From: Ignavibacteriota bacterium
Lineage (GTDB): Bacteria > Bacteroidota > Ignavibacteria > UBA10030 > UBA6906
Assembly (NCBI GenBank): GCA_963801355.1
Contig: CAWDEM010000008.1
Coordinates: 1,952,001 to 2,016,000 of the forward strand
Reading direction: 5' to 3'
Length of the DNA: 64,000 nt
Of this stretch, positions 1 through 64,000 are shown piece by piece. The notes below the pieces were generated by a model, which was not told the origin of the DNA, did no database searches, and saw nothing but the letters and a program-made list of their open reading frames with translations. The position numbers and the translations under genes were made by a program. Numbering within the stretch: position 1 is the first letter of the stretch; the number at the start of each line of letters is the position of its first letter.

Positions 1-627
1 GCCGTCCTTGGCCGCCGTCCTGAAGACAAACTCCACAACCACGCGCAAGCCCAGACGATGGGCCGCCTCCACGAAGGCCTTGAACTCGGTCTTGATGTCC
101 AGACCCAGTGTCGGCTCTCCCAGGTTCTCGTCGAGTTCGTACGGATTGCGGATGGCATAAGGGGAACCGAGCGTCCCCTTGTTGCCGTCGTGTCCGATGG
201 AGGTGATGGGCAGGAGATGCACCGTGTTCGCGCCGAGCCGCTTGATGTACGGAAGCATCGCCATCGCTTTGACAAATGTCCCCGTTTCGCGAAACCCTTC
301 CGGGTTTGTCGGAAGATCGAGCGCACTGTTGCCGTCATGATCGAAGGCGGTCGTGGTCCGCACGAAGAGATTGTAGATCACTGCGTTGCGCGTCCATTCG
401 CCACCGCTGGGTGCGGGACGTTTCGGCGCTTTGGCCGCTTTGAGCTTTTTGACTATGCCGAGATAGTAGGCGTACGGGTGCACCTTGATCCTCCGGGGCG
501 TGCCGCGGAGTGACCCCCAGAGAGATGGAACTGTGTAATGGTATTTGCGGAGGCGACTCTCGCGCACTTTGTGCTTGAGTGCACGCACGATCTGATCCAG
601 TGCCTTTGGAGGTGTGTATGTTCCCAT
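1..627 (-). CDS. GH13 maltodextrin glycosyltransferase (Thermotoga maltosyltransferase-like), 5' part; runs off window
   Basis: Absent from ORF track; translated by hand from ATG at 627: [10 protein letters not shown]...[19 protein letters not shown]...[52 protein letters not shown]...[24 protein letters not shown]. Resembles the MTase branch of GH13; no signal peptide. Confidence 0.8.
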
Positions 628-673
628 AGATGCGTGTCGGAGTTGTTCTGATTGAGTGTGAATAGTGTCCGGA

Positions 674-2983
674 CTATTTTTTACTTTCCCTGCTCTTCCC
701 CATCACTCCCGTACCGGCGGAGCCGGGTTCCGGCGCGTTCGATGCCCCATCGCGGATGATGGGCGTAAAGGCTCTCACCGGCATCCTGCCGCCGGCCAGC
801 CGTGCAAAACGGTACACATTGTTCAGATGGGCGAGATACGCGAGATCAAACGGTGTGTCACCTGCGGGAGCAGTCTGATCGGCGCCATACCACCAGAACC
901 AATCCGATCCCTCGGCGGCATACATCTCTTCCCACGCCATGTAGGCGTACCATGCGCGTGTTCCTTCGCGCGGTGCGTCGCCCCGCGGGTCCGGCCGTTG
1001 TACCCCCGATCGCTGCAGGTCCTGCCGGACCCGCAGGAGGTACTCCCATGCTGCGTTTTCTTCCTTTTCTCCAACCCAGGTGTCAAAGTTGCCGTTGATC
1101 CATGAGCCGGGCCAGAGCCACTCCATGGCCGGTTGCGAGGCCACGGGGTGGGGGGGGATGCCGCGACCGGGATTCCCTGCGATATATTCGGACATTGTTG
1201 TGGAAGTGATGCGTCCCTGCTTATACAGTGCTCCGAGCTTGCGGTACAATGCATGGAGGAACTTCTTGCCGTCGACATCCTGCCGGTACCACTCCCACGC
1301 ATTTTCGCCGTCGAGAATTACCGTGATGAGCGCATCCGGTTGATCCTTGCCCGGCGCGAACCCGAGAAGACTCTGTACGAAGTCCTCCGCTGCGGCCTCG
1401 CCGTCCATCGACTGATATTTGAAACCGATCCTGTCGGAGAGCTCGGTATCGCGGAACACCAGCGATATCGGCTTTCGGCCCGCCGGGAACCGGAATGGCG
1501 TGGTGTTCGGCTGATCCGCCGGACGTGAGCGCTGCAGCACGCGCACATCGCTCGCGGTCCAGAGAATCCCGTTGTCGCGGAACACCTCCAGGACCGGCTG
1601 GGCCACCGACCCTTCTCCGGGCCACATCCCCGTCGGCGCAGCGCCGAAGATCTCCTTGTACATGCTGACCGCTTTCACGACTTGCGCCCGGGCATCCTCG
1701 GGGTATGCGAAACGCGGGGGGAGGGAATCATGCGGTTGACAGGTGCGTGCAAGGTCCGAATCGTAGATCAACGGCAGAATCGGATGGTAGTATGGCGTTG
1801 TGATGATATCGATCTGGCCGGTCCGTTTCTCCGGTGAATACTGTAAGGAGCGGTGCACGGGGATGACTGCCGCCATGACGTTGTATGCTTCCACGACCAT
1901 GCGCACGCAGTCAGCGTGTGTCACGGCACGTTGCAGCCGGAACACACCGTTCCCTTCCTCCTGCACCAGATCGCTCAGGTCGCACACTACGCCTCCCGGC
2001 AGCGTCACCGGCCCGCGCAGGAAGTCCGGATCGAAATATGCCAGGTAGAACCAGAAAACAATTTCCTGCAACTCCGGCACGGTGAACATATCGCCCTGCG
2101 GATCGGCAGACGATGCTTGTTTCTGTTTCAGGGCCTGATACTGTGGAAAGCGCTCGAGCATCACGTCATTGATGCCGAAGGCGTTCCAGGCGTTTCTGTA
2201 GATGAAATCCTTGTCATTGCCGGTGTAGGATGCAGCGGGAGTGAGCGCCAGATCGATCCACGGATCTGTTTTTCCTTTCCAGTGTTCCCAGAAACCACGG
2301 GTGTCAATCGTCCGTTTCCGGGCGTCTATATACGGCCCCAGCCGGTCAAGATAGTAGCCGCGGAGCTGGTGGAGCAGCGAAGAGGTGAGATTGATCGTAC
2401 AATGAACATCGGGATACTTCTCGAGCATGGCCGCCATGTCATAGTAGTCTTTCGTGCCATGCGTGCGTACCCAGGGACCGGCAAGCTGGTCGGTTTCCGG
2501 ATCGGCGTAGAGAGGTTGATGCTGGTGCCAGAGGATGTGGACATATACCTTCTTGCGATCCCCGGCGGGGGCATAGACATCGTTCGGGTTCAGCGTGGCC
2601 GGCGGCGGTTCCGCCGAAAGAAGGATTTGGTTTCCGGCAGTCAGCACGAACACCGAATTCTGCGAAGACCGATTGTAGTTGTCGATCAGTGCGGGATTGT
2701 CCGGGTCATTGACATACTCCGTTCCATCCACCAGGAATTTGTACTGGTAGAGCCCCGGCCGGAGCGGTCGGACGGTTGACCAGACCCCATGGGGCCCCGC
2801 TTTGAGCCGGTCGACTTCCTTGGACCAGCCGTTGAAGTCCGCCACGACGGAGACGCTGGATTTCACCTGTCCAGTATAGGCAAACCGGACACCGTCCTGT
2901 ACGATGGTAGGCTGGGCAATGCCGCCAGTCGTGGCCCCGAGCACCATGACACCTGCGAGTACAATAGCTATGGATGTTTTCAT
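674..2983 (-). CDS. Secreted GH57 amylopullulanase-type enzyme with N-terminal CBM48/AMPK-like glycogen-binding domain
   Basis: Signal peptide; VVADFNGW...YQYKFLVDG...DPDNP (CBM48); GH57 regions [34 protein letters not shown]. Confidence 0.9.
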
Positions 2984-3046
2984 ATGTGTCCTAGTCCCAA
3001 GCTCTCATCGCTCTTCCTTAACCCCGCCCTCAATCCTAACCTGAAC

Positions 3047-4573
3047 CTATTTTCCTCTCTCAATCACCATCCCCGACAGGCCAGGCAGGATCACGGTGGG
3101 ATCCCCATTCTGGTCGGGCCCAAGGTCACTCCCCATCGGGTGAACAACGCGCCACATCCCGCTTCCTCCAACAGCGCTGAGTGGAAGGGCTACGCGTGCA
3201 GGCAAGGGCCCCGCGTTCAGCACAACGACTCCGCGTGATGCGCCGTCTTTGCGAGCGAAGATAAAGACCTTCTGCTCGTCATCGGCACGCAGAGTCTCGT
3301 ACGACCCTTGACGCCACAAAGCGTGCGCGCGGCGCAATGCAATCATCGCTTTGTACCACTCGAGGAGTTCGGCTCGCTGCTTCTTCTTATCCCAGACCAT
3401 CGTTCCGCGGCACGCCGGATCCTTCCCGCCTTCCATGCCGATTTCGTCACCGTAGTACACCATTGGCGCACCGGGATAGGTCATTTGAAACAGCACACCC
3501 AGCTTTTCACGCTGCTCATTGCCGGCGCACACAGTACGCAAGCGTTCAGTGTCATGACTCCCCAGAAGGTTGAGCAGCGCAAAGTTCACCTGCTCGGGAT
3601 AGTCCTGCCGTTGGTGAGCAAGGGCCGTGTCAAACGCTGTCGGGCTGGTTGTTCCTAGCGCAAGGAATTGCAGGCAAAGGTCGCGAAGACGGTAGTTCAT
3701 CACCGCGTCGAACTGATCCCCCTGCAGCCACGCATTGGCGTTATCCCATATCTCGCCAACGATATAGCAGTCCGGGTTGATGGATTTCACAAGCTTCCGC
3801 CACTCGATCCAGAAATCGTGCGGAATCTCATTCGGGACATCCAGACGCCACCCATCAACCCCCATCGTTGTCCACTTGCGCGCGACATTGAAGAGATACG
3901 CGCGCACGGCCGGGTTCTCCGTCCGCAGTTTGGGCAGCGAGCCATGCCCCCACCAGCATTCGTAGTTGGGCCGGGACGGAGGACCGACGGGAAAGCTGCG
4001 TATGGTGTACCAGTCCTTGTAGAGTGATCGCTTTCCTTTCGCCCGGACATCAGCGAAGGCGAAGAAGGCGATACCGGTGTGGTTGAACACGCCGTCAATC
4101 ACCACACGGATCCCACGGACATGGCATGAATCAAGCAATCGCTTGAATGTCGCATCATCTCCGAAATGCGGGTCTATCCGCATGTAATCGGTCGTATTGT
4201 ATTTGTGATTCGTCGTCGCTTCAAAGATAGGGTTCAGATAGAGCGCATTGACTCCGAGATCCTGAATGTAGTCCAGGCGGTCGATGATCCCTTGCAGATC
4301 TCCGCCGGAGAAATTGCGTCCCGTGGGCTTTTCGCCCCATGGTACGACACCACGGGGGTCGTTTGCCGTGTCACCATTGGCGAATCGTTCGGGAAAAATC
4401 TGGTAGAAGACCGCGTCCTTGACCCAATCGGGGACAAAGCTGCCGGCCCGGAGTGGCAACGCCGCGGCTATCATGAGCAATGCTCCACCGAGGAAGCGAA
4501 CGGGCATTCGGACCGATACGTGACGACGTTTATTGACGCGTGCAATCTGCTGTGCACCAGGAGAGGCATTCAC
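3047..4573 (-). CDS. GH13 neopullulanase/cyclomaltodextrinase-type enzyme, probably exported (true start may be ATG 4507)
   Basis: PDWVKDAVFYQIFPERF, GGDLQG, DGVFNH, GWRLDV, GEIW, SHD, YYGDE. Confidence 0.9.
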   Translation of the reverse strand: MNASPGAQQIARVNKRRHVSVRMPVRFLGGALLMIAAALPLRAGSFVPDWVKDAVFYQIFPERFANGDTANDPRGVVPWGEKPTGRNFSGGDLQGIIDRLDYIQDLGVNALYLNPIFEATTNHKYNTTDYMRIDPHFGDDATFKRLLDSCHVRGIRVVIDGVFNHTGIAFFAFADVRAKGKRSLYKDWYTIRSFPVGPPSRPNYECWWGHGSLPKLRTENPAVRAYLFNVARKWTTMGVDGWRLDVPNEIPHDFWIEWRKLVKSINPDCYIVGEIWDNANAWLQGDQFDAVMNYRLRDLCLQFLALGTTSPTAFDTALAHQRQDYPEQVNFALLNLLGSHDTERLRTVCAGNEQREKLGVLFQMTYPGAPMVYYGDEIGMEGGKDPACRGTMVWDKKKQRAELLEWYKAMIALRRAHALWRQGSYETLRADDEQKVFIFARKDGASRGVVVLNAGPLPARVALPLSAVGGSGMWRVVHPMGSDLGPDQNGDPTVILPGLSGMVIERGK

Positions 4574-4694
4574 CGTTCACAATAGAGATTGTGGTTCTGA
4601 AAAGCAACGCTTGCTTTGACGCTGGAACCTGCTATATTCTTTTCCATCAAAAGACTTTCGCCCTGCAACCTCATACAAAGACGTCCGCAGATCG

Positions 4695-6506
4695 ATGAAA
4701 CAACGCCGACCGCCCCCTCACCGCCGTGTGCAGGAACAACTCAGTGCATCCAGGCGCCATGCCTACCTGGCCATCACGTTTGCGTTTCCTTGTGTCGTCC
4801 TGCTTCTCCTGGAAGCCAGTCTGCGTGTTCTTCATTATGGACCTGACCTTTCACTCTTCATCACCCAGGAACTGCACGGCCGCACATATCACATCATGAA
4901 TCCTGAAGTGCGCCGTCGGTACTTTTCCCGGGTTTCATTCGCTCCCTCCACTTCACCCGACTATTTTCTCGTGCCAAAACCAGAAGGCACATATCGCATC
5001 TTCTGCTTCGGCGGCTCCACCACGGCAGGCTTCCCCTATTGGTTCAACGGTGCCTTCTCGTCGTTCCTCCGTGACCGGTTGCGGAGCAGCTTCCCAGACC
5101 GCCCCATCGAAGTAATCAATTTGGGCATGACCGCAACCAACAGCTACACAGTTGTCGATATGGCAAGGGATGCGCTTGAGTATGAACCCGACCTCATCAT
5201 CGTGTATGACGGGCATAACGAGTTCTATGGCGCACTCGGCACTGCCTCGCGTGAAGCGATGGGTGGTTCACGATGGTTGTCGCACCTCGCCCTTGCGCTT
5301 GCCCATGCCCGCACATATCAGCTCGCACTCGATATCTCTGCGGCGTTCAGCAGCGTCTTCGGCAACAGTGACAACCCCGCATCGCGCGGGACCCTGATGG
5401 AGCGCCTCGCACGTGGGAAGACCGTGCCGTATGACAGTCAGACCTATCGCGACGGACTGGAGATATTCTCGGCGAATCTCCAAGAGCTCAAAGAACTGTG
5501 CACTGACCGCGGGGTACCAGTCATTCTTGGAACGCAGGTATCCAATCTCCGGGGTCTTGTTCCCTTTGTCTCAGGCACTCCCCCCGAGACGCCTCCGCAG
5601 ACACGCCTGGCCTTCAATACTCGCTTCAATACCGGGATTGAGCAGCGCTTGAACGGGAACTTCGTTGCCGCCGTAGCGAACTTCCGCGCCGCAGCTGAAC
5701 TGGTGCCTGGCCACGCGGAGGCACATTACCGCCTTGCCCAAGCCCTCGATACGCTCGGACGGACCGCGGAAGCACTTCCAGAATACGTCATAGCTCGCGA
5801 TCTTGATGAACTCCGCTTCCGCGCATGCACAGACTTCAACATAGCCATCCGCACCATGGACGACGGGAAGACATTCTTCTGTGCCGACATGGAAGCGTCA
5901 TTTGCCGGCGCATCCCCCGCACACATCATCGGCAATGACCTGATTCTCGATCATCTCCATCCTACCGCATTCGGGCAGTTCCTTATGGCCCGTTCCTTCG
6001 CCCAGGCGATGCGCACCAACGGACTTCTAGCGACTGAACATCAGTGGAGCAAGGCCGACACACTCAGCGACAATGCTCTCTGGAGCAACCGGCACGTGAC
6101 ATCCGTCGATGACCGCATCGCTGCGCGGCGAATCGAGGCACTTGTCACTGCCTGGCCGTTCCAATCGGAAGAAATGCCACTTAGGGAGATTACGCCCCGC
6201 GATACACTCGGCCAGATCGCAGACCAGTTTGCCCGCGGAGAGATCCACTGGAAACAGGCGCATGACAGCGCCACAGCGTACTACTCTTCGCGCAAGAATC
6301 TCCGTGCCCTCGAAAGAGAGTACCGGACGGTCATTAACCAGCTTCCGTACATCGATATCGCACCCTATATCCACCTCGCACAACTCCTCCTGGACCAGAG
6401 GAAGACCAGCGAAGCGCGCGATATCCTCCAGAAACTCCTCGCGATTGAACCCGATTGCCCGCCTGCAATGGAATTGCTCAGTAACATGCACGCGCCCGCA
6501 CGGTGA
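4695..6506 (+). CDS. Membrane-anchored SGNH/GDSL hydrolase-fold protein with TPRs (paralog 1)
   Basis: N-terminal TM; blocks FGGSTT, INLGM, YDGHNE, DHLHP; TPR helices (AEAHYRLAQAL) inserted and C-terminal. Confidence 0.8.
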   Translation: MKQRRPPPHRRVQEQLSASRRHAYLAITFAFPCVVLLLLEASLRVLHYGPDLSLFITQELHGRTYHIMNPEVRRRYFSRVSFAPSTSPDYFLVPKPEGTYRIFCFGGSTTAGFPYWFNGAFSSFLRDRLRSSFPDRPIEVINLGMTATNSYTVVDMARDALEYEPDLIIVYDGHNEFYGALGTASREAMGGSRWLSHLALALAHARTYQLALDISAAFSSVFGNSDNPASRGTLMERLARGKTVPYDSQTYRDGLEIFSANLQELKELCTDRGVPVILGTQVSNLRGLVPFVSGTPPETPPQTRLAFNTRFNTGIEQRLNGNFVAAVANFRAAAELVPGHAEAHYRLAQALDTLGRTAEALPEYVIARDLDELRFRACTDFNIAIRTMDDGKTFFCADMEASFAGASPAHIIGNDLILDHLHPTAFGQFLMARSFAQAMRTNGLLATEHQWSKADTLSDNALWSNRHVTSVDDRIAARRIEALVTAWPFQSEEMPLREITPRDTLGQIADQFARGEIHWKQAHDSATAYYSSRKNLRALEREYRTVINQLPYIDIAPYIHLAQLLLDQRKTSEARDILQKLLAIEPDCPPAMELLSNMHAPAR

Positions 6507-6519
6507 GCATCTCACCTTC

Positions 6520-9309
6520 TCATTTCAAGAACAGCATACTCCGAGAACTCACGAACCCATCCGTCGTGAGCCGGTAAATGTACACACCGCTGGCAAGTCC
6601 TGACGCATTAAACGAGACCGTGTAGTCACCCGCCGACTGCTTCTCGTTCACCAGCGTCCCCACTTCTCTACCCAACATGTCGTACACGACGAGCCTAACC
6701 AAACTGCCGCCCACTGCCGGTAGGCTATAACGTATCATCGTACTCGGATTGAACGGGTTCGGAAAATTCTGTTGGAGCGCGAAGCTGCCCGGCACGATGG
6801 TCTCGTCCCGGCTGCCGACTTTCGTCAAAAGCGTGTCGCGTATTGTAGAGTACACGAGTGCCGTGTACGCAGGAACGACCATCGTATCAATCGTCATTGA
6901 AGACACAGCCATCGCTGATCCGTCGGACACATTGTACCATGTTCCTGTACCGAGCCACGGCACCGCAGTGATCGTATGGGAAATCCCGCGGAAATTAGCC
7001 ACAACCATGACTTTTGCCGAGGACAGTGTGTCTTCAAACCCCCAGACAAGTACTTTTTGTGAGGAATACTGATACAACGGACGAAAAACGCCCCGAAACA
7101 ACGAGGGATTCATCACGCGCTGACGCGCGAGCGACCGGTACCACGAGAAATGCGCCTGCCCCTCAGGGGTTTGTTGCCGTGAGAATTGCACCGGTCGGTA
7201 AGTGAGTTTCAGACCGTCCGACGGCCAACCGCGTGGCTCCGCGAACTCCATGCCTTCCCAGAGCATTGGTATGCCAAGCGATGTGAACATCAATGCACCG
7301 TACAGCTTGTCGCGCTGAACCGCCTCGGCCGCTGACACACCCTGGAATTGTGTCATTTCATAGATAAGCGATTGCTCGTCGTGCGTGACGGTCGCATTCA
7401 CGGGTTCCGTCCGGTTTCCGTACGACGAGGGCTCTGATGGCGTGTCGTTCCCGGGGAATGCACCCAAGCCAAGAACAAGGGACTGCAGATCCGTCAGCAG
7501 CACGTTGCGGTATCTCGCCTCATCGAAAACGCGATCGCGGAAGCTGTCGTGCCATCCCGATGTCGCCCCACTGTAATAGATGAGAGCCGGGCTTTCCGGT
7601 AGATGCTCGAGGATCTGATAGATTCTGCCGCCATATTCCTGGTCGATGCGATTCACCCACCCAAGAATACCTTTTGTCGGCTGGCCGACATCCCATCCGA
7701 TCCCCTGTGTGTAGTCGTACCGGAAACCGTCAATATGGTATTCATCGATCCACATCTTGAGCGATGTGTACACCAACTCCTGCGTCTCAGAAGTCCAGTG
7801 GTCCATGTCGCGGAAAAATTGCAGCTGATCCTCATTCGGACGTACGTCGGAAATCGATTTGAAGTATGGATTCGCCACTTCATCAGGAAGCATCTGCCAC
7901 AGTGGCCCCGTATCATTCTGGTGATTGAATACTACGTCAAGAATGATCGCGATCCCGTGTGCATGGGCGGAATCCACAAGTGATTTGAATTCGGCGGGGG
8001 TGCCGTATGACGGCTCGAGCGCAGTATAGGAATTGAGGTCGTATCCCCACGAGTTGCCAGACCTGCCGACGGAGCCGGCGTCGTTCACCGGCATGAGTTC
8101 CAGCGCATTCACGCCGAGAGAATCGAAATGGCCCATGAGCTTCGACATGTGCATGAATCCCGCTTTGCCGGATGCGAGACCGAAGGCCCCACCCGCAAAC
8201 TCGCCGATATGCAGTTCGTAAATGACGATCCGATTGAGCGCAGGACGCGTGTACGCAGTGGAAGCCCAACTATAGTCATCCGCAGCCAGACCGGAGGGAC
8301 CGGTTGAGAATTGTGTACCATAGTCGCCGACCCGGCGTCCCCAGGGATCGGTGATCAACTTGCCGTTCTCAAGCTCGTACAAATACTCATAGGTCGAGTC
8401 GCCTGCAAGCTTGACATTCAACCACCAGTCATCGGACCCCGGCGATCGGCGCATCAACCGTGGTGAAGCGAGCGCAGGGGGTTGACCCGCAGGTGCAATC
8501 CTCACCCATACCGCGTCCTTGAGAGGAACGCGAAGCCGGAAGGTTACCGAATCGTTTGATGCGGTTGACGGGAGAGTGACACCATGCTTCGCATATGCCG
8601 GCAATGGAACCTGGGGAACAACGATTCCTCCCCGGGCATAGACCAGCGAGTCGCCCTTGTTCGTTCGAGCCACGAGCCGGATGTACGATGCACGGGGAAT
8701 GGGAGCCGGCAGCACCAGATCGAAGATCCTTGTGCTCTCATTGAACGCTGAAAGAACATCGCTGACCGCCAGAGGGGTGAGTTGCGTTTCTCCCGTGCTG
8801 AGCGTGATCGAGGTGATGGTGTCGCTGTTGGCATGAACCAGTCCGGCAGTCAGCCGGGTGATCTGCGCAGTCGATTCCGCAGCGAGCACTTCAAACCAGA
8901 AGAGGCGTGTCAGCCTGAGGACCGAATTGCTGTTATCGTTCGGATTCGTTTCAGAGTTCAGCGGGTCGGAGTACCAACCGTTGAACGTCCCTCCACGATT
9001 GAATTTGTACTGATAGACCGAATCGCCGAGAGTGCGCGTCGCACTGCCGGGCTCATGGATCTTGAAGGTGTAGGTCTTCACCCATGCCCCGAGAGCTGGG
9101 TCATAACTCATCTCCGACGGAGCTCCTGTTGCGATAACACCTCCCAAATTCGGGCCCCATCCGTTGAATTGGCCGGGCACAAACACACTCGGCGAGGAGG
9201 GCTGGTGCGCACGGAAAGACATACGGACGCTGTCGGAAGACGATTGTGCGAAAGCATGTACCTGGAGTCCCAAGAGCCCAGCTATCAACATCCGTTGCAT
9301 AAGAATCAT
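6520..9309 (-). CDS. GH13 alpha-amylase/pullulanase-like enzyme with CBM48-like domains and T9SS type-A CTD
   Basis: Signal peptide; PGQFNGW; IYELH, DVVFNH, DGFRYD, THDE; C-terminus LQQNFPNPFNPST...SGVYIYRL...MLFLK. Confidence 0.9.
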   Translation of the reverse strand: MILMQRMLIAGLLGLQVHAFAQSSSDSVRMSFRAHQPSSPSVFVPGQFNGWGPNLGGVIATGAPSEMSYDPALGAWVKTYTFKIHEPGSATRTLGDSVYQYKFNRGGTFNGWYSDPLNSETNPNDNSNSVLRLTRLFWFEVLAAESTAQITRLTAGLVHANSDTITSITLSTGETQLTPLAVSDVLSAFNESTRIFDLVLPAPIPRASYIRLVARTNKGDSLVYARGGIVVPQVPLPAYAKHGVTLPSTASNDSVTFRLRVPLKDAVWVRIAPAGQPPALASPRLMRRSPGSDDWWLNVKLAGDSTYEYLYELENGKLITDPWGRRVGDYGTQFSTGPSGLAADDYSWASTAYTRPALNRIVIYELHIGEFAGGAFGLASGKAGFMHMSKLMGHFDSLGVNALELMPVNDAGSVGRSGNSWGYDLNSYTALEPSYGTPAEFKSLVDSAHAHGIAIILDVVFNHQNDTGPLWQMLPDEVANPYFKSISDVRPNEDQLQFFRDMDHWTSETQELVYTSLKMWIDEYHIDGFRYDYTQGIGWDVGQPTKGILGWVNRIDQEYGGRIYQILEHLPESPALIYYSGATSGWHDSFRDRVFDEARYRNVLLTDLQSLVLGLGAFPGNDTPSEPSSYGNRTEPVNATVTHDEQSLIYEMTQFQGVSAAEAVQRDKLYGALMFTSLGIPMLWEGMEFAEPRGWPSDGLKLTYRPVQFSRQQTPEGQAHFSWYRSLARQRVMNPSLFRGVFRPLYQYSSQKVLVWGFEDTLSSAKVMVVANFRGISHTITAVPWLGTGTWYNVSDGSAMAVSSMTIDTMVVPAYTALVYSTIRDTLLTKVGSRDETIVPGSFALQQNFPNPFNPSTMIRYSLPAVGGSLVRLVVYDMLGREVGTLVNEKQSAGDYTVSFNASGLASGVYIYRLTTDGFVSSRSMLFLK

Positions 9310-9456
9310 CGCGTGTCTCCTCGTTCCGCTGCTCTTCTGCTATCGCTGTGCGTCCATAGGTTATTCAATGTAATGTAGCAAACTTCTCTCATAGAAGCCT
9401 GCATGGTTTTTTCCACAATTCCACCTATATTCCATCATGCTCATGCGAGTCGAAAC

Positions 9457-11511
9457 GTGACCAAAGCTCCCCGGCCGAAGACCCGGAATATTCGGAAGAA
9501 TGGCCCTTCAGCAACGGAAAGAAGGCCAAGCGCTGCTCTTCCTCTCTCAAGAAGGAAGAGAGTCGTCTTGTGGGTTCTGACCCTGGCATTCCCCTTTCTA
9601 CTCCTTGGTAGTGTCGAGCTGATCCTCCGATTAGTCAACTACGGTCCCGATATTTCACTGTTCACGACTGAAGTCATTGGCGGCCGCGCGTACTACATCA
9701 TGAACCCCGACGTGAAAGCACGGTACTTCACTCAAGTCGAGTTCACTCCGACCACGTCTGCTGACTACTTTCCGGTGCGGAAGCAGAAGGGTTCGTTTCG
9801 CATATTCTGCCTGGGCGGCTCCACAACAGTAGGCTTCCCGTATGGCTATGCCGGATCGTTCCCGCTGCATCTGCGCGAGCGGCTCCGCAGAATGTTCCCC
9901 GACAAAAACATCGAGGTCATCAATCTGGGAATGACCGCCACCAACAGCTTCACCGCGCTGGACCTCGCAACCGAGCTGCCTGCATATGACCCGGACCTCA
10001 TCATTGTGTATGATGGACACAACGAGTTCTACGGGGCTCTCGGCGTTGCCTCCAGAGAATCCGTCGGTCAATCGCTCTGGCTCACCCGCATCTACCTCCG
10101 TGCCATTCACAGCAAACTGTTCCTCGCACTTCGCGATGCCTACACACGCATCCGGGGGATACCGTCGTCGCAACCCGCAGAAGGTGCCGGGACAATGATG
10201 GAACGGCTGGCGCGCGGCCAGGAAATCGAACGCGGAAGCGCAACCTATGCGCGGGCGCTCGAAATCTTCCGTGCTAATACGGAGGATCTTGTGTCGGTGG
10301 CCCAGCGTCATCATATCCCGATCCTTTTTGGCACACAGGTGTCTAACCTCCGCGACCTTCCGCCGTTCGTCTCACGGCATCGTCCGGACTTGTCTGCGAA
10401 TCAGCTGCAGACATTCGACATTGCAATCGATCGCGGACTCGCGGAGCGTCGAAGCGGCAGACACGAGGCAGCCCTCTCCGCCTTTCAGGAAGCGCTGCTC
10501 ATCGATTCGACATACGCCCGCATCTGCTATGAAATCGCCCGCTCCTTGGATACACTGGGGAGAGTCGACGAGGCTTTCGTTCATTACATCCGCGCGCGCG
10601 ACCTTGATTGTCTCCGTTTCAGGGCCAGCAGCGACTTCAACGAAGTGATCCGCAATGCAGCGCGCACACCGGGAGTGTTTGTTGCGGAGATCGAGCGAAG
10701 TTTCCTGAAGGCGTCTCCGCAGGGAATTGTCGGGTCAAATCTGATCCTCGAACATGTGCATCCCAATTTGCGGGGATACTTCCTTCTGGCGCGCACTTAT
10801 TGTAGCGCAATGCGCGATGGAGGAATTCTCGCATTGCCAGATGCATGGGCACGCCGCGATAGTCTGTCAGAGGCCTCACTCTGGAACGATATGCGTCTCA
10901 CGGAGCTCGACAACCGCGCCGCCGCCCGGAGAATCGCGATGCTGACATCGGGGTGGCCATTCAGGAATTCCACCGCACCTCTCCCTGTTCCTCCCGCAAA
11001 GGATGAAATTGCCCACATCGTGGACCGTCTGACCGGGGCCCGCACTTCGTGGGAGGAGGCACATGTCGCAGCCGCCGAATTCTACAGGCGCACCAGTGAC
11101 ATACCCAACCTCGAACATGAGTACCGTACATTGATCCGTGTCCTTCCTGTGAATGTGTCGGCTTACCTCCTTCTCGGCGATCTCTACATTCGAACAGGCA
11201 AGGCTGCTCCCGCCGCTGAGATCCTAAGGAGATCGCTGACAATTGAGCGCACGCACTATGCACTCAATTCCCTCGGCGCACTGGCTCTCGACGGAGGCCG
11301 GTCGGACACCGCGATCGTGTACCTCCGCGAGGCTCTCCAGTATGCTCAACATACGAAAGCACGCCAGCAAACGGAGTATCTGATCGCAAAGGCGTACCTG
11401 CATTCCGGAGATACGAGTGCCGCACGCCAGAGCCTCCAACGTATGCTGGAACAGGGCCCGAGTTTCGAACCGGCCACACTCTTAATGAAACGTCTGGAGG
11501 GTTCGCGTTGA
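9457..11511 (+). CDS. Membrane-anchored SGNH-TPR protein (paralog 2; GTG 9457 preferred over track start 9403)
   Basis: LGGSTT, INLGMTATNS, YDGHNE, EHVHP; several C-terminal TPRs; clearly homologous to 4695..6506. Confidence 0.8.
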   Translation: MTKAPRPKTRNIRKNGPSATERRPSAALPLSRRKRVVLWVLTLAFPFLLLGSVELILRLVNYGPDISLFTTEVIGGRAYYIMNPDVKARYFTQVEFTPTTSADYFPVRKQKGSFRIFCLGGSTTVGFPYGYAGSFPLHLRERLRRMFPDKNIEVINLGMTATNSFTALDLATELPAYDPDLIIVYDGHNEFYGALGVASRESVGQSLWLTRIYLRAIHSKLFLALRDAYTRIRGIPSSQPAEGAGTMMERLARGQEIERGSATYARALEIFRANTEDLVSVAQRHHIPILFGTQVSNLRDLPPFVSRHRPDLSANQLQTFDIAIDRGLAERRSGRHEAALSAFQEALLIDSTYARICYEIARSLDTLGRVDEAFVHYIRARDLDCLRFRASSDFNEVIRNAARTPGVFVAEIERSFLKASPQGIVGSNLILEHVHPNLRGYFLLARTYCSAMRDGGILALPDAWARRDSLSEASLWNDMRLTELDNRAAARRIAMLTSGWPFRNSTAPLPVPPAKDEIAHIVDRLTGARTSWEEAHVAAAEFYRRTSDIPNLEHEYRTLIRVLPVNVSAYLLLGDLYIRTGKAAPAAEILRRSLTIERTHYALNSLGALALDGGRSDTAIVYLREALQYAQHTKARQQTEYLIAKAYLHSGDTSAARQSLQRMLEQGPSFEPATLLMKRLEGSR

Positions 11512-13596
11512 CTCCGCGTCCACACAAGCGGGTTGACGGAAGGCCGCGAGGAGAGCAGACTGCCACACACCCATCTCCCGCCCTCCGCAGGGTTTTCTGG
11601 ATCGTTACTCTTGCTCTCCCCATCATTGTCCTCGTGCTGTGCGAAGCGGGGCTCCGCATCGCTGACTACGGTGGAAATCTCGATCTGGTGGTCAGAAAGA
11701 ACACCCATGGCAGGGAATTCAACTGCATCAATCGGAGTGTCGCCCAGAGGTACTTTCCTCCTTCCGGATCCAGTATCCCTGAACCCAGAGACCAGATATT
11801 CCAACTTCGGAAGGGTCCGCGGACACGGCGTATCTTCTGCCTGGGGGAATCCACGATGGCGGGCTTTCCGTACGACTTCCATGCTACCGCGCCATCGTTT
11901 CTGTCCGACCGCCTGCAGAACCTCTTCCCCGAAGACACAATAGAGGTCATCAACGTGGGGCTCTCCGCCGTGGGGAGCCATGTGGTCCTCGATTTTGCGC
12001 TCGAGTTGCTCGACTACGAACCTGATCTTTTCATCGTGTATTTGGGTCACAATGAATTCTACGGTGTTTATGGCGTCGGGTCTTCGCTCTCGGTCGGCGG
12101 TGGATCATGGATGACCCGCCTCACGCTCCGCCTGGTCCGCTTCAGGACGTTTCTGCTCGCCCGCAACTTCTACGCTTCCCTCACTGCACGTTCATCTCCA
12201 CCCACGGGTGAGGATGCAACGCTCATGGAAAACGTAGTCGGAGAGGGGTCAATCCCCTATGGCTCCAGGGCCTACAACGATGCCCGCGAGATTTACCGCG
12301 AGAATCTGGAGCGCATCATTGACGCTTCCAGGTCGCGCAACGTCCCGATCATGTTTACTGCTCTCGTCAGCAACCTCCGCACCCACGCGCCGTTCCAGCC
12401 GGTGTTCGCCGACGGCACGCCCATAGAGGCACGGGCTCAACACACTGCACTCATGAAATTGGCAGACAGCCTCCTGGCGAACGGAGATGCCATGGGCGCG
12501 TTTGCACAGAGCAGCCGCGCGGTCCTTCTCGACTCGAGCCATGCCGGCGGCTGGTTCGCCCGGGCCACAGCGGCCTACGCGCTCGGGAAGTACGATACCG
12601 CTGAGCGTGCATTCCGGCAGGCGAAAGGATCTTGATGCACTCCGGTTCCGCGCAACAGAAGAATTCCAGGATGTACTGTTCTCAGTCTGCGCCAAGCAGG
12701 GTGTCCCTGTGATCCATGCAGACTCCGCATTCGCCGCGGCCTCGCCTCACCGGATTGTTGGCTCCGAGCTGATGACGGATCACCTCCACCCGAACATCCG
12801 TGGCTACTTCCTGATGGGGAAGGTGATGACCGAGGCGATCCGTGACGCCGGGCTGCTTGCCCCTCCCGATCGCTGGAGGAACGACCGCGCATTGACCGAC
12901 GACGAGTACTTCGCGCGTTCAACCGTATCAGATTTCGACAGTCTTTGCGGGGCGATCAGGATAGAACTCCTCATGAAGCACTGGCCATTCCCATCACGCG
13001 GCGCTGTGGCCGGCTACAGGCCGGCGACACCCGAGGCCACAATTGCGTACGCCTATGTCCGCAACGCGCGGGCATGGCAGCTCGCGAGGTACGACATGGC
13101 ATCGCACTACGAGCTCCAACGCAGGTTTGACCTTGCCCGCCGCGAATGCCTCGCGGTGGCAAAGGCTGCACCGTACTCCTATGAACCCTTGCTCCGTGTG
13201 GCAGATTACTTCAGGATGGAAGGAAATGCCGCGGACGCTGAACGGTACTATCGCTTGTCATTTCAGACCGAGAACAATCCCTTCGCCCGGATGAAGCTTG
13301 CAGTCATGCTTCTTGAAGCTGAGCGGTCGCAGGAGGCCGTGGAACAGCTCGTCACAACACTTGACCTGGAGCGGCAGGCAGGCGCCCGGTTGGATGCGCA
13401 GGCAACGGCGACGGCCAGATACCTCCTTGCGGTCGCACTCGCCAAAACCGGGAAATTCGACACCGCGCGCGAGAACCTCGATGTGGCCCTGCAGCTTGAC
13501 CCCCGCAACACAAGCGCGCGCGACCTCCTAAAGCAGATCGATATACATGATAAGCGGTTGCAAACGCGAAAGGGCGCGGCAGAAGAGCAGCACTAA
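11508..13596 (+). pseudogene. SGNH-TPR paralog 3 split by a +1 frameshift near 12624-12626 (pseudogene or assembly error)
   Basis: ORF 11508..12635 has GESTM/GHNE; ORF 12487..13596 continues DLDALRFRAT...DHLHP + TPRs. Paralogs read ARDLDxLRFRA; removing one A from GCGAAAGGAT restores AKDLDALRFRA. Confidence 0.8.
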
Positions 13597-13653
13597 GGAC
13601 CAATCGACCGGACCACCCGCATCTCCACCGCCGATTGGCGCTGACCTAACAGC

Positions 13654-13685
13654 AGAGGGGCACGGCGTCATCGCCGTGCCCCTCT
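13654..13685. terminator. Hairpin between convergent genes, likely bidirectional terminator
   Basis: AGAGGGGCACGGCG-TCAT-CGCCGTGCCCCTCT, perfect 14-bp stem. Confidence 0.75.
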
Positions 13686-13710
13686 CTGTTGAATCTACCA
13701 TCACCGCAGT

Positions 13711-16672
13711 TTACTTCAACAGCAGCATCTTCTTCACTTCAACAAACTTGCCCGCCTCAAGCCGGTAGAAGTACACGCCGGTCGACAGCTTCTGTGCATC
13801 GAACAGCGCAACATAGTTGCCCCGCCCCTGCACTTCATTGTTGACCAGTGTAGCCACTTCCTGTCCGATGAGGTTGAACACTCTCAATGTCACGCTCGCT
13901 TCCGCCGGAATGGAGTAGCGGATGCGCGTGGCAGGGTTGAAGGGGTTCGGGTAGTTTTGCAGTAACGCGAACTCGTTCGGGAGACCCATTCCGGGTTCAG
14001 GCGCCACATCCGTCGAGAATGGTGCCAGCTCGCCCGTCAACGGAGCATCCCGCTTCCACTGATCCACCGGAGCAGCGTACGAAGCCGGCCATGCATTCGG
14101 ACCCGTTGGCTGGATGAACCGTGTGATATACGGGTTCTGGGTGCCGAGACCGCCGCCCTGATCCACGGCGTTGCCACCGGCGTGAATGTAGCGGTATGTG
14201 TACTGCATGTTGTAGTGTGTCTTCCCCTTCACGGTGAAGATCGCCTGGTAGATCGAGTCACCGCCACCCGGGGCGAGAGTCATCGTAATATCCGGGAACT
14301 GACCACTCGCACCGCCGCGTGCAGCGCGCTGGGCACTCCGCCAGAGAATATTCTGCCAGATCAATCGCACGGTGTCCGCAGCAGGAACAAAGGCATCAAT
14401 ATACCGTTTCGCGGGACCCATGTTAACTTTCAGCGTCACGACGCAGCTGTCCGTCGTGTTCAGGAACAAGCCCCGCGAATCGATGTCGGAGAACCAGCGG
14501 CGCGGAACCACGGTGTTGCCGCCGCCAGTAACAAAGAACTGAATGTTGCCATCTCCACGCTCCGCAGGGTGATCGTAGCAGAAGCCGTCACGTGTCGCAC
14601 CGGTTCCCGAGTTGACATACCCGGGGAAACGAGCCGTGGCACCGACCGAATCAAGCGCCATGAAATACTTGTACGACAGTTGGTCACCGATTGCGCCGTT
14701 GTACACCAATGCCGCTTCATAGTTGCCCGGCTGTCCGATTACAGGCAACAGCTTCGTCCCGACCCAGCCGTTGAACCCGCCACGCACCTCGATGGAATCC
14801 TTCAGATCCGGACGGAACCACCCCAGCGTCTGGTATGCACTCATATTAATCTGCCAGAGGAAGTTCACCGTCACGGGGGCATTGAAGAGCGAGTCGTTAT
14901 CGAAGTACACGAGCGGGGTCGAGCCGCCGCCAACCGGCACATTGTACTTGCGGTTGTCCACACCCTCCCAGTCGCCGCTCCGAGTGGTTTTGAGGTACTT
15001 GTACTCGATCGCCTGACCTTCGTTCAGGGTGATCGTCTTCGTATAGATGCTGTCATTGTTGGCATCTTTCAATGTGTCGGTCGAGCTTCCCCAGTTGTTG
15101 AAGCTGCCCGCGACACGAACGATGTCACCGCTCCCGGGCAGGAAGGTCTGCTCAAGCATCTTGATCTTCATGTTCACCTGGAACGTCACACCTGCAGGCA
15201 CAGGAGGCGTGTAGATCGAGTCATTGTCAAAGTATACTGCAGGAATCGTCTGCGCACCCGCCACAACGGTATACGTGCGGTTCGAAACGGACTCCCAATC
15301 GAGTCCCGCGCGGAGGGTCTTGAAGAATTTGTACTCGATGCGCACCCGCTGGCATATAGATGGCCTTGGTGTAGACGCTGTCGCCGTCCAGATCGGTCAA
15401 GAAGTCCGAGCCGCCCCAGCCGTTGAAGCTCCCTTTCACTTGAAGAACATCACCGCTGCCGGGCAAGAAGCCGCCCTCGCGCATCTTGATGTTCATCTTC
15501 GCTTGCAACGTCACGCTGCTGACCTTGAATTTCAGCGCTCTGTAGTACCCCACGACGTACGCGCTGTGGGGATTCATGAATTGCGCATTGGTCAGATCGG
15601 CGCCGATGGATGTCGTGTCAGGGGCGATCAGGGCCCATGTCGCGCCACCATCAACCGACCAGTCAGCCTTCGGATAGTTGCCTTGGTACCCCATGGCCAG
15701 CAGATTGTTCGTGCCTTTTACCGGCATGACGGACTTCAGAGTGATGCCAGATTCCACGAGAATCGTGTCGCTCCAGGTGGCACCGCCATCTGTGGTCTTG
15801 TGGGCGTAGCAGAATAGTGTAGAAGATGTCCGGCGAGGGACTATCCAGCCGACGTTCTCATCCAGCATATTGATCGACTTGATGTAGTATGCATTCGTAA
15901 GCCCGCCGGTCAGTGTGACAGGGGTTGAGGTCCATGTATCGCCGAAATTCGTTGAACGTACGATGCGCGGCGCAGTCCCGGAGCCTTCGTACGTCGTAAT
16001 CCAAATATTCCTGCCGATGATGTCCATCGGCTGCCGGTACGTTGCATACGAGGCATACTTGTTGGCGGTCGCATCTTCGGCGGGAAGGTTCGAGAAGCGG
16101 GTCCAGGTTGCCCCGGCATCCAGACTCTTGAGGACGAGGAGGCCCAGAGCATCAGCATCACCAATAGCGATGATGCTATCCCCACCTGTAAACACTACTC
16201 CATTGATATATAGCGTCCCATCGCCAAAGTGGTACACGCTGTCCCAGCTCGTTCCACCGTTCGTCGTGCGGTACATGTAGCCATCGAACGTGCCGAGAAC
16301 GGCAACGTTCGCGTCACGAGCTCCAAGCGTGAATCCTTTCTTGTTTGTGAATCCCAACGTATCGTAGCTCCAGCTCGCGCCCGTATCCGTAGACTTAAAG
16401 AGAATATCCTCTTTGGTCGAGTTGATGTAACCGGTAATCCAGATCGTGCCGTCATTGAATGCCTTCACTTGGTTCAGGACTAACCCTGCGGCCTTCAATG
16501 ACAGCGTATCCCAGTATGCTGGGTTTGCGCTGATACCCTCGACCCTTGAGGGCGTAATACCCCTCGTGTCAATACCGTCCAAGGTGTTTTTCCTCTCCAC
16601 CTTGTCACCGGCTGCAAACGCGATGCCAGCAATAAGAGTCACTGACAGGAGTGCCAGTAGAATCTTGCGCAT
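13711..16672 (-). pseudogene. T9SS-secreted protein: Asp-box/BNR beta-propeller + tandem starch-binding (CBM20/48-like) modules + type-A CTD, split by a frameshift near 15341-15347
   Basis: Six S/TxD/NxGxxW boxes in 15227..16672; repeats VKGSFNGW / VAGSFNNW / VRGGFNGW. First repeat YTKAIYMPAGA| continues |IEYKFFK in the other frame, matching repeat 2 YTKTITLNEGQAIEYKYLK. Ends LLQNYPNPFNP...KKMLLLK. Confidence 0.8.
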
Positions 16673-16782
16673 GATTTGCTCCTCACATAGTGTTGGTTGT
16701 TGGAAAGTGAACTGATGAGACAGGGTGCTACTGCACCATTACGATACAACGAAATAGATGTGACTATTCGCAGAAGTGCTAC

Positions 16783-16811
16783 AACATAGGCAATTTAGGC
16801 CACACAATCAA
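16783..16811 (-). promoter_or_regulatory. Putative sigma70 promoter for the CBM-rich T9SS gene
   Basis: Minus strand TTGATT-N17-TATGTT in the intergenic region. Confidence 0.5.
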
Positions 16812-16896
16812 GATATGCCCGGATCGCCGACACATCTGCAAAGTATCCTCCTTGTGTTGGTGTAGGTATAGTCCATTGCGGCATGACCCTCGCGGA

Positions 16897-17922
16897 TCAG
16901 TACATCAAAGCAACCGAAAACTTGTGCACATCACTCAGCAACCCGAACTTCTCGTACGCGTAGTCGAGTCGGAACACCAGGTTGTCGGTCAAACCATACC
17001 GTACGCCGCCCCCAACGGTGAACTGTTCTTCGCTGTCGCGGGCACCGAGAGCTCTATATCCTGCACGGATCGAGAGAATGCGCTGCAACACCGAGTACTC
17101 GAACCCGACATTGATGTTTTCCGCATTGTCGTTGGGGTGTGAGGCATCTACCGCCAGAATCAGCGACTGATCTTCGTCTGCGATGGGCTGATACGCCACA
17201 CCGATGCGAAGCGCGAGGGGAAGATCGAAGCTCTCCGTGCTCAGGTTCGCATTCACGTTTGCATTGTTGCCGTTGTTGGGAGAGATGTCCTTCTGCACAA
17301 GCAGATCGTCTCCGCTCATCCTGAGCTTCGTTCCGAAATTCGATATACCGGCGCCGAAGGTGACCCCTTCAAAGGGCGTCTTGAACAACGTACCGACATC
17401 CACTGCGAACGCCGTGGCATTCGAGTTCCAGATGTGTTCGTTGACGTATCGGACCGTGCCGCCGATGGCAAACCAATCCGTCAGGTTTTTCGCATAAGAG
17501 AGACCGAGAGCGAAGCTGCCCGCCGAGAACGTCTGACCCGTTCCCTCAGGTTGGTCCTCAGTGGTACGTTCCATCTCCGCCATCGAGAGCGAGGTGACAC
17601 TTAAGCCGAGGGTGCCGAATTCTCCGACCGGGAGCATCACACCGCCCCAATTGAAGTTGATGTCAGCCAGCCACGCCGCATGGTTGACGAGCACCTCCGC
17701 CTGCGTTGCACGAGCCAGCCCGGCGGGATTCCAGAACATCGCCGTGGCATCGTCTGCAATGCCGACAAAGGCGCCCCCCATTCCAAGAGCGCGTGCACCC
17801 ACCGGGATGCTGAGGAATTTGGCCGTCGTTGTGCCGACTTTGGTCACCTTCTGCGCTGATGCAGGCACCACGAGCAAGCCTATCACCAGCGCGAGAGCGA
17901 GACTTCTGAGATTCCTGTCCAC
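16897..17922 (-). CDS. PorV/UPF0164-family (FadL-like) outer-membrane beta-barrel
   Basis: GTG 17922 after AGGAGG; signal peptide; FLSIPVGARALGMGGA...FWNPAGL motif; alternating beta-strands, C-terminal aromatic residue. Confidence 0.85.
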   Translation of the reverse strand: MDRNLRSLALALVIGLLVVPASAQKVTKVGTTTAKFLSIPVGARALGMGGAFVGIADDATAMFWNPAGLARATQAEVLVNHAAWLADINFNWGGVMLPVGEFGTLGLSVTSLSMAEMERTTEDQPEGTGQTFSAGSFALGLSYAKNLTDWFAIGGTVRYVNEHIWNSNATAFAVDVGTLFKTPFEGVTFGAGISNFGTKLRMSGDDLLVQKDISPNNGNNANVNANLSTESFDLPLALRIGVAYQPIADEDQSLILAVDASHPNDNAENINVGFEYSVLQRILSIRAGYRALGARDSEEQFTVGGGVRYGLTDNLVFRLDYAYEKFGLLSDVHKFSVALMY

Positions 17923-17932
17923 GTCGTCCTCC

Positions 17933-20900
17933 TTACTTGATAATCGCGAACTTGCCGACCTTCTCTCCCACACCCGGGGCATCCACATGGTAGATGTAGA
18001 TCCCGTATGCGGTAGAGAGGTTATCCCGCGTCAGGAGATTCCACTCGGCAGTTCCGTTGTTCATTGACGATGCGTGCTGGATGGTCGTCACGAGTTCACC
18101 ATTCACCGTGAAAATGCGGATCGTGCAGACCTGCGGCAGATGCGTGAAGTGGATCGCCCGCGGTCCGCGGCCCGACGTGTAGGGATTCCGCTCTTCCCAT
18201 GTTGCGGCGGCTACGTATGGATTCGGGACAACCTTGATCAGGTCAAGACTCCCTTTCGCGAGCTCCGCATCCACCTTCTGGCCCGTCGTGGAGAACTCGA
18301 ATACGTCATCTTTGCGGAAGAGCTTCGAGAGAACGACACGCAACGTGTCTCCCGCTTTGGGAGCACTCAGAATTGAATCATACCCCATACTGAGCCCCCA
18401 GCTGATGGCCAGCGAATCTTTCGAGTCCCGCTCGAGAAACACTATGAAGTCGCTGACATTGTCAAAACCGACCATTCCCGTGCTGAACAATCCGGGTCCT
18501 CCCGTCAGATCAAGCTCCCAGAAGGCAAAGTCGATCTGCTTGTTCTCCGACGTATTGAACACCTTGAAGTTTACCGGGACGGCCGGGAGCGGAGAGGCAA
18601 ATGTTCGGACAGTAAAGGACGTGGAAGTATCGGTACCCACCGGGCCGAACACGATCTTGTAGTCCGCGGGTTTCTGTTGCCCCACCACAAACCCGCTCTT
18701 CCACTGACGGAAATCAAATGTGTACACGCCCAGGCGACTCCACCCCGAGAGCGCACCGTTGACGCCAAAGGCCTTCTCGTTGTTCACGACGAGCCGGAAC
18801 CCGTGCGTCAGTGGATGCTCCACGGTGTCGGCAAGCTTTGTGGTCCGCCGGATAAGCGTGTCAATCATCGATGAGTTGGTGATGTCTGCCAGCGTCAATG
18901 TCTTCGTCAGGAAGGTATCAGGAGCTGAAGCCCCCCCTGCGTGCACAGTGTCCTCAAAGGTGATTCGGTACTTGTGGTTGTCTCGCACACTGTCGGGATC
19001 CACAATCACATACCCGAGGCTGCCTGTTGTTGAACCCGACACGAGTTTGATGGGACTCACCTTTGCTCCAACATACCCGGCCACCGACGCTTCCGGTACC
19101 GCGATCGCCACCGATGTCCCCTTGCCGACGAGTTGCCCGGTGACGTTGTCGATGTTGATCTTGAGATTGCTTTCCGAAGGAGTGATGTTCAGCGGTGCGT
19201 ACCCCTGGTCGAACGCGCGGACTACGTAGTAATACTTCTGCCCGTTCTGAACGGAACTGTCTGTCCATTCATGTGCAAGGCCATAGTCCGTTCCCAGGTA
19301 GAACTGGACGCCGTTGTACGGTGTCGGGTGGAACCCCTTTATACCGTCCACCAAATCGAATTGCATGATCGGTTTGAGGAACGGAGCCGCTGAGCCGAAT
19401 CCGTCGGTGATCAACTTCGCATCGAGGAACGAGGCGTCAGTTGCCCGGTAAATCCTGTATCCTTCGAAGTCGTGCGCGGGAGCCCCCGGAATGCCCTGAA
19501 GGAACCTGTCCGTCGATTCCTCGGCCCTTCTATCCCAGTAGAGCGTGACCCTTTTATCTCCCACCACCGCTTTCACGACGGGTTCAATCGGGGCCTGTGC
19601 AAACTGGTAATCTTCGTTGTAGGCGAGCTGCGCGAATTCCCTCTTCCTCAGCGCGTCGTCGAATGCCCCACTGACGCGCGCATTCCCGTAGGTGGTCGCG
19701 GCACCGAATACCACAGCAAACGAGATCCGCTCAATCTGGCCGGCCTTCATCGGGAATATGCCTGACGATACGAACAGATCGCTCTCTCCCGTCGGGATAA
19801 GGGCAGGGTTGACAAATTTGCCGGGGAGCATGAAGTCACCCCAGAACCGGATGTCGGCGGTCGTGCTGAAATTGATGGCACCCGCAGCAAGGTACTGCAC
19901 GTTCGTCAGACCGATTTGATCGGCCTCAGATACGTCCGTTTTGTCGATGTTTGGCTCCCCGGGGAATGGTGTGCCGACGCCTGAAGTCGGCCTGCCATCT
20001 CCTTCACCCTCATCACCGGTGCTGGCGGCACCATCGAGTCCTACATCATCCGTGAGGCGGTTCCAGTCGCCGTCATTGTCGACGCCGTCGTTTCGCCCCT
20101 CATCGATCATGTCGTCGATCCCCTCGTCTATCCCGGCAACAATCAACCCGTCTTTGTTGATGTACTTCTTCCCCACGTCTTCCGCGCCGACGTCATAAAG
20201 GATCACGTTGGACCCGGGGACCCGGTAGCGGTGAAAAGGATCGCTCGCGGCCTGAGTCACCATATCCTGCGTGACCACCGGGAGGTTATCCAGACAGTCG
20301 CCGTTGTTATCGATGTTGTCTTTATATTTCTTCCCGAGATCGTCAGGCCCGGCCACATCGATGAGATGGATGCTCCCCTGCTGAAAGGCGTCCTTTTCCG
20401 GTTCCTGGGGCCAACGTTTCCAAAGATCAAGTGACGCCTGGCTGATCATGGTTTGTGTGATGACCGGACTCCCCGATTCGCCGTTGCCGTCGTTGTCGAT
20501 GCCGTCGGCAAAGCCGACGCCACGCTGTTCCCCAAAGGCGATATACGTCGAGTCCTCGTCTATGAGTCCGTTGAGATTGTTGTCGATTTGATCGCCACTG
20601 ATCTCTGCACTTGTTCCGGGAATGCGCGACTCAAACATCGCCCCCGTCACTTTGGGGCCCATCTGGAACTCGGGACTGTCACCGTCGTTGTCGATCCTGT
20701 CGGTTGCGTTCCCTGGTGTTTCCAGATAGAGCGTCGCTGCACAGCCAACGGGGACACCGGAGAAAGCAGGATTCGAACTCTTCCCATCGGCATCAAGCGA
20801 GAACGCGATATCCAGAATCAGATCAAATGACGGGCTGTCATCCTGCGAATCGCCGTCCCCTCCGACAAAGTCGGCCAGCCAGAGCGTGACACCGGTCCGC

Positions 20901-21622
20901 GCGATGTCTTTCGTGCCGTCATTCTTGACTTCGTGAATGAAAAATACCGCATCGGCCACAGACGCTTGCGACCACTGCAGCGCACGGCCATCCACAATCA
21001 TCCCGAGGCCGCGCCGCTTGGTGTCGGTGGTGTCAGGAGTGTAGTCCCAGCGGTCGTAGTTGTCATCTCCCACACGGTAGTAAATTTCCTGATCCGCACT
21101 AAACTGGTTCTTGCCAAAATAGCCATTCCACGATCCTGCCCAGCCCGGGTCTGTCCGATCGCCCACTTTGTCGGGCCAGTTTTTCGGCCAGGTGTCAGGC
21201 TCGTCGCTCTTGGCGAGCTTTCCTTGGTCGGGGTTGAAATAGCCCGGGACGGGGCCCATATTCCAATCCGCTCCGCTGCCAGGGTTCGTCCGGTAGGCCG
21301 GCAGATCGACAATGCGAATAGTCTTCCCCGTATTGTCGGTCACTTCCCCTCCTACAAACAGCGCAATGAGGGCGATGTAAACGCGGTTCGTGTTTTTCGG
21401 CCACTCGTACGGAACGCCCTGCCCGGCGCCCGTGCGACCGGAGAACACAAAGTTGAAGACGCTTGTGCGGACGTTGTTCCCATCCATCTCTGTCCGCCGG
21501 CGCAGTGTCGGGTCGACCCGCTCTTTGCTCGGCGTATGCCCGCTTGTTTGAGCGGAAACACCCGCCAGGCCGGAAGCCAGGAGCAGCACCGTGAAGACGA
21601 TTATGAAATTCTTGCGAAACAT
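17933..21622 (-). CDS. 1229-aa secreted protein with DxIDNDGD-type acidic repeats and a T9SS-CTD-like Ig C-terminus; function unknown
   Basis: Signal peptide; DRIDNDGD, DQIDNNLNG, DGIDNDGNG, DNIDNNGD, DGVDNDGD; C-terminus VVPNPY...IRIFTVNGELV...WNLLT...GIYIYHV...KFAIIK. Confidence 0.8.
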   Translation of the reverse strand: MFRKNFIIVFTVLLLASGLAGVSAQTSGHTPSKERVDPTLRRRTEMDGNNVRTSVFNFVFSGRTGAGQGVPYEWPKNTNRVYIALIALFVGGEVTDNTGKTIRIVDLPAYRTNPGSGADWNMGPVPGYFNPDQGKLAKSDEPDTWPKNWPDKVGDRTDPGWAGSWNGYFGKNQFSADQEIYYRVGDDNYDRWDYTPDTTDTKRRGLGMIVDGRALQWSQASVADAVFFIHEVKNDGTKDIARTGVTLWLADFVGGDGDSQDDSPSFDLILDIAFSLDADGKSSNPAFSGVPVGCAATLYLETPGNATDRIDNDGDSPEFQMGPKVTGAMFESRIPGTSAEISGDQIDNNLNGLIDEDSTYIAFGEQRGVGFADGIDNDGNGESGSPVITQTMISQASLDLWKRWPQEPEKDAFQQGSIHLIDVAGPDDLGKKYKDNIDNNGDCLDNLPVVTQDMVTQAASDPFHRYRVPGSNVILYDVGAEDVGKKYINKDGLIVAGIDEGIDDMIDEGRNDGVDNDGDWNRLTDDVGLDGAASTGDEGEGDGRPTSGVGTPFPGEPNIDKTDVSEADQIGLTNVQYLAAGAINFSTTADIRFWGDFMLPGKFVNPALIPTGESDLFVSSGIFPMKAGQIERISFAVVFGAATTYGNARVSGAFDDALRKREFAQLAYNEDYQFAQAPIEPVVKAVVGDKRVTLYWDRRAEESTDRFLQGIPGAPAHDFEGYRIYRATDASFLDAKLITDGFGSAAPFLKPIMQFDLVDGIKGFHPTPYNGVQFYLGTDYGLAHEWTDSSVQNGQKYYYVVRAFDQGYAPLNITPSESNLKINIDNVTGQLVGKGTSVAIAVPEASVAGYVGAKVSPIKLVSGSTTGSLGYVIVDPDSVRDNHKYRITFEDTVHAGGASAPDTFLTKTLTLADITNSSMIDTLIRRTTKLADTVEHPLTHGFRLVVNNEKAFGVNGALSGWSRLGVYTFDFRQWKSGFVVGQQKPADYKIVFGPVGTDTSTSFTVRTFASPLPAVPVNFKVFNTSENKQIDFAFWELDLTGGPGLFSTGMVGFDNVSDFIVFLERDSKDSLAISWGLSMGYDSILSAPKAGDTLRVVLSKLFRKDDVFEFSTTGQKVDAELAKGSLDLIKVVPNPYVAAATWEERNPYTSGRGPRAIHFTHLPQVCTIRIFTVNGELVTTIQHASSMNNGTAEWNLLTRDNLSTAYGIYIYHVDAPGVGEKVGKFAIIK

Positions 21623-21647
21623 TCCGGGTTCTCCTCTGGTTGAGATC

Positions 21648-24476
21648 TTAGAAACTCAGCTCGACGCCGACCTGCACTTCACGTGGCTCGGTGAAATAGT
21701 CCGGCCGAACAATGTAGTCTCCGACCGAATTGATGCGACCCGCCGCGTCGATGTTCTGCGCTCCCAGCGCCTGCACCGTTGCAGTGGCACGCCCGGTCTG
21801 GCCATAGATTTCCGCTTCGTTCCGTCGGTCGAACAGATTAAACACTTTCAGGAACACACTTGCAGTCATGGGTCCCAAGGTGAAGTTCTTGAACGCCCGG
21901 AGATCCACAGTATAGTTCTCCGGTCTTCTCCTGCTGTTCTTCTGCACGGCCCTGGCGGCATCCTCACCACGTCCCTCTGCCTGGTTGATCACAGGAGTGT
22001 ACGGGAGACCCGAACCATAACGGCCCAGGACGAAGAGACCCCAATCCTCCTCGCCAACGCCCAGCGTGAGATTCACCGTGTGAGTCTGATCCCAATCGAG
22101 CGGTGTGAGCGCACGGGCAGGTTCGGTATTGTTCCGGTACGCCGCCGCCTCATCATCCGGATTCGAGTTGTTCCCTTCGGCAGCCTGGAATGTGTATGCC
22201 AGGTTGAGAGACCATAGATCGCTTTGACGCTTCGTAATCGTCAACGTCACACCCCGGGAATTTGCATAGTCGCGGTTGATGTACGTGAGGTATGACGACG
22301 TAAACGTATCAAGGTCACGCACCGGGATGGGCGTACTGGTCGTCACCCAGTCACGAGTGTCGCGATAGAATCCTGTGACGTCGAACGTCAGCACGTCGCT
22401 CACCTGCTGCTGGAGGCCGATCTCGTACATGATCGTCCGCTGTGGCTCGAGATCAGGATTCCCCCACGTCCCCTGCACCCCGCTCGCCTGCGTCACCTTG
22501 TAGCCGGGCTTCTGATACAGATGAATGAAGGAGGGAATCTGCAGGAAATGGCCGTACGAGAAATGCAGGACGCCCTTATCCGTGATGGGATACGAGATGC
22601 CGAACCTCGGGCTCACGCTGTACTTGGCTGTCGCATTCTTGTACCATTTTGCCATCCGCTCCTCGAGCGACAACACCTTGTTCTCCTCCTTCTGAGGAAG
22701 GTAGACGTTCGGGTCCTGAAGATCTGCCGGCGACTTGCCGCGTGAATTGAAGTAGTCGAACCGGAGACCAATGTTCACGATCATCCTCTCATATTCCAGT
22801 TTGTCCTGGACGTACACGGAGAACTCCCGTGGGGTCTGAGTGTATTCCTCATACAACGGGCTGTCCGTGGCAGGAATGATCGGCCCTGCCCCGGTCAGCG
22901 CATCCTCGGTAAGGTTGAAGTCCTCGAGGTAGAGACGATGGACTTTCATCTCCAACCCCAGCTTTAGTTGATGCAACTGGCTGAGCTGATCCGTGTAATC
23001 GAATTTCGCAACAGCGGTTTCCGTGCGACGCTTGAAGCGATGATTGTTTGTTCCCTTGCTGATGTATTCGTACAAGTTGCGGTTCAAGGCGTTCGGATCA
23101 GTCACGTACCGTGAATCGTACGGATCGTCGTAGAGATACTCTTTGAAGTCCTTCAGGAAGAATGACACTCCGAGAGTGTAGAACGATGTCGCTCCCAACG
23201 TGTGTGTCCAGAGGGCGGCCGTATTGTAGCCCCGATCGAACTTTTTCACGTCTCCGTCAGGCGTCAAGAACCAGTCGTGCGAGTAATCTCGATAGTCGAT
23301 CTTACTGCCAAGTCCGCTCAGGCTCAGTTTGATGGAGCCGGAAATCTGATAGGTGAGCTTGAACTGGCCGGAATACCTGGTGCGATCGTTCATAGGAACA
23401 GGATCATCGGCCACCGACGCGCCTGTCACATTTCCCTGCTGGTCGAGCAGAAGCGTCGGCGGATGCGCGAGCTCCGGATTCCCGAAGGCGTTGGGCTGAG
23501 GCAGGAACACCCTGTTCCCCCAGAGGTAGCCGTCGGAGTGGTAGTAGCGGCCGGATGCATAGAACGTGAGGCCGTTCAATTCCGGCACAGGACCGCTTAT
23601 GCTTCCCTCAAAATTCTTGTTATTGAACGGACGGATCTTGTCCATATTGTAGTAGAGCTCGCTGACGTCCGTCCCTTCCGAAGGCTGACTCGCGGTCGAC
23701 ATGATATCGCGCCCGCCGAAAAGCCATCCATTGCCGGTTACGTAGGACCCGGCATAGGCCTGCAGAGTGCCGTGATAGTTGCTTTCACCATCCTTGGTAA
23801 CGATATTCACGATCCCCGACATCGCCTGACCGTATTCGGCATTGAACGTGCCGCTGATCACCTGCAACTCCTGCACGGCATTGTTGTCCACCTGCACCGC
23901 CTGTCCGCCGTCATAGGCATCGGAGACCGAGACGCCGTCAACCCAGTACGCCACTTCACTCGAGCGGCCCCCGCGGATGTGAATGCCGCCTCCACGGTCA
24001 ACGGTGATCCCGGCCTGCAGCGACAGCACTTCGCTGACCTCCTGCACCGGCAGCGACTCGATCTGCGCGGCATCCACACGCGCCTCCGAAGAGGTCAGGT
24101 CCTTTTTCACCGCCCTCCGTTCCGCCGTGACCACTACCTCCTCCGCCTCCACCATCGCCGACGCAATTTGAACGTCCACGGTGCTTGTGAGGTCGATGCT
24201 CACTGCCACACCGACCACACGTTTCTTCGTGTACCCGACGGCCGAAGCAACGAGAGTATACTTGCCCGGGGGAACATTCAAGATGACATAGTACCCGTCA
24301 AGGTTGGAGGCAGCTCCCATCAACGTTCCTTCGAGCTGGATGTTCACGCCAGCGAGCAGCTCGCCGGTTTGCGCGTCTTTGATTTCACCCGCAATCTTAC
24401 CGGTCGTCCCCGCCCATCCCGCAGCGGCAAAGGCCAGGACCATCGCGAGGATTCCTCTCATGCGCAATGGCTTCAT
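21648..24476 (-). CDS. TonB-dependent receptor with N-terminal carboxypeptidase-regulatory-like domain
   Basis: GTTGKIAGEIKDAQTGE, EEVVVTA TonB box region, plug IRGGRSSE...GTFNAEYGQAMSGIVNIVTK, terminal Phe. Confidence 0.92.
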   Translation of the reverse strand: MKPLRMRGILAMVLAFAAAGWAGTTGKIAGEIKDAQTGELLAGVNIQLEGTLMGAASNLDGYYVILNVPPGKYTLVASAVGYTKKRVVGVAVSIDLTSTVDVQIASAMVEAEEVVVTAERRAVKKDLTSSEARVDAAQIESLPVQEVSEVLSLQAGITVDRGGGIHIRGGRSSEVAYWVDGVSVSDAYDGGQAVQVDNNAVQELQVISGTFNAEYGQAMSGIVNIVTKDGESNYHGTLQAYAGSYVTGNGWLFGGRDIMSTASQPSEGTDVSELYYNMDKIRPFNNKNFEGSISGPVPELNGLTFYASGRYYHSDGYLWGNRVFLPQPNAFGNPELAHPPTLLLDQQGNVTGASVADDPVPMNDRTRYSGQFKLTYQISGSIKLSLSGLGSKIDYRDYSHDWFLTPDGDVKKFDRGYNTAALWTHTLGATSFYTLGVSFFLKDFKEYLYDDPYDSRYVTDPNALNRNLYEYISKGTNNHRFKRRTETAVAKFDYTDQLSQLHQLKLGLEMKVHRLYLEDFNLTEDALTGAGPIIPATDSPLYEEYTQTPREFSVYVQDKLEYERMIVNIGLRFDYFNSRGKSPADLQDPNVYLPQKEENKVLSLEERMAKWYKNATAKYSVSPRFGISYPITDKGVLHFSYGHFLQIPSFIHLYQKPGYKVTQASGVQGTWGNPDLEPQRTIMYEIGLQQQVSDVLTFDVTGFYRDTRDWVTTSTPIPVRDLDTFTSSYLTYINRDYANSRGVTLTITKRQSDLWSLNLAYTFQAAEGNNSNPDDEAAAYRNNTEPARALTPLDWDQTHTVNLTLGVGEEDWGLFVLGRYGSGLPYTPVINQAEGRGEDAARAVQKNSRRRPENYTVDLRAFKNFTLGPMTASVFLKVFNLFDRRNEAEIYGQTGRATATVQALGAQNIDAAGRINSVGDYIVRPDYFTEPREVQVGVELSF

Positions 24477-24489
24477 ACGATGCCCCTTC

Positions 24490-26196
24490 TCATTTTTTCA
24501 CCAAATGGACTGAAACATTCGCCAGATTCTCGACATTCATAGTGACGCTTGCTCTTCCGCGCAATGCGTCCAGCGCTTCCTTGAACGCTTCCCGATTCTT
24601 CATCTCCTTCACTTGCGTGAGCGTCTGGTCTTGTGATTCCTCGAAGGACCTGACCCGCGCTTCTTTTTTCTCCACGACTCTAAACACTCCCCAATACGGG
24701 TCCACTCTTTCGGGACCCACAATATCTCCGACACGCGCTGCAAAAAACTTCTCACCCATCACACCGTAGCCTGCCTTGGAGCTGAATCCTAGCTCCCCTC
24801 CACGCTTTGCCGCCCAGAGCCGGATGGAGTGCGCACGGGCAAGACCCGCGAAATCGACTCCTCGGCGCGCCTGCCGTGCGATCAACTTCGCCTCCGCCTC
24901 CGTGCGGACCAGGACCTCAGCAACGTTGACCAGTGGCGGGTCGGCGTAGTTCATCTTGTTTTCTTCATAGATCCGACGGAGCAGAGTGTCGGGCCACCCA
25001 TCCCGCCCCACCGTATCCTGGACGAGATCCGCCCAGTACCGGAGACGAAATTCGCCGCCGAGGTTATCCATCTGATCGACGACCTGCGGATCTTCGTCCA
25101 GATCCAGATCCTCAGCGCGCTTCAGAATCTCGTCGCGGGCAGCGAGGCCGAGGATGACCTCCTTAAGATCATCGGCACTTTTCACACGGCGACGCTGACG
25201 TTCCTTGGTGTCTGCAAGCTTCTGCTTCAGCGTTTCAACGGTCCACCAGGACCCGTGGAATCGGGCAAGTTTGCTCCCGCGAAGGTCACGCGAAGGCGGG
25301 AGAGCGGACTCCGGGCGTTGCATCGCCTTATCATCGATGGTCAGCGAGGTCCACTCCGCAACCACCGCTTCGACCGTTGTCTCGTCGAACTGCGGGTCCA
25401 TCGCACGCGTGATCGTCATGACGTGTTCGCGCAGGAGACGCGGTGCCGTGCGTTTCACAATCGCCTCTGCCAGCTTCCCCCTCACTTTAGCAAAGTCACC
25501 CTCGGATGCAAGGGGATTGACCACTGCTCTCGAATCAACGCGGACGATCGCATAACCCATGCTCATCTTCAACGGCTCCGACAGCGCCCCGACCGGCAGC
25601 GTATAGGCGGCCTCCTCCAGTGCCTCCTCCATTTCCCCCCAACCAAAGGTCCCGAGGGATCCGCCATTATTTGCCAGGCCAGGGTCTTCAAACGTCTCAC
25701 GAGCGAGACGTTCGAAGGTCTCACCCTTTACCAACCGTTCCTTGAGCCTTTGTGCCCCCTCCTCTGTTCGTGCATACAGGTAACGTGCGGAAACCCGCGT
25801 GTTGTACCTCCGAAACTCGAGTTCAAGCTGCTGCGGTGTCACAGTCAAGGTATCGGTGGTCACGCGGCGTGCGTACCCATCAGCCATCGCTTGCCGGCGA
25901 ATCAAATCCATCTCTTTCCGATATGCAGAATCCTGCTCAGCTCCGTGGGCCCGCAGATCCTCGAAAATCAGCCGTTCGTTGATCATGTTCTGGAGCACCT
26001 GCTTGCGCACCTGGATATTGTCCTTCACCGAGGTGCTCGAAAGGTACTTCTGGTATCGCGTTCGAAATTGATCGGCGGATATCCGCACACCGTCGACCAC
26101 GGCAACCTCATCCCCCCTGTCGGTCCCACATCCACCGAGAAGCACAAACGCGACAGCCACGATAATAGACACCGAGACTGAATTCCGACGCATCAT
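24490..26196 (-). CDS. Parvulin-type peptidylprolyl isomerase lipoprotein (SurA/PrsA-like, two PpiC domains)
   Basis: Lipobox LLGGC; FERLARETFED...GGSLG and FAGLARAHS...GGELG motifs. Confidence 0.85.
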   Translation of the reverse strand: MMRRNSVSVSIIVAVAFVLLGGCGTDRGDEVAVVDGVRISADQFRTRYQKYLSSTSVKDNIQVRKQVLQNMINERLIFEDLRAHGAEQDSAYRKEMDLIRRQAMADGYARRVTTDTLTVTPQQLELEFRRYNTRVSARYLYARTEEGAQRLKERLVKGETFERLARETFEDPGLANNGGSLGTFGWGEMEEALEEAAYTLPVGALSEPLKMSMGYAIVRVDSRAVVNPLASEGDFAKVRGKLAEAIVKRTAPRLLREHVMTITRAMDPQFDETTVEAVVAEWTSLTIDDKAMQRPESALPPSRDLRGSKLARFHGSWWTVETLKQKLADTKERQRRRVKSADDLKEVILGLAARDEILKRAEDLDLDEDPQVVDQMDNLGGEFRLRYWADLVQDTVGRDGWPDTLLRRIYEENKMNYADPPLVNVAEVLVRTEAEAKLIARQARRGVDFAGLARAHSIRLWAAKRGGELGFSSKAGYGVMGEKFFAARVGDIVGPERVDPYWGVFRVVEKKEARVRSFEESQDQTLTQVKEMKNREAFKEALDALRGRASVTMNVENLANVSVHLVKK

Positions 26197-28112
26197 TTGC
26201 CCGACTTCAAAATGCGGCCAGCTACACGGTCGACCGGCACCGCCAGTGTGGTCTTCCCGGCGATGAACTCATCACCAGAGCGGAGATCACGCCAGCGGGA
26301 TCCTTCGGTCACACCGGGGAGCGGGATCGTCAGCGTGGCCTGCGCCCCGTTGTTGATGAGCACCAGCAGGCGATCTGTACCGAGGGAACGCTCGAAGGCA
26401 AATGCATCCTGGCCGTCGTTCACCGAGACCACGCGGTATTCACCTCGACGCAGTGCCGGCTCAGCCGTCCGCAAGCGCATCAGCGTCCGGTATTCATCAT
26501 GCAGTCCGGCATTGAACACCACGCTATCGCGCGGGCGGGATTTGCCGAGCGGGTGGCTGACTTCGGGATCATACGTCAACTCGCGCCAGACCATCGGCTT
26601 CCGCTCGTCCGGGTCATCACCGCCCCACATGCCGGCCTCTTCGCCGTAGTAGACCGCGGGTGCGCCTACATAGGTCATTTGAAAGAAGACGAGCAGCTTC
26701 TGCCGCCGGATCTCTTCGTCCGAGGGTTTGCGCACGTCGTACTCCGGATTGTCGCGCGCGCCCACCCGGTGATCAAAGAGCATGTCAATATTGACCAACA
26801 TCGAACCCAGCCGATCGGTGTCATGGCTGGCGTAGAGATTCATCAGAACCGCGTTCACGTCCGCACGATAGTCGGCGCGAAGGGCATCGAGCCGCGCAAT
26901 GAGCTCCGTCGCGGTGATCTTGAGTGTGCGATCACGGAAGAAATGAAGAGCTTCTGCAGCCCAGCGGTAGTTCATCACCGCGTCGAACACATCTCCGCGC
27001 AGCCAGGGTTCGGCGTTGAACATCTTGTTCTTGGGCCAATCCTCCCACCAAACCTCACCCGTAAGGTAGGAATCGGGATTGATCTCCCGTGTCCACTGCC
27101 GGAATTGACGCCAGAACGGAATCCCAACCATTTCTGCAACGTCGAGCCGCCATCCGTCAATGCCGTCCGAGGGATCACCGTCACCGTTCGGGTCCATCCA
27201 GCGCTTCACAACGCTGTGGATGTGCTCCCGCGGTCCGGTAACGATGCCGTTTTCGTCTTCGCGCCACTCGGGCAGGTCCTTCAGCCCTGCCCAGCCGGTG
27301 TAGTCGAATTCATCAGCCGACGTGGAGGGATCGTCCCATGTCGTAACCGTGAACCAATCGCTGAACGCCGACGCTTTTCCCTTCGCACGCAGGTCACGAA
27401 ACGCCCAGAACGTTGTTCCGACGTGGTTGAAGACACCGTCGATGATGACATGCATGCCCCGGCGATGAGCCTCGTCAACAACCTTCAGAAACAGCTTGTC
27501 GGCAGAGGTCCACGTCCAGGTGGCGGGATCCTCCGGTCGCTCGGTTGCCCATAGGCGAGTATCCCCGGCGGGATCCGGGCCGAAGTTGTTGTCGATGTGA
27601 TGGTACATCGATGCTTCGTACTTGTGCAACGACGGTGCTTCGAACAGCGGATTGAAATAGATGGCAGTCACGCCGAGGTCCTGCAGATAGTCGAGCTTGT
27701 CAAGAACGCCCTGAAGATCACCGCCATACCGGCGCTGGTGCACAATCTCGTAGAACTTCTTGCCCGAAGTTTTCTCCCACGGCTGCAGCTCGTACCAGTC
27801 TCCCGTCCATTTTGAGATGCGCCACCCCTTCGGGCGTTCGAAGGGATAGGACAGCACGACATCTTCCACCGTCGGATCGTTGACCGGATCCCCGTTCCGA
27901 AATCGTTCGGGGAAAATCTGGTACCAGACTGCATCGCGCGCCCACTCTGGTACCCGAAGCAGACGTTCGGGGATGCGATGGTCGGTATTGGACGGCGCAC
28001 AGGCATACAGGAGTGAACACAAAAGAGCAACGCAAGCGACAGCCATGAGCACGAAGAGCGTCCGGACTCGACGCAAAGAAGATCGGCACGCTGTGTGTTT
28101 GGTGGTTATCAT
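26193..28112 (-). CDS. GH13 neopullulanase/cyclomaltodextrinase-type lipoprotein
   Basis: ATG 28112 overlaps the LacI-gene stop; lipobox LYAC; WYQIFPERF, GGDLQG, DGVFNH, GWRLDV, GEVW, SHD. Confidence 0.9.
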   Translation of the reverse strand: MITTKHTACRSSLRRVRTLFVLMAVACVALLCSLLYACAPSNTDHRIPERLLRVPEWARDAVWYQIFPERFRNGDPVNDPTVEDVVLSYPFERPKGWRISKWTGDWYELQPWEKTSGKKFYEIVHQRRYGGDLQGVLDKLDYLQDLGVTAIYFNPLFEAPSLHKYEASMYHHIDNNFGPDPAGDTRLWATERPEDPATWTWTSADKLFLKVVDEAHRRGMHVIIDGVFNHVGTTFWAFRDLRAKGKASAFSDWFTVTTWDDPSTSADEFDYTGWAGLKDLPEWREDENGIVTGPREHIHSVVKRWMDPNGDGDPSDGIDGWRLDVAEMVGIPFWRQFRQWTREINPDSYLTGEVWWEDWPKNKMFNAEPWLRGDVFDAVMNYRWAAEALHFFRDRTLKITATELIARLDALRADYRADVNAVLMNLYASHDTDRLGSMLVNIDMLFDHRVGARDNPEYDVRKPSDEEIRRQKLLVFFQMTYVGAPAVYYGEEAGMWGGDDPDERKPMVWRELTYDPEVSHPLGKSRPRDSVVFNAGLHDEYRTLMRLRTAEPALRRGEYRVVSVNDGQDAFAFERSLGTDRLLVLINNGAQATLTIPLPGVTEGSRWRDLRSGDEFIAGKTTLAVPVDRVAGRILKSGK

Positions 28113-29167
28113 GTCAATACCGTGCGTGGAGTGGAGCCGGTGAGCACCTGCATCTTCGCGCCGCACGAGCGGCGCACAATCAGATCCGGAAGAAACATTG
28201 TCAGTGTCGGGAGATCGTCCGGCTCCTTCATGCGGCGCATCAGCTTCTCCATCGCCAGCTGCCCCATCTCGTACATGGGCTGACGCATTGTGGTCAGCTC
28301 GGCATATTGCGCGAGCTCGATGTCGTCGAATCCCACGATGGCAAGATCCTCAGGGATGCGTACGCCCGCCGTCCGCGCCGCTTCAAGCGCTCCGATGGCC
28401 TGCACATCACTTGCGATGACCACAGCGGTGGCGCGGTCCGGTCCGGTGTTCCGCTCCAGCAGGCGCCGCATCGATTCGCGCCCTGCCTCACGGCTGAACC
28501 CGTCGTTCTTGCCGAAATCGCCGATGACAAGAAGGTCCGATCGAAACGGAATGCCCGCCTCTTCCAACCCCATGCGATATCCTTCCAATCGCTCCAGCGC
28601 GGGCTGAGTAGACAGATTCGCGTTGATCATGGCGATGGAACGATGACCCAGGGCCACAAGATGTCGTGTCGCTGCAAGCGCCCCGTCGCGGTTCTGCACG
28701 CGGATCGAGTCAAACTTCGGGTGAAACGCATCCACCAGGACCAGCGGCAGACGCGTTTGCTCGAACTTGGCCGCGTGTGCCTCCGGAAGCTTCATGGAAA
28801 AAAAGAGGACACCGTCGACGTGACCGCGGTGCGACGAACGACGGAGGTATTCATCCACCTGTGCGGGATGATTCACGCTGTAAAGGATCAAATCGACACC
28901 GCAGTCGGCAGCATAATCCTGCACGCCCTGCAACACCTGAACGAAAAAATAGTTCGTGAAGGAGGGAATGATGACTGAGATCGTGTTGGTGCGGCGCGAC
29001 GCGAGGCGCTGGGCCTGCGCATGCGGTTGATAACTGAGTCGTATGGCTGCTGCGAGAACTTTTGCACGGGTCGGAGCTGAGACGTGGGGCTGATCATTCA
29101 AACAGCGTGAAACCGTCCCAATACCGACGCCTGCTTCGCGCGCCAGATCGTAGATAGTAACTCCCAT
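28109..29167 (-). CDS. LacI-family transcriptional regulator
   Basis: TIYDLAREAGVGIGTVSR HTH, sugar-binding domain, IPEDLAIVGFDD, LTTMRQP. Confidence 0.95.
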   Translation of the reverse strand: MGVTIYDLAREAGVGIGTVSRCLNDQPHVSAPTRAKVLAAAIRLSYQPHAQAQRLASRRTNTISVIIPSFTNYFFVQVLQGVQDYAADCGVDLILYSVNHPAQVDEYLRRSSHRGHVDGVLFFSMKLPEAHAAKFEQTRLPLVLVDAFHPKFDSIRVQNRDGALAATRHLVALGHRSIAMINANLSTQPALERLEGYRMGLEEAGIPFRSDLLVIGDFGKNDGFSREAGRESMRRLLERNTGPDRATAVVIASDVQAIGALEAARTAGVRIPEDLAIVGFDDIELAQYAELTTMRQPMYEMGQLAMEKLMRRMKEPDDLPTLTMFLPDLIVRRSCGAKMQVLTGSTPRTVLT

Positions 29168-29214
29168 CGATGGGGAGCAGTTCAGTATACAAGTGAGAAG
29201 GAGGTGAACCTTTT

Positions 29215-29228
29215 TGGAAGCGCTTCCA
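29215..29228. promoter_or_regulatory. LacI-family operator
   Basis: Perfect palindrome TGGAAGCGCTTCCA with central CG, directly downstream of the -10 of the regulator promoter. Confidence 0.85.
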
Positions 29229-29230
29229 TA

Positions 29231-29259
29231 AAGATAGAGTTTTCGAGCTGATTAGTCAA
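29231..29259 (-). promoter_or_regulatory. Sigma70 promoter of the LacI-GH13-PPIase-TBDR operon
   Basis: Minus strand TTGACT-N17-TATCTT. Confidence 0.7.
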
Positions 29260-29314
29260 GATATTTTTTTCCGGCAGTTCAAAATACGAGGCCCTTGTTC
29301 AGATGCCCGCCCTG

Positions 29315-29343
29315 TTGCGTTTTCCTCCATCCGTGGCTATATT
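29315..29343 (+). promoter_or_regulatory. Sigma70 promoter of the MalK-GH31 unit
   Basis: TTGCGT-N17-TATATT. Confidence 0.55.
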
Positions 29344-29401
29344 CTTTACACTATCGTGAGCTGAATTCACGGATCGCCTCCCCCTACGACAGGCTCCCCC
29401 C

Positions 29402-30505
29402 ATGGCTGAAGTAAAGCTCGAAAATGTCTCGAAAATCTACGACGGCAAAGTTACAGCCGTCCGCGACGTCAACGTCACTATTAATGATAAAGAGTTCGTC
29501 GTTCTCGTCGGGCCCTCCGGATGCGGCAAATCTACTGTGCTCAGGATGATCGCAGGACTGGAGGAAATCACTGCGGGCACTGTGACCATCGGCGACCGCA
29601 TCGTGAACGATGTCCCCCCGAAAGACCGCGACATTGCGATGGTCTTTCAGAACTATGCCCTCTATCCACACATGACGGTGTATGACAATCTCGCGTTCGG
29701 TTTGAAGCTCAGGAAGTACAGCAAACCGGAAATCGACCAGCGCGTCAAGGAAGCCGCAAAGATCCTCGGGATCGAAAGCTACCTCGAGCGAAAACCCAAG
29801 GCCCTCTCCGGCGGCCAGCGTCAACGCGTGGCGCTCGGCAGAGCCATCGTCCGGCAACCCAAGGTCTTTCTTTTCGACGAACCCCTGAGCAACCTCGACG
29901 CCAACCTCCGGGTCCAGATGCGCACGGAAATCTCGCGGCTGCACCACCGCCTTCAGACAACCATGATCTACGTCACTCATGATCAGATCGAAGCAATGTC
30001 CATGGGCGACCGGATTGTCGTTATGCGCGATGGCGTCGTGCAACAGGTCGATACTCCCCTGACGATTTATCACCACCCGACCAACAAGTTTGTTGCCGGC
30101 TTCATCGGAAGCCCGACCATGAACTTCATTGCCGGCCGGCTGCAAATGAACGGCACGGTCTCATTCCGGCAGGACGATGCGAACCTGACCCTTCCGCTGC
30201 CTTCTTCTCTCGCAGAACGGATGAAGGGTGTTTCCGCAGGACCGGTGACCCTGGGCATCCGCCCCGAGCACATCCATATGTACAAACCCGCCGATGTCAC
30301 AACAGTTGCGCCCATCCCGGCGATGATCGACGTGGTGGAGCCCGTCGGCAACGAGATCTTCGTGTACTTCACCACGGGCGCATCTGCACAGCTCGTGGCA
30401 CGCATTGCGACCGACCACCCGCCGGTCGTCGGCAAGCAGTCTGAATTGCTCGTCGATACTTCCCGTATCCACCTTTTCGATCACTCAACCGAACGCGCGC
30501 TCTAG
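29402..30505 (+). CDS. Sugar ABC transporter ATPase (MalK/MsmX/UgpC family)
   Basis: [42 protein letters not shown]-terminal TOBE domain. Confidence 0.95.
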
Positions 30506-30509
30506 ACCA

Positions 30510-33032
30510 ATGTCGCACCTCCGCTTCTGCTTCCTCGTGTTCTTTCTTCCAGCAACTGTGGCAGGGCAATGGCAGACGATCGGCAATGCGGACCTGTCCG
30601 CTGCTCAGGGACGAAGTGCGGCGACGCTCACAGCGTCCGGTGCCACGCTCGCCATCAACGTCCTTGCCGACGACCTTGTGCGGATTCACCTTACCCCGCC
30701 GGCAGCGCGCGGACAGAAGTCTCCCGCACCGTCACCTTCGTGGGCCGTGGTCAAGACCGATTGGCCTCCGGTGCGCGCAGAAATTGCCGATGCCCCCGAT
30801 GCGCTGACGATTACCACGGCGGCCCTGCAGATCCGCGTCGGGAAGAAGCCTGTCCGCATCGCTTTCTACGATCGATCCGGCACGCTGCTGAATGCCGACC
30901 ACCCGCTGAAAGGTATGGCCTGGATGAGCCGCATGCGGCCCGATTCGCTCCGCGATGCCCCGGGCACCGCCGGGGCGGAGGTGCGCGTCTGGAAATCGAA
31001 CCCGCCCGATGCCCGGTACTTCGGGTTAGGCGAGAAGGCCGGATCATTCGTGCAAGGGGGGAAAAGCCTGACAATGTGGAACGCCGATATACCGGCCTAC
31101 ACTGAAGCTACCGATCCACTGTACCAGACGATCCCCTTCTTCATGGGTATCCGTGCGGGCCGGGCGTACGGGATTTTCTTTGACAACACCTACTGGTCGA
31201 ACTTCGATATGGGGAAGGAATCCCGCGATCAGTACTCGTTCGGCGCAGAAGGAGGAGACCTCGACTACTATTTCTTTGCCGGACCGACCCCCAAGTCGAT
31301 CCTTACACGGTTCACCGAACTCGTCGGACGCATGCCGCTGCCCCCCCTCTGGTCACTCGGATATCAGCAGTGCAGGTGGAGCTATTCACCGGAAAGCCGG
31401 GTGCGCGAGATCGCACGCGGCTTCCGCGAGAACAACATTCCCTGCGACGTCCTATACCTCGATATCGATTACATGGACGGGTTCAGAATATTCACCTGGA
31501 ATCCTTCAGCCTTTCCCGACCCGCGCCGCCTGGTGAGCGATCTCTCCGCGCAGGGATTCCGCGTCGCAGTCATCATGGATCCGGGTATCAAAACAGATTC
31601 GATGTATGCCGCGTACCGATCCGGCCTCGCAGCCGATGCTTTCCTGAAATATCCCGATGGACGTATCTTCATGGGAGACGTCTGGCCGGGCCGCTGCGCG
31701 TTTCCCGATTTTACCTCCGATGCCGCCCGCCGCTGGTGGGGTGACCGGATGTCCGATCTGGTTGACGTCGGAGTGCGCGGATACTGGAACGACATGAACG
31801 AACCGTCGGTCTTCAATACTCCCACAAAAACGGTGGATCTGACGGTGCTCCACAACGACCGCGGACTGTGGACGCGCCATGCCAAGAATCACAACATTTA
31901 CGGCATGCAGATGACGCGCGCGACGTATGAAGGCTTGCTGCGCCACAATCCCTCAGAGCGTCCCTTCGTGCTCACCCGGGCATCCTATGCCGGCGGCTGG
32001 AGATACTCCTCATCATGGACCGGCGACAATGTGGCCTCATGGGAACACCTCCGGATGGCCCTCTCCATGTGCCTGACCCTGTCGTTGTCCGGACAACCAT
32101 TCGTGGGTGCCGATATCGGGGGGTTTATCGGGTATCCTTCCGGCGAACTGTTTGCCCGCTGGCTGCAGCTGGGAGCCTTCACACCACTCATGCGTGCACA
32201 CTCGGTGATCAACGAGAAGAACAAGGAGCCCTGGGAATACGGGCCGCAGTACACGGACATCAACCGGTCGACAATCGCATTGCGCTACCGGTTACTCCCC
32301 TACATCTACAATGTCATGGCCGAGGCTTCCGTAACGGGGATACCGGCAATGCGTGCACTGATGTTGGAGTACCCCGGGGATCCCCGTTTTGCCGAATCCG
32401 CACAGGAGTTTCTCCTCGGCAACGATCTGCTCATCGCGCCTGTCCTCTGGCCGGACGCACGGCAACGCGACGTGTCACTCCCGTCCGGGACGTGGTATGA
32501 TTTCTATTCCGGGGCGGGAATATCCGGCGGGGCAAGTATGCGCGCGGAAGCGCCGCTGGACAGAATCCCCGTCTTCGTCCGCGCAGGAGCCATTGTCCCT
32601 TCCCAGCAGGAGATGCAGTACACTCATCAGTATGCCATTGACCCGCTGACACTGACGGTCTATCCACTCACATCAGACGGGTCGCTTGCGACACAGTATT
32701 ATGAAGATGACGGCACGACGTTCGACTATCTGAAGGGTGTGGTGCTCCGGCGGACCCATACCCAGCAGCGTGCGGGGAACTCGCTTGCGGTGGAAATCAG
32801 CCCTGCGGAAGGAAGCTTCCGGCCGGCCCCAAGAGGATTGCTCATCAAGTTTGTGGACATAGCCAGGGAGCCGCTCGCGGTAATGGCGAACGGCACTCCT
32901 CTCTCAAAGAGCGATAGCCTGACGGGGACAGTCCGGTCCAATACCTGGACCTACGACGCGACAACACGAACGGTTAGTGCCCGATCACAAGACAGTTGGA
33001 CAGGTCAACGATTCGAGCTACGGTATGAATGA
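30510..33032 (+). CDS. GH31 alpha-glucosidase, exported
   Basis: Signal peptide from ATG 30510; YLDIDY, WNDMNEP nucleophile, WTGDN acid/base, GADIGGF. Confidence 0.92.
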   Translation: MSHLRFCFLVFFLPATVAGQWQTIGNADLSAAQGRSAATLTASGATLAINVLADDLVRIHLTPPAARGQKSPAPSPSWAVVKTDWPPVRAEIADAPDALTITTAALQIRVGKKPVRIAFYDRSGTLLNADHPLKGMAWMSRMRPDSLRDAPGTAGAEVRVWKSNPPDARYFGLGEKAGSFVQGGKSLTMWNADIPAYTEATDPLYQTIPFFMGIRAGRAYGIFFDNTYWSNFDMGKESRDQYSFGAEGGDLDYYFFAGPTPKSILTRFTELVGRMPLPPLWSLGYQQCRWSYSPESRVREIARGFRENNIPCDVLYLDIDYMDGFRIFTWNPSAFPDPRRLVSDLSAQGFRVAVIMDPGIKTDSMYAAYRSGLAADAFLKYPDGRIFMGDVWPGRCAFPDFTSDAARRWWGDRMSDLVDVGVRGYWNDMNEPSVFNTPTKTVDLTVLHNDRGLWTRHAKNHNIYGMQMTRATYEGLLRHNPSERPFVLTRASYAGGWRYSSSWTGDNVASWEHLRMALSMCLTLSLSGQPFVGADIGGFIGYPSGELFARWLQLGAFTPLMRAHSVINEKNKEPWEYGPQYTDINRSTIALRYRLLPYIYNVMAEASVTGIPAMRALMLEYPGDPRFAESAQEFLLGNDLLIAPVLWPDARQRDVSLPSGTWYDFYSGAGISGGASMRAEAPLDRIPVFVRAGAIVPSQQEMQYTHQYAIDPLTLTVYPLTSDGSLATQYYEDDGTTFDYLKGVVLRRTHTQQRAGNSLAVEISPAEGSFRPAPRGLLIKFVDIAREPLAVMANGTPLSKSDSLTGTVRSNTWTYDATTRTVSARSQDSWTGQRFELRYE

Positions 33033-33747
33033 AGCCGACAAAAAGCATGCGCAGGCGCTGGTCAACCGCCTCCTGCACGAAGCAGGCGACAAAGGGACCG
33101 CGGGGGAATACAAACTCGCTCTCACAGCTGTGAGGAAGGCAAAGGCCCTTGACCTGACGAATGTCTACACACTCGCGCTGGAACGCCAGCTCGAGCAGAT
33201 GGAGGAACTGGCGGTGACGGGCTTGTTGACGGACGCGCAGAAAGCTGACATTCTGGAATCGCTGCCGCGTCTCATGCGACAGGCAGCAGCAGCGGGGACA
33301 GCCCTGTCGGTCCCCGGTGAGCTGGACGGAACACGCGTGGAGACCCCGGAGGAACGTGAGGTACGTATCGCCGCCGGACGCTGGTTGAAGAACCAGTATT
33401 TTCAGCGGGCGCATGATTTCGTCACGAAGGCGGAGTATGACCACGCCATTCTTGAGCTAAGGAAGATATTCAGCATCGACGACAAGGATCAGGTTGCGCG
33501 GGAATTCGAATCGAAGATATTACAGATGCTGGAGCTGAAGCGGCGGCAACCTCCGGTGACCCGTCCGGAGACGTTGCAGCAGAAGCCTGAGCCCCCATCG
33601 GCGGCGCCCGAGCCTGTTCCGGCGGAAGAAGCTCCGGCAAAAGAGGTTCCGCTCACCGTGACCAAGAGCAACAAGGCAATCTGGATCACCGTTATTGTCA
33701 TACTCATCCTCGCTGCTCTGGCCGCCCTGTACTTCTTGAACCGATAG
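33025..33747 (+). CDS. TPR-like helical-repeat protein with C-terminal TM anchor
   Basis: Two helical hairpin repeats, Pro-rich linker, hydrophobic tail; homologous to the N-terminus of 35141..36538. Confidence 0.7.
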   Translation: MNEADKKHAQALVNRLLHEAGDKGTAGEYKLALTAVRKAKALDLTNVYTLALERQLEQMEELAVTGLLTDAQKADILESLPRLMRQAAAAGTALSVPGELDGTRVETPEEREVRIAAGRWLKNQYFQRAHDFVTKAEYDHAILELRKIFSIDDKDQVAREFESKILQMLELKRRQPPVTRPETLQQKPEPPSAAPEPVPAEEAPAKEVPLTVTKSNKAIWITVIVILILAALAALYFLNR

Positions 33748-33981
33748 CATTCGACACCTGCACGCCTGAGATCCGTCATGATGTGCCGGAGGCCGCCGAG
33801 GATGCAGTGTCCGCATACCAATTTGTAGATTTCACCGATGCCGGGCGGCTGATTGCCCGGCCGCCCGTCACCCCATTCACCACTCACCCTTCAGAACCCT
33901 CATAACTGCCGCTAAGTCTCTAACAGCACGACACTTCGGATCAAACCACAAATTCATCATCTCCGGCTTGCAGCCTCCTTG

Positions 33982-33996
33982 TGGCATGCCCTTTGC
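33982..33996 (+). promoter_or_regulatory. Putative sigma54 (-24/-12) promoter
   Basis: TGGCAT-GCCCT-TTGC (GG-N10-GC), ending 24 nt before ATG 34020. Confidence 0.55.
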
Positions 33997-34019
33997 GACG
34001 CTGTGGCGTGGAGCAAACA

Positions 34020-35144
34020 ATGGTGGGAACAAACACAAATAGCATGGCGTTGCTGAAGGTTGCGGACAAGCTCGTGCGCAACGGGGATCTCAAAGGCGCA
34101 CTGGACGCAATACTGAAAGCACGCCAGCTGGATGCAACCAACCGGTACGCCGAAGCCTACGAGGATCGGGTCCGGGCTCTCCTGCAAAAGTCTGCCCTTA
34201 CCGAAGAGAGGGTCCCCGATGCAGGAACAGAGGAGGACACGGCCCCTGCTCCGACAACAGCCGCCCCGAGTTCGCGGCTCGCGGAAATCGTTGAATTGCT
34301 GGACCATGCCAATGCGTCCATCGCGCGCAACGAATTCCACGAGGCGCTGGACTACATCGGAAAAGCACGACAGCTTGATCCGGAGAACGAGGATATCGGC
34401 GTGTTGGAGGAACAGGTGCGTGGAGCGTGTGACAGCGCCTCGTCCAATTCAACAGAGCCCTTCGTGGACTTTGAGGTTGTCCGTTCTACACTCGAGGCGT
34501 ATATCTCCGAAGCAATGGAGCTCGCCGCCAAGGAGGATTTCGACGAAGCCCTGCATTTGATAACAAAGGGCTTCCTGCTTGACCCAGCGAACCAGGACCT
34601 GCGCGCGGCAGAACGGCACATCACGGCAGCACGTGAGTTGCAGGAGAAGCGCCGTCAGACCGAGGCCATCGCCGCCGAACACTACCGCCAGCTGGTTGAG
34701 ACGGACCGTGTACGTCACGAAGATCTTGGCCGGCATATCACGTGCGCCAGGAAGTTATTGGGCAGCAGGTCGCTCGATGATGCACTCACAGAGGTGGCTC
34801 TGGGATACATCATTGAGCCCCAGAACGAAGATCTCAAACAGATCGAGCAGGAAATCTGGCAAGAAAAGCGGGTCGCAAAACCCGTCGTCGAGACCACGCA
34901 AAAGAACGCCGGAGTATCTCGACTGATCCACCTGTACATTCTGGCTGCGGAGGAGTTTGCGAAGAACGGTGACTTTGTGAAGTCGCTGGACGGACTTGCC
35001 AGAGCGTTTGTTATTGATCCGGCCAACATCGAAATCAAACGAGCAGAGGTGCGGATCCGTCAGGCGGAACTCCGTTACCACCAGGCCTCCGGCTCTCCTC
35101 TGAAACTGGTGTATCATCATGATCGTGCGGTGAACGAAGAATGA
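34020..35144 (+). CDS. Soluble TPR-like repeat protein (about 5 dispersed repeats)
   Basis: Repeats ending QLDATN, QLDPEN, LLDPAN, IIEPQN, VIDPAN. Confidence 0.7.
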   Translation: MVGTNTNSMALLKVADKLVRNGDLKGALDAILKARQLDATNRYAEAYEDRVRALLQKSALTEERVPDAGTEEDTAPAPTTAAPSSRLAEIVELLDHANASIARNEFHEALDYIGKARQLDPENEDIGVLEEQVRGACDSASSNSTEPFVDFEVVRSTLEAYISEAMELAAKEDFDEALHLITKGFLLDPANQDLRAAERHITAARELQEKRRQTEAIAAEHYRQLVETDRVRHEDLGRHITCARKLLGSRSLDDALTEVALGYIIEPQNEDLKQIEQEIWQEKRVAKPVVETTQKNAGVSRLIHLYILAAEEFAKNGDFVKSLDGLARAFVIDPANIEIKRAEVRIRQAELRYHQASGSPLKLVYHHDRAVNEE

Positions 35145-36538
35145 CACTCATCGATACATCACCCGGCGGGCCGGTTACGGCCGAACAGATCTACGAAATC
35201 AAAACGATGGCGGAGTCCGGTCAGTTTGCTGATGCTCTTATTCGCCTTCGGAAGTTAAAGCCGCTGCATCCCCGGAATACATTCCTGGTGGCCCTGGAAA
35301 AGCAACTTGAACGCCTCCTCGTGCTTCCCCGCGATTCTGAACCGTCTGAACCGCAGAGAATGGAACTCATGAATTCGATGCCGGGGCTGGTGAAGGGAGC
35401 TGTCGACTCACTTCGTCAGCAATCACCGGCACGCCCCCCCGTAGAACAGGACGCACCGGCATCAGCAAAAACCGAACGCCCGGACCGCGATGCGGCACGA
35501 AACCAGCTGAAGGAACAGTACTTCCAGCATGCCGACGAATACCTCAAGAAGGGTGCCTACGGAAGCGCTCTCGTGGAAATCCGGCGCGTGAAGATCATCG
35601 CCCCCGACGATCCGACCGTCGCGGAATACGAGCGGACGATACGTCAACTCGTGGAATTGCAGCAGCGCATTGGAATCAGAACGCAGGAATCAATTCAGGC
35701 TCCTTCCCCGGAACAGGCGTTCCCGAACACCACGGTCGAGGCCTCCCCCACTCCGACCCCACAGGTGCGTGAGTATGATTCGGTGGCGCCACCCCCGCCG
35801 GAAGTTGAGGCTGCAACCGGAGAGCTGCGCGACATTCAGTCGCCGGGGAAATCACGGGTTGGATTCATTGTCGCGGCGGTTTTTCTGATCCTCCTCCTCA
35901 GTATCACGGCTATCGCCCTGTTCAGCAGCCCTGATGATTCAGCAGAGCCCGCGGACAAAGCGGTGGCAGCTGTTCCCGCCGGTACCGGAAGCACAGCGGC
36001 GCGGATCCAGCCAGCCCAAGACATGCCGGCGGCCACCGTGAAACCTGCTGTGACGACTCCAGCCCAGCAGAAGAAAGAGATTGTGGCAAGTCCCGCACAG
36101 GAAAAGCTCCCCGGCGCAGTGACCCCGGTCCAGGAGAAGAAGGCAGCTCCGGCAGGTCCCGTGGAGAAAAAGCCTCCTGTCGCGGTGACTCCGACTCCAC
36201 AAAAGAACGTGACTCCGGCTATTCCCGCCCAGGAGAAACCTCTTATCGCCGCACGTCCGGCAGCCCCTGCCTTTACTGACAGCGACCCGCAAATCCTGCA
36301 CCTCGAGCAACCGGTATTCCCTCCGGAGCTCATGGCATTGAAGGCGGGTGGAGAAGTCGTTATCATGGTCCAGATTGACCCTACAGGCAAGCCACTGCAG
36401 GCAATGGTGGCAAAGACCACCAACATGGCGTACAACGATTCGATCACAAAAGCGGTGATGAATTCCACATACCGCCCCGGGACCACCCCGGACGGGCCGA
36501 CAACAAAGTGGATCACGATCCCATTCAAGATCAAATGA
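35141..36538 (+). CDS. TonB-family energy transducer with cytoplasmic helical-repeat N-terminal extension
   Basis: Repeats, single TM, Pro/Ala-rich linker, TonB_C-like end (PVFPP...GEVVIMVQIDPTGK...YRPG...ITIPFKIK). Confidence 0.75.
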   Translation: MTLIDTSPGGPVTAEQIYEIKTMAESGQFADALIRLRKLKPLHPRNTFLVALEKQLERLLVLPRDSEPSEPQRMELMNSMPGLVKGAVDSLRQQSPARPPVEQDAPASAKTERPDRDAARNQLKEQYFQHADEYLKKGAYGSALVEIRRVKIIAPDDPTVAEYERTIRQLVELQQRIGIRTQESIQAPSPEQAFPNTTVEASPTPTPQVREYDSVAPPPPEVEAATGELRDIQSPGKSRVGFIVAAVFLILLLSITAIALFSSPDDSAEPADKAVAAVPAGTGSTAARIQPAQDMPAATVKPAVTTPAQQKKEIVASPAQEKLPGAVTPVQEKKAAPAGPVEKKPPVAVTPTPQKNVTPAIPAQEKPLIAARPAAPAFTDSDPQILHLEQPVFPPELMALKAGGEVVIMVQIDPTGKPLQAMVAKTTNMAYNDSITKAVMNSTYRPGTTPDGPTTKWITIPFKIK

Positions 36539-36560
36539 CCGGGCATCGGGCCTAAAACGA

Positions 36561-36593
36561 GTGAGACTCGTCTGAACGTCAGACGAGTCTCAC
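36561..36593. terminator. Hairpin between convergent genes
   Basis: GTGAGACTCGTCTGA-ACG-TCAGACGAGTCTCAC, perfect 15-bp stem. Confidence 0.75.
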
Positions 36594-36615
36594 AACAGGA
36601 CGGGCGGCAGCCTCA

Positions 36616-38103
36616 CTACCAGGAATACCGGACAGTATACTTCACCACAGTTTCTTCGTCCTTCTTGATTTTCACCGGAAAACGCAGCGTCGACTGATCC
36701 ACCTTTTCCCAGGTGGTACTCGCGTTCACGATTTCCCACTGGCTCCAGCGCCAGGGGTGTTCGTACACCATCACTTCCACCTGCGTTGACTTGTGGTTTC
36801 GCACCTTGACTTCGATGCTTTCTTCCACAACATGCCCGTTGGAGTAGGACTTGAAATCCTTCTGCGCGCGCTCACCGACGATATCGAAGGCGTTGCCCAG
36901 ATAGAGCCGGAGCTCTTCATCTTTGGGCGTGTGGTCAATCTGGTCTTCCCCGATGAACTGCTCCTTGCTGTCCTCATCACGCTTGTATACTCGCACTTTT
37001 CCTTTCGGCAGCGGTATACCGAGGCCGGACTTGTCATCGTTTTTGAATGCAACGTACACACCCACCTTGGGGTTGGATTGCTGGCCGAAACTCCCCTGAG
37101 AACGATACGAGTAGTTGTTGTACCAGTAGCGCCACTGGTTCGCGAGACCGTCGTAGATGAACATTTTCTTCGCGGCGACGTTGTGGCCTGACGTAAGCTC
37201 AATTTGCTTCGTTTCATTGTTGTCGACGCTCGTCCGTCGCTGCAACGTGTAGAGCTTGTACTCAAAGAGCTCGCTCTGTTTGAACTGCGGAGCCGCGGCT
37301 TCGTCGACAGCCATGGCCTTCGACATCCGCATTGCACCCCCGAACTCTTCCTGCACGACATTGACGTCTCCCGCGACGAGTTTCAGCCCCGCATTGGAGA
37401 AGTCTGTCCCGGACGAATTCGTTATCGTCACCCACCCGGTCAGATCGAGTCTGGCATCATCGCTGGACAGTAATGCCACGTAGTTCGCCGACCAATTGAG
37501 GCCGCCCGCCAGGTAGCTGATTTCGGCCTTGTGGGTCCCCTCCTTGGTATTAGAAACGAGCCATTCGAGCTGGGGCTTGAGTATCAGGCCGTCCGGAAGG
37601 CTTGGGAGGACCAATCGTCCTGCCGGACTTATTTCGATTTTCCCGTTGATATCCGCTACCATTCCGCCGATCATGGTCTGGCCCGTGTACCCGGTTGCCA
37701 GCAGTTTCCCGCTCACCGTGTATTCCTTTTTGGTTTCGGGATCCACGCGGATGAATTCGACGGTCTTCCCAATGTATCGCTCCAGAAGTTTGGACGGGTG
37801 AACAAGGTCGTACTGGTAGCTCTGTTCGAGCACCTTAACGGCAGACGGTTCCGTGAGACTGAGGAAATGCAGGGATGTGCCGTCGATCGTGGCCGGGATG
37901 TCCGGCAGAATCGCCCGGCTCATCCCGCGGGGCAGATTCAATGACCGTTCCTCCCGGATCAACGAGAGGTTCTGATTGTAGATTGTCAGATCTACCGTTG
38001 CGCGTTCGCCGGCGATGTTGGTTTTCATCGTCTGCGCCACGGTGGCAGTGAGATTTGCGAGCATGAAAGCCGCGAGCAGTACTGCTGCCGGGAAGTGTCT
38101 CAT
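36616..38103 (-). CDS. DUF4139-domain exported protein
   Basis: ATG 38103, signal peptide; LTIYNQNL, SYLAGGLNWSANY, LKLVAGDV, LPKGKVRVY, FIGEDQIDHTP. Confidence 0.85.
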   Translation of the reverse strand: MRHFPAAVLLAAFMLANLTATVAQTMKTNIAGERATVDLTIYNQNLSLIREERSLNLPRGMSRAILPDIPATIDGTSLHFLSLTEPSAVKVLEQSYQYDLVHPSKLLERYIGKTVEFIRVDPETKKEYTVSGKLLATGYTGQTMIGGMVADINGKIEISPAGRLVLPSLPDGLILKPQLEWLVSNTKEGTHKAEISYLAGGLNWSANYVALLSSDDARLDLTGWVTITNSSGTDFSNAGLKLVAGDVNVVQEEFGGAMRMSKAMAVDEAAAPQFKQSELFEYKLYTLQRRTSVDNNETKQIELTSGHNVAAKKMFIYDGLANQWRYWYNNYSYRSQGSFGQQSNPKVGVYVAFKNDDKSGLGIPLPKGKVRVYKRDEDSKEQFIGEDQIDHTPKDEELRLYLGNAFDIVGERAQKDFKSYSNGHVVEESIEVKVRNHKSTQVEVMVYEHPWRWSQWEIVNASTTWEKVDQSTLRFPVKIKKDEETVVKYTVRYSW

Positions 38104-38197
38104 TGTTCCTCTCCGTAATGTTGAAAGATGAGTCTGTTTGTCGTACTTTATGCCATTCACCTTCTGCCTGTTCATGTCATTAATAAGTGAAAGGTAA

Positions 38198-38782
38198 ATG
38201 AAATCTCCGCTGCTTTTTTTCGATAGCGATGCCCGGATTCTGGATGGCATCCGGCAGGGAGATGAATCGGCGCTTGTGACGCTGTATGAAGCCCACCGGC
38301 GGCCAATTACGGCACATGTGATGCGCAATAACGGCACCCAGGATGATGCGAATGATGTCTTTCAGGAAGCCCTGGTCATTCTCTGGGAGCGCGTACGAGC
38401 CGGCAACTATCAGCACACTGCAGCCCTGGGGACATTCCTGTATGCCACAGCACGGAACCTCTGGCTCCGCCGCCTTGCCGTCGCATGGCGCGAAAGGCCG
38501 CTGGATCCAGACAGCGATGGCACCTCCAGCGATGATCCTTCACCCCTGGAAGATCTCGTCGCACACGAGACCACCACCGCCGTGCGGGACGCCCTGGACC
38601 GGCTGGGTGAACCGTGCCGCTCCCTTCTCGTGCTCTTCTATTGGGAGGAGGCGTCGATGGAGGAAATCGCCCGGCAACTGGGCCTGGCCAATGCGGCCAC
38701 AGCGAAATCAAAGAAGTATCAATGCAAAGAGCAACTCAAACGTTTGATGGAAGGAACCACCCACGGCCATGAACGGGGCTGA
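38198..38782 (+). CDS. ECF sigma factor
   Basis: Region 2 DANDVFQEAL...TFLYATARNLW; region 4 LGEPCRSLL...SMEEIARQLG. Confidence 0.9.
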   Translation: MKSPLLFFDSDARILDGIRQGDESALVTLYEAHRRPITAHVMRNNGTQDDANDVFQEALVILWERVRAGNYQHTAALGTFLYATARNLWLRRLAVAWRERPLDPDSDGTSSDDPSPLEDLVAHETTTAVRDALDRLGEPCRSLLVLFYWEEASMEEIARQLGLANAATAKSKKYQCKEQLKRLMEGTTHGHERG

Positions 38783-39806
38783 GAACAATCATCTCCTGCC
38801 GGAGACTATCGAAGATGCCGCCCTGGGGCGTCTGACACCCGACGAGCGTTCGAGAGTCGAATCCCACGTGCGCGACTGCGCCCTCTGTAGGGAGGCAATG
38901 GAACAGGAACGACTCATCGCCGCCGGAACAAAGGCATGGGGCCGCGCGGCTATGAAACAGAAGTTGGCGGGCCGGATTGCGGCCGCATCACAACAACGCA
39001 CACCCTGGCCTCACATCCTCTCGGCAGCCGCACTTCTGATTGTTATCATCGGTGTCGGCGTGCTCTTCCGATGGCGCTCCACCAACCGGGAACCGGAAGT
39101 GTCCTATTCCGATTCGGTCCTTTCGGGCGAATCGACAAAGAACGCCCCAACGGCTCCGGCCCCCTCTATCGCATCCGAGGAATCCTTCCGGGACCAGCTG
39201 CGTGAAAAGGACTCCCCTGCCGACCATGAAATCAGCCGACAGGACAAGAAAGGTGCACCCCGGACCGGGGCTCAGATGCCAGCGACCCGCACGGAAGCGG
39301 CGGCTGCCGAGGAACTGAAGAAACCGGCACAGGAACTGCCTGGTCCGGAGCAGCCTGTGTTGATGAAGTCAGTCACGGCTGACGAAGCCGTGAAGTCACC
39401 GGACATGGACGTCTGGGTGGAAGGCATGCAGTGGAGCACTCCCTACACCGGCGGCATGCAGACCCAGCCGGCCGGCGCTTCGAACCAGGGGGTGTCGGCG
39501 AACAGGCTCGAAGCACGCAGCAAAGCCCTCAAAAACGAAATGGCGCCGACTCCTGTTTTTGTCATTAACCAGCGTCCGCGAGGAGAGTTGCACGAGACTC
39601 GAGGGGGCGGCAAAGCAATAAAGACCACTCCTGCACATGTCGTGCGGGCGGGAGACACTCTGTACGTGACACTGTACCTGGATACGCTGTTGACTCCGCA
39701 GCAGCTGCGGTCGACCTTCGGACAGCAGGCGACGCCGGATTCATTTCACATCATGCTCCCCGACAGAATTCTCGGGTACAGAATCCCGGGGGGTCTTGCG
39801 CATTAG
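38769..39806 (+). CDS. Zinc-finger (HxxxCxxC) transmembrane anti-sigma factor
   Basis: HVRDCALC, single TM, periplasmic low-complexity region; overlaps the sigma gene end. Confidence 0.85.
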   Translation: MNGAENNHLLPETIEDAALGRLTPDERSRVESHVRDCALCREAMEQERLIAAGTKAWGRAAMKQKLAGRIAAASQQRTPWPHILSAAALLIVIIGVGVLFRWRSTNREPEVSYSDSVLSGESTKNAPTAPAPSIASEESFRDQLREKDSPADHEISRQDKKGAPRTGAQMPATRTEAAAAEELKKPAQELPGPEQPVLMKSVTADEAVKSPDMDVWVEGMQWSTPYTGGMQTQPAGASNQGVSANRLEARSKALKNEMAPTPVFVINQRPRGELHETRGGGKAIKTTPAHVVRAGDTLYVTLYLDTLLTPQQLRSTFGQQATPDSFHIMLPDRILGYRIPGGLAH

Positions 39807-39911
39807 TGCTACGGCGTAAGACCTGTGACAACCGATGGAGTGTTCTGACCGCAACACTCTTCTGCACCTTCTGAGCTTGACATCACATCTCTCTACTGCA
39901 CCCACTCACTT

Positions 39912-41441
39912 TTAATGCTTCTGCGAGAACCAGAGAGGGAGATACGTGCGGGCACCGTATCCCGGTATGGCCAGTACGTTATCCACTTCTGCTGAATTGT
40001 CCGGGCCGTCGAGTGACGACCAGTGATGATAGTATCCCGCCGCCTGCACGAAAACGGTCCTGTGCATCCCATTTGCGAGCGACGGGACCGGATAGGAGAG
40101 GAGGACCGTGTCTCCCATCAGAGATGTGAGATAGCTGTCGTCCCGGTTCGCAACGAGCGGGGTGCAATCCGCTCCCCTTGAACCGGTCGCTGTCGCTGCA
40201 CGTACCGTCACACACTTCACTGGCATGTCTATCGACTCATCCACCCCGATCTGGTCTATGCGCCAGAGATCTGCCGTGCATTCAAGTCGGACGCGGAGTA
40301 CGCGTGCCCCGGGAGAAGGTACCGGCACGACGAGGATCTGTTCCTTCAGCAACTCTTCACCGGAGTCCATGAACACACCGGCCTTCTGCCACTCCGTGCC
40401 ATCCCAGACACTGACATGGAGCAAGCCCTCGCGCAGGAGAAACCCGCGCATCTGGTTCCCCTTGGCGGGGTCGTGCTCCAGCCTTCGAATCCATTGGGCG
40501 TATCCGCTGCCGCAAAGCTCTGAAAGTCGGTTGAATGTGAAAGAGGGCAGGAGCGTATTTTGTCCTCGCATCAGCAACTTCACCGATCCGGAGTTGCTCT
40601 TCAACTGGAACTCCGCCTCGAGCCGGTCGGTGAATTCCTCGGAATCGCCCTCCGACCCAACGTGCTTTTGACTTTCCCACAGGAGCCCGTCAGGTTCCCT
40701 CACAACTTCAAGCACCGACCCGGCGTTTCCATCGACACACTTCACGGGAGGCAGCAACGACGTAACGGTGTGGAACACTCCATCGGCTGAAGCCAGGACC
40801 TGAACATCATCCTGAACATCGACAGCGGAGAGTGTGAGTTCATTCACATAGTCTGTCTCCAGCCGCTCATTCATCAGTTTGATCAGATATTCGCCGTTGG
40901 ACGGCTCGATGTGCTCCAGGCGGTCGATCACCCTCCGTTCAGCGCCTTTATATATAGAGCCGGCAAAGGTCTCAGACGAAAGGACGAATCGGGATCCATC
41001 GAATGCGTAGACGAATGGACATGACCGAGTTTGTGGGTATGTAATATGATCAGTTGCCTCAAGGCCGTTTGTCGTCTGGAAGGCCGTTGCTACGAGACCG
41101 ACGGTTGAGCCGACGAGGCCAGCAAATACCACGGATTTGAAGAAATTGCCCTCTTTCAGATAAAGGTAGTCGATGGAATCGAGCGGGATTTGTCCGTCAT
41201 ATACAACATCCTCACCCTTCTGTAGCAGGCCTGCGAATTCCAATGTGCTATCCCTGAGAGTGTAGCGATCCAACCTGTATTCAGAACCATCGCGTGTGAT
41301 CACCACGAGCGGCTGCTGTTCTACACGCGGGCTGAGGTCAGAACGATTTGTTACCTCCCGGTACGTGTAGAGATAGGAACAGCCGGACATCGCCAGGAGT
41401 GCAGCAACGCTGGCAGCGACAACGAGATTCTGGATCATCAT
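39912..41441 (-). CDS. Lipoprotein of unknown function with an SCPFVY-type domain
   Basis: Lipobox LAMSGC; internal hydrophobic helix; SCPFVYAFDG...NERLETDY motif. Confidence 0.75.
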   Translation of the reverse strand: MMIQNLVVAASVAALLAMSGCSYLYTYREVTNRSDLSPRVEQQPLVVITRDGSEYRLDRYTLRDSTLEFAGLLQKGEDVVYDGQIPLDSIDYLYLKEGNFFKSVVFAGLVGSTVGLVATAFQTTNGLEATDHITYPQTRSCPFVYAFDGSRFVLSSETFAGSIYKGAERRVIDRLEHIEPSNGEYLIKLMNERLETDYVNELTLSAVDVQDDVQVLASADGVFHTVTSLLPPVKCVDGNAGSVLEVVREPDGLLWESQKHVGSEGDSEEFTDRLEAEFQLKSNSGSVKLLMRGQNTLLPSFTFNRLSELCGSGYAQWIRRLEHDPAKGNQMRGFLLREGLLHVSVWDGTEWQKAGVFMDSGEELLKEQILVVPVPSPGARVLRVRLECTADLWRIDQIGVDESIDMPVKCVTVRAATATGSRGADCTPLVANRDDSYLTSLMGDTVLLSYPVPSLANGMHRTVFVQAAGYYHHWSSLDGPDNSAEVDNVLAIPGYGARTYLPLWFSQKH

Positions 41442-42205
41442 GGCGTTGGCCCTCCTGAAAAGTGAAACAGGATTCTTGCGCCAGCCGAGAAACTGGAGAA
41501 ATTGGCGCTGCCGCGGTGGGAATTGGACGTGGAAGGCTGCACAAGATAGTAGGACCCGTCCAGAATCACCGAAAAATCCTCTATGAGTTCCAACTCCACC
41601 CCTCCACGAAGAAATCCCCCAAACTGCTGAGCCTCCATGTTGACCCCGCTGAGAATCCTGCCATTCCCCAGGGCGGCGTCATATTTCGCAGCGACGGTCG
41701 TACGGAAGAAGACAATCCCGGGACCGACGAAGCACTGGAAGAAGTTGTTGCCGGCAAACGACGGCATGTAGTATATGCCCAAGGTGCCCGCATAGATCCT
41801 GCTCTTCTCCTCGAAATTCCATCCACCTTCAAGATTCACCCGGAACTTCGAGGAGAAATCTATGCCGAATGAGACCCACATGAGCGGCGATGGAGTGAGT
41901 GTCAGAATGCCCTTGCCGACCTCAATCTCTCGCTTGAGATAGCTCTCCTCCCTGTCTCTCAACACTTGCTGAAGCCCATCAAAGTTTGGGCTGTAGCTTG
42001 TGATCCCGATTGTTCCGAACAGGTGCGGGTAGAAGCGCTTCTCGACGCGATCATGCCGGAATGCGTGGGGCAAGAATTCCGACTGCTCGCGAGATGCTCC
42101 TGCCACCGTTCCGGGACCTCTTTTGAGAGAGTCTCCCTTGCTGTATTGTGCATTTGCAGGAAACATCGCCGCACAGAGGAGGAGAAAAAGAAGGAGTGTT
42201 CGCAT
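41438..42205 (-). CDS. Small outer-membrane beta-barrel protein (OmpW/OmpA-barrel-like)
   Basis: Signal peptide; amphipathic strands ending FSAGARILFHF; 4-nt overlap with the lipoprotein gene. Confidence 0.65.
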   Translation of the reverse strand: MRTLLLFLLLCAAMFPANAQYSKGDSLKRGPGTVAGASREQSEFLPHAFRHDRVEKRFYPHLFGTIGITSYSPNFDGLQQVLRDREESYLKREIEVGKGILTLTPSPLMWVSFGIDFSSKFRVNLEGGWNFEEKSRIYAGTLGIYYMPSFAGNNFFQCFVGPGIVFFRTTVAAKYDAALGNGRILSGVNMEAQQFGGFLRGGVELELIEDFSVILDGSYYLVQPSTSNSHRGSANFSSFSAGARILFHFSGGPTP

Positions 42206-42276
42206 CGCGCACCTCTATTTCAAAAAGCATCACCCACCAATCTGGCCGCTTCCTCTTGCATCAGGAATCACATGCA

Positions 42277-42318
42277 AATGTAGCCCGCGGCTCCGGCTTC
42301 CATGTCACGGAAATGTCA
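42277..42318 (-). promoter_or_regulatory. Activator-type promoter C: direct-repeat box + -10
   Basis: Minus strand TGACA-TTTCCG-TGACA-N20-TACATT. Confidence 0.75.
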
Positions 42319-42381
42319 AAGGACTTACATATTCTGTTTGGGGAGTACAAGTGGCCTTCGGATGTCCCCCTGGCAGGAAGG

Positions 42382-42485
42382 TCAGGCTAAAAAGTCCCAG
42401 AATCAAGCCTGGGGAAAACCTCAGGCTTTTTTGTAAGGCTTTCTTGTCAGGGAAAAAACTCAGGCTATTTTGTCAGGCTTTTTTC
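42382..42485. repeat. Degenerate 13-bp tandem array (TCAGGCTTTTTTG-like, 8 in-phase units)
   Basis: tcaggctaaaaag / tcccagaatcaag / cctggggaaaacc / tcaggcttttttg / taaggctttcttg / tcagggaaaaaac / tcaggctattttg / tcaggcttttttc. Confidence 0.75.
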
Positions 42486-42517
42486 TATGTCCCAGGCTTC
42501 ATTTTATGTCCAATACT

Positions 42518-42559
42518 TGACGAATCTTTGACAACCCTCCCCCCCGGAACGCCTAATTT
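42518..42559 (+). promoter_or_regulatory. Activator-type promoter A: direct-repeat box + -10
   Basis: TGACG-AATCTT-TGACA-N20-TAATTT, upstream of RBS GAGGAG and ATG 42588. Confidence 0.75.
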
Positions 42560-42587
42560 ATCATCAGGAAATTAGAGGAGCTCAGCA

Positions 42588-43547
42588 ATGGAATCTCAAA
42601 TCACCACCCTCCGCGCTATGTGGATCACCATGCGCCCGTATCTGCTATTCGTTTCAGGGATTACGGGTATCGCCGGAATGGCGCTCAGCTCCACTACATC
42701 GGCTTTGCCGCTCTTCTCTGTATTCATCGCGTCATTCTTTGCCTACGGCTTTGGCCAGGCACTCACCGATTGCTTCCAGACCGACACCGATTCGATCTCT
42801 GCCCCTTACCGGCCGCTCGCAGCCGGTAAAGTCTCGCGCACGGCCATTCTCGTCATGAGCCTCCTCGGCCTCACAGCATGCGTCACCATTCTGGCCCTCA
42901 GAAATCCCTGGAACCTCGCCATCGGTCTCACAGGCGCCGCTGGACTCGCAACGTATACCACATTCAAACGGCGCTGGTGGGGTGGACCCTGGTACAATGC
43001 CTGGATCGTGGCCGGTCTTTGTGTCATGGGATTTCTCGGCGCAAACGGCGAAACACCGGCCCTGTTTCCGGCCGCCTTTCTCCCTATGCTTGCCACCGTC
43101 TTCTTCGGCTACGCCAACTTCGTCCTTTCAGGATATTTCAAGGACATCCGGGCTGATGCTGCCACCGGGTACTTGACATTTCCCGTGACCTTCGGGCGCC
43201 GGCCAGCCGCGATCGCCAGCGACCTTCTCGCCGTGCTCTTCCTGGCCTCGTCGGTCTGGGTCGCCATCATTGTGCTGGGCTCGACACAGCCCGAATCTTC
43301 TCATTTTTGGGCGCTGATCTTCGCCGTCCCCGGTGTCACGTATCTCGTGACTGCACAGATCCGGCTCCACCGGAATCGCACGGATCAGGAGGCATACGCG
43401 CCAATCCTCCGCGTGGTCCACGCATACATACTTGTCCTTTCTGCGCTGGCCTCGCTGCTGCATCCGGGATGGACTGTACTGCTTGTCATCCACTACACTC
43501 TCTTTGTTTTCGTTCTCTCCCGCCGCCCGGAGGTATCACAGATATGA
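42588..43547 (+). CDS. UbiA-superfamily prenyltransferase (chlorophyll synthase/DGGGP synthase-like)
   Basis: MRP start, multiple TMs, Asp motifs TDCFQTDTDSISAPYRPLAAG and FKDIRADAATG. Confidence 0.85.
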   Translation: MESQITTLRAMWITMRPYLLFVSGITGIAGMALSSTTSALPLFSVFIASFFAYGFGQALTDCFQTDTDSISAPYRPLAAGKVSRTAILVMSLLGLTACVTILALRNPWNLAIGLTGAAGLATYTTFKRRWWGGPWYNAWIVAGLCVMGFLGANGETPALFPAAFLPMLATVFFGYANFVLSGYFKDIRADAATGYLTFPVTFGRRPAAIASDLLAVLFLASSVWVAIIVLGSTQPESSHFWALIFAVPGVTYLVTAQIRLHRNRTDQEAYAPILRVVHAYILVLSALASLLHPGWTVLLVIHYTLFVFVLSRRPEVSQI

Positions 43548-44470
43548 TGATTCTGCTCAATCCACGGGCAGCGGGAGGAAAGGCGCCGGAAAAATGGCGC
43601 AGGATCTCTGCAGTCCTCCCACCCCACCGGGAGAGAATTGAATTTTGTTTTCTGAATTCGCACACGGACGTGGACGAGCTCGTGGAAAGAGCTGCCAAGC
43701 AGGGAGAATTGCACTATGTTGCCGCCGGAGGGGACGGGACAGTCAATGCTGTGGTCAACGCCCTCATGCGCCTTCCAGACGGACTGCGCAAGCGGGTTGT
43801 GTTCGGGGCCGTAGGACTGGGTTCCAGCAACGACTTTCACAAGCCTTTTGACACCGACCATACCATCGAAGGTGTCCCTGCAAGGTTGAACTTCGCGCGT
43901 CCAACATGGCGCGATGTCGTCCGCGTGGGAACCTCATTCAACGGCCAATCGTCTGTGCACTATTTCCTGATCAATGCAAGTGCAGGTATTGCAGCCGAAG
44001 GGAATGCCCTTTTCAACAAACCGGATTTCCTTCTGGCATGGTTGAAGATGCATGCTACGCCGCTGGCGATCCTGTATGCTGCGCTTCGTGCACTTGCATT
44101 CCACCGGAACCGTCCGCTCACCATCGAATCACCGGGGCATCCGGCGCAGCAATACCGCCTGACAAATCTCGGCATCGTCAAGAATCCTCATTTCTCGGGC
44201 TCACTGCGCTACGATATGCCGGCTCTCTATGACAACGGCAGCATGGGCGTGTTCGTAGCAGAAGAGATGAACCTGTGTGAACGCATTCGTCTCCTCCGGG
44301 CCCTATCATGTGGCGACTTCGGCCGCCTTGCGAAAACGCACACATGGCAGGCTTCTCATTTGACCATTGCAGCTCCGTCATGCTTTCCCCTGGAGCTTGA
44401 CGGTGAAATCCATCAGGCCAGTCGCGCCGAATTTTCCGTATTGCCCCGAATCCTACAGGTGTGCTCATGA
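43544..44470 (+). CDS. Diacylglycerol/sphingosine kinase family (YegS/DAGK_cat) lipid kinase
   Basis: LNPRAAGG, AAGGDGT, GLGSSNDF, LDGE; ATGA overlap with ubiA-like gene. Confidence 0.88.
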   Translation: MMILLNPRAAGGKAPEKWRRISAVLPPHRERIEFCFLNSHTDVDELVERAAKQGELHYVAAGGDGTVNAVVNALMRLPDGLRKRVVFGAVGLGSSNDFHKPFDTDHTIEGVPARLNFARPTWRDVVRVGTSFNGQSSVHYFLINASAGIAAEGNALFNKPDFLLAWLKMHATPLAILYAALRALAFHRNRPLTIESPGHPAQQYRLTNLGIVKNPHFSGSLRYDMPALYDNGSMGVFVAEEMNLCERIRLLRALSCGDFGRLAKTHTWQASHLTIAAPSCFPLELDGEIHQASRAEFSVLPRILQVCS

Positions 44471-45519
44471 TGCAACAGATACATGAAAATAGCTTCATCG
44501 CCCGTCTGGCATCATTCCTGCCTCATCAGCCGGCTCAGCTGAACGGTCTCCAGGAAAGCGATGCCGAGTTAATACGATTGCCCGGGGATGCACATCACAT
44601 CCTCGCCGTCACCACAGACGCAATAGTTGAAGAAATCGAGGCCGGTCTCTATGCCGACCCCTACCTCATCGGCTGGATGACCGTGATGTCAAATCTGAGC
44701 GATCTCGCGGCCGTCGGCGCGGAATCGATCGGACTCCTCGTGGCTGAGACACTCCCGCACGATGCTGCCGAGGAGGATCTCATAGCCCTCCAGACTGGGA
44801 TCCGCGATGCGTGCGTACGGTGTGGCACCTTCGTCCTGGGAGGAGACACCAACTTCAGCGACAGCTTCCGTACGACGGGAACGGCAATGGGGCTGATAAC
44901 GAATGGTTCACCTCTTATGCGCGTCCGATGTGCACCGGGCGAGATCCTGTACTGTACCGGCCGCCTCGGCACCGGGAATGCCTACGCCGCTCGCCAGCTC
45001 TCCGGAGACACACATCCAAATCCCACACTTTATCGCCCGGTCGCCCGCCTGCGGGAAGGCCTCTCTCTCCGCTCCGTTGCTTCCACCTGCATGGATTCCA
45101 GTGACGGCCTGTTTGCATCGCTCGATCAGCTCGGGCGGCTCAACAACTGCGGATTTCAATTGGAGATCGGGTGGGAGAACCAAATAGCGGATGAGGCGTC
45201 ACGTTTCGCAATGAGTTCCGGCCTGGATCCCTGGATGCTCTTTGCCGGTCCTCACGGAGAGTTCGAGCTGGTGTTCACAGTCCCGGAACCCCTTGTCGCG
45301 ACATTGCATCTGGCCGCCGCCAGGGCGGGATGGACTCCCATCCGGCTTGGTGTTGTGAGCGAAAACGCCGGTATCGGTCTGGGAGACTGGGGTCATTTTG
45401 ACCCGGAAGCCCTTGCTGCAATCAGAAACCACCATCTTCGTAGTAGTGCTGAAGTCCGCGCATTTCCTCGTTTTTTGGCAGTTCTGGCGGAAGGATGCAG
45501 GAATTCGACTGAAGGATGA
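44467..45519 (+). CDS. ThiL-like kinase (PurM/AIRS superfamily), divergent thiamine-monophosphate kinase homolog
   Basis: TTDAIVE, SNLSDLAAVGA, LGGDT, MDSSDGL, GEFELVF; ATGA overlap with DAGK gene. Confidence 0.8.
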   Translation: MMQQIHENSFIARLASFLPHQPAQLNGLQESDAELIRLPGDAHHILAVTTDAIVEEIEAGLYADPYLIGWMTVMSNLSDLAAVGAESIGLLVAETLPHDAAEEDLIALQTGIRDACVRCGTFVLGGDTNFSDSFRTTGTAMGLITNGSPLMRVRCAPGEILYCTGRLGTGNAYAARQLSGDTHPNPTLYRPVARLREGLSLRSVASTCMDSSDGLFASLDQLGRLNNCGFQLEIGWENQIADEASRFAMSSGLDPWMLFAGPHGEFELVFTVPEPLVATLHLAAARAGWTPIRLGVVSENAGIGLGDWGHFDPEALAAIRNHHLRSSAEVRAFPRFLAVLAEGCRNSTEG

Positions 45520-45558
45520 CAAAACGGTGACATCTCCCCGCCCCCCATGGCGTAACTT
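45517..45558 (+). promoter_or_regulatory. Activator-type promoter B: direct-repeat box + -10
   Basis: TGACA-AAACGG-TGACA-N20-TAACTT before ATG 45587. Confidence 0.75.
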
Positions 45559-45586
45559 GCAGTAGTTACACAACGGGAGATCGAAC

Positions 45587-46906
45587 ATGAAGACCGATGG
45601 TGTCTATCAGGGTGGAGAGAATTTCGACCTACGCGACGTCCTGCTGAAAGGACGATCGCTTCCCCTTTCCGAGCGAACCGCCTTTTTCCAGAGTTTCCTG
45701 CAGGATGTGAGGCAGCGTGAAGAAAACCTCTGTATGCGGTGCCTCACCTCGCCCTCAGACCGCGAAGTCACGATTCTGGATCCCTCGTCAGGTACCGAAC
45801 GGAAGATGCTCATGTTCGGCTCAAACAACTATTTGGGCCTTGCCACACACCCACATGTCATCCGGCAGACGGCAGCGGCGGTGCAGAGGTATGGCGCGGG
45901 TTTGGGCGGGCCGCCACTCCTCAACGGATATACCGCGCTGCACCGGGAGCTCGAAGAGCGCCTCGCCGCACTGAAGGGAACAGAGGATGCGATGATTTAC
46001 TCGAGCGGTTATGGCGCAAATGTCGGCCTGGTGTCCGGGTTGACGGGAAAGTCGGATATCATATTGTACGACGCCTACAGCCATGCGTCCTTCTGCGATG
46101 GCATTGCACTGTCCGGTGCACAATCGTTTCTCTTCTCGCACAACGATCTCTCGCATCTGACCATGTTGCTGGATCGTGCCCGCACCCGTCCGCATAACGA
46201 CATCTACGTCGGCGTGGAAGGTGTCTATTCGATGGATGGGGATCTGGCGCCGCTGAACAGAATCCTCGAGCTCTGTGATGCCTATGGGGCACATCTGATG
46301 CTTGATGACGCTCACGGCACAGGGGTGTTGGGAGGACACGGAAGAGGCAGCGCCGAACAGGCCGGGGTGGAAGGCCGTATTCCGATGACGATGGGAACAT
46401 TCAGCAAAGCATTCTCGGCCACGGGAGGATTCGTGGCTGCAAGCAAAGCAATCATCGATTACCTCAGGTACTTTGCGCGGTCGTATATGTTCTCTGCCTC
46501 GTTGCCGCCCGCAACGGTCGCAACGGTCATCGCCGGATTGGATGTCCTGGAACGTGAACCTGAAAGACTCCTGCGTCTCCACGAGAACGTAACATATGCC
46601 GCACAGCACCTCAGGAGGATGGGATTTGCCACTCCCGCGCAATCGGCAATTCTCCCTCTTCGCGTGCCGCAGGGGATGGACATTCGTCAGGCTTCCAGGG
46701 TATTCCATGAGAGGGGTATCTTCGTCAACTCTATCGAGTACCCTGCTGTCCCCGTATCCCAGCAGCGATTCCGCATCAGCATGATGGCAACGCACACGCA
46801 CGAGGATATTGACCGCCTGCTCGCGGTTGTCGAAGAAGTCTGGTCACTCCAGCGCCATGACATGAGGGAGGTTGCAGATGAAGCACATCAGCGCAATGCC
46901 GCATGA
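45587..46906 (+). CDS. PLP-dependent alpha-oxoamine synthase (serine palmitoyltransferase/Kbl/BioF family)
   Basis: GSNNYLGL, GYGAN, HAS, EGVYSMDGD, DDAHG, GTFSK (PLP Lys). Confidence 0.9.
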   Translation: MKTDGVYQGGENFDLRDVLLKGRSLPLSERTAFFQSFLQDVRQREENLCMRCLTSPSDREVTILDPSSGTERKMLMFGSNNYLGLATHPHVIRQTAAAVQRYGAGLGGPPLLNGYTALHRELEERLAALKGTEDAMIYSSGYGANVGLVSGLTGKSDIILYDAYSHASFCDGIALSGAQSFLFSHNDLSHLTMLLDRARTRPHNDIYVGVEGVYSMDGDLAPLNRILELCDAYGAHLMLDDAHGTGVLGGHGRGSAEQAGVEGRIPMTMGTFSKAFSATGGFVAASKAIIDYLRYFARSYMFSASLPPATVATVIAGLDVLEREPERLLRLHENVTYAAQHLRRMGFATPAQSAILPLRVPQGMDIRQASRVFHERGIFVNSIEYPAVPVSQQRFRISMMATHTHEDIDRLLAVVEEVWSLQRHDMREVADEAHQRNAA

Positions 46907-48308
46907 TCGGAAGAAACTCCTGATCATTGTCCTCTTTCAAAATCTTGGAGAAGACAACCCGTACTACGCACAGAGTCCTGCGCCGCCATTGCCCGGGATT
47001 CTCCTGGCTGCTCTCACGCCGGATATTGTGGACATCGAAGTCCTGCACGAGATGGTCCGCCCGATCGATTACAGCACCGATGCTGATTTCATCGCGCTCA
47101 GTTTCATGGACTACCTTTCGCCACACGCATACGACGTGGCTGCCCGGTTCCGGGCAATGGGAAAGGTTGTGGTCGGCGGAGGGAAATACGCGTCCACGTT
47201 TCCTGATGAAGTACAACCGCACTTTCATGCAATCCTCGTGGGAGAAGCACAGGAAGTGTGGCCGCAGATGGTCAGCGATATGGTCAACGGCACGCTCAAG
47301 GAACGGTACGAGGCGTCGGCATCACCGTCACTCGAGAATATACCCCCGCCCCGCTACGACCTTGTCGAGAAAGTGTATGCGACGCCCATCGTCACGGAAG
47401 CCACGCGAGGCTGCCCGCATCCCTGCACATACTGCCAGCTGAACATCAAGCGGATGCCCTTCCGCCAACGCCCGATTGCGGACGTCGTCCGTGACCTTTC
47501 AGCGACACAAGGCCTGCCGTGGTACAAGCGGAAAATGGCGATGCTATTGGATAACAATCTCGGCGGGGATCTTACCTACGCCAAGCAGCTGTTGCGTGCA
47601 ATTGCAGGGCTCCGGCTCTGGGGACTGGGCGTGCAGTTCAGCATCGAGTGCCTGCGGGATGATGATTTCATCGAGGCCCTGGCAGAGGCACGCTGCCGCA
47701 TGGCATTCATCGGCATGGAATCTCTTGAACCGAAGAGTCTCGCCGCCGTACAAAAGCGACAGAACAACGTCATGGAGTACCGGTCGATGTTTGAGCGGCT
47801 CCATCGGCGGGGAATACTGACATTTACCGGGTACATGTTTGCACTCGACGAAGACACGACGGAATACTACGACCGGCTCCCCGCACTTCTTGAAGAGGTC
47901 GGGACAACCGTGATCCTGCCGTCCATCGCCATCCCGCTGTACGGCACACCGCTGTACAGGACGGTCGTCGGCGAAGGACGTCTTGTTGACCGGGACCTGT
48001 CGCATTACGAGGGTGACCACATCGTATTCCGGCATAAGCATCTGAGCGAAACTCAGATCCATGAAGCGTATGCCCGGGTCACGATGGGCTTCTACGGCTG
48101 GAAGAACATTCTGAGCCGCTGGGCAAGGTTCATGGGAAAGCAGGAGAAACGGGGATCATGGCGCGCATTTGTCCTCCAACTTCTCATTCTCACATTCATT
48201 TACACGAAGCTGTCGATATTCCAGCGGCACCATGCATTGGTAAGAATCACAGGTGCAAGGAAAGAGGCGGAACCAGCAAGGAAGCAGGAAGAAAAGTTGG
48301 CGGCGTAG
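46878..48308 (+). CDS. B12-binding-domain radical SAM protein
   Basis: N-terminal Rossmann B12 domain (VVVGG), RGCPHPCTYC, IGMES, PLYGT. Confidence 0.88.
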   Translation: MKHISAMPHDRKKLLIIVLFQNLGEDNPYYAQSPAPPLPGILLAALTPDIVDIEVLHEMVRPIDYSTDADFIALSFMDYLSPHAYDVAARFRAMGKVVVGGGKYASTFPDEVQPHFHAILVGEAQEVWPQMVSDMVNGTLKERYEASASPSLENIPPPRYDLVEKVYATPIVTEATRGCPHPCTYCQLNIKRMPFRQRPIADVVRDLSATQGLPWYKRKMAMLLDNNLGGDLTYAKQLLRAIAGLRLWGLGVQFSIECLRDDDFIEALAEARCRMAFIGMESLEPKSLAAVQKRQNNVMEYRSMFERLHRRGILTFTGYMFALDEDTTEYYDRLPALLEEVGTTVILPSIAIPLYGTPLYRTVVGEGRLVDRDLSHYEGDHIVFRHKHLSETQIHEAYARVTMGFYGWKNILSRWARFMGKQEKRGSWRAFVLQLLILTFIYTKLSIFQRHHALVRITGARKEAEPARKQEEKLAA

Positions 48309-48414
48309 GTCCGACCCCAACCGATTGATGATTGTCACTAGTCTATTGACTATTGACAAGTGGTCCGGGTCTGACCCCTTGTGCATGGGGAAGACATAGG
48401 GGTTTGACCCCTAT
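48307..48414. repeat. Three REP-like GGGGTnnGACCCC palindromes between convergent genes
   Basis: AGGTCCGACCCC (48307), GGGTCTGACCCC (48367), ATAGGGGTTTGACCCCTAT (48396). Confidence 0.6.
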
Positions 48415-49091
48415 TTTTGAAATTTGTACCCTGCTGTATGCACCGTGATAATGTGCCTGGGTTTCGTCGCATCGTCCTCGAGTTTCTTCCGGAGAGCCAG
48501 GATATAATTGTCGACCGTCCGTGTCGTGGGAAAGGTTTCGTACCCCCACACCTGGTTCAGCAGCATGCCACGCGTGACCACTTCTCCCTCGTGCTGCACG
48601 AGAAACTTCAGCACTGAGTATTCGCGCACGGAGAGCTTTACCTTCCTTCCTTTCCGCGTCGCCTCCTGTCGGACGAAGTCGACTTCCACCTCTCCGAATG
48701 AGCACGTTTCAATGTCCTTCGTCAATCCCCCCTTACGCCTCAGAAGGGCCCTGACCCGGGCGAGCAGTTCGCGGACGGAAAACGGCTTCGTCATATAGTC
48801 ATCGGCACCCATTTCCAGCCCGAGCACCTTGTCCATCTCCATCCCCTTGGACGTGAGCATCATAATCGGGGTGGATACGCCGCTCCCGCGCAGCTCTTTG
48901 CACACATCCTCCCCGTTGATGTCCGGAAGACCCAGATCCAGGATGATCAGGTCGACGTGTTCATTGCGTCCCAGGGCAAGACCGCGTGCGCCGTTGGGAG
49001 CCGTCAGAACCGTGTAGTGTTCCTTCTCCAGAACGTCCTGCAGCCCCAGCTGAATGGAAGCATCATCTTCAACGATGAGTATGGTCTTCAT
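48411..49091 (-). CDS. OmpR/PhoB-family response regulator
   Basis: ATG 49091 MKTILIVEDD, LDLGLP, GADDYMTKPF, wHTH TRTVDNYILALRKKLE. Confidence 0.95.
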   Translation of the reverse strand: MKTILIVEDDASIQLGLQDVLEKEHYTVLTAPNGARGLALGRNEHVDLIILDLGLPDINGEDVCKELRGSGVSTPIMMLTSKGMEMDKVLGLEMGADDYMTKPFSVRELLARVRALLRRKGGLTKDIETCSFGEVEVDFVRQEATRKGRKVKLSVREYSVLKFLVQHEGEVVTRGMLLNQVWGYETFPTTRTVDNYILALRKKLEDDATKPRHIITVHTAGYKFQK

Positions 49092-49092
49092 G

Positions 49093-51603
49093 TCAGCGGG
49101 AATCCCTCTTGTTGGTGGGACTTCGTTTGCGGGCCTTCTTGACCGTTGGCGGGAGGGGAAACACCAGGGTGAATGTGCTCCCCTTTTCCGGCACACTACG
49201 GACTTCAATCTTTCCCCCGTGTGCATCCATGATGTGCCTCACGACGGAGAGCCCCAATCCGACTCCTTGAATGCGCCTGGGCAGTGACGGGTCGCGGTAG
49301 AACTTCTGAAAGAGGTGCGGCATCACCCCGGCAGGTATTCCGCGTCCGAAATCCTTCACGCTGCACAACACCGTCTTGCCCGTCCTGCCGACGGTGATAC
49401 AGATCTTTTTCTTGTCGCCCGAATACTTCATGGCATTCGTCAGCAGGTTCAGCAGCGCCTCCCTGACCGCGTCCGGATCGGCATTGATCCGGTAGGCATC
49501 AGGCGACTTGCTCCGCCCGTCCCGCGCGACGTCAAGAACAACGCTGTACTGTTCCTTTGCCAGTTGATACTTCATCGTCTGGAGGGTCTCACGGACAAGA
49601 GCATCCAGCCGCACGTTCTGCATGGTGTACTGTTGTTCTCCCTGGTCGATTTTGGACGAGTCCAGAATGGTATTCACCATGCGGTGCAATCGATCTGATT
49701 CGCCTTCAATGATGCGCACATATTCCCGGGCACGCCGGTCGCCGCGGGGGAGCCGTTCCGCAAGGAGTTCGGCAAACATCCTGATGGAGGTCAGCGGCGT
49801 GCGCAGCTCATGAGAGACATACGAAACGAAATCGGACTTCATGACGTTCAGCCGCTGCAGACGGCCGGCTTCATCACTCTTCTCCATCACCGCGCGCTGG
49901 AGCAGGATGCGCTCCATTTCCGCACCCCCCTGCATCGCAAGGTTGCCGAGCAAATCCACATCCTCGCTGGTAAACACCGTACCGGCCTTCTTCCGACCCA
50001 GGAGCAGCATCCCGCGCAATTGCCGGTTGGCACGAATCACGGGGCAGACAAGAGCCAGCTGACATTCTTCAAGGAGTGATGCATCAGCTTCACGATGGGA
50101 GACTCCCGGCTCGATCGCACCGGGGAGTCCGAGAAGTATCCCCCCGGCTTCCTCGGCATGCCGTTTCAGCACCGCGAGGCGATCCGGTGGTCCTGTCTCA
50201 ATCCCCCGCGCGCCGATGAGGCGCAATGCACCGTCGTGATCCACGAGCAGGAATCCGATCCGTTCCACCGGCAGCAGCGTATCGATGCGCTCCACGATCA
50301 GATTCCCCAGATCGTCGACCGTCGCGCATGTCTTCACGTCCCCCTGAAATCTGCGGGCCGCCTGCCGGAAATCGTACCGCACGCGGAAGAATCGTCGATC
50401 CACAGCCTGTTGCACAACCCGGCGCGTCGGCTCGAACAGCAGAGCGAGCACGATCGCCGCCCCCGCAGAAATACCCAGCGACCATCCATACGTGGCATGG
50501 GACACCACTGCAGCTAATCCTCCCACGATGCCCATGTAGACCAGCACCACCATCGCCATGACCGTGCCATAGACCAGACTGCGATTGAGCAGCAGATCAA
50601 TGTCCATGATATGGTATTTGATGATGGAGATGCCGAAGGCCACCGGGATGATACCGGAGGCCAGCAGCATGACCGACTCAGGAACGAGCCCGTAACTCAA
50701 CACCATGGAAGGAATGATCCAAAGCAGGACAAAGGGCAGGAAACCGACGAACATCCCCCAGACCACCCAGCGGAGTTTTCTCCGTTCCGGTTCCTCGCCG
50801 GCTCTGAGGTACGACTGACGTATTGCCCAGAGTCCCCCGGCAACCAGCACAATAAGAAACACCCGTGTGGCACTAAACCACTGGAGGTGCGTGTGGAATG
50901 CGTCGATAGAGTTGCCAGACCAGGCCTGCATGAAGGACATGCCGCTGCCGGTGGCGAGAATGATCGCGGCGCCGTACAAGGGGATGATCAGTCTTCTTCC
51001 CGGTGTTGTGCTGGGGCGAGGAAAGAGGCGCGTCAGATGGAAAAATGCAACCGGGATGAAAGCATACATTGCAGAGAACACAACGCGGACAAGCACTCCG
51101 AGGAAGGCGGGAGCGGTTACGTAGGAACCCCACGTCGTGGAAAGCTGCACCGCCGTGGCAACAGATCCGAAGTGATAGACGAGTGCGGCGGGATCCCCGG
51201 GTTTCTTCCAGACAACGATTAGTCCGACGCCGAAGAAAAGGGTGCTGACGAGGATCACTGACAGGAGGTAAAAAGGGCCGTAGTAATGCTGCAGAACAGC
51301 CTGTTCGATGCGCGGCCCGGTTGCGCCGGCGATGCTCAGGGTCACGGTATCGCCTATCCGGCAACCGTCCAACACAAACTCCAGATCATCCACATACTTC
51401 AGGGGGTGCCCGTTCACGGCGAGGAGGGCCTCACCATCGCGCATCTGTTTTGTGAAAGACTCCCCGGTGACCCTGGTGCAAAAGACGGTATCATTCCAGG
51501 CGCTGATGACAATGGGCAGTCCGGGCTTCGCATTGATCTGCACAATGCCCGCACAACAGAGGATGAAAGCGACGACATCGATCAGGACAATCAGAATGCG
51601 CAT
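49093..51603 (-). CDS. Sensor histidine kinase: TM-PDZ-like-multi-TM-GAF-HisKA-HATPase
   Basis: GEALLAVNG (PDZ-like), many TM helices, GAF (FTSEDVDLL), SHELRTPL, NLLTNAMKY, DFGRG, GVGLGL. Confidence 0.9.
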   Translation of the reverse strand: MRILIVLIDVVAFILCCAGIVQINAKPGLPIVISAWNDTVFCTRVTGESFTKQMRDGEALLAVNGHPLKYVDDLEFVLDGCRIGDTVTLSIAGATGPRIEQAVLQHYYGPFYLLSVILVSTLFFGVGLIVVWKKPGDPAALVYHFGSVATAVQLSTTWGSYVTAPAFLGVLVRVVFSAMYAFIPVAFFHLTRLFPRPSTTPGRRLIIPLYGAAIILATGSGMSFMQAWSGNSIDAFHTHLQWFSATRVFLIVLVAGGLWAIRQSYLRAGEEPERRKLRWVVWGMFVGFLPFVLLWIIPSMVLSYGLVPESVMLLASGIIPVAFGISIIKYHIMDIDLLLNRSLVYGTVMAMVVLVYMGIVGGLAAVVSHATYGWSLGISAGAAIVLALLFEPTRRVVQQAVDRRFFRVRYDFRQAARRFQGDVKTCATVDDLGNLIVERIDTLLPVERIGFLLVDHDGALRLIGARGIETGPPDRLAVLKRHAEEAGGILLGLPGAIEPGVSHREADASLLEECQLALVCPVIRANRQLRGMLLLGRKKAGTVFTSEDVDLLGNLAMQGGAEMERILLQRAVMEKSDEAGRLQRLNVMKSDFVSYVSHELRTPLTSIRMFAELLAERLPRGDRRAREYVRIIEGESDRLHRMVNTILDSSKIDQGEQQYTMQNVRLDALVRETLQTMKYQLAKEQYSVVLDVARDGRSKSPDAYRINADPDAVREALLNLLTNAMKYSGDKKKICITVGRTGKTVLCSVKDFGRGIPAGVMPHLFQKFYRDPSLPRRIQGVGLGLSVVRHIMDAHGGKIEVRSVPEKGSTFTLVFPLPPTVKKARKRSPTNKRDSR

Positions 51604-51642
51604 GGGCGAATATACGCATTCATTTGGTCCTCCGCCAGCACA

Positions 51643-51671
51643 TTGCATTTACACCTCTTTTTCGGTATACT
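51643..51671 (+). promoter_or_regulatory. Sigma70 promoter of smpB-tyrS
   Basis: TTGCAT-N17-TATACT. Confidence 0.65.
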
Positions 51672-51695
51672 ATGCCCGAATTTTCCCCGGAGACA

Positions 51696-52160
51696 ATGGC
51701 ACCCCAGGAGGAAGCCGGCGAGAAAGTCGTCGCATCGAACCGGAAAGCCCGGCATGAATATGCAATTCTTGATTCAATCGAAGCCGGCCTGGTCCTGACG
51801 GGGACAGAAGTCAAGTCGCTGCGCCAGGGAAACGCGAACATTGCCGAGGCGTTTGCACGCATAGCCCGGGGCGAGGTCTGGCTGGAGGGAATGCATGTCA
51901 GCCCGTACGAACAGGGCAGTTATGCCAATGTCGACCCGTTGCGCACACGAAAACTCCTCCTCCACAAGAAAGAAATCCGGCGGCTTCTCGCCCGCAGCGG
52001 GGAACCGGGTGTAACGCTGATTCCGCTCAGGGTGTATTTCAAGAAGGGTGTCGCAAAGGTACAGCTCGGCATCTGCAAGGGGAAACGGGCGTATGACCGC
52101 CGCCAGGACATCGCACGCCGGGAAATCGAACGAGACCTCAAGAGAACCTACGCACGGTAG
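51696..52160 (+). CDS. smpB: SsrA-binding protein
   Basis: NRKARHEY, EAGLVLTGTEVKSLR, RKLLLHKKEI, GKRAYDRR. Confidence 0.97.
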   Translation: MAPQEEAGEKVVASNRKARHEYAILDSIEAGLVLTGTEVKSLRQGNANIAEAFARIARGEVWLEGMHVSPYEQGSYANVDPLRTRKLLLHKKEIRRLLARSGEPGVTLIPLRVYFKKGVAKVQLGICKGKRAYDRRQDIARREIERDLKRTYAR

Positions 52161-53393
52161 ATGAACGAACAGTTTCCACCGCTGAATGAACAGATGGATG
52201 TGATCCGTCGCGGAACAGCCGAGATCATCCGCGAAGAAGACCTTGCCCGCAAGATCGAACAATCCCTCCAGACGTTTACACCCCTCCGCGTGAAACTCGG
52301 GTGCGACCCGAGCCGGCCCGATCTGCATATCGGTCACTCGGTCGTCCTGCGCAAACTCAGACAGTTCCAGGATCTGGGGCATCAGGCAGTGCTCATCGTG
52401 GGGGATTTCACGGGCATGATCGGCGATCCTTCAGGACGAAGCAAGACCCGGCCTGCGTTGACGCTTGAGGAGACCCGCAGAAACGGTCAGAGCTACTTCG
52501 AGCAGGCAACACGTATCCTGTCCACCCACAAAGTCCAGATGCTTTATAACTCCGAATGGCTGGGAACGCTGAGCTTCGCGGACGTGATAACGCTGGCAAG
52601 CAAATACACGGTGGCCAGGATGCTGGAACGCGATGATTTCGAGAAGCGTTACCGCGCCGGCGAGGCCATCAGCGTGCACGAGCTTCTGTATCCTCTCGCA
52701 CAAGCGATGGACTCCGTCGCTGTTCGTGCGGACATCGAGCTGGGGGGCACCGATCAGAAATTCAATCTTCTGGTTGGACGGGACATCCAGCGGGAATACG
52801 GTCAGGATCCGCAGGTGACACTGACCATGCCGATTCTCCCCGGGACCGATGGTGTCGAGAAAATGAGCAAATCGCTCGACAACTTTATCGGCATCAGCGA
52901 ACCTCCCCAACAAATTTATGGAAAGACGCTCTCCATCCCGGATACCTTGATCTACGACTACATGCAGCTGGCGACCGAGATCCCCCCGCCGGAACTCGCT
53001 GAAGTCAAACGGCAACTCGAGAGGGGTTCGGTCAATCCCCGCGACCTCAAGCGTCGCCTGGCCCGCGAGCTGGTCACGCTCTACCATGACGCCGCGGCGG
53101 CTCAGGCAGCGGAAGAAGAGTTCGACCGGATCTTCAAGAAGAAGGATATCCCCGACGAGATACCCGAGGTCAGGGTGACGACGGAAGGCGGCACAGCCAG
53201 CATCATCCGCATGCTCGTGGAAGCCGGCATGGTGAAATCCAACAGCGAAGCCCGCCGGCTGGTCGAGCAAGGCGGTGTCAGTATTGACGGCGTGCGCATC
53301 GACGATCCGGCGGCGACTATTATCCTGAACGTCCCGGTGGTTCTCAAAGCGGGCAAAAGGCAGTTCGCACGCATCACCGGCTCACAAGGCTGA
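52161..53393 (+). CDS. tyrS: Tyrosine--tRNA ligase
   Basis: GCDPSRPDLHIGH, GGTDQKFN, KMSKS, C-terminal S4 domain. Confidence 0.97.
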   Translation: MNEQFPPLNEQMDVIRRGTAEIIREEDLARKIEQSLQTFTPLRVKLGCDPSRPDLHIGHSVVLRKLRQFQDLGHQAVLIVGDFTGMIGDPSGRSKTRPALTLEETRRNGQSYFEQATRILSTHKVQMLYNSEWLGTLSFADVITLASKYTVARMLERDDFEKRYRAGEAISVHELLYPLAQAMDSVAVRADIELGGTDQKFNLLVGRDIQREYGQDPQVTLTMPILPGTDGVEKMSKSLDNFIGISEPPQQIYGKTLSIPDTLIYDYMQLATEIPPPELAEVKRQLERGSVNPRDLKRRLARELVTLYHDAAAAQAAEEEFDRIFKKKDIPDEIPEVRVTTEGGTASIIRMLVEAGMVKSNSEARRLVEQGGVSIDGVRIDDPAATIILNVPVVLKAGKRQFARITGSQG

Positions 53394-53432
53394 CATCACA
53401 CAAGTATACCGAACGGAAAGGAAGACACGACA

Positions 53433-53993
53433 TTGTACGTCCCGACAAGGATATTCTTCACCAAGGGGGTGGGCCGCCACAAGGACTATTTGCAGTCGTT
53501 CGAGCTGGCCCTTCGCGACGCAAAGATTGAGAAGTGCAATATTGTCACAGTGTCGAGCATCTTTCCACCGGGATGCAAACGCATCCCCACGGAGGAGGGT
53601 CTGAAGCTACTCCAGCCCGGCCAGATCACGTTTGCGATCATGGCCCGTAACGCCACCAATGAGCCGAACCGACTTGTTGCGGCGTCAATCGGCGTCGCGA
53701 CACCGGCGGACAACACCCAGTACGGCTATCTGTCGGAACATCACCCCTTCGGCGAGACCGATGAGAAAGCCGGCGAATACGCCGAGGATCTTGCTGCGAC
53801 GATGCTTGCGACAACATTGGGCGTCGAGTTCGATCCAAGCATGGCGTGGGATGAGCGGGAGAAAGTATTCAAGATGAGCGGCAAGATCGTGAAGACCTTC
53901 AACGTGACGCAGTCTGCCGAGGGGCACAAAGACGGGATCTGGACGACCGTCGTTGCCTGCGCGATTCTTCTTCCGGATTCCCCCACTCCGTAG
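53433..53993 (+). CDS. pdaD: Pyruvoyl-dependent arginine decarboxylase
   Basis: TTG start; [20 protein letters not shown] self-cleavage site, [17 protein letters not shown]. Confidence 0.9.
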
Positions 53994-54002
53994 AAGACAC
54001 GA

Positions 54003-54033
54003 ACGCCCCGCCGTGCAGTGCACGACGGGGCGT
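54003..54033. terminator. GC-rich hairpin between convergent genes
   Basis: ACGCCCCGCCGTGCA-G-TGCACGACGGGGCGT. Confidence 0.65.
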
Positions 54034-54063
54034 CTGCTCGTCCGGCCCGTACTGATCCCACCA

Positions 54064-54849
54064 TCAGTTGAACATGAGCCGGTACTCGTCATAATTGTTC
54101 ATCACATTCTCCACGTACTTCAGCGTCTCTCCCGGATTCCGGAACCACCCGCACCTCGGGCGATCCTGGGACCACACCGTCCGGTGCAACTCCTGATTGT
54201 CTCGCGATAACAGGGGCAACGCATTCTTGACGGATTCCCAGGCCATCGGGTCCTGATCAAGGTGTGCCGCCAGCTCCTGTGCATCATAAATGCGCCCGAT
54301 ACCCGCGTTATACGCCGCCAGCGCTAGCCGGATGCGATCGCCTTCGCCGGCCCCGGGAAACAGATTGTACAGCTTGCGCAGATAGTATACCCCTCCCCGG
54401 ATGTTGTCATTCGGGTGCGAAATGTCCTCCACCTTGAATATCCTGGAGAGTTCTTCGCTTGTGACCGGCATGATCTGCATCAGCCCCGCCGCCCCCCGAT
54501 GGCTTACCGCGGTCGGCGAAAACCCCGATTCCTGCTTCATGGTCGCAAGCACAAGACGCCAATCCAGACCATACCGTTCGGCGTACCGCTTGATGGTTGG
54601 ACCGTACATCTCCACAAACGCCTCGGTGCTCCGATCAATCGAGTCATCGTCGATGTCCGTCCCGCCATTTCCCTGCACTGCGCCGGCAAAGATGGAGTCG
54701 GCCTGATCGACATCAGCCCGTACAGTGCCGGACTGTGCCATGCTCCCGTCATCCGTGACATCTTTTCTCAGCGCACCGTCAACAAAATGCGTGCATCCGG
54801 ACAGGACGAGAAGTGTACATACCGGCATCATAAGCATTCTGGAGAGCAT
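54064..54849 (-). CDS. Lytic transglycosylase (MltF-type SLT domain) lipoprotein
   Basis: Lipobox LSGC; QES, GLMQ, AAYNAG, ETLKYV. Confidence 0.9.
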   Translation of the reverse strand: MLSRMLMMPVCTLLVLSGCTHFVDGALRKDVTDDGSMAQSGTVRADVDQADSIFAGAVQGNGGTDIDDDSIDRSTEAFVEMYGPTIKRYAERYGLDWRLVLATMKQESGFSPTAVSHRGAAGLMQIMPVTSEELSRIFKVEDISHPNDNIRGGVYYLRKLYNLFPGAGEGDRIRLALAAYNAGIGRIYDAQELAAHLDQDPMAWESVKNALPLLSRDNQELHRTVWSQDRPRCGWFRNPGETLKYVENVMNNYDEYRLMFN

Positions 54850-55023
54850 CCGGTTTCCTCCCGATGTGGGACTCTTCCCTTTTGTACTTCAACCGCTACA
54901 CACTCTGTGCACCGGAAACTTGAGACCCGGGTGTTGTCTGACTGCATAAGAAAGAACGATGAAAAAGGGTTCAGTTCTCTTTTACAACGCCAATTGCTGC
55001 CTGAACGTTCCGCTCGATGAAAA

Positions 55024-55692
55024 TCAGCGAAAAGAGCGCAAAAATCGCTGTTCAACATCCGTGATCTTCTGGACACGGCCTTCGTGACGCCCGCCTGCAA
55101 AAGGGGTCTCCACAAACGTTCGCACGATGCTCTTCGCAAGCTCCACCCCGATAACGCGGCTCCCGAGTGTCAGGACATTGGCGCTGTTGTGTTCACGTGC
55201 GCTGCGGGCGGTGAACTCATGGGCACAGCACGCTCCCCGTATACCGGGAATCTTGTTAACGACCATGCAGGAGCCAATTCCGGCACCGTCGATCATGATG
55301 CCCAATTCGGCTTGTGCATCGGCCACTGTCTTCGCCACCATGTAGGCAAAATCGGGATAGTCGCACGGCTCCTCCGACTGCGTCCCGACGTCAATCACGC
55401 GCACGCCCAGAGAGGGAAGATATTCGGCCACGGCTTTCTTGAGGATAAATCCGCCGTGATCCGACCCTATTGCCACGCGCAGCCCTGCCCCACCCGGTGC
55501 CGTCGCAACCCCCGGAGCTTCCGCAGAGAGAACGGCAGCATCCTGCCGGACGATGCTGATACCCGAGGATGCGGCCAGTTCGGCCGCGAGAGCAGTGACG
55601 AGCGCATCGGGAGGAACGGTGATACTCCGGCCTCCCCGTGCAATCTCCGCGCGCACTGTCTGCTCGCTGACGACGGTTCGTTTCATAGTCAT
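55024..55692 (-). CDS. rpiB: Ribose-5-phosphate isomerase B with N-terminal extension
   Basis: GSDHGG, DYPDFA, DGAGIG, AREHNSAN, FAGGRH; about 70 extra N-terminal residues. Confidence 0.9.
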   Translation of the reverse strand: MTMKRTVVSEQTVRAEIARGGRSITVPPDALVTALAAELAASSGISIVRQDAAVLSAEAPGVATAPGGAGLRVAIGSDHGGFILKKAVAEYLPSLGVRVIDVGTQSEEPCDYPDFAYMVAKTVADAQAELGIMIDGAGIGSCMVVNKIPGIRGACCAHEFTARSAREHNSANVLTLGSRVIGVELAKSIVRTFVETPFAGGRHEGRVQKITDVEQRFLRSFR

Positions 55693-56126
55693 TCGCCTGC
55701 CACGGCTTCCGGATCTACGATCTGCAGAGTCACGGGGGCCGTCCCTTTGGCTATCAGCCCGATGCGGCCGGCCGCCTCGAGCGAGAGATCAATCACCCGG
55801 TCATCCTTGAAGGGCCCGCGATCATTGATCCGCACGATGACCGAGCGCCCGTTTTCGACATTGGTGACCCTCACCGTTGTGTTGAACGGCAATGTCCGGT
55901 GAGCCGCGGTGAGCGCATGCATGTCATACACTTCGCTGCTCGCGGTCGGTCGTCCGTCAAACTCGTCGGCATAGTACGACGCAACGCCCGAGAGCTGATG
56001 CACGCGCAGGTCCCGCCCGATGGCTGCCGTGCCCGGGTCCGACCTGAAACGCGGTGAGGAGGTACCGCATCCCATCACAGCCAGTGCACACAGCGGTACT
56101 CCTGCAAATGTCAGTAGAGCCCTCAT
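55689..56126 (-). CDS. rlpA: RlpA-family lipoprotein (DPBB lytic transglycosylase)
   Basis: Lipobox VMGC; GVASYY, TAAHRTLPF, INDRGPF, IDLS. Confidence 0.92.
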   Translation of the reverse strand: MRALLTFAGVPLCALAVMGCGTSSPRFRSDPGTAAIGRDLRVHQLSGVASYYADEFDGRPTASSEVYDMHALTAAHRTLPFNTTVRVTNVENGRSVIVRINDRGPFKDDRVIDLSLEAAGRIGLIAKGTAPVTLQIVDPEAVAGE

Positions 56127-56129
56127 GGC

Positions 56130-57218
56130 TCACAGATACTCGTTCATTTGTTTGCGTTTGAGGTAATCGGCGACATCCTTCACATCCTGCGACCGCCCGC
56201 GTTTGCACACCAGCAATGCGTCATCGGTGTTGACGATGATCAGGTCCTCGACGCCGATTGTCGCCACAACCTTGTCGGGCGAATAGATGTAGGAGTTCTT
56301 CGTGTCCTTTTGGATCACTTTGCCGGTGACCGTATTCCCGCTGGAGTCCTTGCCCGACTGGCGGTAGACTTCGTCCCACGATCCGATGTCGCTCCAGCCA
56401 AAGTCGCCCGGGATGCAGTACACCTGCTCGGCCTTCTCCATGACTCCATAATCGATGGAGATCCCGCGCATAAGTCCGTAGGCCATTTCGATGGTCGGCT
56501 GGTAGTACGGGGTTCCAATGGTCTGATCGATCTTCATGAGCTCCGTATGCAGGTCCGGCAGGCAACGGCGAATTTCCTCGAGAATCACGTCAACGCGCCA
56601 GACGAACATGCCGCTGTTCCAGAGGAAGTCGCCGCTTGCAATGAACTGCTCGGCGGTCTGCTGGTTCGGCTTCTCGGCGAAGCTCTTCACTTTCAAGACG
56701 CCGCGCCCGTGATGCGGATTGTGCGGACCCGGTTCGGTGAAGACCTGAATGTATCCGTAGCCTGTCTCGGGATGGGTGGGATGGATGCCGATGGTCAGCA
56801 GGCTGCGTGAGTCCGCCGCCGCACCAACCGCCACATCAAGAAGACGCAAGAATTCTTTGTCGTTGCCTATGACATGGTCGGCGGGGAGTACAATCATCAC
56901 GCCTTCCGGCGCTCTTCGCCGGATGTGGAGCGCGGCAAGGCCGATACACGGAGCGGTGTTCCGGCCGATCGGTTCATCGAGGATGTGCTCCTCCCTGACG
57001 AAGGGGAGCTGCTTTGTCATCAACGCATGCTGGAGGCGGTTGGTGATCACAAAGATATCCTGCGCAGGCACCTTTTGCGCAAGCCGCCCGGCGGTGTTCT
57101 GAATCATTGTTCCCTTGCCGAGAATCTCGAGGGCTTGCTTGGGACTCCGTTCGCGGCTGCGGGGCCAGAATCGCGTTCCTACTCCGCCAGCCATAACAAC
57201 GCCGAACACTTGTGTCAT
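56130..57218 (-). CDS. manC: Mannose-1-phosphate guanylyltransferase
   Basis: MAGGVGTRFWPRSR..PKQ, EPIGRNTAP, PADH, TGYGYI, WNSGMF, SIDYGVME, WSDIGSW. Confidence 0.93.
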   Translation of the reverse strand: MTQVFGVVMAGGVGTRFWPRSRERSPKQALEILGKGTMIQNTAGRLAQKVPAQDIFVITNRLQHALMTKQLPFVREEHILDEPIGRNTAPCIGLAALHIRRRAPEGVMIVLPADHVIGNDKEFLRLLDVAVGAAADSRSLLTIGIHPTHPETGYGYIQVFTEPGPHNPHHGRGVLKVKSFAEKPNQQTAEQFIASGDFLWNSGMFVWRVDVILEEIRRCLPDLHTELMKIDQTIGTPYYQPTIEMAYGLMRGISIDYGVMEKAEQVYCIPGDFGWSDIGSWDEVYRQSGKDSSGNTVTGKVIQKDTKNSYIYSPDKVVATIGVEDLIIVNTDDALLVCKRGRSQDVKDVADYLKRKQMNEYL

Positions 57219-57252
57219 CGTGGACTTCCAGTTAGTGTGTATCGTAGTCGGT

Positions 57253-57286
57253 AAAAAACAAACCGCCCTGCACGTCTGCAGGGCGG
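57253..57286 (-). terminator. Rho-independent terminator after atpC
   Basis: CCGCCCTGCA-loop-TGCAGGGCGG followed on minus strand by TTTGTTTTTT. Confidence 0.8.
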
Positions 57287-57295
57287 CATTGTATA

Positions 57296-57706
57296 CTATG
57301 CCATCCTCGCGGCACGAAGTCTGTTCAGCGCGCGGCGCAACGAGGCTTCCGCTCTGACAACATCGAGTTCCGGAGTGCGGTGCGCAAGCCGCTGCTGCGC
57401 ACGGTCGCGAGAAGCCTCCGCCCGCGCCACGTCGATGTCACCCGGACGCTCGGCGGTCTCGAGAAGCAGCAGCACCTTGTTGTCATGCACCTCGAGGAAA
57501 CCCCCGCTCGTCGCAAACAGATACTCCTTCCCATCAGAAGACCGTACGGTAACACGGCCGGGCTCCAACGCCGAGAGGAGCGGCGCATGATGGAACAACA
57601 CCTGGAATCCTCCCTCGACGCCGGGGGCGCTCACACTTACCGCCTGCGTGCTCAATACCGCACGTTCCGGGGTTATGACTTCCAGGGTAAAGGGCTTGTC
57701 AAACAT
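57296..57706 (-). CDS. atpC: ATP synthase F1 epsilon subunit
   Basis: LEVITPE, HAPL, GGFLEV, C-terminal helical hairpin. Confidence 0.95.
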   Translation of the reverse strand: MFDKPFTLEVITPERAVLSTQAVSVSAPGVEGGFQVLFHHAPLLSALEPGRVTVRSSDGKEYLFATSGGFLEVHDNKVLLLLETAERPGDIDVARAEASRDRAQQRLAHRTPELDVVRAEASLRRALNRLRAARMA

Positions 57707-57720
57707 GAACGGACTCCGCC

Positions 57721-59139
<1,419 letters not shown>

Positions 59140-59238
59140 TCAGAGTGGAAAACGAAAGGTCGGGATATCGTTATTGATGAACAACTTACGAAAACACACT
59201 TAAAGAATCAAGAAAGACGACGCCGATATCTCCTCATC

Positions 59239-60924
59239 CTATACAATTGGCGGCCGCAGGATTCCGCCCGGCCTGGCAGAAGTCTGGGTGCCGTTCTCTA
59301 CAACGATCACTCCATTGACGATCACATACGGTATGCCATCGGGAAATTGATGCGGATTCGTAAACTCCGAACGATCGTTGATTGTGGCATAGTCAAATAG
59401 GACGACGTCCGCCGCTTTGCCCTGGGCGATGGTGCCGCGGTCTTTCAAACCCAATTTCTCTGCCGGAAGAGACGTCATTTTTCTAATCATGTCGGGAAGT
59501 GTTGTGATCTTCCGGAGCCGCTGATAGTGCGCGATGGCCCGCGGGAATGTGCCGTATGAGCGCGGGTGAGGCCAGGAACCATCGTCCGGGGAATGCGGCC
59601 CTGCATCCGACGCCACCATGGCATTTTTCCACGCGAGCACCATTTCCGTACACACTTCGTCCATGCCGAAGCCCACCATGCCCACTCCGGCATCTTCGCG
59701 AAGCTGCAAAGCCACGGTGAACTCGTAAGGGTCGCAGGATTCCTCGATCGCGATCTGCCGGATCGTCTTCCCCTGATACTTCTTGCTCTCTTCCGTCTTC
59801 ACACTCGAGATGAGCACCGAATCCCACGAACCGAGACCATCGACTTTACCCTGCACTTCGGCGCGCAGCCGTTCGCCCAGTGCCGGGTCCTTCAACCGTT
59901 CAAGGTATTTCGCCGTCCCCCCGTCCCGTGACCATAGCGGAAAGAGATTTGTCAACCCGGTATTGAACGCGACGTAAGGATAGCGATCGACGTGAACATC
60001 CAGACCGGACGCAAGCGCGTCGTCAAGCATGCGCAATGCCACTTCCTGCTTTGGCCAGTTGGCTTTGTTCTGTGCCTTAAGATGAGACACCTGCAGCCGT
60101 GAGTTCGATCCCCGCGCAATTGCGATCGCTTCCCGAAGCGCCTCCAGCACCCGGTCGGCCTCATTCCGCATATGTGATGCGTACAGACGGCGGTTCACCG
60201 GAAGTGCACTCATGATCTCGATGAGTTCCTGTTCGGTCGCAAAGCTCCCCGGTGTGTACTCGAGCCCGGTGCTCGCACCCCAGCATCCCGTCTCCACGGC
60301 GAGACGAGCTGCGTCCTTCATCGCAGCCATCTCGTCACCGGTGGCAGGGCGGTCGTCAAACCCCACCGCCACCGCCCTCACTGTCCCCAGTCCGACCATC
60401 GAGAGGATGTTCTGGGCGCTCCCATTCGAGGCAAGGAGCTTCAGAAATCCATCCATCGTGCGGTACGGACACTCGTAACCGAACGACTCTTTGAAATTGA
60501 GGAGTGATTCGGACATACCCGTGCCCCCGATCGGGGCGGCGGATTCTCCGTCCTGGCCGGAGACTTCAGTGGTGACGCCCTGCCGGACTTTGCTGGGAGC
60601 ATACGGATTCTTCAGAAGGTCCAGATCTGTGTGCGAATTAATGTCAATGAAACCCGGCACCACCTTCAGCCCGCCGGCATCAATCACCCGCGCTGCGGTG
60701 GCACCGGACAGATTGCCGATTGCAGCGATGATGCCGTCGCGAATGCCTACGTCAAGCCGGCGCTCTGCAGTCCCGGCTCCATCGATCAACATACCATTGA
60801 GTATCAGGAGGTCCAGTGCCGGGCGGGCCGTAATGGGTGCAGTGGCGCACCCCGGGAGCAAAGATGCTGCACCGGTCCCAGCCAGTATGGTCAGAAAAGA
60901 TCGGCGGGTAAGCGTTGTCTCCAT
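59239..60924 (-). CDS. N-acyl-D-amino-acid deacylase family amidohydrolase, Tat lipoprotein
   Basis: TRRSFL Tat motif + LPGC lipobox; PGFIDINSH, STGLEYTPG, SHMRNE, SHLK, ASD, HPRSYGTFPR. Confidence 0.88.
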   Translation of the reverse strand: METTLTRRSFLTILAGTGAASLLPGCATAPITARPALDLLILNGMLIDGAGTAERRLDVGIRDGIIAAIGNLSGATAARVIDAGGLKVVPGFIDINSHTDLDLLKNPYAPSKVRQGVTTEVSGQDGESAAPIGGTGMSESLLNFKESFGYECPYRTMDGFLKLLASNGSAQNILSMVGLGTVRAVAVGFDDRPATGDEMAAMKDAARLAVETGCWGASTGLEYTPGSFATEQELIEIMSALPVNRRLYASHMRNEADRVLEALREAIAIARGSNSRLQVSHLKAQNKANWPKQEVALRMLDDALASGLDVHVDRYPYVAFNTGLTNLFPLWSRDGGTAKYLERLKDPALGERLRAEVQGKVDGLGSWDSVLISSVKTEESKKYQGKTIRQIAIEESCDPYEFTVALQLREDAGVGMVGFGMDEVCTEMVLAWKNAMVASDAGPHSPDDGSWPHPRSYGTFPRAIAHYQRLRKITTLPDMIRKMTSLPAEKLGLKDRGTIAQGKAADVVLFDYATINDRSEFTNPHQFPDGIPYVIVNGVIVVENGTQTSARPGGILRPPIV

Positions 60925-61095
60925 GATCATTTCTCGTTTTTCCAAGGGGCTATTGGCGTTTTGGGGATATGCTTTCCAATATAGGCCGATTTGAAGGGGT
61001 TTGCAAATGTGCCGCCTCGGAGCTTGCACCGTTCATCGTGAGCCCGATGCCTGGCCGTGATGTGACAATTCAAATGAGGCTGTGATTTCCATGTC

Positions 61096-61134
61096 TGTAG
61101 GGAATACCGACACACGGTGTAGGCAATTACCACA
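61096..61134. promoter_or_regulatory. Tandem enhancer (UAS) sites for a sigma54 activator
   Basis: TGTAGGGAATACCGACA and TGTAGGCAATTACCACA (TGT-N11-ACA), starts 22 bp apart. Confidence 0.6.
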
Positions 61135-61221
61135 CAATTTGTTGGTTAGTCTTCCATTCCCAGGATACTTAGTCACTCTAAGTCATTGTCGATAAATCAG
61201 ATATGGCGATATCGCATAGTT

Positions 61222-61237
61222 CGGCACAGGACTTGCA
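61222..61237 (+). promoter_or_regulatory. Sigma54 (-24/-12) promoter
   Basis: CGGCAC-AGGAC-TTGCA (GG-N10-GC) upstream of ATG 61292. Confidence 0.7.
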
Positions 61238-61291
61238 ATTGTGTCCATTATTGCTTCACCACGAATGTTCAACATAAAACTAGAGGAAACC

Positions 61292-61540
61292 ATGTTCGAT
61301 CTCGACGACCCCCGCTCATGGACCTACTTCACGAACTGGGTTCTGGTTGCCGTGGCATTCGTTGCCGCTCTGTTCATAGGGTACGGTGTGCTTCGCGAGA
61401 AACGCGCCAGGAAGACATCCCCGGCACATGCGACGGGCGACGCCCATACGCTCTTTCTCCCGGACCTCGGGCTTACGATGGCCGACGGCGGCGAGAAAGT
61501 CACAGATGAGAAGTCAAAGAAAACAGCGAAACCGGCCTGA
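61292..61540 (+). CDS. Small single-TM protein ending in an LGLTMADGG motif
   Basis: RBS GAGGA, one TM helix, first gene after the sigma54 promoter. Confidence 0.7.
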   Translation: MFDLDDPRSWTYFTNWVLVAVAFVAALFIGYGVLREKRARKTSPAHATGDAHTLFLPDLGLTMADGGEKVTDEKSKKTAKPA

Positions 61541-61569
61541 CCTCCGGGAGAGACAACGAGGACACAGCA

Positions 61570-62544
61570 ATGCGATGCCCCTTTCTCCGCGAAGCACAGG
61601 TGAAGTCCTGTCGTGGTTCCGCCTTCCGCAAAATGATCGTCTGTGTGCCCGGTCAGGCGGATGCGGACCGCTGTACATCACCCGACTTTGTGAATTGTCC
61701 GGCTGCGCTGCCGCTCACCGATGCACATGCTCACGATTCACACTGTCCGTTCCTCCAGGAATCGCTGGTGCAGTACTGCGCCGCAGCATCCGTCACGAAG
61801 TACATCCCGTACAGCGAGGCGGAGCTCTCGCATTGCGGGACCGATAGTCACAAGTACTGTGAACTCTTTCTCACGCTTGCACACCCCGAGCGCGCAAGTT
61901 TCTCAACAACCGCTTCAGCCGGAACCGGGGCAGATGATTCTTCACCGGACTTCCTTGTGGAAGGCATCCGCGTGCCGGGGTGGCTCGGGTTTTCCCCCAA
62001 CCACATGTGGATCGATATCGACAGTGATGGACTCGTCCATATCGGCATCGACGCCTTTCTTGCTTCGATGCTTGACTCCATAGACCGCATCACCTTTCTG
62101 ACCACCGAAGGCATCCATCGTCCGACCGTGGTGCTGACCATTCACGGCGTCGATCTGCAGATGGTGTTCCCCCATCCGGTGCGCCTGAAGACTCCCAACC
62201 TGTACATCCGCACGCATCCCTTGACATTGTTGTCGGATCCGTATGCACTGGGATGGCTGTTTGAAGGAACTCTCGTCGGTGATGACCCCGCGACGGCTGC
62301 AGAGACGATGAGACGCGAGCTGCTTTCGGGGAGAGCCGCCGCCGGATGGATCGAATCGGAGATTCACCGGGTGTCACATATGGCTCATGCATTGTCTAAC
62401 GCTCCGGACCTCCAGGGAGAAGTTGCTATGGCCGACGGCGGCACCGTGGAACGGGGATTCATTCGACACTTGAACCGTGATGCCATCCTCCGCGTCTTCA
62501 ACGAGTTCTTTTCTCCGTTTGCAGAATGGAGGGATTTAAAGTGA
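61570..62544 (+). CDS. GcvH-like protein with duplicated Cys-rich N-terminal domain, no lipoyl Lys
   Basis: CPFL...C...C...C twice; H-protein-like FSPNHMW...IGIDAF...SDPYALGWLF; C-terminal MADGG. Confidence 0.75.
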   Translation: MRCPFLREAQVKSCRGSAFRKMIVCVPGQADADRCTSPDFVNCPAALPLTDAHAHDSHCPFLQESLVQYCAAASVTKYIPYSEAELSHCGTDSHKYCELFLTLAHPERASFSTTASAGTGADDSSPDFLVEGIRVPGWLGFSPNHMWIDIDSDGLVHIGIDAFLASMLDSIDRITFLTTEGIHRPTVVLTIHGVDLQMVFPHPVRLKTPNLYIRTHPLTLLSDPYALGWLFEGTLVGDDPATAAETMRRELLSGRAAAGWIESEIHRVSHMAHALSNAPDLQGEVAMADGGTVERGFIRHLNRDAILRVFNEFFSPFAEWRDLK

Positions 62545-63128
62545 GTGTGAAGGGTCCAATACTATTTTTGTGCGGAATTCTGGCATCCCTTGCCATTGGA
62601 TGGTTCGCGTTCCCCGCTGCCCTCTACCGGACCGAGGCGCAACCAATGCAATTCAACCATGCCATCCACACGGGCGAACAGAACAGCATGACCTGCGACA
62701 TGTGTCATGAGTTCGCAGAGAACGGCAGCTTCAAGGGCATTCCGGTTATCGCAAAGTGCGCTGAATGCCATTCCGCACCCATCGGTTCGACAGAGTCCGA
62801 GAGGATTCTCGTCGAACAGTACGTGACACCCCAGAGGGAAATCCCGTGGAAGGTCTATTCGCGCCAACCGGACAACGCGTATTTTCCGCACACGGTCCAT
62901 GTGAAAAGCGCAGAGATCACCTGCGACGTGTGCCACGGACCGCATGGTTCCAGCTCTTCGCTCCCCGCGTATCAAGTCAACCGTATCAGCGGGTATAGCA
63001 GGGACATCTGGGGAAGGAACATCTCGGGGATTCCCTCCCAGCCCTGGGAAGGCATGAAGATGGACCGGTGCGTGCGGTGTCATGCCGAGCGCCGGAGAGA
63101 CGACAGCTGCATTGATTGTCACAAGTGA
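62541..63128 (+). CDS. Membrane-anchored pentaheme cytochrome c (QrcA/ActA-like)
   Basis: N-terminal TM; CDMCH, CAECH, CDVCH, CVRCH, CIDCH; QPDNAYFPH, MKMDRC. Confidence 0.88.
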   Translation: MSVKGPILFLCGILASLAIGWFAFPAALYRTEAQPMQFNHAIHTGEQNSMTCDMCHEFAENGSFKGIPVIAKCAECHSAPIGSTESERILVEQYVTPQREIPWKVYSRQPDNAYFPHTVHVKSAEITCDVCHGPHGSSSSLPAYQVNRISGYSRDIWGRNISGIPSQPWEGMKMDRCVRCHAERRRDDSCIDCHK

Positions 63129-63142
63129 ACATGAAGAGATCC

Positions 63143-64000
63143 ATGAAGATTACACGAAGAGAATTGCTGACGTTCGCGGGTGGATCGATCCTCGGCGCCC
63201 TGTTCACGCCCATCCCATGGAAGCTCCTGGACGATAGCTCGATTTGGACGCAGAACTGGTCACTGATCCCCGGTCTTCCCCGTGGCCCGGAGACATATAC
63301 CGCAACCCGATGCGCCATCTGTCCGGGGGGCTGCGCCGTCAGGGCCCGACGTATCAATGGGCAGCCCGTCACGCTTGCCGGCGTTCCCGCAGATCCGCTC
63401 AAGAGCGGAGCGCTCTGTCCCATGGGAATTGCCGGACATCATCTGGCATTCCATCCGCTGCGGCTACGTGATGCCTTCGCGTTCACCGGAAAGAGCCCGG
63501 ACGCAACGCTGGTTCCGATCGGCCTCGATGAAGTCGTATCGAAGGTCTCCCGGACCATTCGGGATCTATCGGCGGCGTCGATGCCAGGTGCCATCGCGAT
63601 TCTTGATCAACGGCCTGGAAGGGCGGTCTCCGGGCTCTACCGGGAGTTCATCGGGACGTGCCCGCAGGGAACCTACATCGTGGCCCCGGGATCTGAAGAA
63701 CCCACGCTGGCCGCTCTTCAAAGACTGTGCAATTTCAACGAGGCATTGCCCGGCTATGACCTCGAGAATACTCGGGTCATCCTGAGTTTTGGATCCGACC
63801 TGCTCGACGGGTGGAGCTCTCCGGGCCGCTTGACCGGTCTCATGCAGAACAGAAATCAGAACGGTCTGCAACTCATCCAGGCGGAAGGCGTCAAATCCCG
63901 CACCGCGCACCAGGCAAACACCTGGCTCCCCGTGATCCCGGGTACAGAGGGAACCCTTGCTCTCTCAATCGGCAACGTGCTTATCCGTGACGGTCTGCAT
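63143..64000 (+). CDS. Molybdopterin-oxidoreductase-family subunit, QrcB-like, Tat-exported; runs off window
   Basis: Absent from ORF track; hand translation MKITRRELL...TPIPWKLLDDSSIWTQNW...CAICPGGC...ALCPMG...GYDLENTRVILSFG. Confidence 0.85.
   Translation, partial: MKITRRELLTFAGGSILGALFTPIPWKLLDDSSIWTQNWSLIPGLPRGPETYTATRCAICPGGCAVRARRINGQPVTLAGVPADPLKSGALCPMGIAGHHLAFHPLRLRDAFAFTGKSPDATLVPIGLDEVVSKVSRTIRDLSAASMPGAIAILDQRPGRAVSGLYREFIGTCPQGTYIVAPGSEEPTLAALQRLCNFNEALPGYDLENTRVILSFGSDLLDGWSSPGRLTGLMQNRNQNGLQLIQAEGVKSRTAHQANTWLPVIPGTEGTLALSIGNVLIRDGLH

Follow-up and report, generated by a model that had tools for sequence, protein, structure and literature searches.

A conserved gene cluster that probably forms a two-component-controlled envelope-lipid regulon in Ignavibacteriota and related bacteria

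Main finding

Many uncultured Bacteroidota-related bacteria carry a conserved set of membrane-lipid enzymes that matches no pathway in the literature searched, where no published description of the cluster was found either. The example analyzed here lies in a 64,000-nt stretch of DNA from an Ignavibacteriota bacterium, hereafter called the window. Genes for a UbiA-superfamily prenyltransferase, a DAGK-like kinase and a ThiL-like kinase are kept together as a triad across the Fibrobacteres-Chlorobi-Bacteroidetes (FCB) superphylum and some other bacteria, usually together with a membrane-anchored radical SAM (rSAM) enzyme and, in Ignavibacteriota and Bacteroidota, also with an SPT-like alpha-oxoamine synthase (AOS). 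In all likelihood, these genes constitute a conserved lipid/envelope regulon that is governed by a two-component system (TCS). The regulon is well supported; for its chemistry we infer a product of the kind proposed in an initial sequence-only reading, which may be a prenylated, phosphorylated and methylated amino-lipid. Taken as a whole, a conserved, inducible envelope-lipid regulon with this chemistry is the best explanation and has about an even chance of being right.

Organization of the locus

The genes and promoters of the cluster are listed in Table 1. The open reading frame map bears out the orientations reported initially, with the TCS convergent to the biosynthetic genes and an unnamed pair of envelope genes divergent from them. 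Translational coupling within the triad is likewise evident, as the ATG codons at 43544 and 44467 overlap the TGA codons of the UbiA and DAGK-like genes, respectively, each in the form ATGA. The rSAM gene begins with an ATG at 46879, behind GGAGG and inside the AOS gene, which ends at 46906. The cluster had been described as having no thi, bio, ubi or men gene next to it, and none is present among the other 38 open reading frames scanned in the window. An Rfam scan of positions 39000-52500 returned zero families; this interval therefore contains no TPP or B12 riboswitch.

Table 1. Genes and promoters of the cluster (positions within the window).
Feature	Positions	Strand	Description
hyp509	39912-41441	-	Second gene of divergent unit; predicted lipoprotein (family large and unnamed)
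hyp255	41438-42205	-	First gene of divergent unit; secreted, possibly a small outer-membrane beta-barrel
Promoter, divergent unit	42275-42318	-	TGACATTTCCGTGACA (42318-42303), 20-nt spacer, TACATTTG (42282-42275)
Promoter, UbiA unit	42518-42561	+	TGACGAATCTTTGACA (box 42518-42533), 20-nt C-rich spacer, TAATTTAT
UbiA-superfamily prenyltransferase	42588-43547	+	Pfam UbiA
Soluble DAGK/YegS-type kinase	43544-44470	+	Pfam DAGK_cat and YegS_C
ThiL-like kinase, AIR-synthase superfamily	44467-45519	+	Pfam AIRS; alternative GTG start at 44461, less likely
Internal promoter, AOS-rSAM unit	45517-45558	+	TGACAAAACGGTGACA (box 45517-45532), 20-nt C-rich spacer, TAACTT
AOS, SPT-like	45587-46906	+	Pfam Aminotran_1_2
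rSAM enzyme	46879-48308	+	Pfam Radical_SAM; other start at 46872
OmpR/PhoB-family response regulator	48411-49091	-	Pfam Response_reg and Trans_reg_C
Multi-pass membrane histidine kinase	49093-51648	-	Pfam HisKA, HATPase_c and GAF; start may be 51603

Conservation across genomes

Relatives of the ThiL-like protein were found in 474 genomes, and 80 loci were kept for comparison. All are contigs of metagenome-assembled genomes (MAGs), and the taxon labels of some are doubtful (Eubacteriales, Dehalococcoidia, Chlorobiaceae). Genes were lost by greedy open reading frame picking, so that UbiA was counted in 59 loci by clustering of reading frames and in 76 by tblastn. The initial reading had made its proposal depend on co-occurrence of the five enzyme families in other genomes. 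By tblastn, the DAGK-like kinase is present in 80/80 loci, UbiA in 76/80, the rSAM enzyme in 54/80 and AOS in 49/80; the four loci in which UbiA is missed are on contigs that break off within the DAGK gene or immediately ahead of it. Linkage is thus kept in 76-80 of the 80 loci, which carry at least eight phylum-level labels. A core of five families is not what these loci share: the real core consists of UbiA, the DAGK-like and the ThiL-like kinase, usually with the rSAM enzyme and often with a short-chain dehydrogenase/reductase (SDR). AOS is a lineage-specific addition, absent from 31/80 loci including all 23 of Gemmatimonadota, where the triad persists, and the divergent envelope pair is found in only 3/80 loci. 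The regulator (at least 45% identity) occurs in 32/80 loci and the kinase in 25/80.

That functionally unrelated housekeeping genes (thiL, bioF/kbl, menA/ubiA) lie side by side here by chance is contradicted by this conserved linkage and can be considered extremely improbable. Source records often auto-annotate the ThiL-like protein as thiamine-monophosphate kinase, in keeping with such a view, but the overlapping stop and start codons and the operator common to the units (see below) argue against it. The same applies to the curated equivalog models for thiL, bioF, kbl, SPT, DGGGPS, ChlG and UbiA, every one of which scores below its cut-off, in agreement with the initial assumption that these are not the housekeeping enzymes.

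An SDR gene adjoins the cluster in 27 loci, mostly directly upstream of UbiA, and is missing from the window. A lipid-related setting is also apparent in other loci, where the neighbours comprise, among others, genes for a fatty-acid hydroxylase and an acyl-CoA ligase, DUF3419 (BtaA-like) proteins with a GNAT protein, and FtsX/ABC transporter genes. A type 2 IPP isomerase (393-397 bits, cut-off 281) is divergent to UbiA in two loci; these are the only two of the 80 in which an isoprenoid gene adjoins the cluster, and a prenyl-diphosphate synthase was seen in none, which counts against the proposed chemistry.

A shared operator and its putative regulator

Three promoters in the cluster have a common architecture, in which a TGACA-N6-TGACA direct repeat with 11-bp-periodic half-sites is followed by 20 nt and TAnnTT. 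At both UbiA and AOS, the end of the box lies 55 nt from the ATG, an identical geometry, and the first three bases of TGACAAAACGGTGACA form the AIRS stop codon. The promoters of the divergent and the UbiA unit are kept in the related loci L001 and L002. It had been proposed that the biosynthetic genes, the divergent pair and the TCS share one promoter motif. The motif does precede the divergent pair and two distinct biosynthetic units (UbiA and AOS-rSAM), but not the TCS operon, whose best upstream match has four mismatches. With up to one mismatch allowed, TGTCA-N6-TGTCA has four matches in the window, three of them within the approximately 450 nt of intergenic DNA of the cluster, where about 0.03 would be expected from a rate of 4.47 per 64 kb.

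Among the relatives, the box occurs at most 250 nt upstream of 23/53 UbiA genes and 28/46 AOS genes, against a background of 53/3000 windows (1.8%), and it also precedes the SDR gene in nine loci. A box is present within 4.5 kb in 24/24 Ignavibacteria-labelled loci versus 2/23 loci of Gemmatimonadota, which lack the TCS. In addition, 29/32 loci with the regulator contain the box (3/32 are boxless), compared to 19/48 without it, a difference for which the Fisher P of 5e-6 is too optimistic because related genomes are not independent. Short contigs account for part of the mismatches between box and regulator. The pattern supports an operator that is conserved and tracks the adjacent regulator, and hence co-regulation of the cluster genes as predicted from these motifs.

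The regulator gives its best NCBIfam matches to YycF (196.6 bits) and PhoB (196.2 bits), both below cut-off. The histidine kinase has approximately 8-9 hydrophobic segments and is best matched by PnpS (202 bits) and PhoR (180.6 bits), far below the respective cut-offs. The PDZ domain initially ascribed to this sensor is found only as a sub-threshold match (PDZ_2, 14.3 bits, cut-off 27, E=0.052). We propose that the multi-pass GAF kinase phosphorylates the neighbouring OmpR/PhoB-type regulator, which probably binds the TGACA repeats. Located over the -35 region, the phosphorylated regulator would activate all three units, and it would not regulate its own gene through the TGACA box.

The same regulon could be induced by phosphate scarcity, as a Pho-like response that combines membrane-lipid remodelling with extracellular phosphate release. 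This is a somewhat unlikely alternative; it concerns the trigger and is compatible with the proposed chemistry. PHO boxes have a spacing of 11 bp. The TGTCA-N6-TGTCA half-site and its spacing match the core of the Escherichia coli PHO box, which reads CTGTCAT (PMC4415409). The matches of the kinase to PnpS and PhoR and of the regulator to PhoB point in the same direction, as do four loci elsewhere in which the box stands before the gene of a secreted phosphoesterase that is 5'-nucleotidase-like and carries a T9SS tail, and two Saprospiraceae loci in which PhoD-like phosphatases adjoin the cluster. DUF3419 proteins, encoded in six loci, belong to a family that includes betaine-lipid synthases, and these are reported to be employed under phosphate starvation (PMC10685587). 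However, PhoB, PhoR and PnpS all fall far short of their cut-offs, the regulator matches YycF as well as it matches PhoB, and the window contains no pst or pho genes. PhoR, moreover, differs in architecture from a multi-pass kinase with GAF such as the one found here. Finally, no recognizable phosphoesterase is encoded by the divergent unit of the window, as judged from Pfam for both proteins and from a Foldseek search of hyp509 against the PDB.

A repeat-rich insertion peculiar to the window is located at 42369-42511 (+) and contains four TCAGGCT copies with periods of 13, 19 and 39 nt, as well as a hairpin followed by a T-run. The insertion is missing from L001 and L002, and no CAGGCT runs occur upstream of UbiA in related loci, with at most one copy in the 450 nt covered upstream of the gene.

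Enzymes and proposed chemistry

The UbiA protein is polytopic, with several hydrophobic segments, and scores 93 bits with PF01040 (cut-off 34.2), with every NCBIfam equivalog, including DGGGPS, ChlG and UbiA, far under its cut-off. Against the PDB, the single sequence matches the DGGGPS structure 6m31 (1.5e-10) and the family profile matches DGGGPS (2.7e-13), chlorophyll synthase (1.5e-8) and nothing else; by sequence similarity these two are its nearest relatives. Both are O-prenyl transferases with C20 donors, and UbiA enzymes require a diphosphate donor. The DAGK-like kinase (DAGK_cat 62.2 bits, YegS_C 38.9 bits; TIGR00147 65.3, cut-off 118.65) is predicted to be soluble, a search for hydrophobic segments having yielded none, and has DgkB as its closest solved structure (3.8e-7). 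The ThiL-like kinase (AIRS, 70.2 bits) is also soluble, its closest solved structure is ThiL (5cc8, 3e-22), and its family shares the consensus start MMxxIxEN. With the thiL model TIGR01379 it scores 147.6 (cut-off 184.15), a threshold missed by 15/15 members tested, the other 14 scoring 144.6-166.3. The rSAM enzyme (Radical_SAM, 45.3 bits) has a B12-binding-like domain at its N terminus and carries a C-terminal, conserved hydrophobic segment at 432-450 as a putative membrane anchor. Motifs of all four proteins are invariant, namely UbiA D61, D66, D68 and D186-x3-D190, the GGDG of the DAGK-like kinase (62-65), the AIRS-fold Asp residues of the ThiL-like kinase and C181-x3-C185-x2-C188 of rSAM (21/21 sequences, mean column identity 62%), and the enzymes accordingly look active.

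With these families, the DAGK-like kinase would phosphorylate a lipid alcohol, most likely a prenyl alcohol, and the ThiL-like kinase would add a second phosphate, in analogy to ThiL acting on thiamine monophosphate. ThiL itself converts a monophosphate ester into a diphosphate (PMC6416309). UbiA would use the lipid diphosphate formed by the two kinases as its donor, with an oxygen of a lipid backbone as the acceptor. In the AOS-bearing loci, some of which contain an SDR, this backbone would be a sphingoid-like amino alcohol, and the rSAM enzyme would modify the hydrocarbon at the membrane, with C-methylation as the most likely reaction. The presumed order of the steps is derived solely from the known activities of the families. 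The two-kinase donor route to a lipid diphosphate is tentative: to our knowledge, no ThiL-like protein is known to have a lipid substrate, and the phosphate acceptor of other AIRS-fold enzymes is a carbonyl oxygen or selenide and not a phosphate.

Alternatively, UbiA may act first and the kinases on its product, so that the DAGK-like enzyme phosphorylates a free hydroxyl and the ThiL-like enzyme generates a lipid diphosphate, which would be the head group itself or an activated intermediate through which a head group is attached. Finished lipids, among them diacylglycerol, sphingosine and ceramide, are substrates of DAGK-family enzymes; this, together with DgkB as the nearest solved relative and the gene order UbiA, kinase, ThiL-like, favours such a sequence of events. 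Nevertheless, it is rather unlikely, since a separate source of prenyl diphosphate is needed (one that is ordinary in cells), a head-group transferase is not conserved in the cluster, and phosphorus-rich head groups sit badly with the hints of phosphate scarcity.

AOS (Aminotran_1_2, 192.9 bits) contains GTFSKA, which we take to be the PLP-lysine motif. Its NCBIfam matches are all below cut-off (bioF 374.9, cut-off 426.45; SPT-CFB 356.6, cut-off 640; Kbl 341.2, cut-off 460), and its closest solved structures are the serine palmitoyltransferase chains 8guh and 3a2b (3e-79). The latter similarity would fit a bacterial sphingolipid pathway in which AOS is the serine palmitoyltransferase, the DAGK-like protein a sphingoid-base or ceramide kinase, and UbiA and the ThiL-like protein are side players; the fatty-acid hydroxylase, the acyl-CoA ligase and an SDR weakly matching 3-ketodihydrosphingosine reductase (113.6 bits, cut-off 400), all of which occur in some loci, could be accommodated as well. 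Such a pathway is improbable given the low SPT-CFB score, a ceramide-synthase-like gene that is not conserved in the cluster, and the loci, among them those of Gemmatimonadota, that lack AOS yet keep the triad.

The assignment of the rSAM enzyme to the B12-dependent type is partly sustained: its B12-binding match is sub-threshold (21.1, cut-off 32.1), but its best NCBIfam matches are B12/rSAM families and the solved relatives closest to the family profile (TsrM, 9ccb, CysS, AprD4 and TokK) are cobalamin rSAM enzymes. Radical SAM enzymes with B12-binding domains are common in natural-product clusters. A diffusible prenylated signal or natural product, with kinases that activate a small alcohol and an AOS like an autoinducer synthase, would be consistent with this enzyme type, with the match of AOS to the alpha-hydroxyketone autoinducer synthase model (200.3 bits, cut-off 428) and with TCS control, which would suit a signal. 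There is little likelihood of such a product, as the rSAM anchor is conserved, UbiA is closest to lipid-building members of its superfamily, the neighbours are lipid and FtsX/ABC transporter genes, and the cluster is widespread and highly conserved.

The divergent envelope genes

The first gene of the divergent unit encodes a protein with an N-terminal hydrophobic segment, no match in Pfam and seven homologues, the protein of the window included. Its AF2 model is unusable (pLDDT 29.6). The outer-membrane barrel seen in it by the sequence-only reading is only suggested by the nearest named ESM Atlas clusters (OMP_b-brl, OmpA_like and TP_0126). The second protein, hyp509, has no match in Pfam or NCBIfam and 2294 homologues at E<=1e-3. 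Its AF2 model (pLDDT 83.7) combines a helical hairpin with beta-sandwich domains and has no real structural match in the PDB by Foldseek (TM<=0.20). Hydrophobic segments span residues 1-19 and 100-118. The annotation of this protein as a lipoprotein is supported by a signal peptide and by Cys21, which is invariant in 34/34 aligned homologues.

Organization of the gene cluster

The region 39912-51648 comprises nine genes in four units (see the table). A prenyltransferase gene (UbiA) and two kinase genes, one DAGK-like and one ThiL-like, form a triad that is followed by genes for an alpha-oxoamine synthase (AOS) and a radical SAM protein (rSAM), and these are flanked by the divergent envelope gene pair hyp255 and hyp509 and by a convergent two-component system (TCS), in which one nucleotide separates the kinase stop codon from the regulator start codon. 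The translational coupling described in a sequence-only reading was confirmed by ATGA overlaps at the UbiA/DAGK and DAGK/ThiL-like junctions and by the position of the rSAM start inside the AOS end. The same reading had reported no thi, bio, ubi or men neighbours, and indeed none occurs among the 38 other window ORFs scanned. No Rfam family was matched between 39000 and 52500, and this region therefore contains no TPP or cobalamin riboswitch; a tRNA scan returned no genes. The cluster is probably a TCS-controlled lipid biosynthesis system that draws on known enzyme families in a combination undescribed in the literature searched, where a full-text search found no paper on it.

Positions of the cluster genes, operator boxes and other features in the window
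Feature	Position	Strand	Remarks
Starch/alpha-glucan utilisation region	674-33032		Large
DUF4139 protein, ECF-type sigma factor and putative anti-sigma protein genes	36616-39806		Adjoin the cluster
hyp509	39912-41441	-	Divergent from UbiA; no Pfam or NCBIfam match
hyp255	41438-42205	-	Divergent from UbiA; no Pfam or NCBIfam match
Box 1	42303-42318		Faces hyp255
Insertion	42369-42511		About 140 nt, between the two divergent promoters
Box 2	42518-42533		Faces UbiA
UbiA-family prenyltransferase	42588-43547	+	
DAGK_cat/YegS_C kinase	43544-44470	+	
AIR-synthase-fold protein closest to ThiL	44467-45519	+	
Box 3	45517-45532		Faces AOS; starts with the stop codon of the ThiL-like gene
AOS	45587-46906	+	67-nt gap after the ThiL-like gene
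Antisense ORF	45821-46801	-	326 aa, within the AOS gene
Radical SAM protein	46879-48308	+	ATG at 46879 behind GGAGG, within the AOS 3' end
OmpR-type regulator	48411-49091	-	Convergent on rSAM; directly after the kinase gene
Histidine kinase	49093-51648	-	Convergent on rSAM
Pyruvoyl-dependent arginine decarboxylase	53433-53993		Unrelated to the cluster
Multihaem cytochrome c7/cIII-like protein	62526-63128		Unrelated to the cluster

Distribution in related genomes

The ThiL-like protein was aligned with 17 relatives, and a scan of one genome per GTDB species with this alignment found relatives in 474 of 185,579 species genomes. The best 80 loci from these 474 genomes, all of them MAG contigs, were fetched. 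They are labelled as Ignavibacteria (24), unspecified Bacteroidota (16), Gemmatimonadota (23), Saprospiraceae (4) and Calditrichia (2), while the remaining 11 are Zixibacteria, Planctomycetota, Akkermansiaceae, Lentimicrobiaceae or carry unclassified or doubtful labels. Presence was counted by tblastn with the window proteins, the regulator being accepted at an identity of at least 45%, and gene calls in these loci are ORFs called in this analysis.

Among these best loci, the DAGK-like gene is present in 80/80 and UbiA in 76, with contig ends accounting for the four misses, followed by rSAM (54), AOS (49), the regulator (32), the kinase of the TCS (25) and the hyp255-hyp509 pair (3). The proposal of a five-family system, put forward with the proviso that it would fall if the genes did not co-occur elsewhere, thus survives as to linkage in the related loci and has to be narrowed as to content, since the core consists of the triad and rSAM and not of five families. 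In the Gemmatimonadota loci, AOS is found in 0/23 and rSAM is placed divergently upstream.

The neighbouring genes vary among the loci. A short-chain dehydrogenase (SDR) gene, absent from the window, adjoins the cluster in 27 loci, mostly directly upstream of UbiA, and a DUF3419 (BtaA-like) gene occurs in six, four of which also carry a GNAT gene. Sporadic neighbours are likewise lipid-related or phosphoesterases, with a fatty-acid hydroxylase and PhoD in two Saprospiraceae loci, and further include genes for an acyl-CoA ligase and FtsX/ABC transporters. A type 2 isopentenyl-diphosphate isomerase gene lies divergent to the UbiA operon in two loci (L043, 6619-7662; L052, 6726-7769) and is bona fide, scoring 393-397 bits on TIGR02151 against a cut-off of 281; it is the sole direct isoprenoid gene found beside the cluster in the 80 best loci. 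In 11 loci (L060, L061, L064, L065, L073 and L074 among them), most of which are Gemmatimonadota, the triad occurs with a small four-helix membrane protein of about 140-200 aa; this protein, cluster 8 of the ORF clustering, shares the conserved motifs FExAFPxAD and LGxLDxxFY and matches no Pfam family.

The enzymes and their relatives

Judged by sequence scores, none of the cluster enzymes is a recognisable housekeeping orthologue, as all fall below curated NCBIfam cut-offs. The catalytic signatures are nevertheless kept in the UbiA, DAGK-like, ThiL-like and rSAM proteins.

The ThiL-like protein belongs to the AIR-synthase-related superfamily (PF00586, 70.2 bits vs 24) and stays below the cut-off of TIGR01379 for thiL (147.6 vs 184.15). 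With 144.6-166.3 bits on the same model, 14/14 further family members, taken from other genomes, fall short as well, so that all 15 lie beneath the cut-off. The protein resembles ThiL in its AIRS fold, its best solved match (5cc8, 3e-22), the metal-binding Asp pattern kept across the family and, likely, its chemistry, the ATP-dependent conversion of a phosphate monoester to a diphosphate. It differs from ThiL in its context: in 76 of the 80 best loci the family is tied to UbiA and the DAGK-like kinase (the other four end at the contig), it is never linked to thi genes, no TPP riboswitch lies at the window cluster, and in Ignavibacteria its gene is probably under TCS control. The cluster is widespread, and at its centre stands a putative ThiL paralogue to which annotation pipelines routinely, and probably wrongly, give the name thiamine-phosphate kinase.

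The DAGK-like protein exceeds the thresholds of both the catalytic domain (62.2 bits vs 23.6) and YegS_C (38.9 vs 27), with an invariant GGDG motif (G62, G63, D64, G65), and falls short of the YegS/Rv2252/BmrU model TIGR00147 (65.3 vs 118.65). By hydrophobicity, both kinases are soluble. A single 726-aa metagenomic ORF, P0121, was considered as a fusion of the triad, since it carries UbiA, DAGK and AIRS domains in this order; all three domains are cut short where they meet, and the ORF, which probably represents a triad copy with a frameshift or deletion and not a true fusion, was set aside.

The UbiA protein is a member of its superfamily (PF01040, 93 bits vs a gathering score of 34.2) and is polytopic, with seven overlapping hydrophobic 19-mers that correspond to about five separate segments. 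Residues D61, D66 and D68 as well as D186-x3-D190 are invariant in 20/20 sequences. The first Asp-rich motif, TDCFQxDTD, is atypical, the usual form being NDxxDxxxD. Against every NCBIfam equivalog, the protein reaches at most 65 bits, with cut-offs of 181-494. The sole solved structures matched by the family profile are archaeal digeranylgeranylglyceryl-phosphate synthase (DGGGPS; 6m31, 2.7e-13) and chlorophyll synthase (9sau and 9sas, 1.5e-8), with which the cluster UbiA shares the polytopic membrane fold and two Asp-rich motifs. It differs from both DGGGPS and ChlG in scoring 26-65 bits against NCBIfam cut-offs of 269-436, including 57.9 vs 296 and 45.6 vs 353 for the DGGGPS equivalogs NF009521 and NF009522, and from the archaeal DGGGPS setting in that genes for GGGPS and G1P dehydrogenase are missing from its vicinity. 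Bacteria of the FCB group (Fibrobacteres-Chlorobi-Bacteroidetes superphylum) have previously been noted to carry DGGGPS-like genes without clear use (PMC6431249).

The AOS has the class I/II aminotransferase fold (192.9 bits) and contains GTFSKA, which we take to be the PLP-lysine motif. It scores below every AOS equivalog, namely bioF (374.9 vs 426.45), kbl (341.2 vs 460), SPT of the CFB type (356.6 vs 640) and ALAS (261.1 vs 338.55), and its closest solved structures are serine palmitoyltransferase chains (8guh and 3a2b, 3e-79). These matches, together with the DAGK-family kinase and the SDR of some loci, resemble bacterial sphingolipid synthesis, a route that employs Spt, a 3-ketosphinganine reductase and a ceramide synthase and for which Caulobacter has a ceramide kinase. 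A plain sphingolipid route is one less likely alternative for the whole cluster; against it, the conserved core can do without the AOS, a ceramide synthase is absent, and UbiA, the ThiL-like kinase and rSAM have no counterpart in that route. An antisense ORF within the AOS gene coincides with a stretch of about 58% G+C and is most likely a spurious product of it.

The rSAM protein passes the Radical_SAM threshold (45.3 bits vs 29.5), and its CxxxCxxC cysteines are invariant in 21/21 sequences. The B12-binding domain PF02310 is sub-threshold (21.1 vs 32.1) and the best NCBIfam matches are B12/rSAM families, all under their cut-offs. The nearest solved structures, all distant, are the cobalamin enzymes TsrM, CysS and TokK, plus AprD4. 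A C-terminal hydrophobic segment is conserved.

A possible prenol activation route

The enzymes of the cluster are membrane-associated and of lipid type, and their genes are conserved together and co-regulated. UbiA enzymes require a diphosphate donor, a DAGK-type kinase would convert a lipid alcohol to a phosphate monoester, and the ThiL-like kinase, as in ThiL, would convert a monophosphate to a diphosphate. Given that the three genes are always coupled, the simplest chain from these family activities runs from alcohol through monophosphate and diphosphate to UbiA transfer; in an alternative, less likely order, the kinases would act after UbiA. The transfer would probably be onto a lipid-backbone oxygen, because DGGGPS and chlorophyll synthase, the nearest matches of the UbiA protein, are O-prenylating enzymes. 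Within Ignavibacteriota and Bacteroidota, the AOS, with the SDR where present, may supply a sphingoid-like amino-alcohol backbone, and the membrane-anchored rSAM may tailor the chain. A diffusible product is a further alternative to such a membrane lipid.

Taken together, we regard it as possible, although on balance unlikely, that the soluble DAGK-like and ThiL-like kinases convert a prenol to a prenyl diphosphate, which the DGGGPS-like UbiA enzyme then attaches to a lipid backbone through an ether bond. In Ignavibacteriota and Bacteroidota, this backbone would be an amino alcohol derived from the AOS. Such a sequence would constitute a new activation route for lipid alcohols and yield an inducible isoprenoid-ether lipid of bacteria. 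This prenol route would parallel plant phytol salvage with unrelated proteins: the prenol kinase VTE5/FOLK and the prenyl-phosphate kinase VTE6 of plants and cyanobacteria feed UbiA-type transferases, which is the order of steps proposed here, and the genes for these kinases are given as known only from plants and cyanobacteria (PMC9782597). The protein families are unrelated, and VTE5 and VTE6 are membrane proteins, in contrast to the soluble kinases of the cluster. VTE5 is membrane-located and CTP-dependent.

The soluble kinases of the cluster are candidates for prenol salvage, and for the DGGGPS-like enzymes of FCB bacteria the cluster suggests a testable function. If the two-kinase route is true, it would assign bacterial genes to the 'missing' prenol kinase and prenyl-phosphate kinase and a role to DGGGPS-like genes in FCB bacteria without glycerol-1-phosphate dehydrogenase. 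Should the product be a new ether or amino lipid of peat, soil and sediment bacteria, the interpretation of lipid biomarkers could be affected.

Operator boxes and the two-component system

The search for TGTCA-N6-TGTCA with at most one mismatch gave four matches in the window, no excess over the 4.47 expected, and three of the four lie in intergenic DNA of the cluster. All three boxes are followed after exactly 20 nt by TAnnTT, and the distance from box end to ATG is 55 nt at both UbiA and AOS. As these two starts each lie behind a box of the same geometry, two plus-strand transcription units are assigned. The motif that the sequence-only reading had ascribed to all three units, the enzyme genes, the divergent pair and the TCS, is shared by the hyp255, UbiA and AOS promoters and is missing from the TCS operon.

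In the related loci, boxes were counted in sense orientation within 250 nt upstream of the gene. They precede 23/53 UbiA and 28/46 AOS genes, compared with 53/3000 random 280-nt windows, and are found before 0/22 kinase and 0/36 regulator genes. In nine loci where the SDR gene opens the unit, a box lies upstream of it. A typical box in the relatives comprises two or three TTACA/TGACA half-sites with an 11-bp period. Within 4.5 kb of the cluster, a box is present in 24/24 Ignavibacteria, 12/16 unspecified Bacteroidota and 2/23 Gemmatimonadota loci, the last group having no adjacent TCS. Boxes occur in 29/32 loci with the regulator and in 19/48 without it; since these loci share ancestry, the nominal P of 5e-6 makes the association look stronger than it is. 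For binding the boxes, the obvious candidate is the OmpR/PhoB-type regulator next to the cluster. With an operator defined across more than 40 genomes, the regulon is easily tested and further members can be found by motif search.

The TCS consists of a receiver and winged-helix regulator encoded together with a HisKA and HATPase_c kinase. It resembles PhoR-PhoB and WalK-WalR in its OmpR/PhoB-family regulator and in direct repeats of 11-bp period over the -35 region. The TGTCA-N6-TGTCA operator at three promoters is PHO-box-like, as its TGTCA half-site is also contained in the E. coli PHO box, whose core is CTGTCAT (PMC4415409). On account of this operator and of the phosphoesterase and BtaA-like neighbours, phosphate scarcity is a reasonable guess for the inducing signal; against this signal, the kinase is unlike PhoR, its sensor having many membrane segments followed by GAF, and the Pho equivalog cut-offs are missed by both proteins (PhoB 196.2 vs 296.2; PhoR 180.6 vs 334.2). 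The system also differs from the PhoR-PhoB and WalK-WalR regulons in its targets, which are lipid-enzyme genes.

A second repeat, TCAGGCT, was considered as the shared motif, with 12 copies in the window compared with 7.5 expected and four within 42382-42479. It was rejected because these repeats sit in an insertion that is absent from L001 and L002, the loci closest to the window; runs of CAGGCT upstream of UbiA were not found in the related loci, which have at most one copy each within 450 nt. Within the insertion, the four TCAGGCT copies are accompanied by sub-repeats of 13, 19 and 39 nt and by a hairpin with a T-run behind it. The element is found only once in the window, and conserved blocks with boxes border it on both sides. 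A scan for the sigma-70 consensus was uninformative (five sites vs 5.1 expected).

The divergent secreted pair

The hyp509 protein belongs to a large unnamed family with 2294 matches and has a signal peptide and a Cys21 that is invariant in 34/34 sequences, which fits a lipoprotein. Its model is confident (pLDDT 83.7) and contains a helical hairpin alongside beta-sandwich domains; a Foldseek comparison of the AF2 model with the PDB found nothing solved alike (TM at most 0.20), and the ESM Atlas returned unnamed clusters only. For hyp255, seven homologues were found including the window's own protein, the AF2 model is unusable (pLDDT 29.6), and the sole pointer, its ESM Atlas neighbours, hints at an outer-membrane barrel.

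The divergent partner unit differs among genomes and always encodes secreted proteins. In six loci it comprises an unnamed T9SS-tailed protein, whose gene stands ahead of hyp255-hyp509 in two of them, L001 and L002; in four loci it encodes a 5'-nucleotidase-like T9SS protein. In L001 (6527-7837) and L002 (6470-7870), this T9SS-tailed gene of about 440 aa lies between hyp255 and the shared promoter, a position that corresponds to 42206-42300 of the window. As it is missing there, hyp255 is now the first gene behind the box.

The surrounding window

Outside the cluster lies ordinary FCB-type chromosome, with starch-degrading enzymes bearing type IX secretion tails, PorV, smpB, tyrS and ATP synthase genes. 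No TGACA box accompanies the DUF4139, sigma and anti-sigma genes adjoining the cluster; by ORF clustering, both the DUF4139 gene and the sigma-factor gene are found again in L001, L002 and L029, and the DUF4139 gene also in L047. The starch/alpha-glucan region encodes GH57, several alpha-amylases (some T9SS-tailed), a CBM20 protein, GH31, a LacI-type regulator and a MalK-like ATPase, as well as a TonB-dependent receptor, SurA-like and PorV-like proteins and repeated GDSL-lipase/TPR proteins.

Follow-up and report, generated by a model that had tools for sequence, protein, structure and literature searches.

Three promoters in an Ignavibacteriota genome share a box of fixed geometry, TGAC(A/G)-N6-TGACA-N20-TAnnTT, within the window (the whole 64,000-nucleotide stretch of DNA analysed here). 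The box is not a chance pattern; it is real and strongly conserved. Judging from sequence and from analogy with known regulators, we put at roughly 70% the probability that P1, P2 and P3 are activator-dependent promoters with one common operator, which the adjacent response regulator (RR) would bind when phosphorylated, switching on the lipid-synthesis cluster. The promoters and their parts are as follows:

42507..42559, plus strand: promoter P1, upstream of the UbiA, lipid kinase and ThiL-like genes; distal degenerate repeat 42507-42511 (TGTCC), repeats 42518-42522 (TGACG) and 42529-42533 (TGACA), 20-nt spacer 42534-42553, -10-like TAATTT 42554-42559, predicted start site ~42566; core 42518-42559 (+), TGACG-AATCTT-TGACA-N20-TAATTT.
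45506..45558, plus strand: promoter P2, upstream of the Spt/BioF-like and B12-radical SAM genes; distal degenerate repeat 45506-45510 (CGACT), repeats 45517-45521 and 45528-45532, spacer 45533-45552, TAACTT 45553-45558, predicted start site ~45565; core 45517-45558 (+), TGACA-AAACGG-TGACA-N20-TAACTT.
42277..42329, minus strand: promoter P3, divergent from P1 and upstream of genes for a 255-aa and a 509-aa protein; distal degenerate repeat 42329-42325 (TGTAA), repeats 42318-42314 and 42307-42303, spacer 42302-42283, TACATT 42282-42277, predicted start site ~42270; core 42318-42277 (-), TGACA-TTTCCG-TGACA-N20-TACATT.

The boxes of the original prediction were found letter for letter at these positions: the pattern matches three times on the two strands of the 64-kb window and not once in any of 100 dinucleotide-preserving shuffles of it. 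Each box is aimed at its downstream gene, as had been claimed, with 28 nt from the end of the -10-like hexamer to the ATG at both P1 (ATG 42588) and P2 (ATG 45587) and 71 nt at P3 (ATG at 42205, minus strand). At P2 the middle repeat opens with TGA, which is also the stop codon that ends the ThiL-like gene. The predicted 11-bp period holds, but not the predicted count of two repeats: a third, degenerate repeat, weak in the window (TGTCC, CGACT, TGTAA), precedes the first TGACA by 11 bp. Likewise, the exact 20-nt length of the spacer is kept among relatives, whereas its GC-richness (G+C of 16/20 in each of P1, P2 and P3) is not and belongs to this genome rather than to the motif.

We compared the window with 80 related loci, mostly Ignavibacteriota/Bacteroidota MAGs, which together with it comprise 1.26 Mb. 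Exact TGACA pairs occur 96 times at 11 nt, 36 times at 22 nt, and 19 times at 33 nt, whereas each other distance between 5 and 39 nt yields six pairs at most; near one helical turn there are two pairs at 12 nt and none at 10 nt. TAnnTT lies exactly 20 nt after TGACR-N6-TGACA in 55 of 114 cases, compared with three at 19 nt, seven at 31 nt, and no more than two at any other spacer. When one core mismatch is permitted there are 78 sites, 74 of which have N20; 28 of them are upstream of Spt homologs, 20 of UbiA homologs, one of the 255-aa gene, and 29 of other or unassigned ORFs. Of the repeats, the proximal one varies least, with a deviation in just one of these 78. Conservation extends beyond what the search required: the sixth -10 position is T in 55/55 sites and a purine lies 7 nt past it in 50/55, although neither was a search criterion, and the distal repeat (family consensus TT(T/c)(G/T)AC(a)) has C in 51/55 and A in 43/55. 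T[GT]AC is found at -11 in 30/55 sites and at -22 in 1/55. As in an OmpR/PhoB-type operator, the repeats are tandem and direct with an exact 11-nt period, and the proximal one lies at about -37 to -33 from the predicted start.

A position weight matrix (PWM) built from 74 instances scores P1 and P3 at 36.4 bits each and P2 at 29.3 bits; no other window position reaches 12 bits, and the top score in 20 shuffles was 9.5. At ≥14 bits it finds 130 sites in the 80 loci, 74 of them circular by construction because the PWM was built from the loci it scans, against 0-5 in five local shuffles. Against both the window shuffles and the shuffled loci, the motif stands above background. The box was found in 59 of the 80 loci. 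It lies ~70 nt upstream of the UbiA homolog in L001, L002, L004-L006 and others, and for Spt, 38 of 53 loci have a site of ≥14 bits within the 600 nt upstream of the homolog; upstream regions without a site at this threshold number 15/53 for Spt and 20/68 for UbiA. The P3-type divergent site is conserved in L001-L003, L025 and others. In an alignment of the window with L001, L002 and L003 the motif blocks are invariant, in contrast to the central intergenic stretch, which cannot be aligned. Distant relatives keep the box upstream of the orthologous genes even though nothing else in their intergenic DNA can be aligned.

Two regulatory genes adjoin the cluster:

48411..49091, minus strand: OmpR/PhoB-family RR, 226 aa (Response_reg E=8e-29, Trans_reg_C E=1.1e-26).
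49093..51648, minus strand: sensor histidine kinase, 851 aa (Pfam GAF, HisKA, HATPase_c).

The RR has the receiver and winged helix of the OmpR/PhoB family and a kinase alongside. Its best solved relative is RegX3 (2oqr, E=4.6e-51), and it aligns over its full length with RegX3, MtrA and KdpE. Its orthologs (at least 51% identity, full length) are cleanly apart from paralogs (at most 38%), and those beside the cluster share 51-85% identity. D52, in an LDL motif, is invariant in 22 orthologs and, from its position, would be the phospho-acceptor; R191-T-V-D-N195, L198, R201 and K202 of the recognition helix are also invariant in 22 orthologs (52-85% identity). The names of 120 close RR relatives are generic, save one 'putative phosphate regulon' and one 'PhoP'. 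The kinase has an N-terminal hydrophobic segment and a long hydrophobic run (likely membrane segments, assigned by eye from the sequence), followed by GAF, HisKA and HATPase_c. It ends 1 nt ahead of the RR start, and the pair occurs together in 27-28 loci.

That the box is a candidate site of the adjacent regulator, as first proposed, is supported by synteny, by co-occurrence and by the invariant recognition helix. RR orthologs adjoin the cluster in 32-33 loci and the kinase in 27-28, against 3-4 for any sigma factor or other regulator, and these two are the only regulatory families that recur in the neighbourhood across the 80 loci. Of the 33 loci with the RR, 32 carry the box; the exception, L057, has no site of ≥14 bits. 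The adjacent OmpR/PhoB-type RR most likely binds the box, a reading that is well supported by sequence comparison and analogy. The remark that no box precedes the kinase gene also holds among relatives, with a site in 0/24 kinase upstream regions, and autoregulation is not evident.

It is unlikely, though the best of the alternatives, that this real operator is instead bound by another OmpR/PhoB-family regulator encoded elsewhere, such as a true PhoB, with the adjacent pair linked otherwise. Seven loci with full 10-kb flanks (L024, L035, L037, L041, L050, L052, L054) have the box and no RR ortholog within 10 kb, and therefore the RR need not be adjacent; absence within 10 kb, however, is not absence from the genome. 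The same alternative would suit the lack of a site ahead of the adjacent kinase, the targeting of secreted 5'-nucleotidases in 10 loci, and the fact that reverse-complementing TGACA-N6-TGACA gives the E. coli PHO box core TGTCA-N6-TGTCA (CTGTCAT units), in opposite orientation (PMC4415409). Against this, 32 of the 33 RR loci have the box and no second regulator recurs nearby, the RR recognition helix is invariant, as expected for the reader of an invariant core, and lineages that have the biosynthetic genes and lack the box also lack the RR: among 12 full-flank loci scored without the RR, the four without any site are Gemmatimonadota, Eisenbacteria or one unclassified.

Far less probable are alternative-sigma promoters with the proximal TGACA as -35 and TAnnTT as -10. 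The divergent operon does end 100 bp away from an ECF sigma factor (38198-38782, Sigma70_r2 and r4_2) and a weak anti-sigma match (38769-39806), and the strong conservation of the proximal repeat would fit; but the sigma gene is adjacent in 4/80 loci (L001, L002, L022, L025; close relatives) against 59/80 for the box, and three 11-bp-phased half-sites with a 20-nt spacer are unlike a sigma -35/-10 pair, ECF spacing being typically 16-17 nt. Least probable of all are constitutive housekeeping promoters with a duplicated -35-like TTGACA and no dedicated regulator: TGACA lies within the sigma-70 -35 consensus and TAnnTT is -10-like, resembling the Bacteroidetes -7 element, but isolated TTGAC sites in the same loci have their spacer peak to TA...T at 17 nt (34 vs 13-31 elsewhere) rather than 20, the repeats are limited to a specific gene set and were not found upstream of the other ~45 genes in the window, and the 11/22/33-nt phasing recurs exactly throughout the phylum.

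The Bacteroidetes-type (FCB) housekeeping promoter, -33 TTG / -7 TAnnTTTG with the TTG ~19 nt upstream, was compared separately and does not match: the invariant TAnnTT is not as a rule followed by TG (T in 16/55 sites at the first position, G in 15/55 at the second), the TTG of TTGACA lies 23 nt upstream, and TTG-Nx-TAnnTTTG has no 19-nt peak in the loci.

The genes downstream of the three boxes in the window are:

42588..43547, plus strand: UbiA-family prenyltransferase, 319 aa, first after P1 (Pfam UbiA E=2.4e-26).
43544..44470, plus strand: YegS/DAGK-type lipid kinase (Pfam DAGK_cat and YegS_C); start approximate, the listed ORF starting at 43307 within the UbiA gene.
44461..45519, plus strand: AIR-synthase-related ThiL-like kinase, 352 aa (Pfam AIRS).
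45587..46906, plus strand: BioF/Kbl/serine-palmitoyltransferase-type PLP acyltransferase, 439 aa, first after P2 (Pfam Aminotran_1_2 E=1.2e-56).
46872..48308, plus strand: B12-binding radical SAM enzyme, 478 aa (Pfam Radical_SAM and B12-binding), found in 51 loci.
41438..42205, minus strand: 255-aa protein, first after P3.
39912..41441, minus strand: 509-aa probable lipoprotein, overlapping the 255-aa gene by 4 nt.

The UbiA-family protein has homologs in 80/80 loci and a weak, below-cutoff resemblance to DGGGP synthases. The YegS/DAGK-type kinase, present in 63 loci, scores below cutoff with all NCBIfam lipid kinase models, and the ThiL-like kinase (64 loci) reaches 147.6 bits with thiL TIGR01379, under the cutoff of 184. 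Similarly, the Spt/BioF-like enzyme (54 loci) scores 374.9 with bioF (<426) and 356.6 with CFB serine palmitoyltransferase (<640). The 255-aa protein has no Pfam or NCBIfam match, and homologs were found only in L001 and L002 of the 80 loci; in the atlas it is surrounded by unnamed clusters, and the closest with a name are OMP_b-brl/OmpA_like (22% share); an outer-membrane beta-barrel is only a lead. The 509-aa protein belongs to a large, unnamed family (2294 representatives at E<=0.001), and a near-invariant Cys21 behind a hydrophobic N-terminus makes it a probable lipoprotein; it has no Pfam match, and its model (pLDDT 88) has no meaningful PDB match (TM<=0.2).

In other species, the box also lies upstream of T9SS-secreted 5'-nucleotidases, a T9SS-tailed uncharacterised protein, and an SDR; T9SS-tailed 5'-nucleotidase/metallophosphoesterases with the box were found in 10 loci. 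The T9SS-tailed protein of relatives has apparently been lost from the window. The proposal that the boxes tie seven genes together therefore stands as a description of the local regulon and falls short as a full list, to which relatives add the 5'-nucleotidases, the T9SS-tailed protein and the SDR.

The events that we infer, from signal through RR binding and activation to start site, would run as follows. Upon a signal, the membrane-embedded GAF histidine kinase (49093-51648) would phosphorylate the RR (48411-49091), which would then dock head-to-tail on three half-sites T(G/T)ACA, 11 bp (one helical turn) apart at ~-59, -48 and -37, and at the usual -35 place recruit RNA polymerase. A fixed 20-bp spacer of free sequence would separate these from the TAnnTT -10-like element, with transcription probably starting 7 nt past it. 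This would switch on one unit of UbiA, lipid kinase and ThiL-like kinase, a second of Spt/BioF-like acyltransferase and B12-radical SAM enzyme, and a third of the divergent 255-aa and 509-aa putative envelope proteins. In relatives the box would also drive T9SS-secreted 5'-nucleotidases, and the regulon would therefore link the making of an uncharacterised lipid to phosphoesterases that are secreted.

Three half-sites are an odd number for a dimer, which counts against the proposed model.

Several known systems resemble this one in part. WalR/VicR, B. subtilis PhoP and RpaB recognise direct repeats of TNACA-like hexamers (TGTWAH, TTAACA, TTACA) one turn apart; the targets here are unrelated to theirs, and the RR is under the YycF equivalog cutoff (197.5<340). 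PhoB-type regulators bind 11-nt direct repeat units beside the -10 and contact sigma, and the E. coli PhoB arrangement is like ours in its receiver and winged helix and in its 11-bp tandem repeats at the -35 place, upstream of a TAnnnT-type -10 (PMC4415409, PMC1906773). Unlike the PHO box as described there, the gap between the proximal repeat and the -10 is 20 bp instead of 10 bp, and there are three half-sites. The RR DNA-binding domain is also nearer VicR/WalR/RegX3 (~64 bits) than PhoB (41 bits), and, unlike in E. coli PhoB/PhoR, the kinase combines multiple membrane segments with GAF and lacks a preceding site. The cyanobacterial SphR (PhoB) site is likewise modelled as three tandem boxes of 11-bp period (8 bp plus a 3-bp linker) (PMC1906773); half-site sequence and phylum differ, and phosphate control is shown for SphR and guessed here. 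The phoBR genes of Flavobacterium johnsoniae, a member of the same superphylum, belong to a phosphate-sensitive cluster that also encodes hypothetical lipoproteins, outer-membrane proteins and a glycosyltransferase of lipid remodelling; induction extends to extracellular nucleases and to proteins with T9SS domains (PMC8115612). That mix of target types matches ours; the genes differ, with a glycosyltransferase and PlcP there and UbiA, kinases, Spt-like and radical SAM enzymes here, and the kinase there is listed as PhoR (PMC8115612).

Phosphate limitation is our leading, if tentative, guess at the signal. More doubtful is an Ignavibacteriota-specific phosphorus-stress programme in which a non-PhoR GAF kinase and one three-repeat operator would control nucleotide breakdown together with an undescribed phosphorus-free lipid pathway. 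Extracellular nucleic acids and nucleotides would be degraded by 5'-nucleotidases secreted through the T9SS, perhaps together with a new zinc phosphoesterase-like protein; the Spt-like enzyme, joined in relatives by the SDR, would make a long-chain alcohol or sphingoid base, which the YegS-type and then the ThiL-type kinase would activate to a diphosphate; and the UbiA enzyme would transfer the activated chain, yielding a phosphorus-free ether or prenyl-type membrane lipid. The lipid cluster could thus make a phosphorus-free lipid. No pst or phoU was seen in the window or among the annotated recurrent neighbourhood families, nor was a PhoA-, PhoD- or PhoX-type phosphatase.

Several results weigh against the phosphate reading: besides the 20-bp gap to the -10, the lack of a site ahead of the kinase, and no sight of pst or phoU in the regions covered, both proteins score below the curated phosphate models. 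The RR scores 196.8 as PhoB (TIGR02154, cutoff 296.2) and 164.2 as Bacteroidetes PhoB (NF053854, cutoff 270); the kinase falls short of phoR_proteo (180.6<334.2) and PnpS (202<400), matching in its catalytic half only (residues 595-831), and its N-terminal 440 residues consist of hydrophobic segments and GAF.

The mechanism is an ordinary one, an OmpR/PhoB-type activator on direct repeats, and the system belongs to a known kind; a literature search on system and motif found no description of this system. To our knowledge, almost nothing is known of how the mostly uncultured Ignavibacteriota control transcription. The analysis supplies a precise operator whose geometry is fixed, a candidate for its regulator, and a regulon that is kept throughout the phylum. 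It also draws attention to a conserved lipid cluster of five to six genes (UbiA, two kinases, Spt-like, B12-radical SAM, with or without SDR) whose tie to secreted 5'-nucleotidases narrows the guesses as to when the lipid is made.

Three copies of a promoter-like box, in which tandem TGACA repeats with an 11-bp period stand 20 bp before a -10-like TAnnTT hexamer, were exactly present in the window with the positions and sequences of the original prediction, and, as it had also claimed, each points at a gene. In P1 and P2, 28 nt separate the hexamer from the ATG (at 42588 and 45587, respectively); in P3, which is divergent from P1, the distance to the minus-strand ATG at 42205 is 71 nt. Searching both strands of the window for TGACR-N6-TGACA-N20-TANNTT returned 3 matches, compared with 0 in 100 dinucleotide-preserving shuffles.

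Box sites and genes of the window (window coordinates)
42518-42559, +, P1 core, TGACG-N6-TGACA-N20-TAATTT
45517-45558, +, P2 core, TGACA-N6-TGACA-N20-TAACTT
42318-42277, -, P3 core, TGACA-N6-TGACA-N20-TACATT
42588-43547, +, UbiA-family prenyltransferase, downstream of P1
about 43544-44470, +, YegS/DAGK-type lipid kinase, downstream of P1
44461-45519, +, ThiL-like AIR-synthase-family kinase, downstream of P1
45587-46906, +, BioF/Kbl/serine-palmitoyltransferase-type (Spt-like) acyltransferase, downstream of P2
46872-48308, +, B12-binding radical SAM enzyme, downstream of P2
41438-42205, -, 255-aa protein, no Pfam or NCBIfam family, downstream of P3
39912-41441, -, 509-aa protein, no Pfam or NCBIfam family, downstream of P3
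48411-49091, -, OmpR/PhoB-family response regulator (RR), convergent with the radical SAM gene
49093-51648, -, histidine kinase (HK) of 851 aa, convergent with the radical SAM gene together with the RR
38198-38782, ECF sigma factor, beyond the divergent operon
38769-39806, weak anti-sigma match, overlapping the ECF sigma gene

The middle TGACA repeat of P2 begins with the TGA stop of the ThiL-like gene (45517-45519). The end of this gene therefore covers the upstream half of P2, and its coding sequence takes in the distal repeat and a portion of the operator. The remaining genes of the window include glycan-degradation genes, T9SS cargo, ATP synthase, and tyrosyl-tRNA synthetase. Positions 674-33032 form a large alpha-glucan/starch utilisation region with GH57, several GH13, and GH31 enzymes, a CBM20 protein and an amylase with T9SS tails, a LacI-type regulator, a MalK-like ATPase, a TonB-dependent receptor-like protein, and a PorV-like protein.

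An alignment of 44 UbiA homologs served as the query for a search of species-representative genomes, which returned 80 related loci (L001, L002, etc.) with up to 10 kb per side. They derive mostly from Ignavibacteriota, Ignavibacteriaceae, and 'Bacteroidota' MAGs, with a few from Gemmatimonadota, Candidatus Eisenbacteria, and unclassified genomes; the nearest has 87% protein identity, and the window's own genome is outside the set. The five plus-strand genes are syntenic in most loci, and family clustering placed UbiA in 70, the lipid kinase in 63, the ThiL-like gene in 64, the Spt-like gene in 54, and the radical SAM gene in 51. With a loosened spacer length, the box was found at homologous positions in many loci: approximately 70 nt before UbiA (or a short-chain dehydrogenase/reductase (SDR) gene), approximately 70-110 nt before the Spt-like gene, and as a divergent copy.

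The geometry is conserved across the window and loci (1.26 Mb). Exact TGACA pairs number 96 at 11 nt, 36 at 22 nt, and 19 at 33 nt, and at most 6 at any other distance between 5 and 39 nt. TAnnTT lies exactly 20 nt downstream in 55 of the 114 TGACR-N6-TGACA sequences; a 19-nt spacer occurs in 3, a 31-nt spacer in 7, which represent the upstream pair of a triple repeat, and each remaining spacer in at most 2. The sixth base of the hexamer, unconstrained by the search, is T in 55/55, and a purine lies 7 nt past the hexamer in 50/55, which matches the expectation for a start site. Permitting one core mismatch yielded 78 sites, 74 of them with N20; of the 78, 28 are upstream of Spt homologs, 20 of UbiA homologs, 1 of the 255-aa gene of the window, and 29 of other ORFs. 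A weight matrix built from 74 distinct instances found 130 sites of at least 14 bits (our threshold) in the 80 loci versus 0-5 in five local shuffles, a count that is partly circular because the matrix derives from the same loci. Its scan of the window recovered the three box sites only, with all others below 12 bits and a shuffle maximum of 9.5. A four-species alignment of the divergent region showed invariant repeats, hexamers, and ribosome-binding sites, while the DNA between the divergent promoters was unalignable and variable in length.

Two details of the prediction needed revision. It had described two repeats, and the 11-bp period holds, yet the number is three: a further half-site, TT(T/c)(G/T)AC(a), lies 11 bp upstream of the first (C in 51/55, A in 43/55, T[GT]AC in 30/55), and another at -22 was seen in 1/55 only. 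It had also described an exact, GC-rich 20-nt spacer; the length is fixed, but richness in GC does not belong to the motif. Spacer G+C is 80% in P1, P2, and P3, whereas over 74 sites it has a mean of 50% (46% in the loci) and correlates with locus GC (r=0.78). Spacers have no conserved sequence in the window and loci, and over the 74 sites the coding strand carries more C (33%) than G (17%).

P2 as a sigma-54 promoter was ruled out by eye (wrong GG-GC spacing), and the box did not fit a Bacteroidetes -33/-7 promoter. A consensus scan for sigma-70 promoters and terminators was uninformative, giving nothing above shuffles, and an Rfam search of window positions 38000-53000 for riboswitches or leader RNAs in the 5' regions had no match. 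For isolated TTGAC sequences in the loci, the favoured distance to a -10-like hexamer is 17 nt (34 cases versus 13-31 at other spacers), and the 20-nt geometry of the box therefore differs from that of an ordinary -35 element. The box is a real, strongly conserved promoter architecture, probably of the activator type.

Judged from sequence, the neighbouring RR most likely uses the box as its operator, as originally proposed. Members of the OmpR/PhoB family are known to recognise direct repeats with an 11-nt unit next to the -10 and to make contact with sigma (PMC4415409, PMC1906773). The only regulatory genes recurrent beside the cluster encode the RR (32-33 loci) and the HK (27-28 loci); sigma factors and an NtrC-type regulator occur in 3-4 loci each. 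RR orthologs share 51-85% full-length identity and are separated by a clean gap from paralogs (at most 38%). At least one box site is present in 32 of the 33 loci with an RR ortholog (the exception is L057). Twelve loci with full 10-kb flanks were scored RR-negative, and eight of these have sites; one, L079, has a 49% RR ortholog just below the threshold. Seven loci thus carry the box with no neighbouring RR, which indicates that the RR need not adjoin the cluster. The four full-flank loci with neither RR nor sites (L023, L070, L072, and L074) belong to Gemmatimonadota, Eisenbacteria, or unclassified lineages, so box and RR share a phyletic range. In 22 orthologs, recognition-helix residues R191, T192, V193, D194, N195, L198, R201, and K202 are invariant within the motif RTVDN[YF][IV]LxLRK (mean column identity 67%), consistent with the invariant DNA core.

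In approximately ten loci, the genes of the OmpR-type regulator and the kinase flank one for a second response regulator, in which a receiver is joined to an adenylate/guanylate cyclase domain (L059:16470-17390(-), L028:9945-10856(-), and L045:18839-19780(-), with similar genes in L067, L079, L020, L031, L062, L057, and L040). This suggests a branched output via cyclic nucleotide; a gene of this kind is lacking in the window.

The seven genes behind P1, P2, and P3 stand as a local regulon, but not as its full extent, given that relatives add targets. The box precedes T9SS-tailed 5'-nucleotidase/metallophosphoesterases in ten loci (L052, L059, L015, L030, L035, L024, L034, L056, L012, and L039), and a fatty-acid desaturase, a DUF3108 protein, and an Omp85-family protein are single targets. 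An SDR gene lies ahead of UbiA in 36 loci (e.g., L009:2703-3545(+) and L010:9104-9928(+)), and is box-bearing in many; neither the window nor its closest relatives have it. Its scores against many SDR models are low, for example 121.7 bits for 3-ketodihydrosphingosine reductase (cutoff 400). In four loci, including L067:6904-8939(-), a divergent polyprenyl synthetase and FMN-dependent dehydrogenase adjoin the SDR-UbiA cluster, a hint at an isoprenoid diphosphate as the substrate of the UbiA enzyme.

In six loci, the box precedes a conserved T9SS-tailed protein of 424-466 aa (L001:6658-7968(-), L002:8339-9739(-), L013:8439-9728(-), L017:8306-9589(-), L025:8370-9704(-), and L010:19150-20421(+)). 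In L001 and L002, its gene is the first after P3, before the 255-aa and 509-aa homologs. No such gene lies at window positions 42205-42277, and elsewhere in the window there is T9SS-tail similarity only; the window's lineage has thus probably lost it. The mature N-terminus W-G-N-A-T-H and conserved His/Asp are reminiscent of zinc phospholipase C/P1 nuclease. The first approximately 340 residues have no Pfam domain, Zn_dep_PLPC reached E=0.17 in 1/6 members, and the family profile had no match among PDB sequences. The best Foldseek match of the model (pLDDT 68) was zinc phospholipase C (E=4e-3, probability 0.21, TM 0.11), and all 55 relatives are named 'hypothetical'. A zinc phosphoesterase is a tentative idea, based on this N-terminal motif, that these searches did not confirm.

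The 509-aa protein of the divergent operon has no Pfam match even at E<=5, and its family (2294 representatives at 50% clustering) has no Pfam model. With a near-invariant Cys21, it is probably a lipoprotein of a large unnamed family. Its Atlas neighbours are unnamed clusters only, mostly from Acidobacteriota and Gemmatimonadota. Its predicted structure (pLDDT 88) comprises beta-sandwich domains and a helical insert, with no meaningful match in the PDB (best TM 0.2). The 255-aa protein gave weak leads only, to outer-membrane beta-barrels. Beyond this operon, the ECF sigma block (38198-39806) adjoins a DUF4139 protein and a TonB-C protein, and its synteny is restricted to the closest relatives L001, L002, L022, and L025. 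The DNA between P3 and P1 (42369-42511) contains nested direct repeats (39-nt units x3, plus 13- and 19-nt units), all containing CAGGCT and a T-run, with a single terminator-like hairpin at 42405-42428. L001 and L002 lack an equivalent of this stretch of approximately 100 nt, and the P3-P1 boxes are 200 nt apart in the window versus 100 nt (L001) and 68 nt (L002).

Several features recall a Pho system. Among proteins of solved structure, RegX3 is closest to the RR, the best NCBIfam matches of the HK are PnpS and PhoR, and secreted 5'-nucleotidases are classic phosphorus-scavenging targets. Read on the opposite strand, the core of the box equals the TGTCA core of the E. coli PHO box (PMC4415409), and the three-box layout matches the site model of cyanobacterial SphR (PMC1906773). 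In Flavobacterium johnsoniae, the phosphate-responsive phoBR cluster likewise combines a gene for lipid remodelling with genes for hypothetical lipoproteins and outer-membrane proteins, and proteins with T9SS domains are among those induced (PMC8115612), a likeness that we counted for a Pho reading. On the other side, the RR scores below both PhoB cutoffs, and its DNA-binding domain scores about 64 bits against VicR/WalR/RegX3, above its 41 bits against PhoB. The HK resembles PhoR in its catalytic half alone, and its N-terminus has many hydrophobic segments and a GAF domain. The distance from box to -10 is 20 bp instead of 10 bp, the orientation is opposite to that of the PHO box, and no pst/phoU genes occur in the window or in recurrent neighbourhood families of the loci. 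Unlike a Pho system, the RR/HK pair shows no sign of autoregulation, as originally noted: the kinase gene has no upstream site in the window or in any of 24 loci (0/24) with at least 150 nt upstream available. Of 120 close RR relatives, all bear generic names except one labelled 'putative phosphate regulon' and one 'PhoP'. Because of these scores, kinase type, box geometry, lack of nearby pst/phoU, lack of a sign of autoregulation, and names, we do not class the system as PhoBR. Phosphate limitation is our leading guess for the signal, at odds of about one in three, and a membrane or envelope cue sensed by the probably membrane-embedded kinase is comparably likely.

We found no description of the operator, regulator, or cluster in literature searches on Bacteroidetes Pho boxes, gene-cluster composition, Ignavibacteria sphingolipid, Ignavibacterium two-component systems, or OmpR-family TGACA direct repeats. 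The operator and its candidate regulator represent a known type of system, here joined to an uncharacterised lipid pathway and secreted nucleotidases.

Follow-up and report, generated by a model that had tools for sequence, protein, structure and literature searches.

Introduction

ThiL (EC 2.7.4.16), the thiamine-phosphate kinase, is taken to have a single function and, to our knowledge, the conversion of a phosphate into a diphosphate is the only chemistry known for it. Other described systems share features with the locus presented here. In the phytol and farnesol salvage of plants and cyanobacteria, VTE5/FOLK shows a modest resemblance to dolichol kinase and VTE6 is a member of COG1836, while few lipid-phosphate kinase genes such as VTE6 are known, in plants and cyanobacteria (as described in the available part of PMC9782597). 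DAGK-fold enzymes, whose ATP motif is GGDG, phosphorylate ceramide, dihydrosphingosine and phosphatidylglycerol (excerpts of PMC10331486). Regarding the UbiA fold, N68 and D72 of AfUbiA coordinate Mg, and their mutation abolishes prenyl-PP binding (excerpts of PMC4106721).

Here we describe an operon that combines members of the ThiL, DAGK and UbiA families within a window of 64,000 nucleotides of DNA from an Ignavibacteriota bacterium, whose genome (G000) is 100% complete. A full-text literature search, covering main texts and a minority of subscription journals, brought up no publication that deals with this set of genes.

Gene Organization and Conservation of the Cluster

Three genes on the plus strand open the operon. 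They encode a UbiA-superfamily membrane transferase (42588..43547, 319 aa), a divergent soluble kinase of the DAGK/YegS fold (43544..44470, 308 aa, PF00781 DAGK_cat and PF19279 YegS_C), and a ThiL-like kinase of the PurM superfamily (44467..45519, 350 aa, PF00586 AIRS). An earlier note on this DNA had described them as joined by ATGA overlaps, and the raw sequence places these overlaps, indicative of translational coupling, exactly at 43544-47 and 44467-70. The interval that it proposed, 42588..45519, delimits the trio precisely and yet ends too early, since two further genes follow on the same strand: an alpha-oxoamine synthase forming its own subfamily (45587..46906, 439 aa, PF00155 193 bits) and a B12-binding radical-SAM enzyme (46872..48308, PF04055 and PF02310), for which TTG 46872, ATG 46878 and ATG 46896 are candidate starts. 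The 67-nt gap between the ThiL-like gene and the synthase contains no terminator-like site.

Gene neighbourhoods were counted in the best 80 of 381 related loci. The DAGK-like gene adjoins the ThiL-like gene in all 80 of them and the UbiA gene is found in 73, the seven misses being contig ends, while 64 loci are colinear for UbiA-DAGK-ThiL by strict criteria. Within the same 80, the trio occurs in three gene orders and at least four phyla, the loci coming from Ignavibacteriota, Bacteroidota, Gemmatimonadota and Calditrichota. Such an arrangement is far beyond chance, and the proposal that the three genes act as a functional unit is borne out by these counts. Gene order, for its part, does not give reaction order.

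Additional partners accompany the trio less regularly. Among these best 80 of 381 loci, 53 have an SPT-like synthase gene downstream in the same orientation, 55 contain B12 radical-SAM orthologues of at least 50% identity (13 of them divergent upstream), and about 30 include a short-chain dehydrogenase/reductase (SDR). Clusters of the Gemmatimonadota type have no SPT-like synthase, the best matches in their genomes showing 43% and 40% identity, so that one common source of substrate does not account for every locus. What does not vary in the cluster is the UbiA/DAGK/ThiL-like trio, and the synthase falls outside it. We regard the trio as the core of an accessory operon with a patchy distribution among FCB-group bacteria, probably devoted to the building or modification of membrane lipids; many of the bacteria that carry it come from anoxic sediment, peat and soil. 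A 726-aa metagenomic call (P0121) in which UbiA, DAGK and AIRS Pfam domains coincide was considered as a natural fusion and discarded, as it reads as truncated or frameshifted.

A Distinct Paralogue of ThiL

The ThiL-like protein matches PF00586 at 70 bits. ThiL is its best family, and its score of 147.6 bits on TIGR01379 lies below the curated cut-off of 184.15, whereas canonical ThiLs of the phylum reach about 230-330 bits. The latter, detected above the cut-off in 113 of 151 phylum genomes, score just 25-67 bits against the window protein, and a quick IQ-TREE tree separates their clade by a branch 2.62 long (SH-aLRT 97). Moreover, a canonical ThiL over the cut-off is also present in four of the five cluster-bearing genomes examined, the ThiL-like protein being a distinct paralogue of thiamine-phosphate kinase. 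Its AF2 model (pLDDT 87.3) displays the two-domain PurM fold of ThiL (5cc8, 8yku, 3c9t, 2yxz), which is its closest match both in sequence and in fold; the top Foldseek matches are the ThiL structures 2yxz, 5cc8, 3c9u and 8yku, with E values from 1e-22 to 1e-20, after which come SelD, HypE and PurM. Unlike ThiL, it has an additional C-terminal helix at residues ~327-345.

The motifs that the earlier note had quoted for this protein, SDLAAVG, GGDT, DSSDGL, ESD and GEFE, are all present in the translation, and the GDD and GEDYE motifs from which it was said to diverge are indeed the canonical ones, since 16 canonical ThiLs aligned with 66 ThiL-like sequences carry GDDAA and GGEDYELL at those places. 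The GDD loop (PaThiL G28-D29-D30) becomes E30-S31-D32 in the window protein, with esD as the consensus of the 66 ThiL-like sequences, and GGEDYE becomes HGEFE. Residues were mapped further on a phmmer alignment to 8yks_B, with the metal-binding Asp set and the TMP contacts of PaThiL assigned as in the available part of PMC13254938. Window residues D32, D51, D79 and D210 correspond to the metal-binding D30, D47, D75 and D211 of PaThiL, D127/T128 to its D122/T123, and the loop S212-D213-G214-L215 to its S213-D214-G215-L216, all of them kept. On the contrary, the TMP-contacting His54 is replaced by E58, and 17 of 17 orthologues have E, A, D or N at this position, with no His among them. His222, near the TMP contacts, is replaced by Q221, while Tyr189 of PaThiL falls in an insertion beside window Y189, where the alignment is ambiguous. 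As judged from these aligned positions, the ThiL-like protein keeps the ATP/metal core for phosphoryl transfer and has lost the TMP-contacting His, and it almost certainly no longer acts on thiamine. Retention of this core leaves the monophosphate-to-diphosphate step, presumed to be shared with ThiL, as the simplest chemistry for the enzyme.

A quite different possibility is that the gene is an ordinary, if divergent, thiamine-phosphate kinase serving thiamine salvage and lodged in the operon by chance. Its family assignment would suit such a role, as would the public annotation of its relatives as thiamine-monophosphate kinase and the absence of any other ThiL-family gene from the window's genome and from G151. 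We nonetheless consider this very improbable, given the score below the cut-off, the coexistence with canonical ThiL, the loss of the TMP-contact His and the linkage to DAGK in 80 of the best 80 of 381 loci, in whose neighbourhoods no thiamine genes were seen. In addition, neither ThiE nor ThiC was found in the complete genome of the window, thiamine pyrophosphokinase (TPK) being present, and a search of positions 41000-49500 against Rfam, with E up to 1, yielded nothing, whether TPP riboswitch or other RNA leader. The contention that this is not a housekeeping ThiL therefore holds. A residual TMP kinase role may persist in the genomes where no canonical ThiL was seen, namely G000, G151 and three phylum genomes with scores in the ThiL-like range (G004, G052 and G108).

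The fold also admits an enzyme that makes no diphosphate at all and spends ATP on activating the oxygen of a carbonyl or amide, as PurM, PurL and HypE do; an alpha-aminoketone-derived intermediate supplied by the synthase could, for instance, be cyclised or dehydrated in this way. Membership of the PurM superfamily, with SelD, HypE and PurM among the structural neighbours, agrees with this reading, as do the altered GDD loop, several changed pocket residues and the co-operonic aminoketone-producing enzyme. However, the protein is closer to ThiL than to PurM or HypE by both sequence and fold, it retains the metal set and SDGL loop of ThiL, and its invariant neighbour is a kinase that would provide a phosphomonoester, whereas the synthase is missing from some clusters. 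We thus judge oxygen activation to be improbable.

The annotation of these proteins has consequences of its own. The thiamine-monophosphate kinase label is very probably wrong for a clade spread over several hundred species-level genomes, and it would distort predictions of vitamin B1 metabolism for environmental bacteria.

The DAGK-like Kinase and the UbiA-like Membrane Enzyme

The DAGK-like protein exceeds the gathering thresholds of PF00781 (62.3 bits) and PF19279 (40 bits) and carries the motifs GGDG (as AAGGDGT), GSSNDF and DGE. It shares DAGK_cat and YegS_C domains, GGDG and a soluble character with CpgB, the P. gingivalis dihydrosphingosine kinase, YegS and DgkB, and the known members, as far as the consulted excerpts describe them, act on lipid alcohols. 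The DAGK-like protein reaches just 65.7 bits on TIGR00147 (YegS/Rv2252/BmrU), below the cut-off of 118.65, and its best PDB match, DgkB 2qv7, gives just 33 bits. A standard YegS-family paralogue of 158.5 bits on the same model is encoded separately, elsewhere in the genome. Searching the ESM Atlas with the DAGK-like protein returned generic DAGK/YegS clusters only.

The UbiA-like protein is securely placed in PF01040 (93 bits versus a gathering threshold of 34.2) and lies outside the characterised subfamilies tested by NCBIfam scores (DGGGPS, ChlG/BchG, UbiA, MenA and EboC), its best equivalog scores of 65, 58 and 46 bits being far under cut-offs of 269-353. Its AF2 model (pLDDT 93.1) is all-helical, and DGGGPS 6m31, AfUbiA 4tq4 and ApUbiA 4od5 are the best folds. 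The nearest solved relatives, DGGGPS (6m31/7bpu) and AfUbiA, match at 44 bits with TM 0.64-0.72, and share with it the RPL segment and a canonical motif II (K185-D186-I-R-A-D190, with D186 and D190 invariant in the orthologue alignment).

The differences include an identity of 19% and an altered motif I. This motif reads T60-D61-C-F-Q64-T-D66-T-D68, invariant in 21 orthologues, so that TDxxQxDxD replaces the canonical NDxxDxxxD. T60 and Q64 take the places of N68 and D72, both Mg ligands of AfUbiA, and diphosphate binding may consequently be unusual or absent. A motif I without both ligands does not support the prenol or phytol substrate of the earlier hypothesis. A link to archaeal-type ether lipids, also considered, was discarded, since GGGPS/PcrB was not found in the window's genome and its relatives gave just weak or unrelated matches.

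Partner Genes and the Nature of the Substrate

The co-operonic synthase is nearest to the Sphingobacterium serine palmitoyltransferase and to KBL/BioF, its best PDB relatives being SPT 8guh/3a2b at 270 bits. It reaches neither the bioF cut-off (374.9 versus 426) nor that of the SPT-CFB model NF047600 (356.6 versus 640), and it is a third paralogue in a genome that also encodes KBL and a more SPT-like protein (480 bits) beside a GNAT gene. Most of 31 relatives encode a counterpart of this more SPT-like protein, scoring about 460-525 bits with the SPT-CFB model. The cluster resembles the bacterial Spt/bCerS/CerR pathway in having an alpha-oxoamine synthase close to that of Sphingobacterium and, in many loci, SDRs, and departs from it in that the synthase stays under the SPT equivalog cut-off next to a better SPT candidate. 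The radical-SAM protein contains the cluster motif CPHPCTYC and reaches no NCBIfam equivalog.

These conserved partners, namely the SPT-like synthase, the B12 radical SAM and the SDR, were omitted from the earlier hypothesis, and they suggest an amino-alcohol lipid at least as much as a prenol. The prenol or phytol substrate advanced there is accordingly not favoured over a sphingoid-like amino alcohol: the window's genome encodes IspH and three polyprenyl synthases, so that prenol salvage is not needed, and isoprenoid auxotrophy as its cause is ruled out.

The same partners open the possibility that the kinases act on the acceptor and not on the donor. The SPT-like synthase, with the SDR, would make a sphingoid-type amino alcohol that the DAGK-fold kinase converts into its 1-phosphate; the UbiA enzyme would then add, as in DGGGPS, a prenyl chain drawn from the general supply of the cell, and the ThiL-like enzyme would turn the phosphate head into a diphosphate, be it an activated form or the head group of the finished lipid. 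The frequency of synthase and SDR among the best 80 of 381 loci (53 and about 30), the SPT affinity of the synthase, the widespread SPT-like paralogue and the availability of de novo prenyl-PP all fit this scheme. It agrees as well with the closeness of the UbiA protein to DGGGPS, an enzyme whose acceptor for alkylation is a lipid phosphate, and with the sphingoid and ceramide kinases of the DAGK fold, such as the P. gingivalis dihydrosphingosine kinase and Caulobacter CpgB (in the available part of PMC10331486). On the other side, the altered part of the UbiA enzyme is precisely motif I, the prenyl-PP/Mg site, the cluster-type synthase is absent from Gemmatimonadota-type clusters, and the invariant trio does not include it. 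On balance we find this scheme unlikely, though it deserves consideration. Against it, too, we know of no lipid diphosphate head group of this kind.

A Putative Alcohol-to-Diphosphate Route

The most economical reading of the trio is a route R-OH to R-P to R-PP. The divergent DAGK-fold kinase would phosphorylate a membrane-associated alcohol, the ThiL-like enzyme would add the second phosphate, and the UbiA-fold membrane enzyme would join R to an acceptor with loss of diphosphate. For R, two candidates are an isoprenoid alcohol carrying some modification and a long-chain amino alcohol from the co-operonic SPT-like synthase, whose product the SDR would reduce in about 30 of the best 80 of 381 loci. 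The B12 radical SAM would probably methylate, or otherwise modify, an unactivated carbon of the lipid. That the operon builds or modifies a membrane lipid through such a route feeding the UbiA enzyme is put forward tentatively, our confidence lying a little below even. One objection is that the diphosphate of a saturated amino alcohol would be, in chemical terms, an uncommon donor for a UbiA enzyme.

This putative route resembles VTE5/FOLK and VTE6 salvage in its logic only, an alcohol passing through monophosphate and diphosphate to a UbiA-family transferase (available part of PMC9782597). The folds are unrelated to those that this source describes, the window kinases belonging to PF00781 (DAGK) and PF00586 (PurM), and the operon further adds an SPT-like synthase and a B12 radical SAM to what plant and cyanobacterial salvage comprises.

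If the kinases do make a lipid diphosphate, they would provide a new route to UbiA substrates and a genetically defined lipid-phosphate kinase, an activity with few known genes. A broader proposal, possible but in our view rather doubtful, is that the ThiL-like protein is the first non-thiamine enzyme of the ThiL family, acting as a lipid-phosphate kinase, that together with a new DAGK-fold kinase it pyrophosphorylates a membrane alcohol on behalf of a non-canonical transferase of the UbiA fold, and that the six-gene module (SDR, UbiA, the two kinases, SPT-like synthase and B12 radical SAM) makes an undescribed class of membrane lipid; the lipid phosphate used may then be of the prenyl or the sphingoid type. 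The operon, whose host phyla are abundant in sediments, peat and soil, could be making a membrane lipid, or a biomarker, that has so far gone unrecognised.

Possible Regulatory Surroundings

Upstream of the UbiA gene, a 382-nt divergent intergenic region contains an array of direct repeats with CAGGCT (42369..42511, no strand), spaced by 39, 13 and 19 nt, which may serve to bind a regulator. Within this array, at 42444-42471, lies a weak promoter-like site, promoter and terminator counts being not above those of shuffled sequence. On the minus strand, convergent with the operon, are encoded an OmpR-family response regulator (48411..49226) and its partner, a GAF-domain sensor histidine kinase (49093..51648). 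From their recurrence we infer a regulatory link of these two-component genes to the cluster: among the best 80 of 381 loci, response-regulator homologues of at least 50% identity occur in 27, and an 828-aa ORF family related to the histidine kinase in 20.

Organization of the operon and its conservation

The three core genes lie on the forward strand. The first (42588-43547) encodes a 319-aa membrane protein of the UbiA family, the second (43544-44470) a 308-aa kinase with DAGK_cat and YegS_C domains, and the third (44467-45519) a 350-aa member of the AIRS/PurM superfamily that matches ThiL best among families. As the earlier note had read, they are joined by ATGA overlaps of stop and start codons, located at 43544-43547 and 44467-44470. 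The operon extends beyond 45519: the 67-nt gap 3' of the ThiL-like gene contains no terminator-like site, and the next gene, at 45587-46906, encodes an alpha-oxoamine synthase, followed at 46872-48308 by one for a radical-SAM enzyme that binds B12. Beyond these, on the reverse strand and convergent to the operon (48411-51648), lie a response regulator of the OmpR family and a histidine kinase with a GAF domain; because their listed ORFs share 134 nt, the regulator probably starts later than 49226. No match to Rfam families, TPP riboswitch included, was found around the operon.

Of 8000 candidates scored, 1487 proteins reach E<=0.001 as relatives of the ThiL-like protein, and the top 120 of them are 46-82% identical to it. 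A scan covering a single genome for each prokaryotic species yielded 381 stretches encoding such a relative. Locus counts cover the best 80 of these 381, titled as Ignavibacteriota, Bacteroidota (including Saprospiraceae, Lentimicrobiaceae, and one Chlorobiaceae-labelled MAG), Gemmatimonadota, and Caldithrix, together with one Akkermansiaceae-labelled and one Dehalococcoidia-labelled MAG. Within this set, tblastn with the window proteins as queries detected the DAGK-like gene in 80/80 loci and the UbiA-like gene in 73/80 (the remaining 7 stop at a contig edge), the order UbiA-DAGK-ThiL being colinear in 64/80 by strict criteria. At a minimum of 50% identity, the SPT-like synthase appears in 53/80, the radical-SAM enzyme in 55/80 (divergent upstream in 13 of the 55, the Gemmatimonadota type), and the response regulator adjoins the cluster in 27/80; a histidine kinase related to that of the window lies beside 20 of the 80 clusters. 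All-against-all ORF comparison of the same 80 loci added a short-chain dehydrogenase (SDR) family (~30 loci, mostly immediately upstream of UbiA) and a ~150-aa protein of no clear family (18 loci). Gene order in Saprospiraceae is ThiL-synthase-DUF3419-x-DAGK-UbiA, and in one locus from Lentimicrobiaceae an inverted DAGK and UbiA pair sits nearby. Because of these partner-gene counts, the trio is the invariant core of a variable module of five to seven genes. The module is accessory, since the ThiL-like gene occurs in 9/31 relatives of the window's genome, in 5/5 genomes of the genus and few others.

In variant clusters (L019 and the Saprospiraceae loci L056, L067, L077, L085, and L091), the radical-SAM enzyme is replaced by a protein of DUF3419, to which the betaine-lipid enzyme BtaA belongs, by a gene of a fatty-acid hydroxylase family, by a PhoD-like phosphatase, or by a GNAT protein plus an ABC/FtsX exporter; these variants hint at differing head-group or chain modifications on one core lipid. 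A 726-aa metagenomic protein (P0121) with UbiA, DAGK, and AIRS Pfam hits in a single gene call was rejected as a true fusion, its sequence resembling truncated pieces joined by frameshifts.

The ThiL-like protein as a separate paralogue

On TIGR01379 the ThiL-like protein scores 147.6 bits against a cut-off of 184.15, exceeded in 113/151 genomes of the phylum sample by canonical ThiLs (about 230-330 bits), which match the window protein with only 25-67 bits. A quick maximum-likelihood tree of 85 rows, with the genome's own SelD, HypE, and PurM as outgroups, unites 16 canonical ThiLs as a single clade (SH-aLRT 97, branch 2.62) with 66 ThiL-like rows outside it, the ThiL-like side of the split being supported at 66% only and the outgroup branches being very long. 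The homolog, as anticipated, does not group with housekeeping ThiL, and these comparisons show it to be a paralogue separate from it. It is very probably not a ThiL in the functional sense, since 4/6 defining features examined do not hold. All motifs previously named (SDLAAVG, GGDT, DSSDGL, ESD, GEFE) are found in its translation, and the claimed divergence at GDD and GEDYE stands, the corresponding stretches of the 16 canonical phylum ThiLs reading GDDAA and GGEDYELL.

In the reference PaThiL, Asp30, Asp47, Asp75, and Asp211 are described as strictly conserved metal ligands, conserved elements include the loops Gly28-Asp29-Asp30 and Ser213-Asp214-Gly215-Leu216 as well as Asp122 and Thr123, and TMP is reported to be hydrogen-bonded by His54 and Tyr189 (PMC13254938). 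In the alignment that phmmer gives with chain 8yks_B (index equal to residue number plus 22), D30, D47, D75, D122, T123, and D211 are kept as D32, D51, D79, D127, T128, and D210, and S213-L216 as S212-L215; G28-D29, H54, D219, and H222 are changed to E30-S31, E58, S218, and Q221, and Y189 is ambiguous, falling in an insertion adjoining Y189 of the ThiL-like protein. All 17 aligned ThiL-like orthologues have E, A, D, or N at position 58, with no instance of His, and the clade has invariant residues of its own (e.g., E55-E56, Y62, W70, R320-N321) and an additional C-terminal helix. We read this pattern as a phosphoryl-transfer machinery predicted to be intact and an acceptor pocket that would have been rebuilt. 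The AlphaFold model (pLDDT 87.3) best matches ThiL structures, followed by SelD, HypE, and PurM; carbonyl activation of the PurM/HypE kind, to which these next-ranked matches would correspond, appears improbable beside the kept phosphoryl-transfer residues.

A canonical ThiL (230-319 bits) is found beside the cluster copy (159-170 bits) in 4/5 cluster-bearing genomes examined (G152-G155), the fifth (G151) having the cluster copy alone. In the genome that holds the window (8 contigs, 100% complete) there is no second ThiL, the other hits being SelD, HypE, and PurM. Because ThiE and ThiC find no match in this genome and a thiamine pyrophosphokinase (147 bits) is present, the organism should form TPP directly from imported thiamine, with no de novo TMP source, and its gene content resembles that of a thiamine auxotroph. 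Within its class, a ThiL match is lacking from most of the sampled genomes. Since no canonical ThiL was seen in this genome, in G151, or in three phylum genomes with scores in the ThiL-like range (G004, G052, G108), the ThiL-like copy may have a leftover TMP-salvage role in these five; that the protein is an ordinary TMP kinase is very improbable, considering the changed His54 position and the coexisting canonical copies.

Partner enzymes and substrate context

The UbiA-like model is confident (pLDDT 93.1) and is nearest to archaeal DGGGPS, then to AfUbiA/ApUbiA. Its motif I, T60-D61-C-F-Q64-T-D66-T-D68, is invariant in 21 orthologues and aligns with N68 and D72 of AfUbiA, reported as Mg ligands whose mutation abolishes geranyl-PP binding (PMC4106721). 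From the altered motif I, with motif II (D186, D190) intact, the protein is therefore a predicted UbiA-fold transferase with a remodelled diphosphate/metal site, a caution against models presuming a standard prenyl-PP donor. GGDG, GSSNDF, and DGE motifs are present in the DAGK-like protein, which matches DgkB at 33 bits, reaches 65.7 bits where the YegS-family cut-off is 118.65, and would stand far from every characterised subgroup; a separate, standard YegS-family kinase is also encoded in the genome. Reported substrates of bacterial DAGK-fold kinases are ceramide for CpgB, dihydrosphingosine for the P. gingivalis enzyme, and phosphatidylglycerol for YegS (PMC10331486). Both partners are assigned by similarity to their superfamilies, outside all characterised subfamilies.

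The co-operonic alpha-oxoamine synthase belongs to its own subfamily, attains no equivalog cut-off, and has Sphingobacterium SPT as best solved relative (270 bits), KBL being next (about 250). The genome also encodes a KBL (514 bits) and, adjoining a GNAT acyltransferase, a paralogue closer to SPT (480 bits on NF047600, the SPT model of CFB type). Since the majority of the 31 relatives searched have SPT-like matches at about 460-525 bits, the order to which the organism belongs is a probable producer of ceramide-type lipids. Among these relatives, the synthase of the cluster type (336-364 bits) is confined to cluster-bearing genomes, and the Gemmatimonadota-type G153 and G155 have no orthologue genome-wide (best hits 43% and 40% identity). 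A sphingoid-type acceptor, decorated by both kinases and prenylated by the UbiA enzyme in a DGGGPS-like manner, would agree with the SPT relationship and the nearest UbiA structure; with the synthase missing from these two genomes, it is possible, if on the unlikely side. Outside the window, the second locus, that of the 480-bit SPT-like paralogue (G000:C8, about 996.4-999.9 kb; L093, L133), has its synthase flanked by the GNAT acyltransferase and an uncharacterised 363-aa ORF, with a polyprenyl synthase ~3 kb off, and looks like a sphingolipid synthesis locus.

Tentatively, and with slightly less than even confidence, we prefer a route with R left general, in which the DAGK-like kinase would convert an alcohol (R-OH) to its monophosphate (R-P), the ThiL-like enzyme would convert R-P to the diphosphate (R-PP), and the UbiA-fold enzyme would consume R-PP; its merit is that each of the three invariant proteins gets a job fitting the known chemistry of its fold. 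The prenol/phytol salvage proposed in the earlier note survives as one instance of this two-kinase route, and is not favoured, given the de novo isoprenoid genes (IspH and three polyprenyl synthases), the altered motif I, and the synthase, radical-SAM enzyme, and SDR that it leaves unexplained. PcrB/GGGPS was not found in the genome. The note's comparison with VTE5/VTE6 phytol salvage is apt in proposed logic only, the folds of those enzymes, as described, being unrelated to the trio kinases (PMC9782597). Full-text literature, with most subscription journals outside coverage, yielded no paper on the gene combination, prenol/prenyl-phosphate kinases also being sought; we rate the finding as a putative neofunctionalised ThiL paralogue within a previously undescribed, broadly conserved, predicted lipid operon.

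Upstream flank

Between the UbiA gene and its divergent upstream neighbour, a unit containing CAGGCT (e.g., CAGGCTTTTTTGT) recurs several times in direct orientation at 42369-42511, with spacings of 39, 13, and 19 nt, and a hairpin followed by a T-run lies at 42405-42428; the array could serve as the binding site of the conserved downstream OmpR-type regulator. Divergent from the operon, ORFs of 509 and 255 aa (39912-42205, reverse strand) match no Pfam or NCBIfam family and are kept beside the cluster in the closest relatives only (L012, L013; weakly L018). Upstream of them, on the forward strand (38198-39806), an ORF of 194 aa precedes the gene for an anti-sigma-like protein (zf-HC2); at a guess, the two are a putative ECF sigma/anti-sigma pair.
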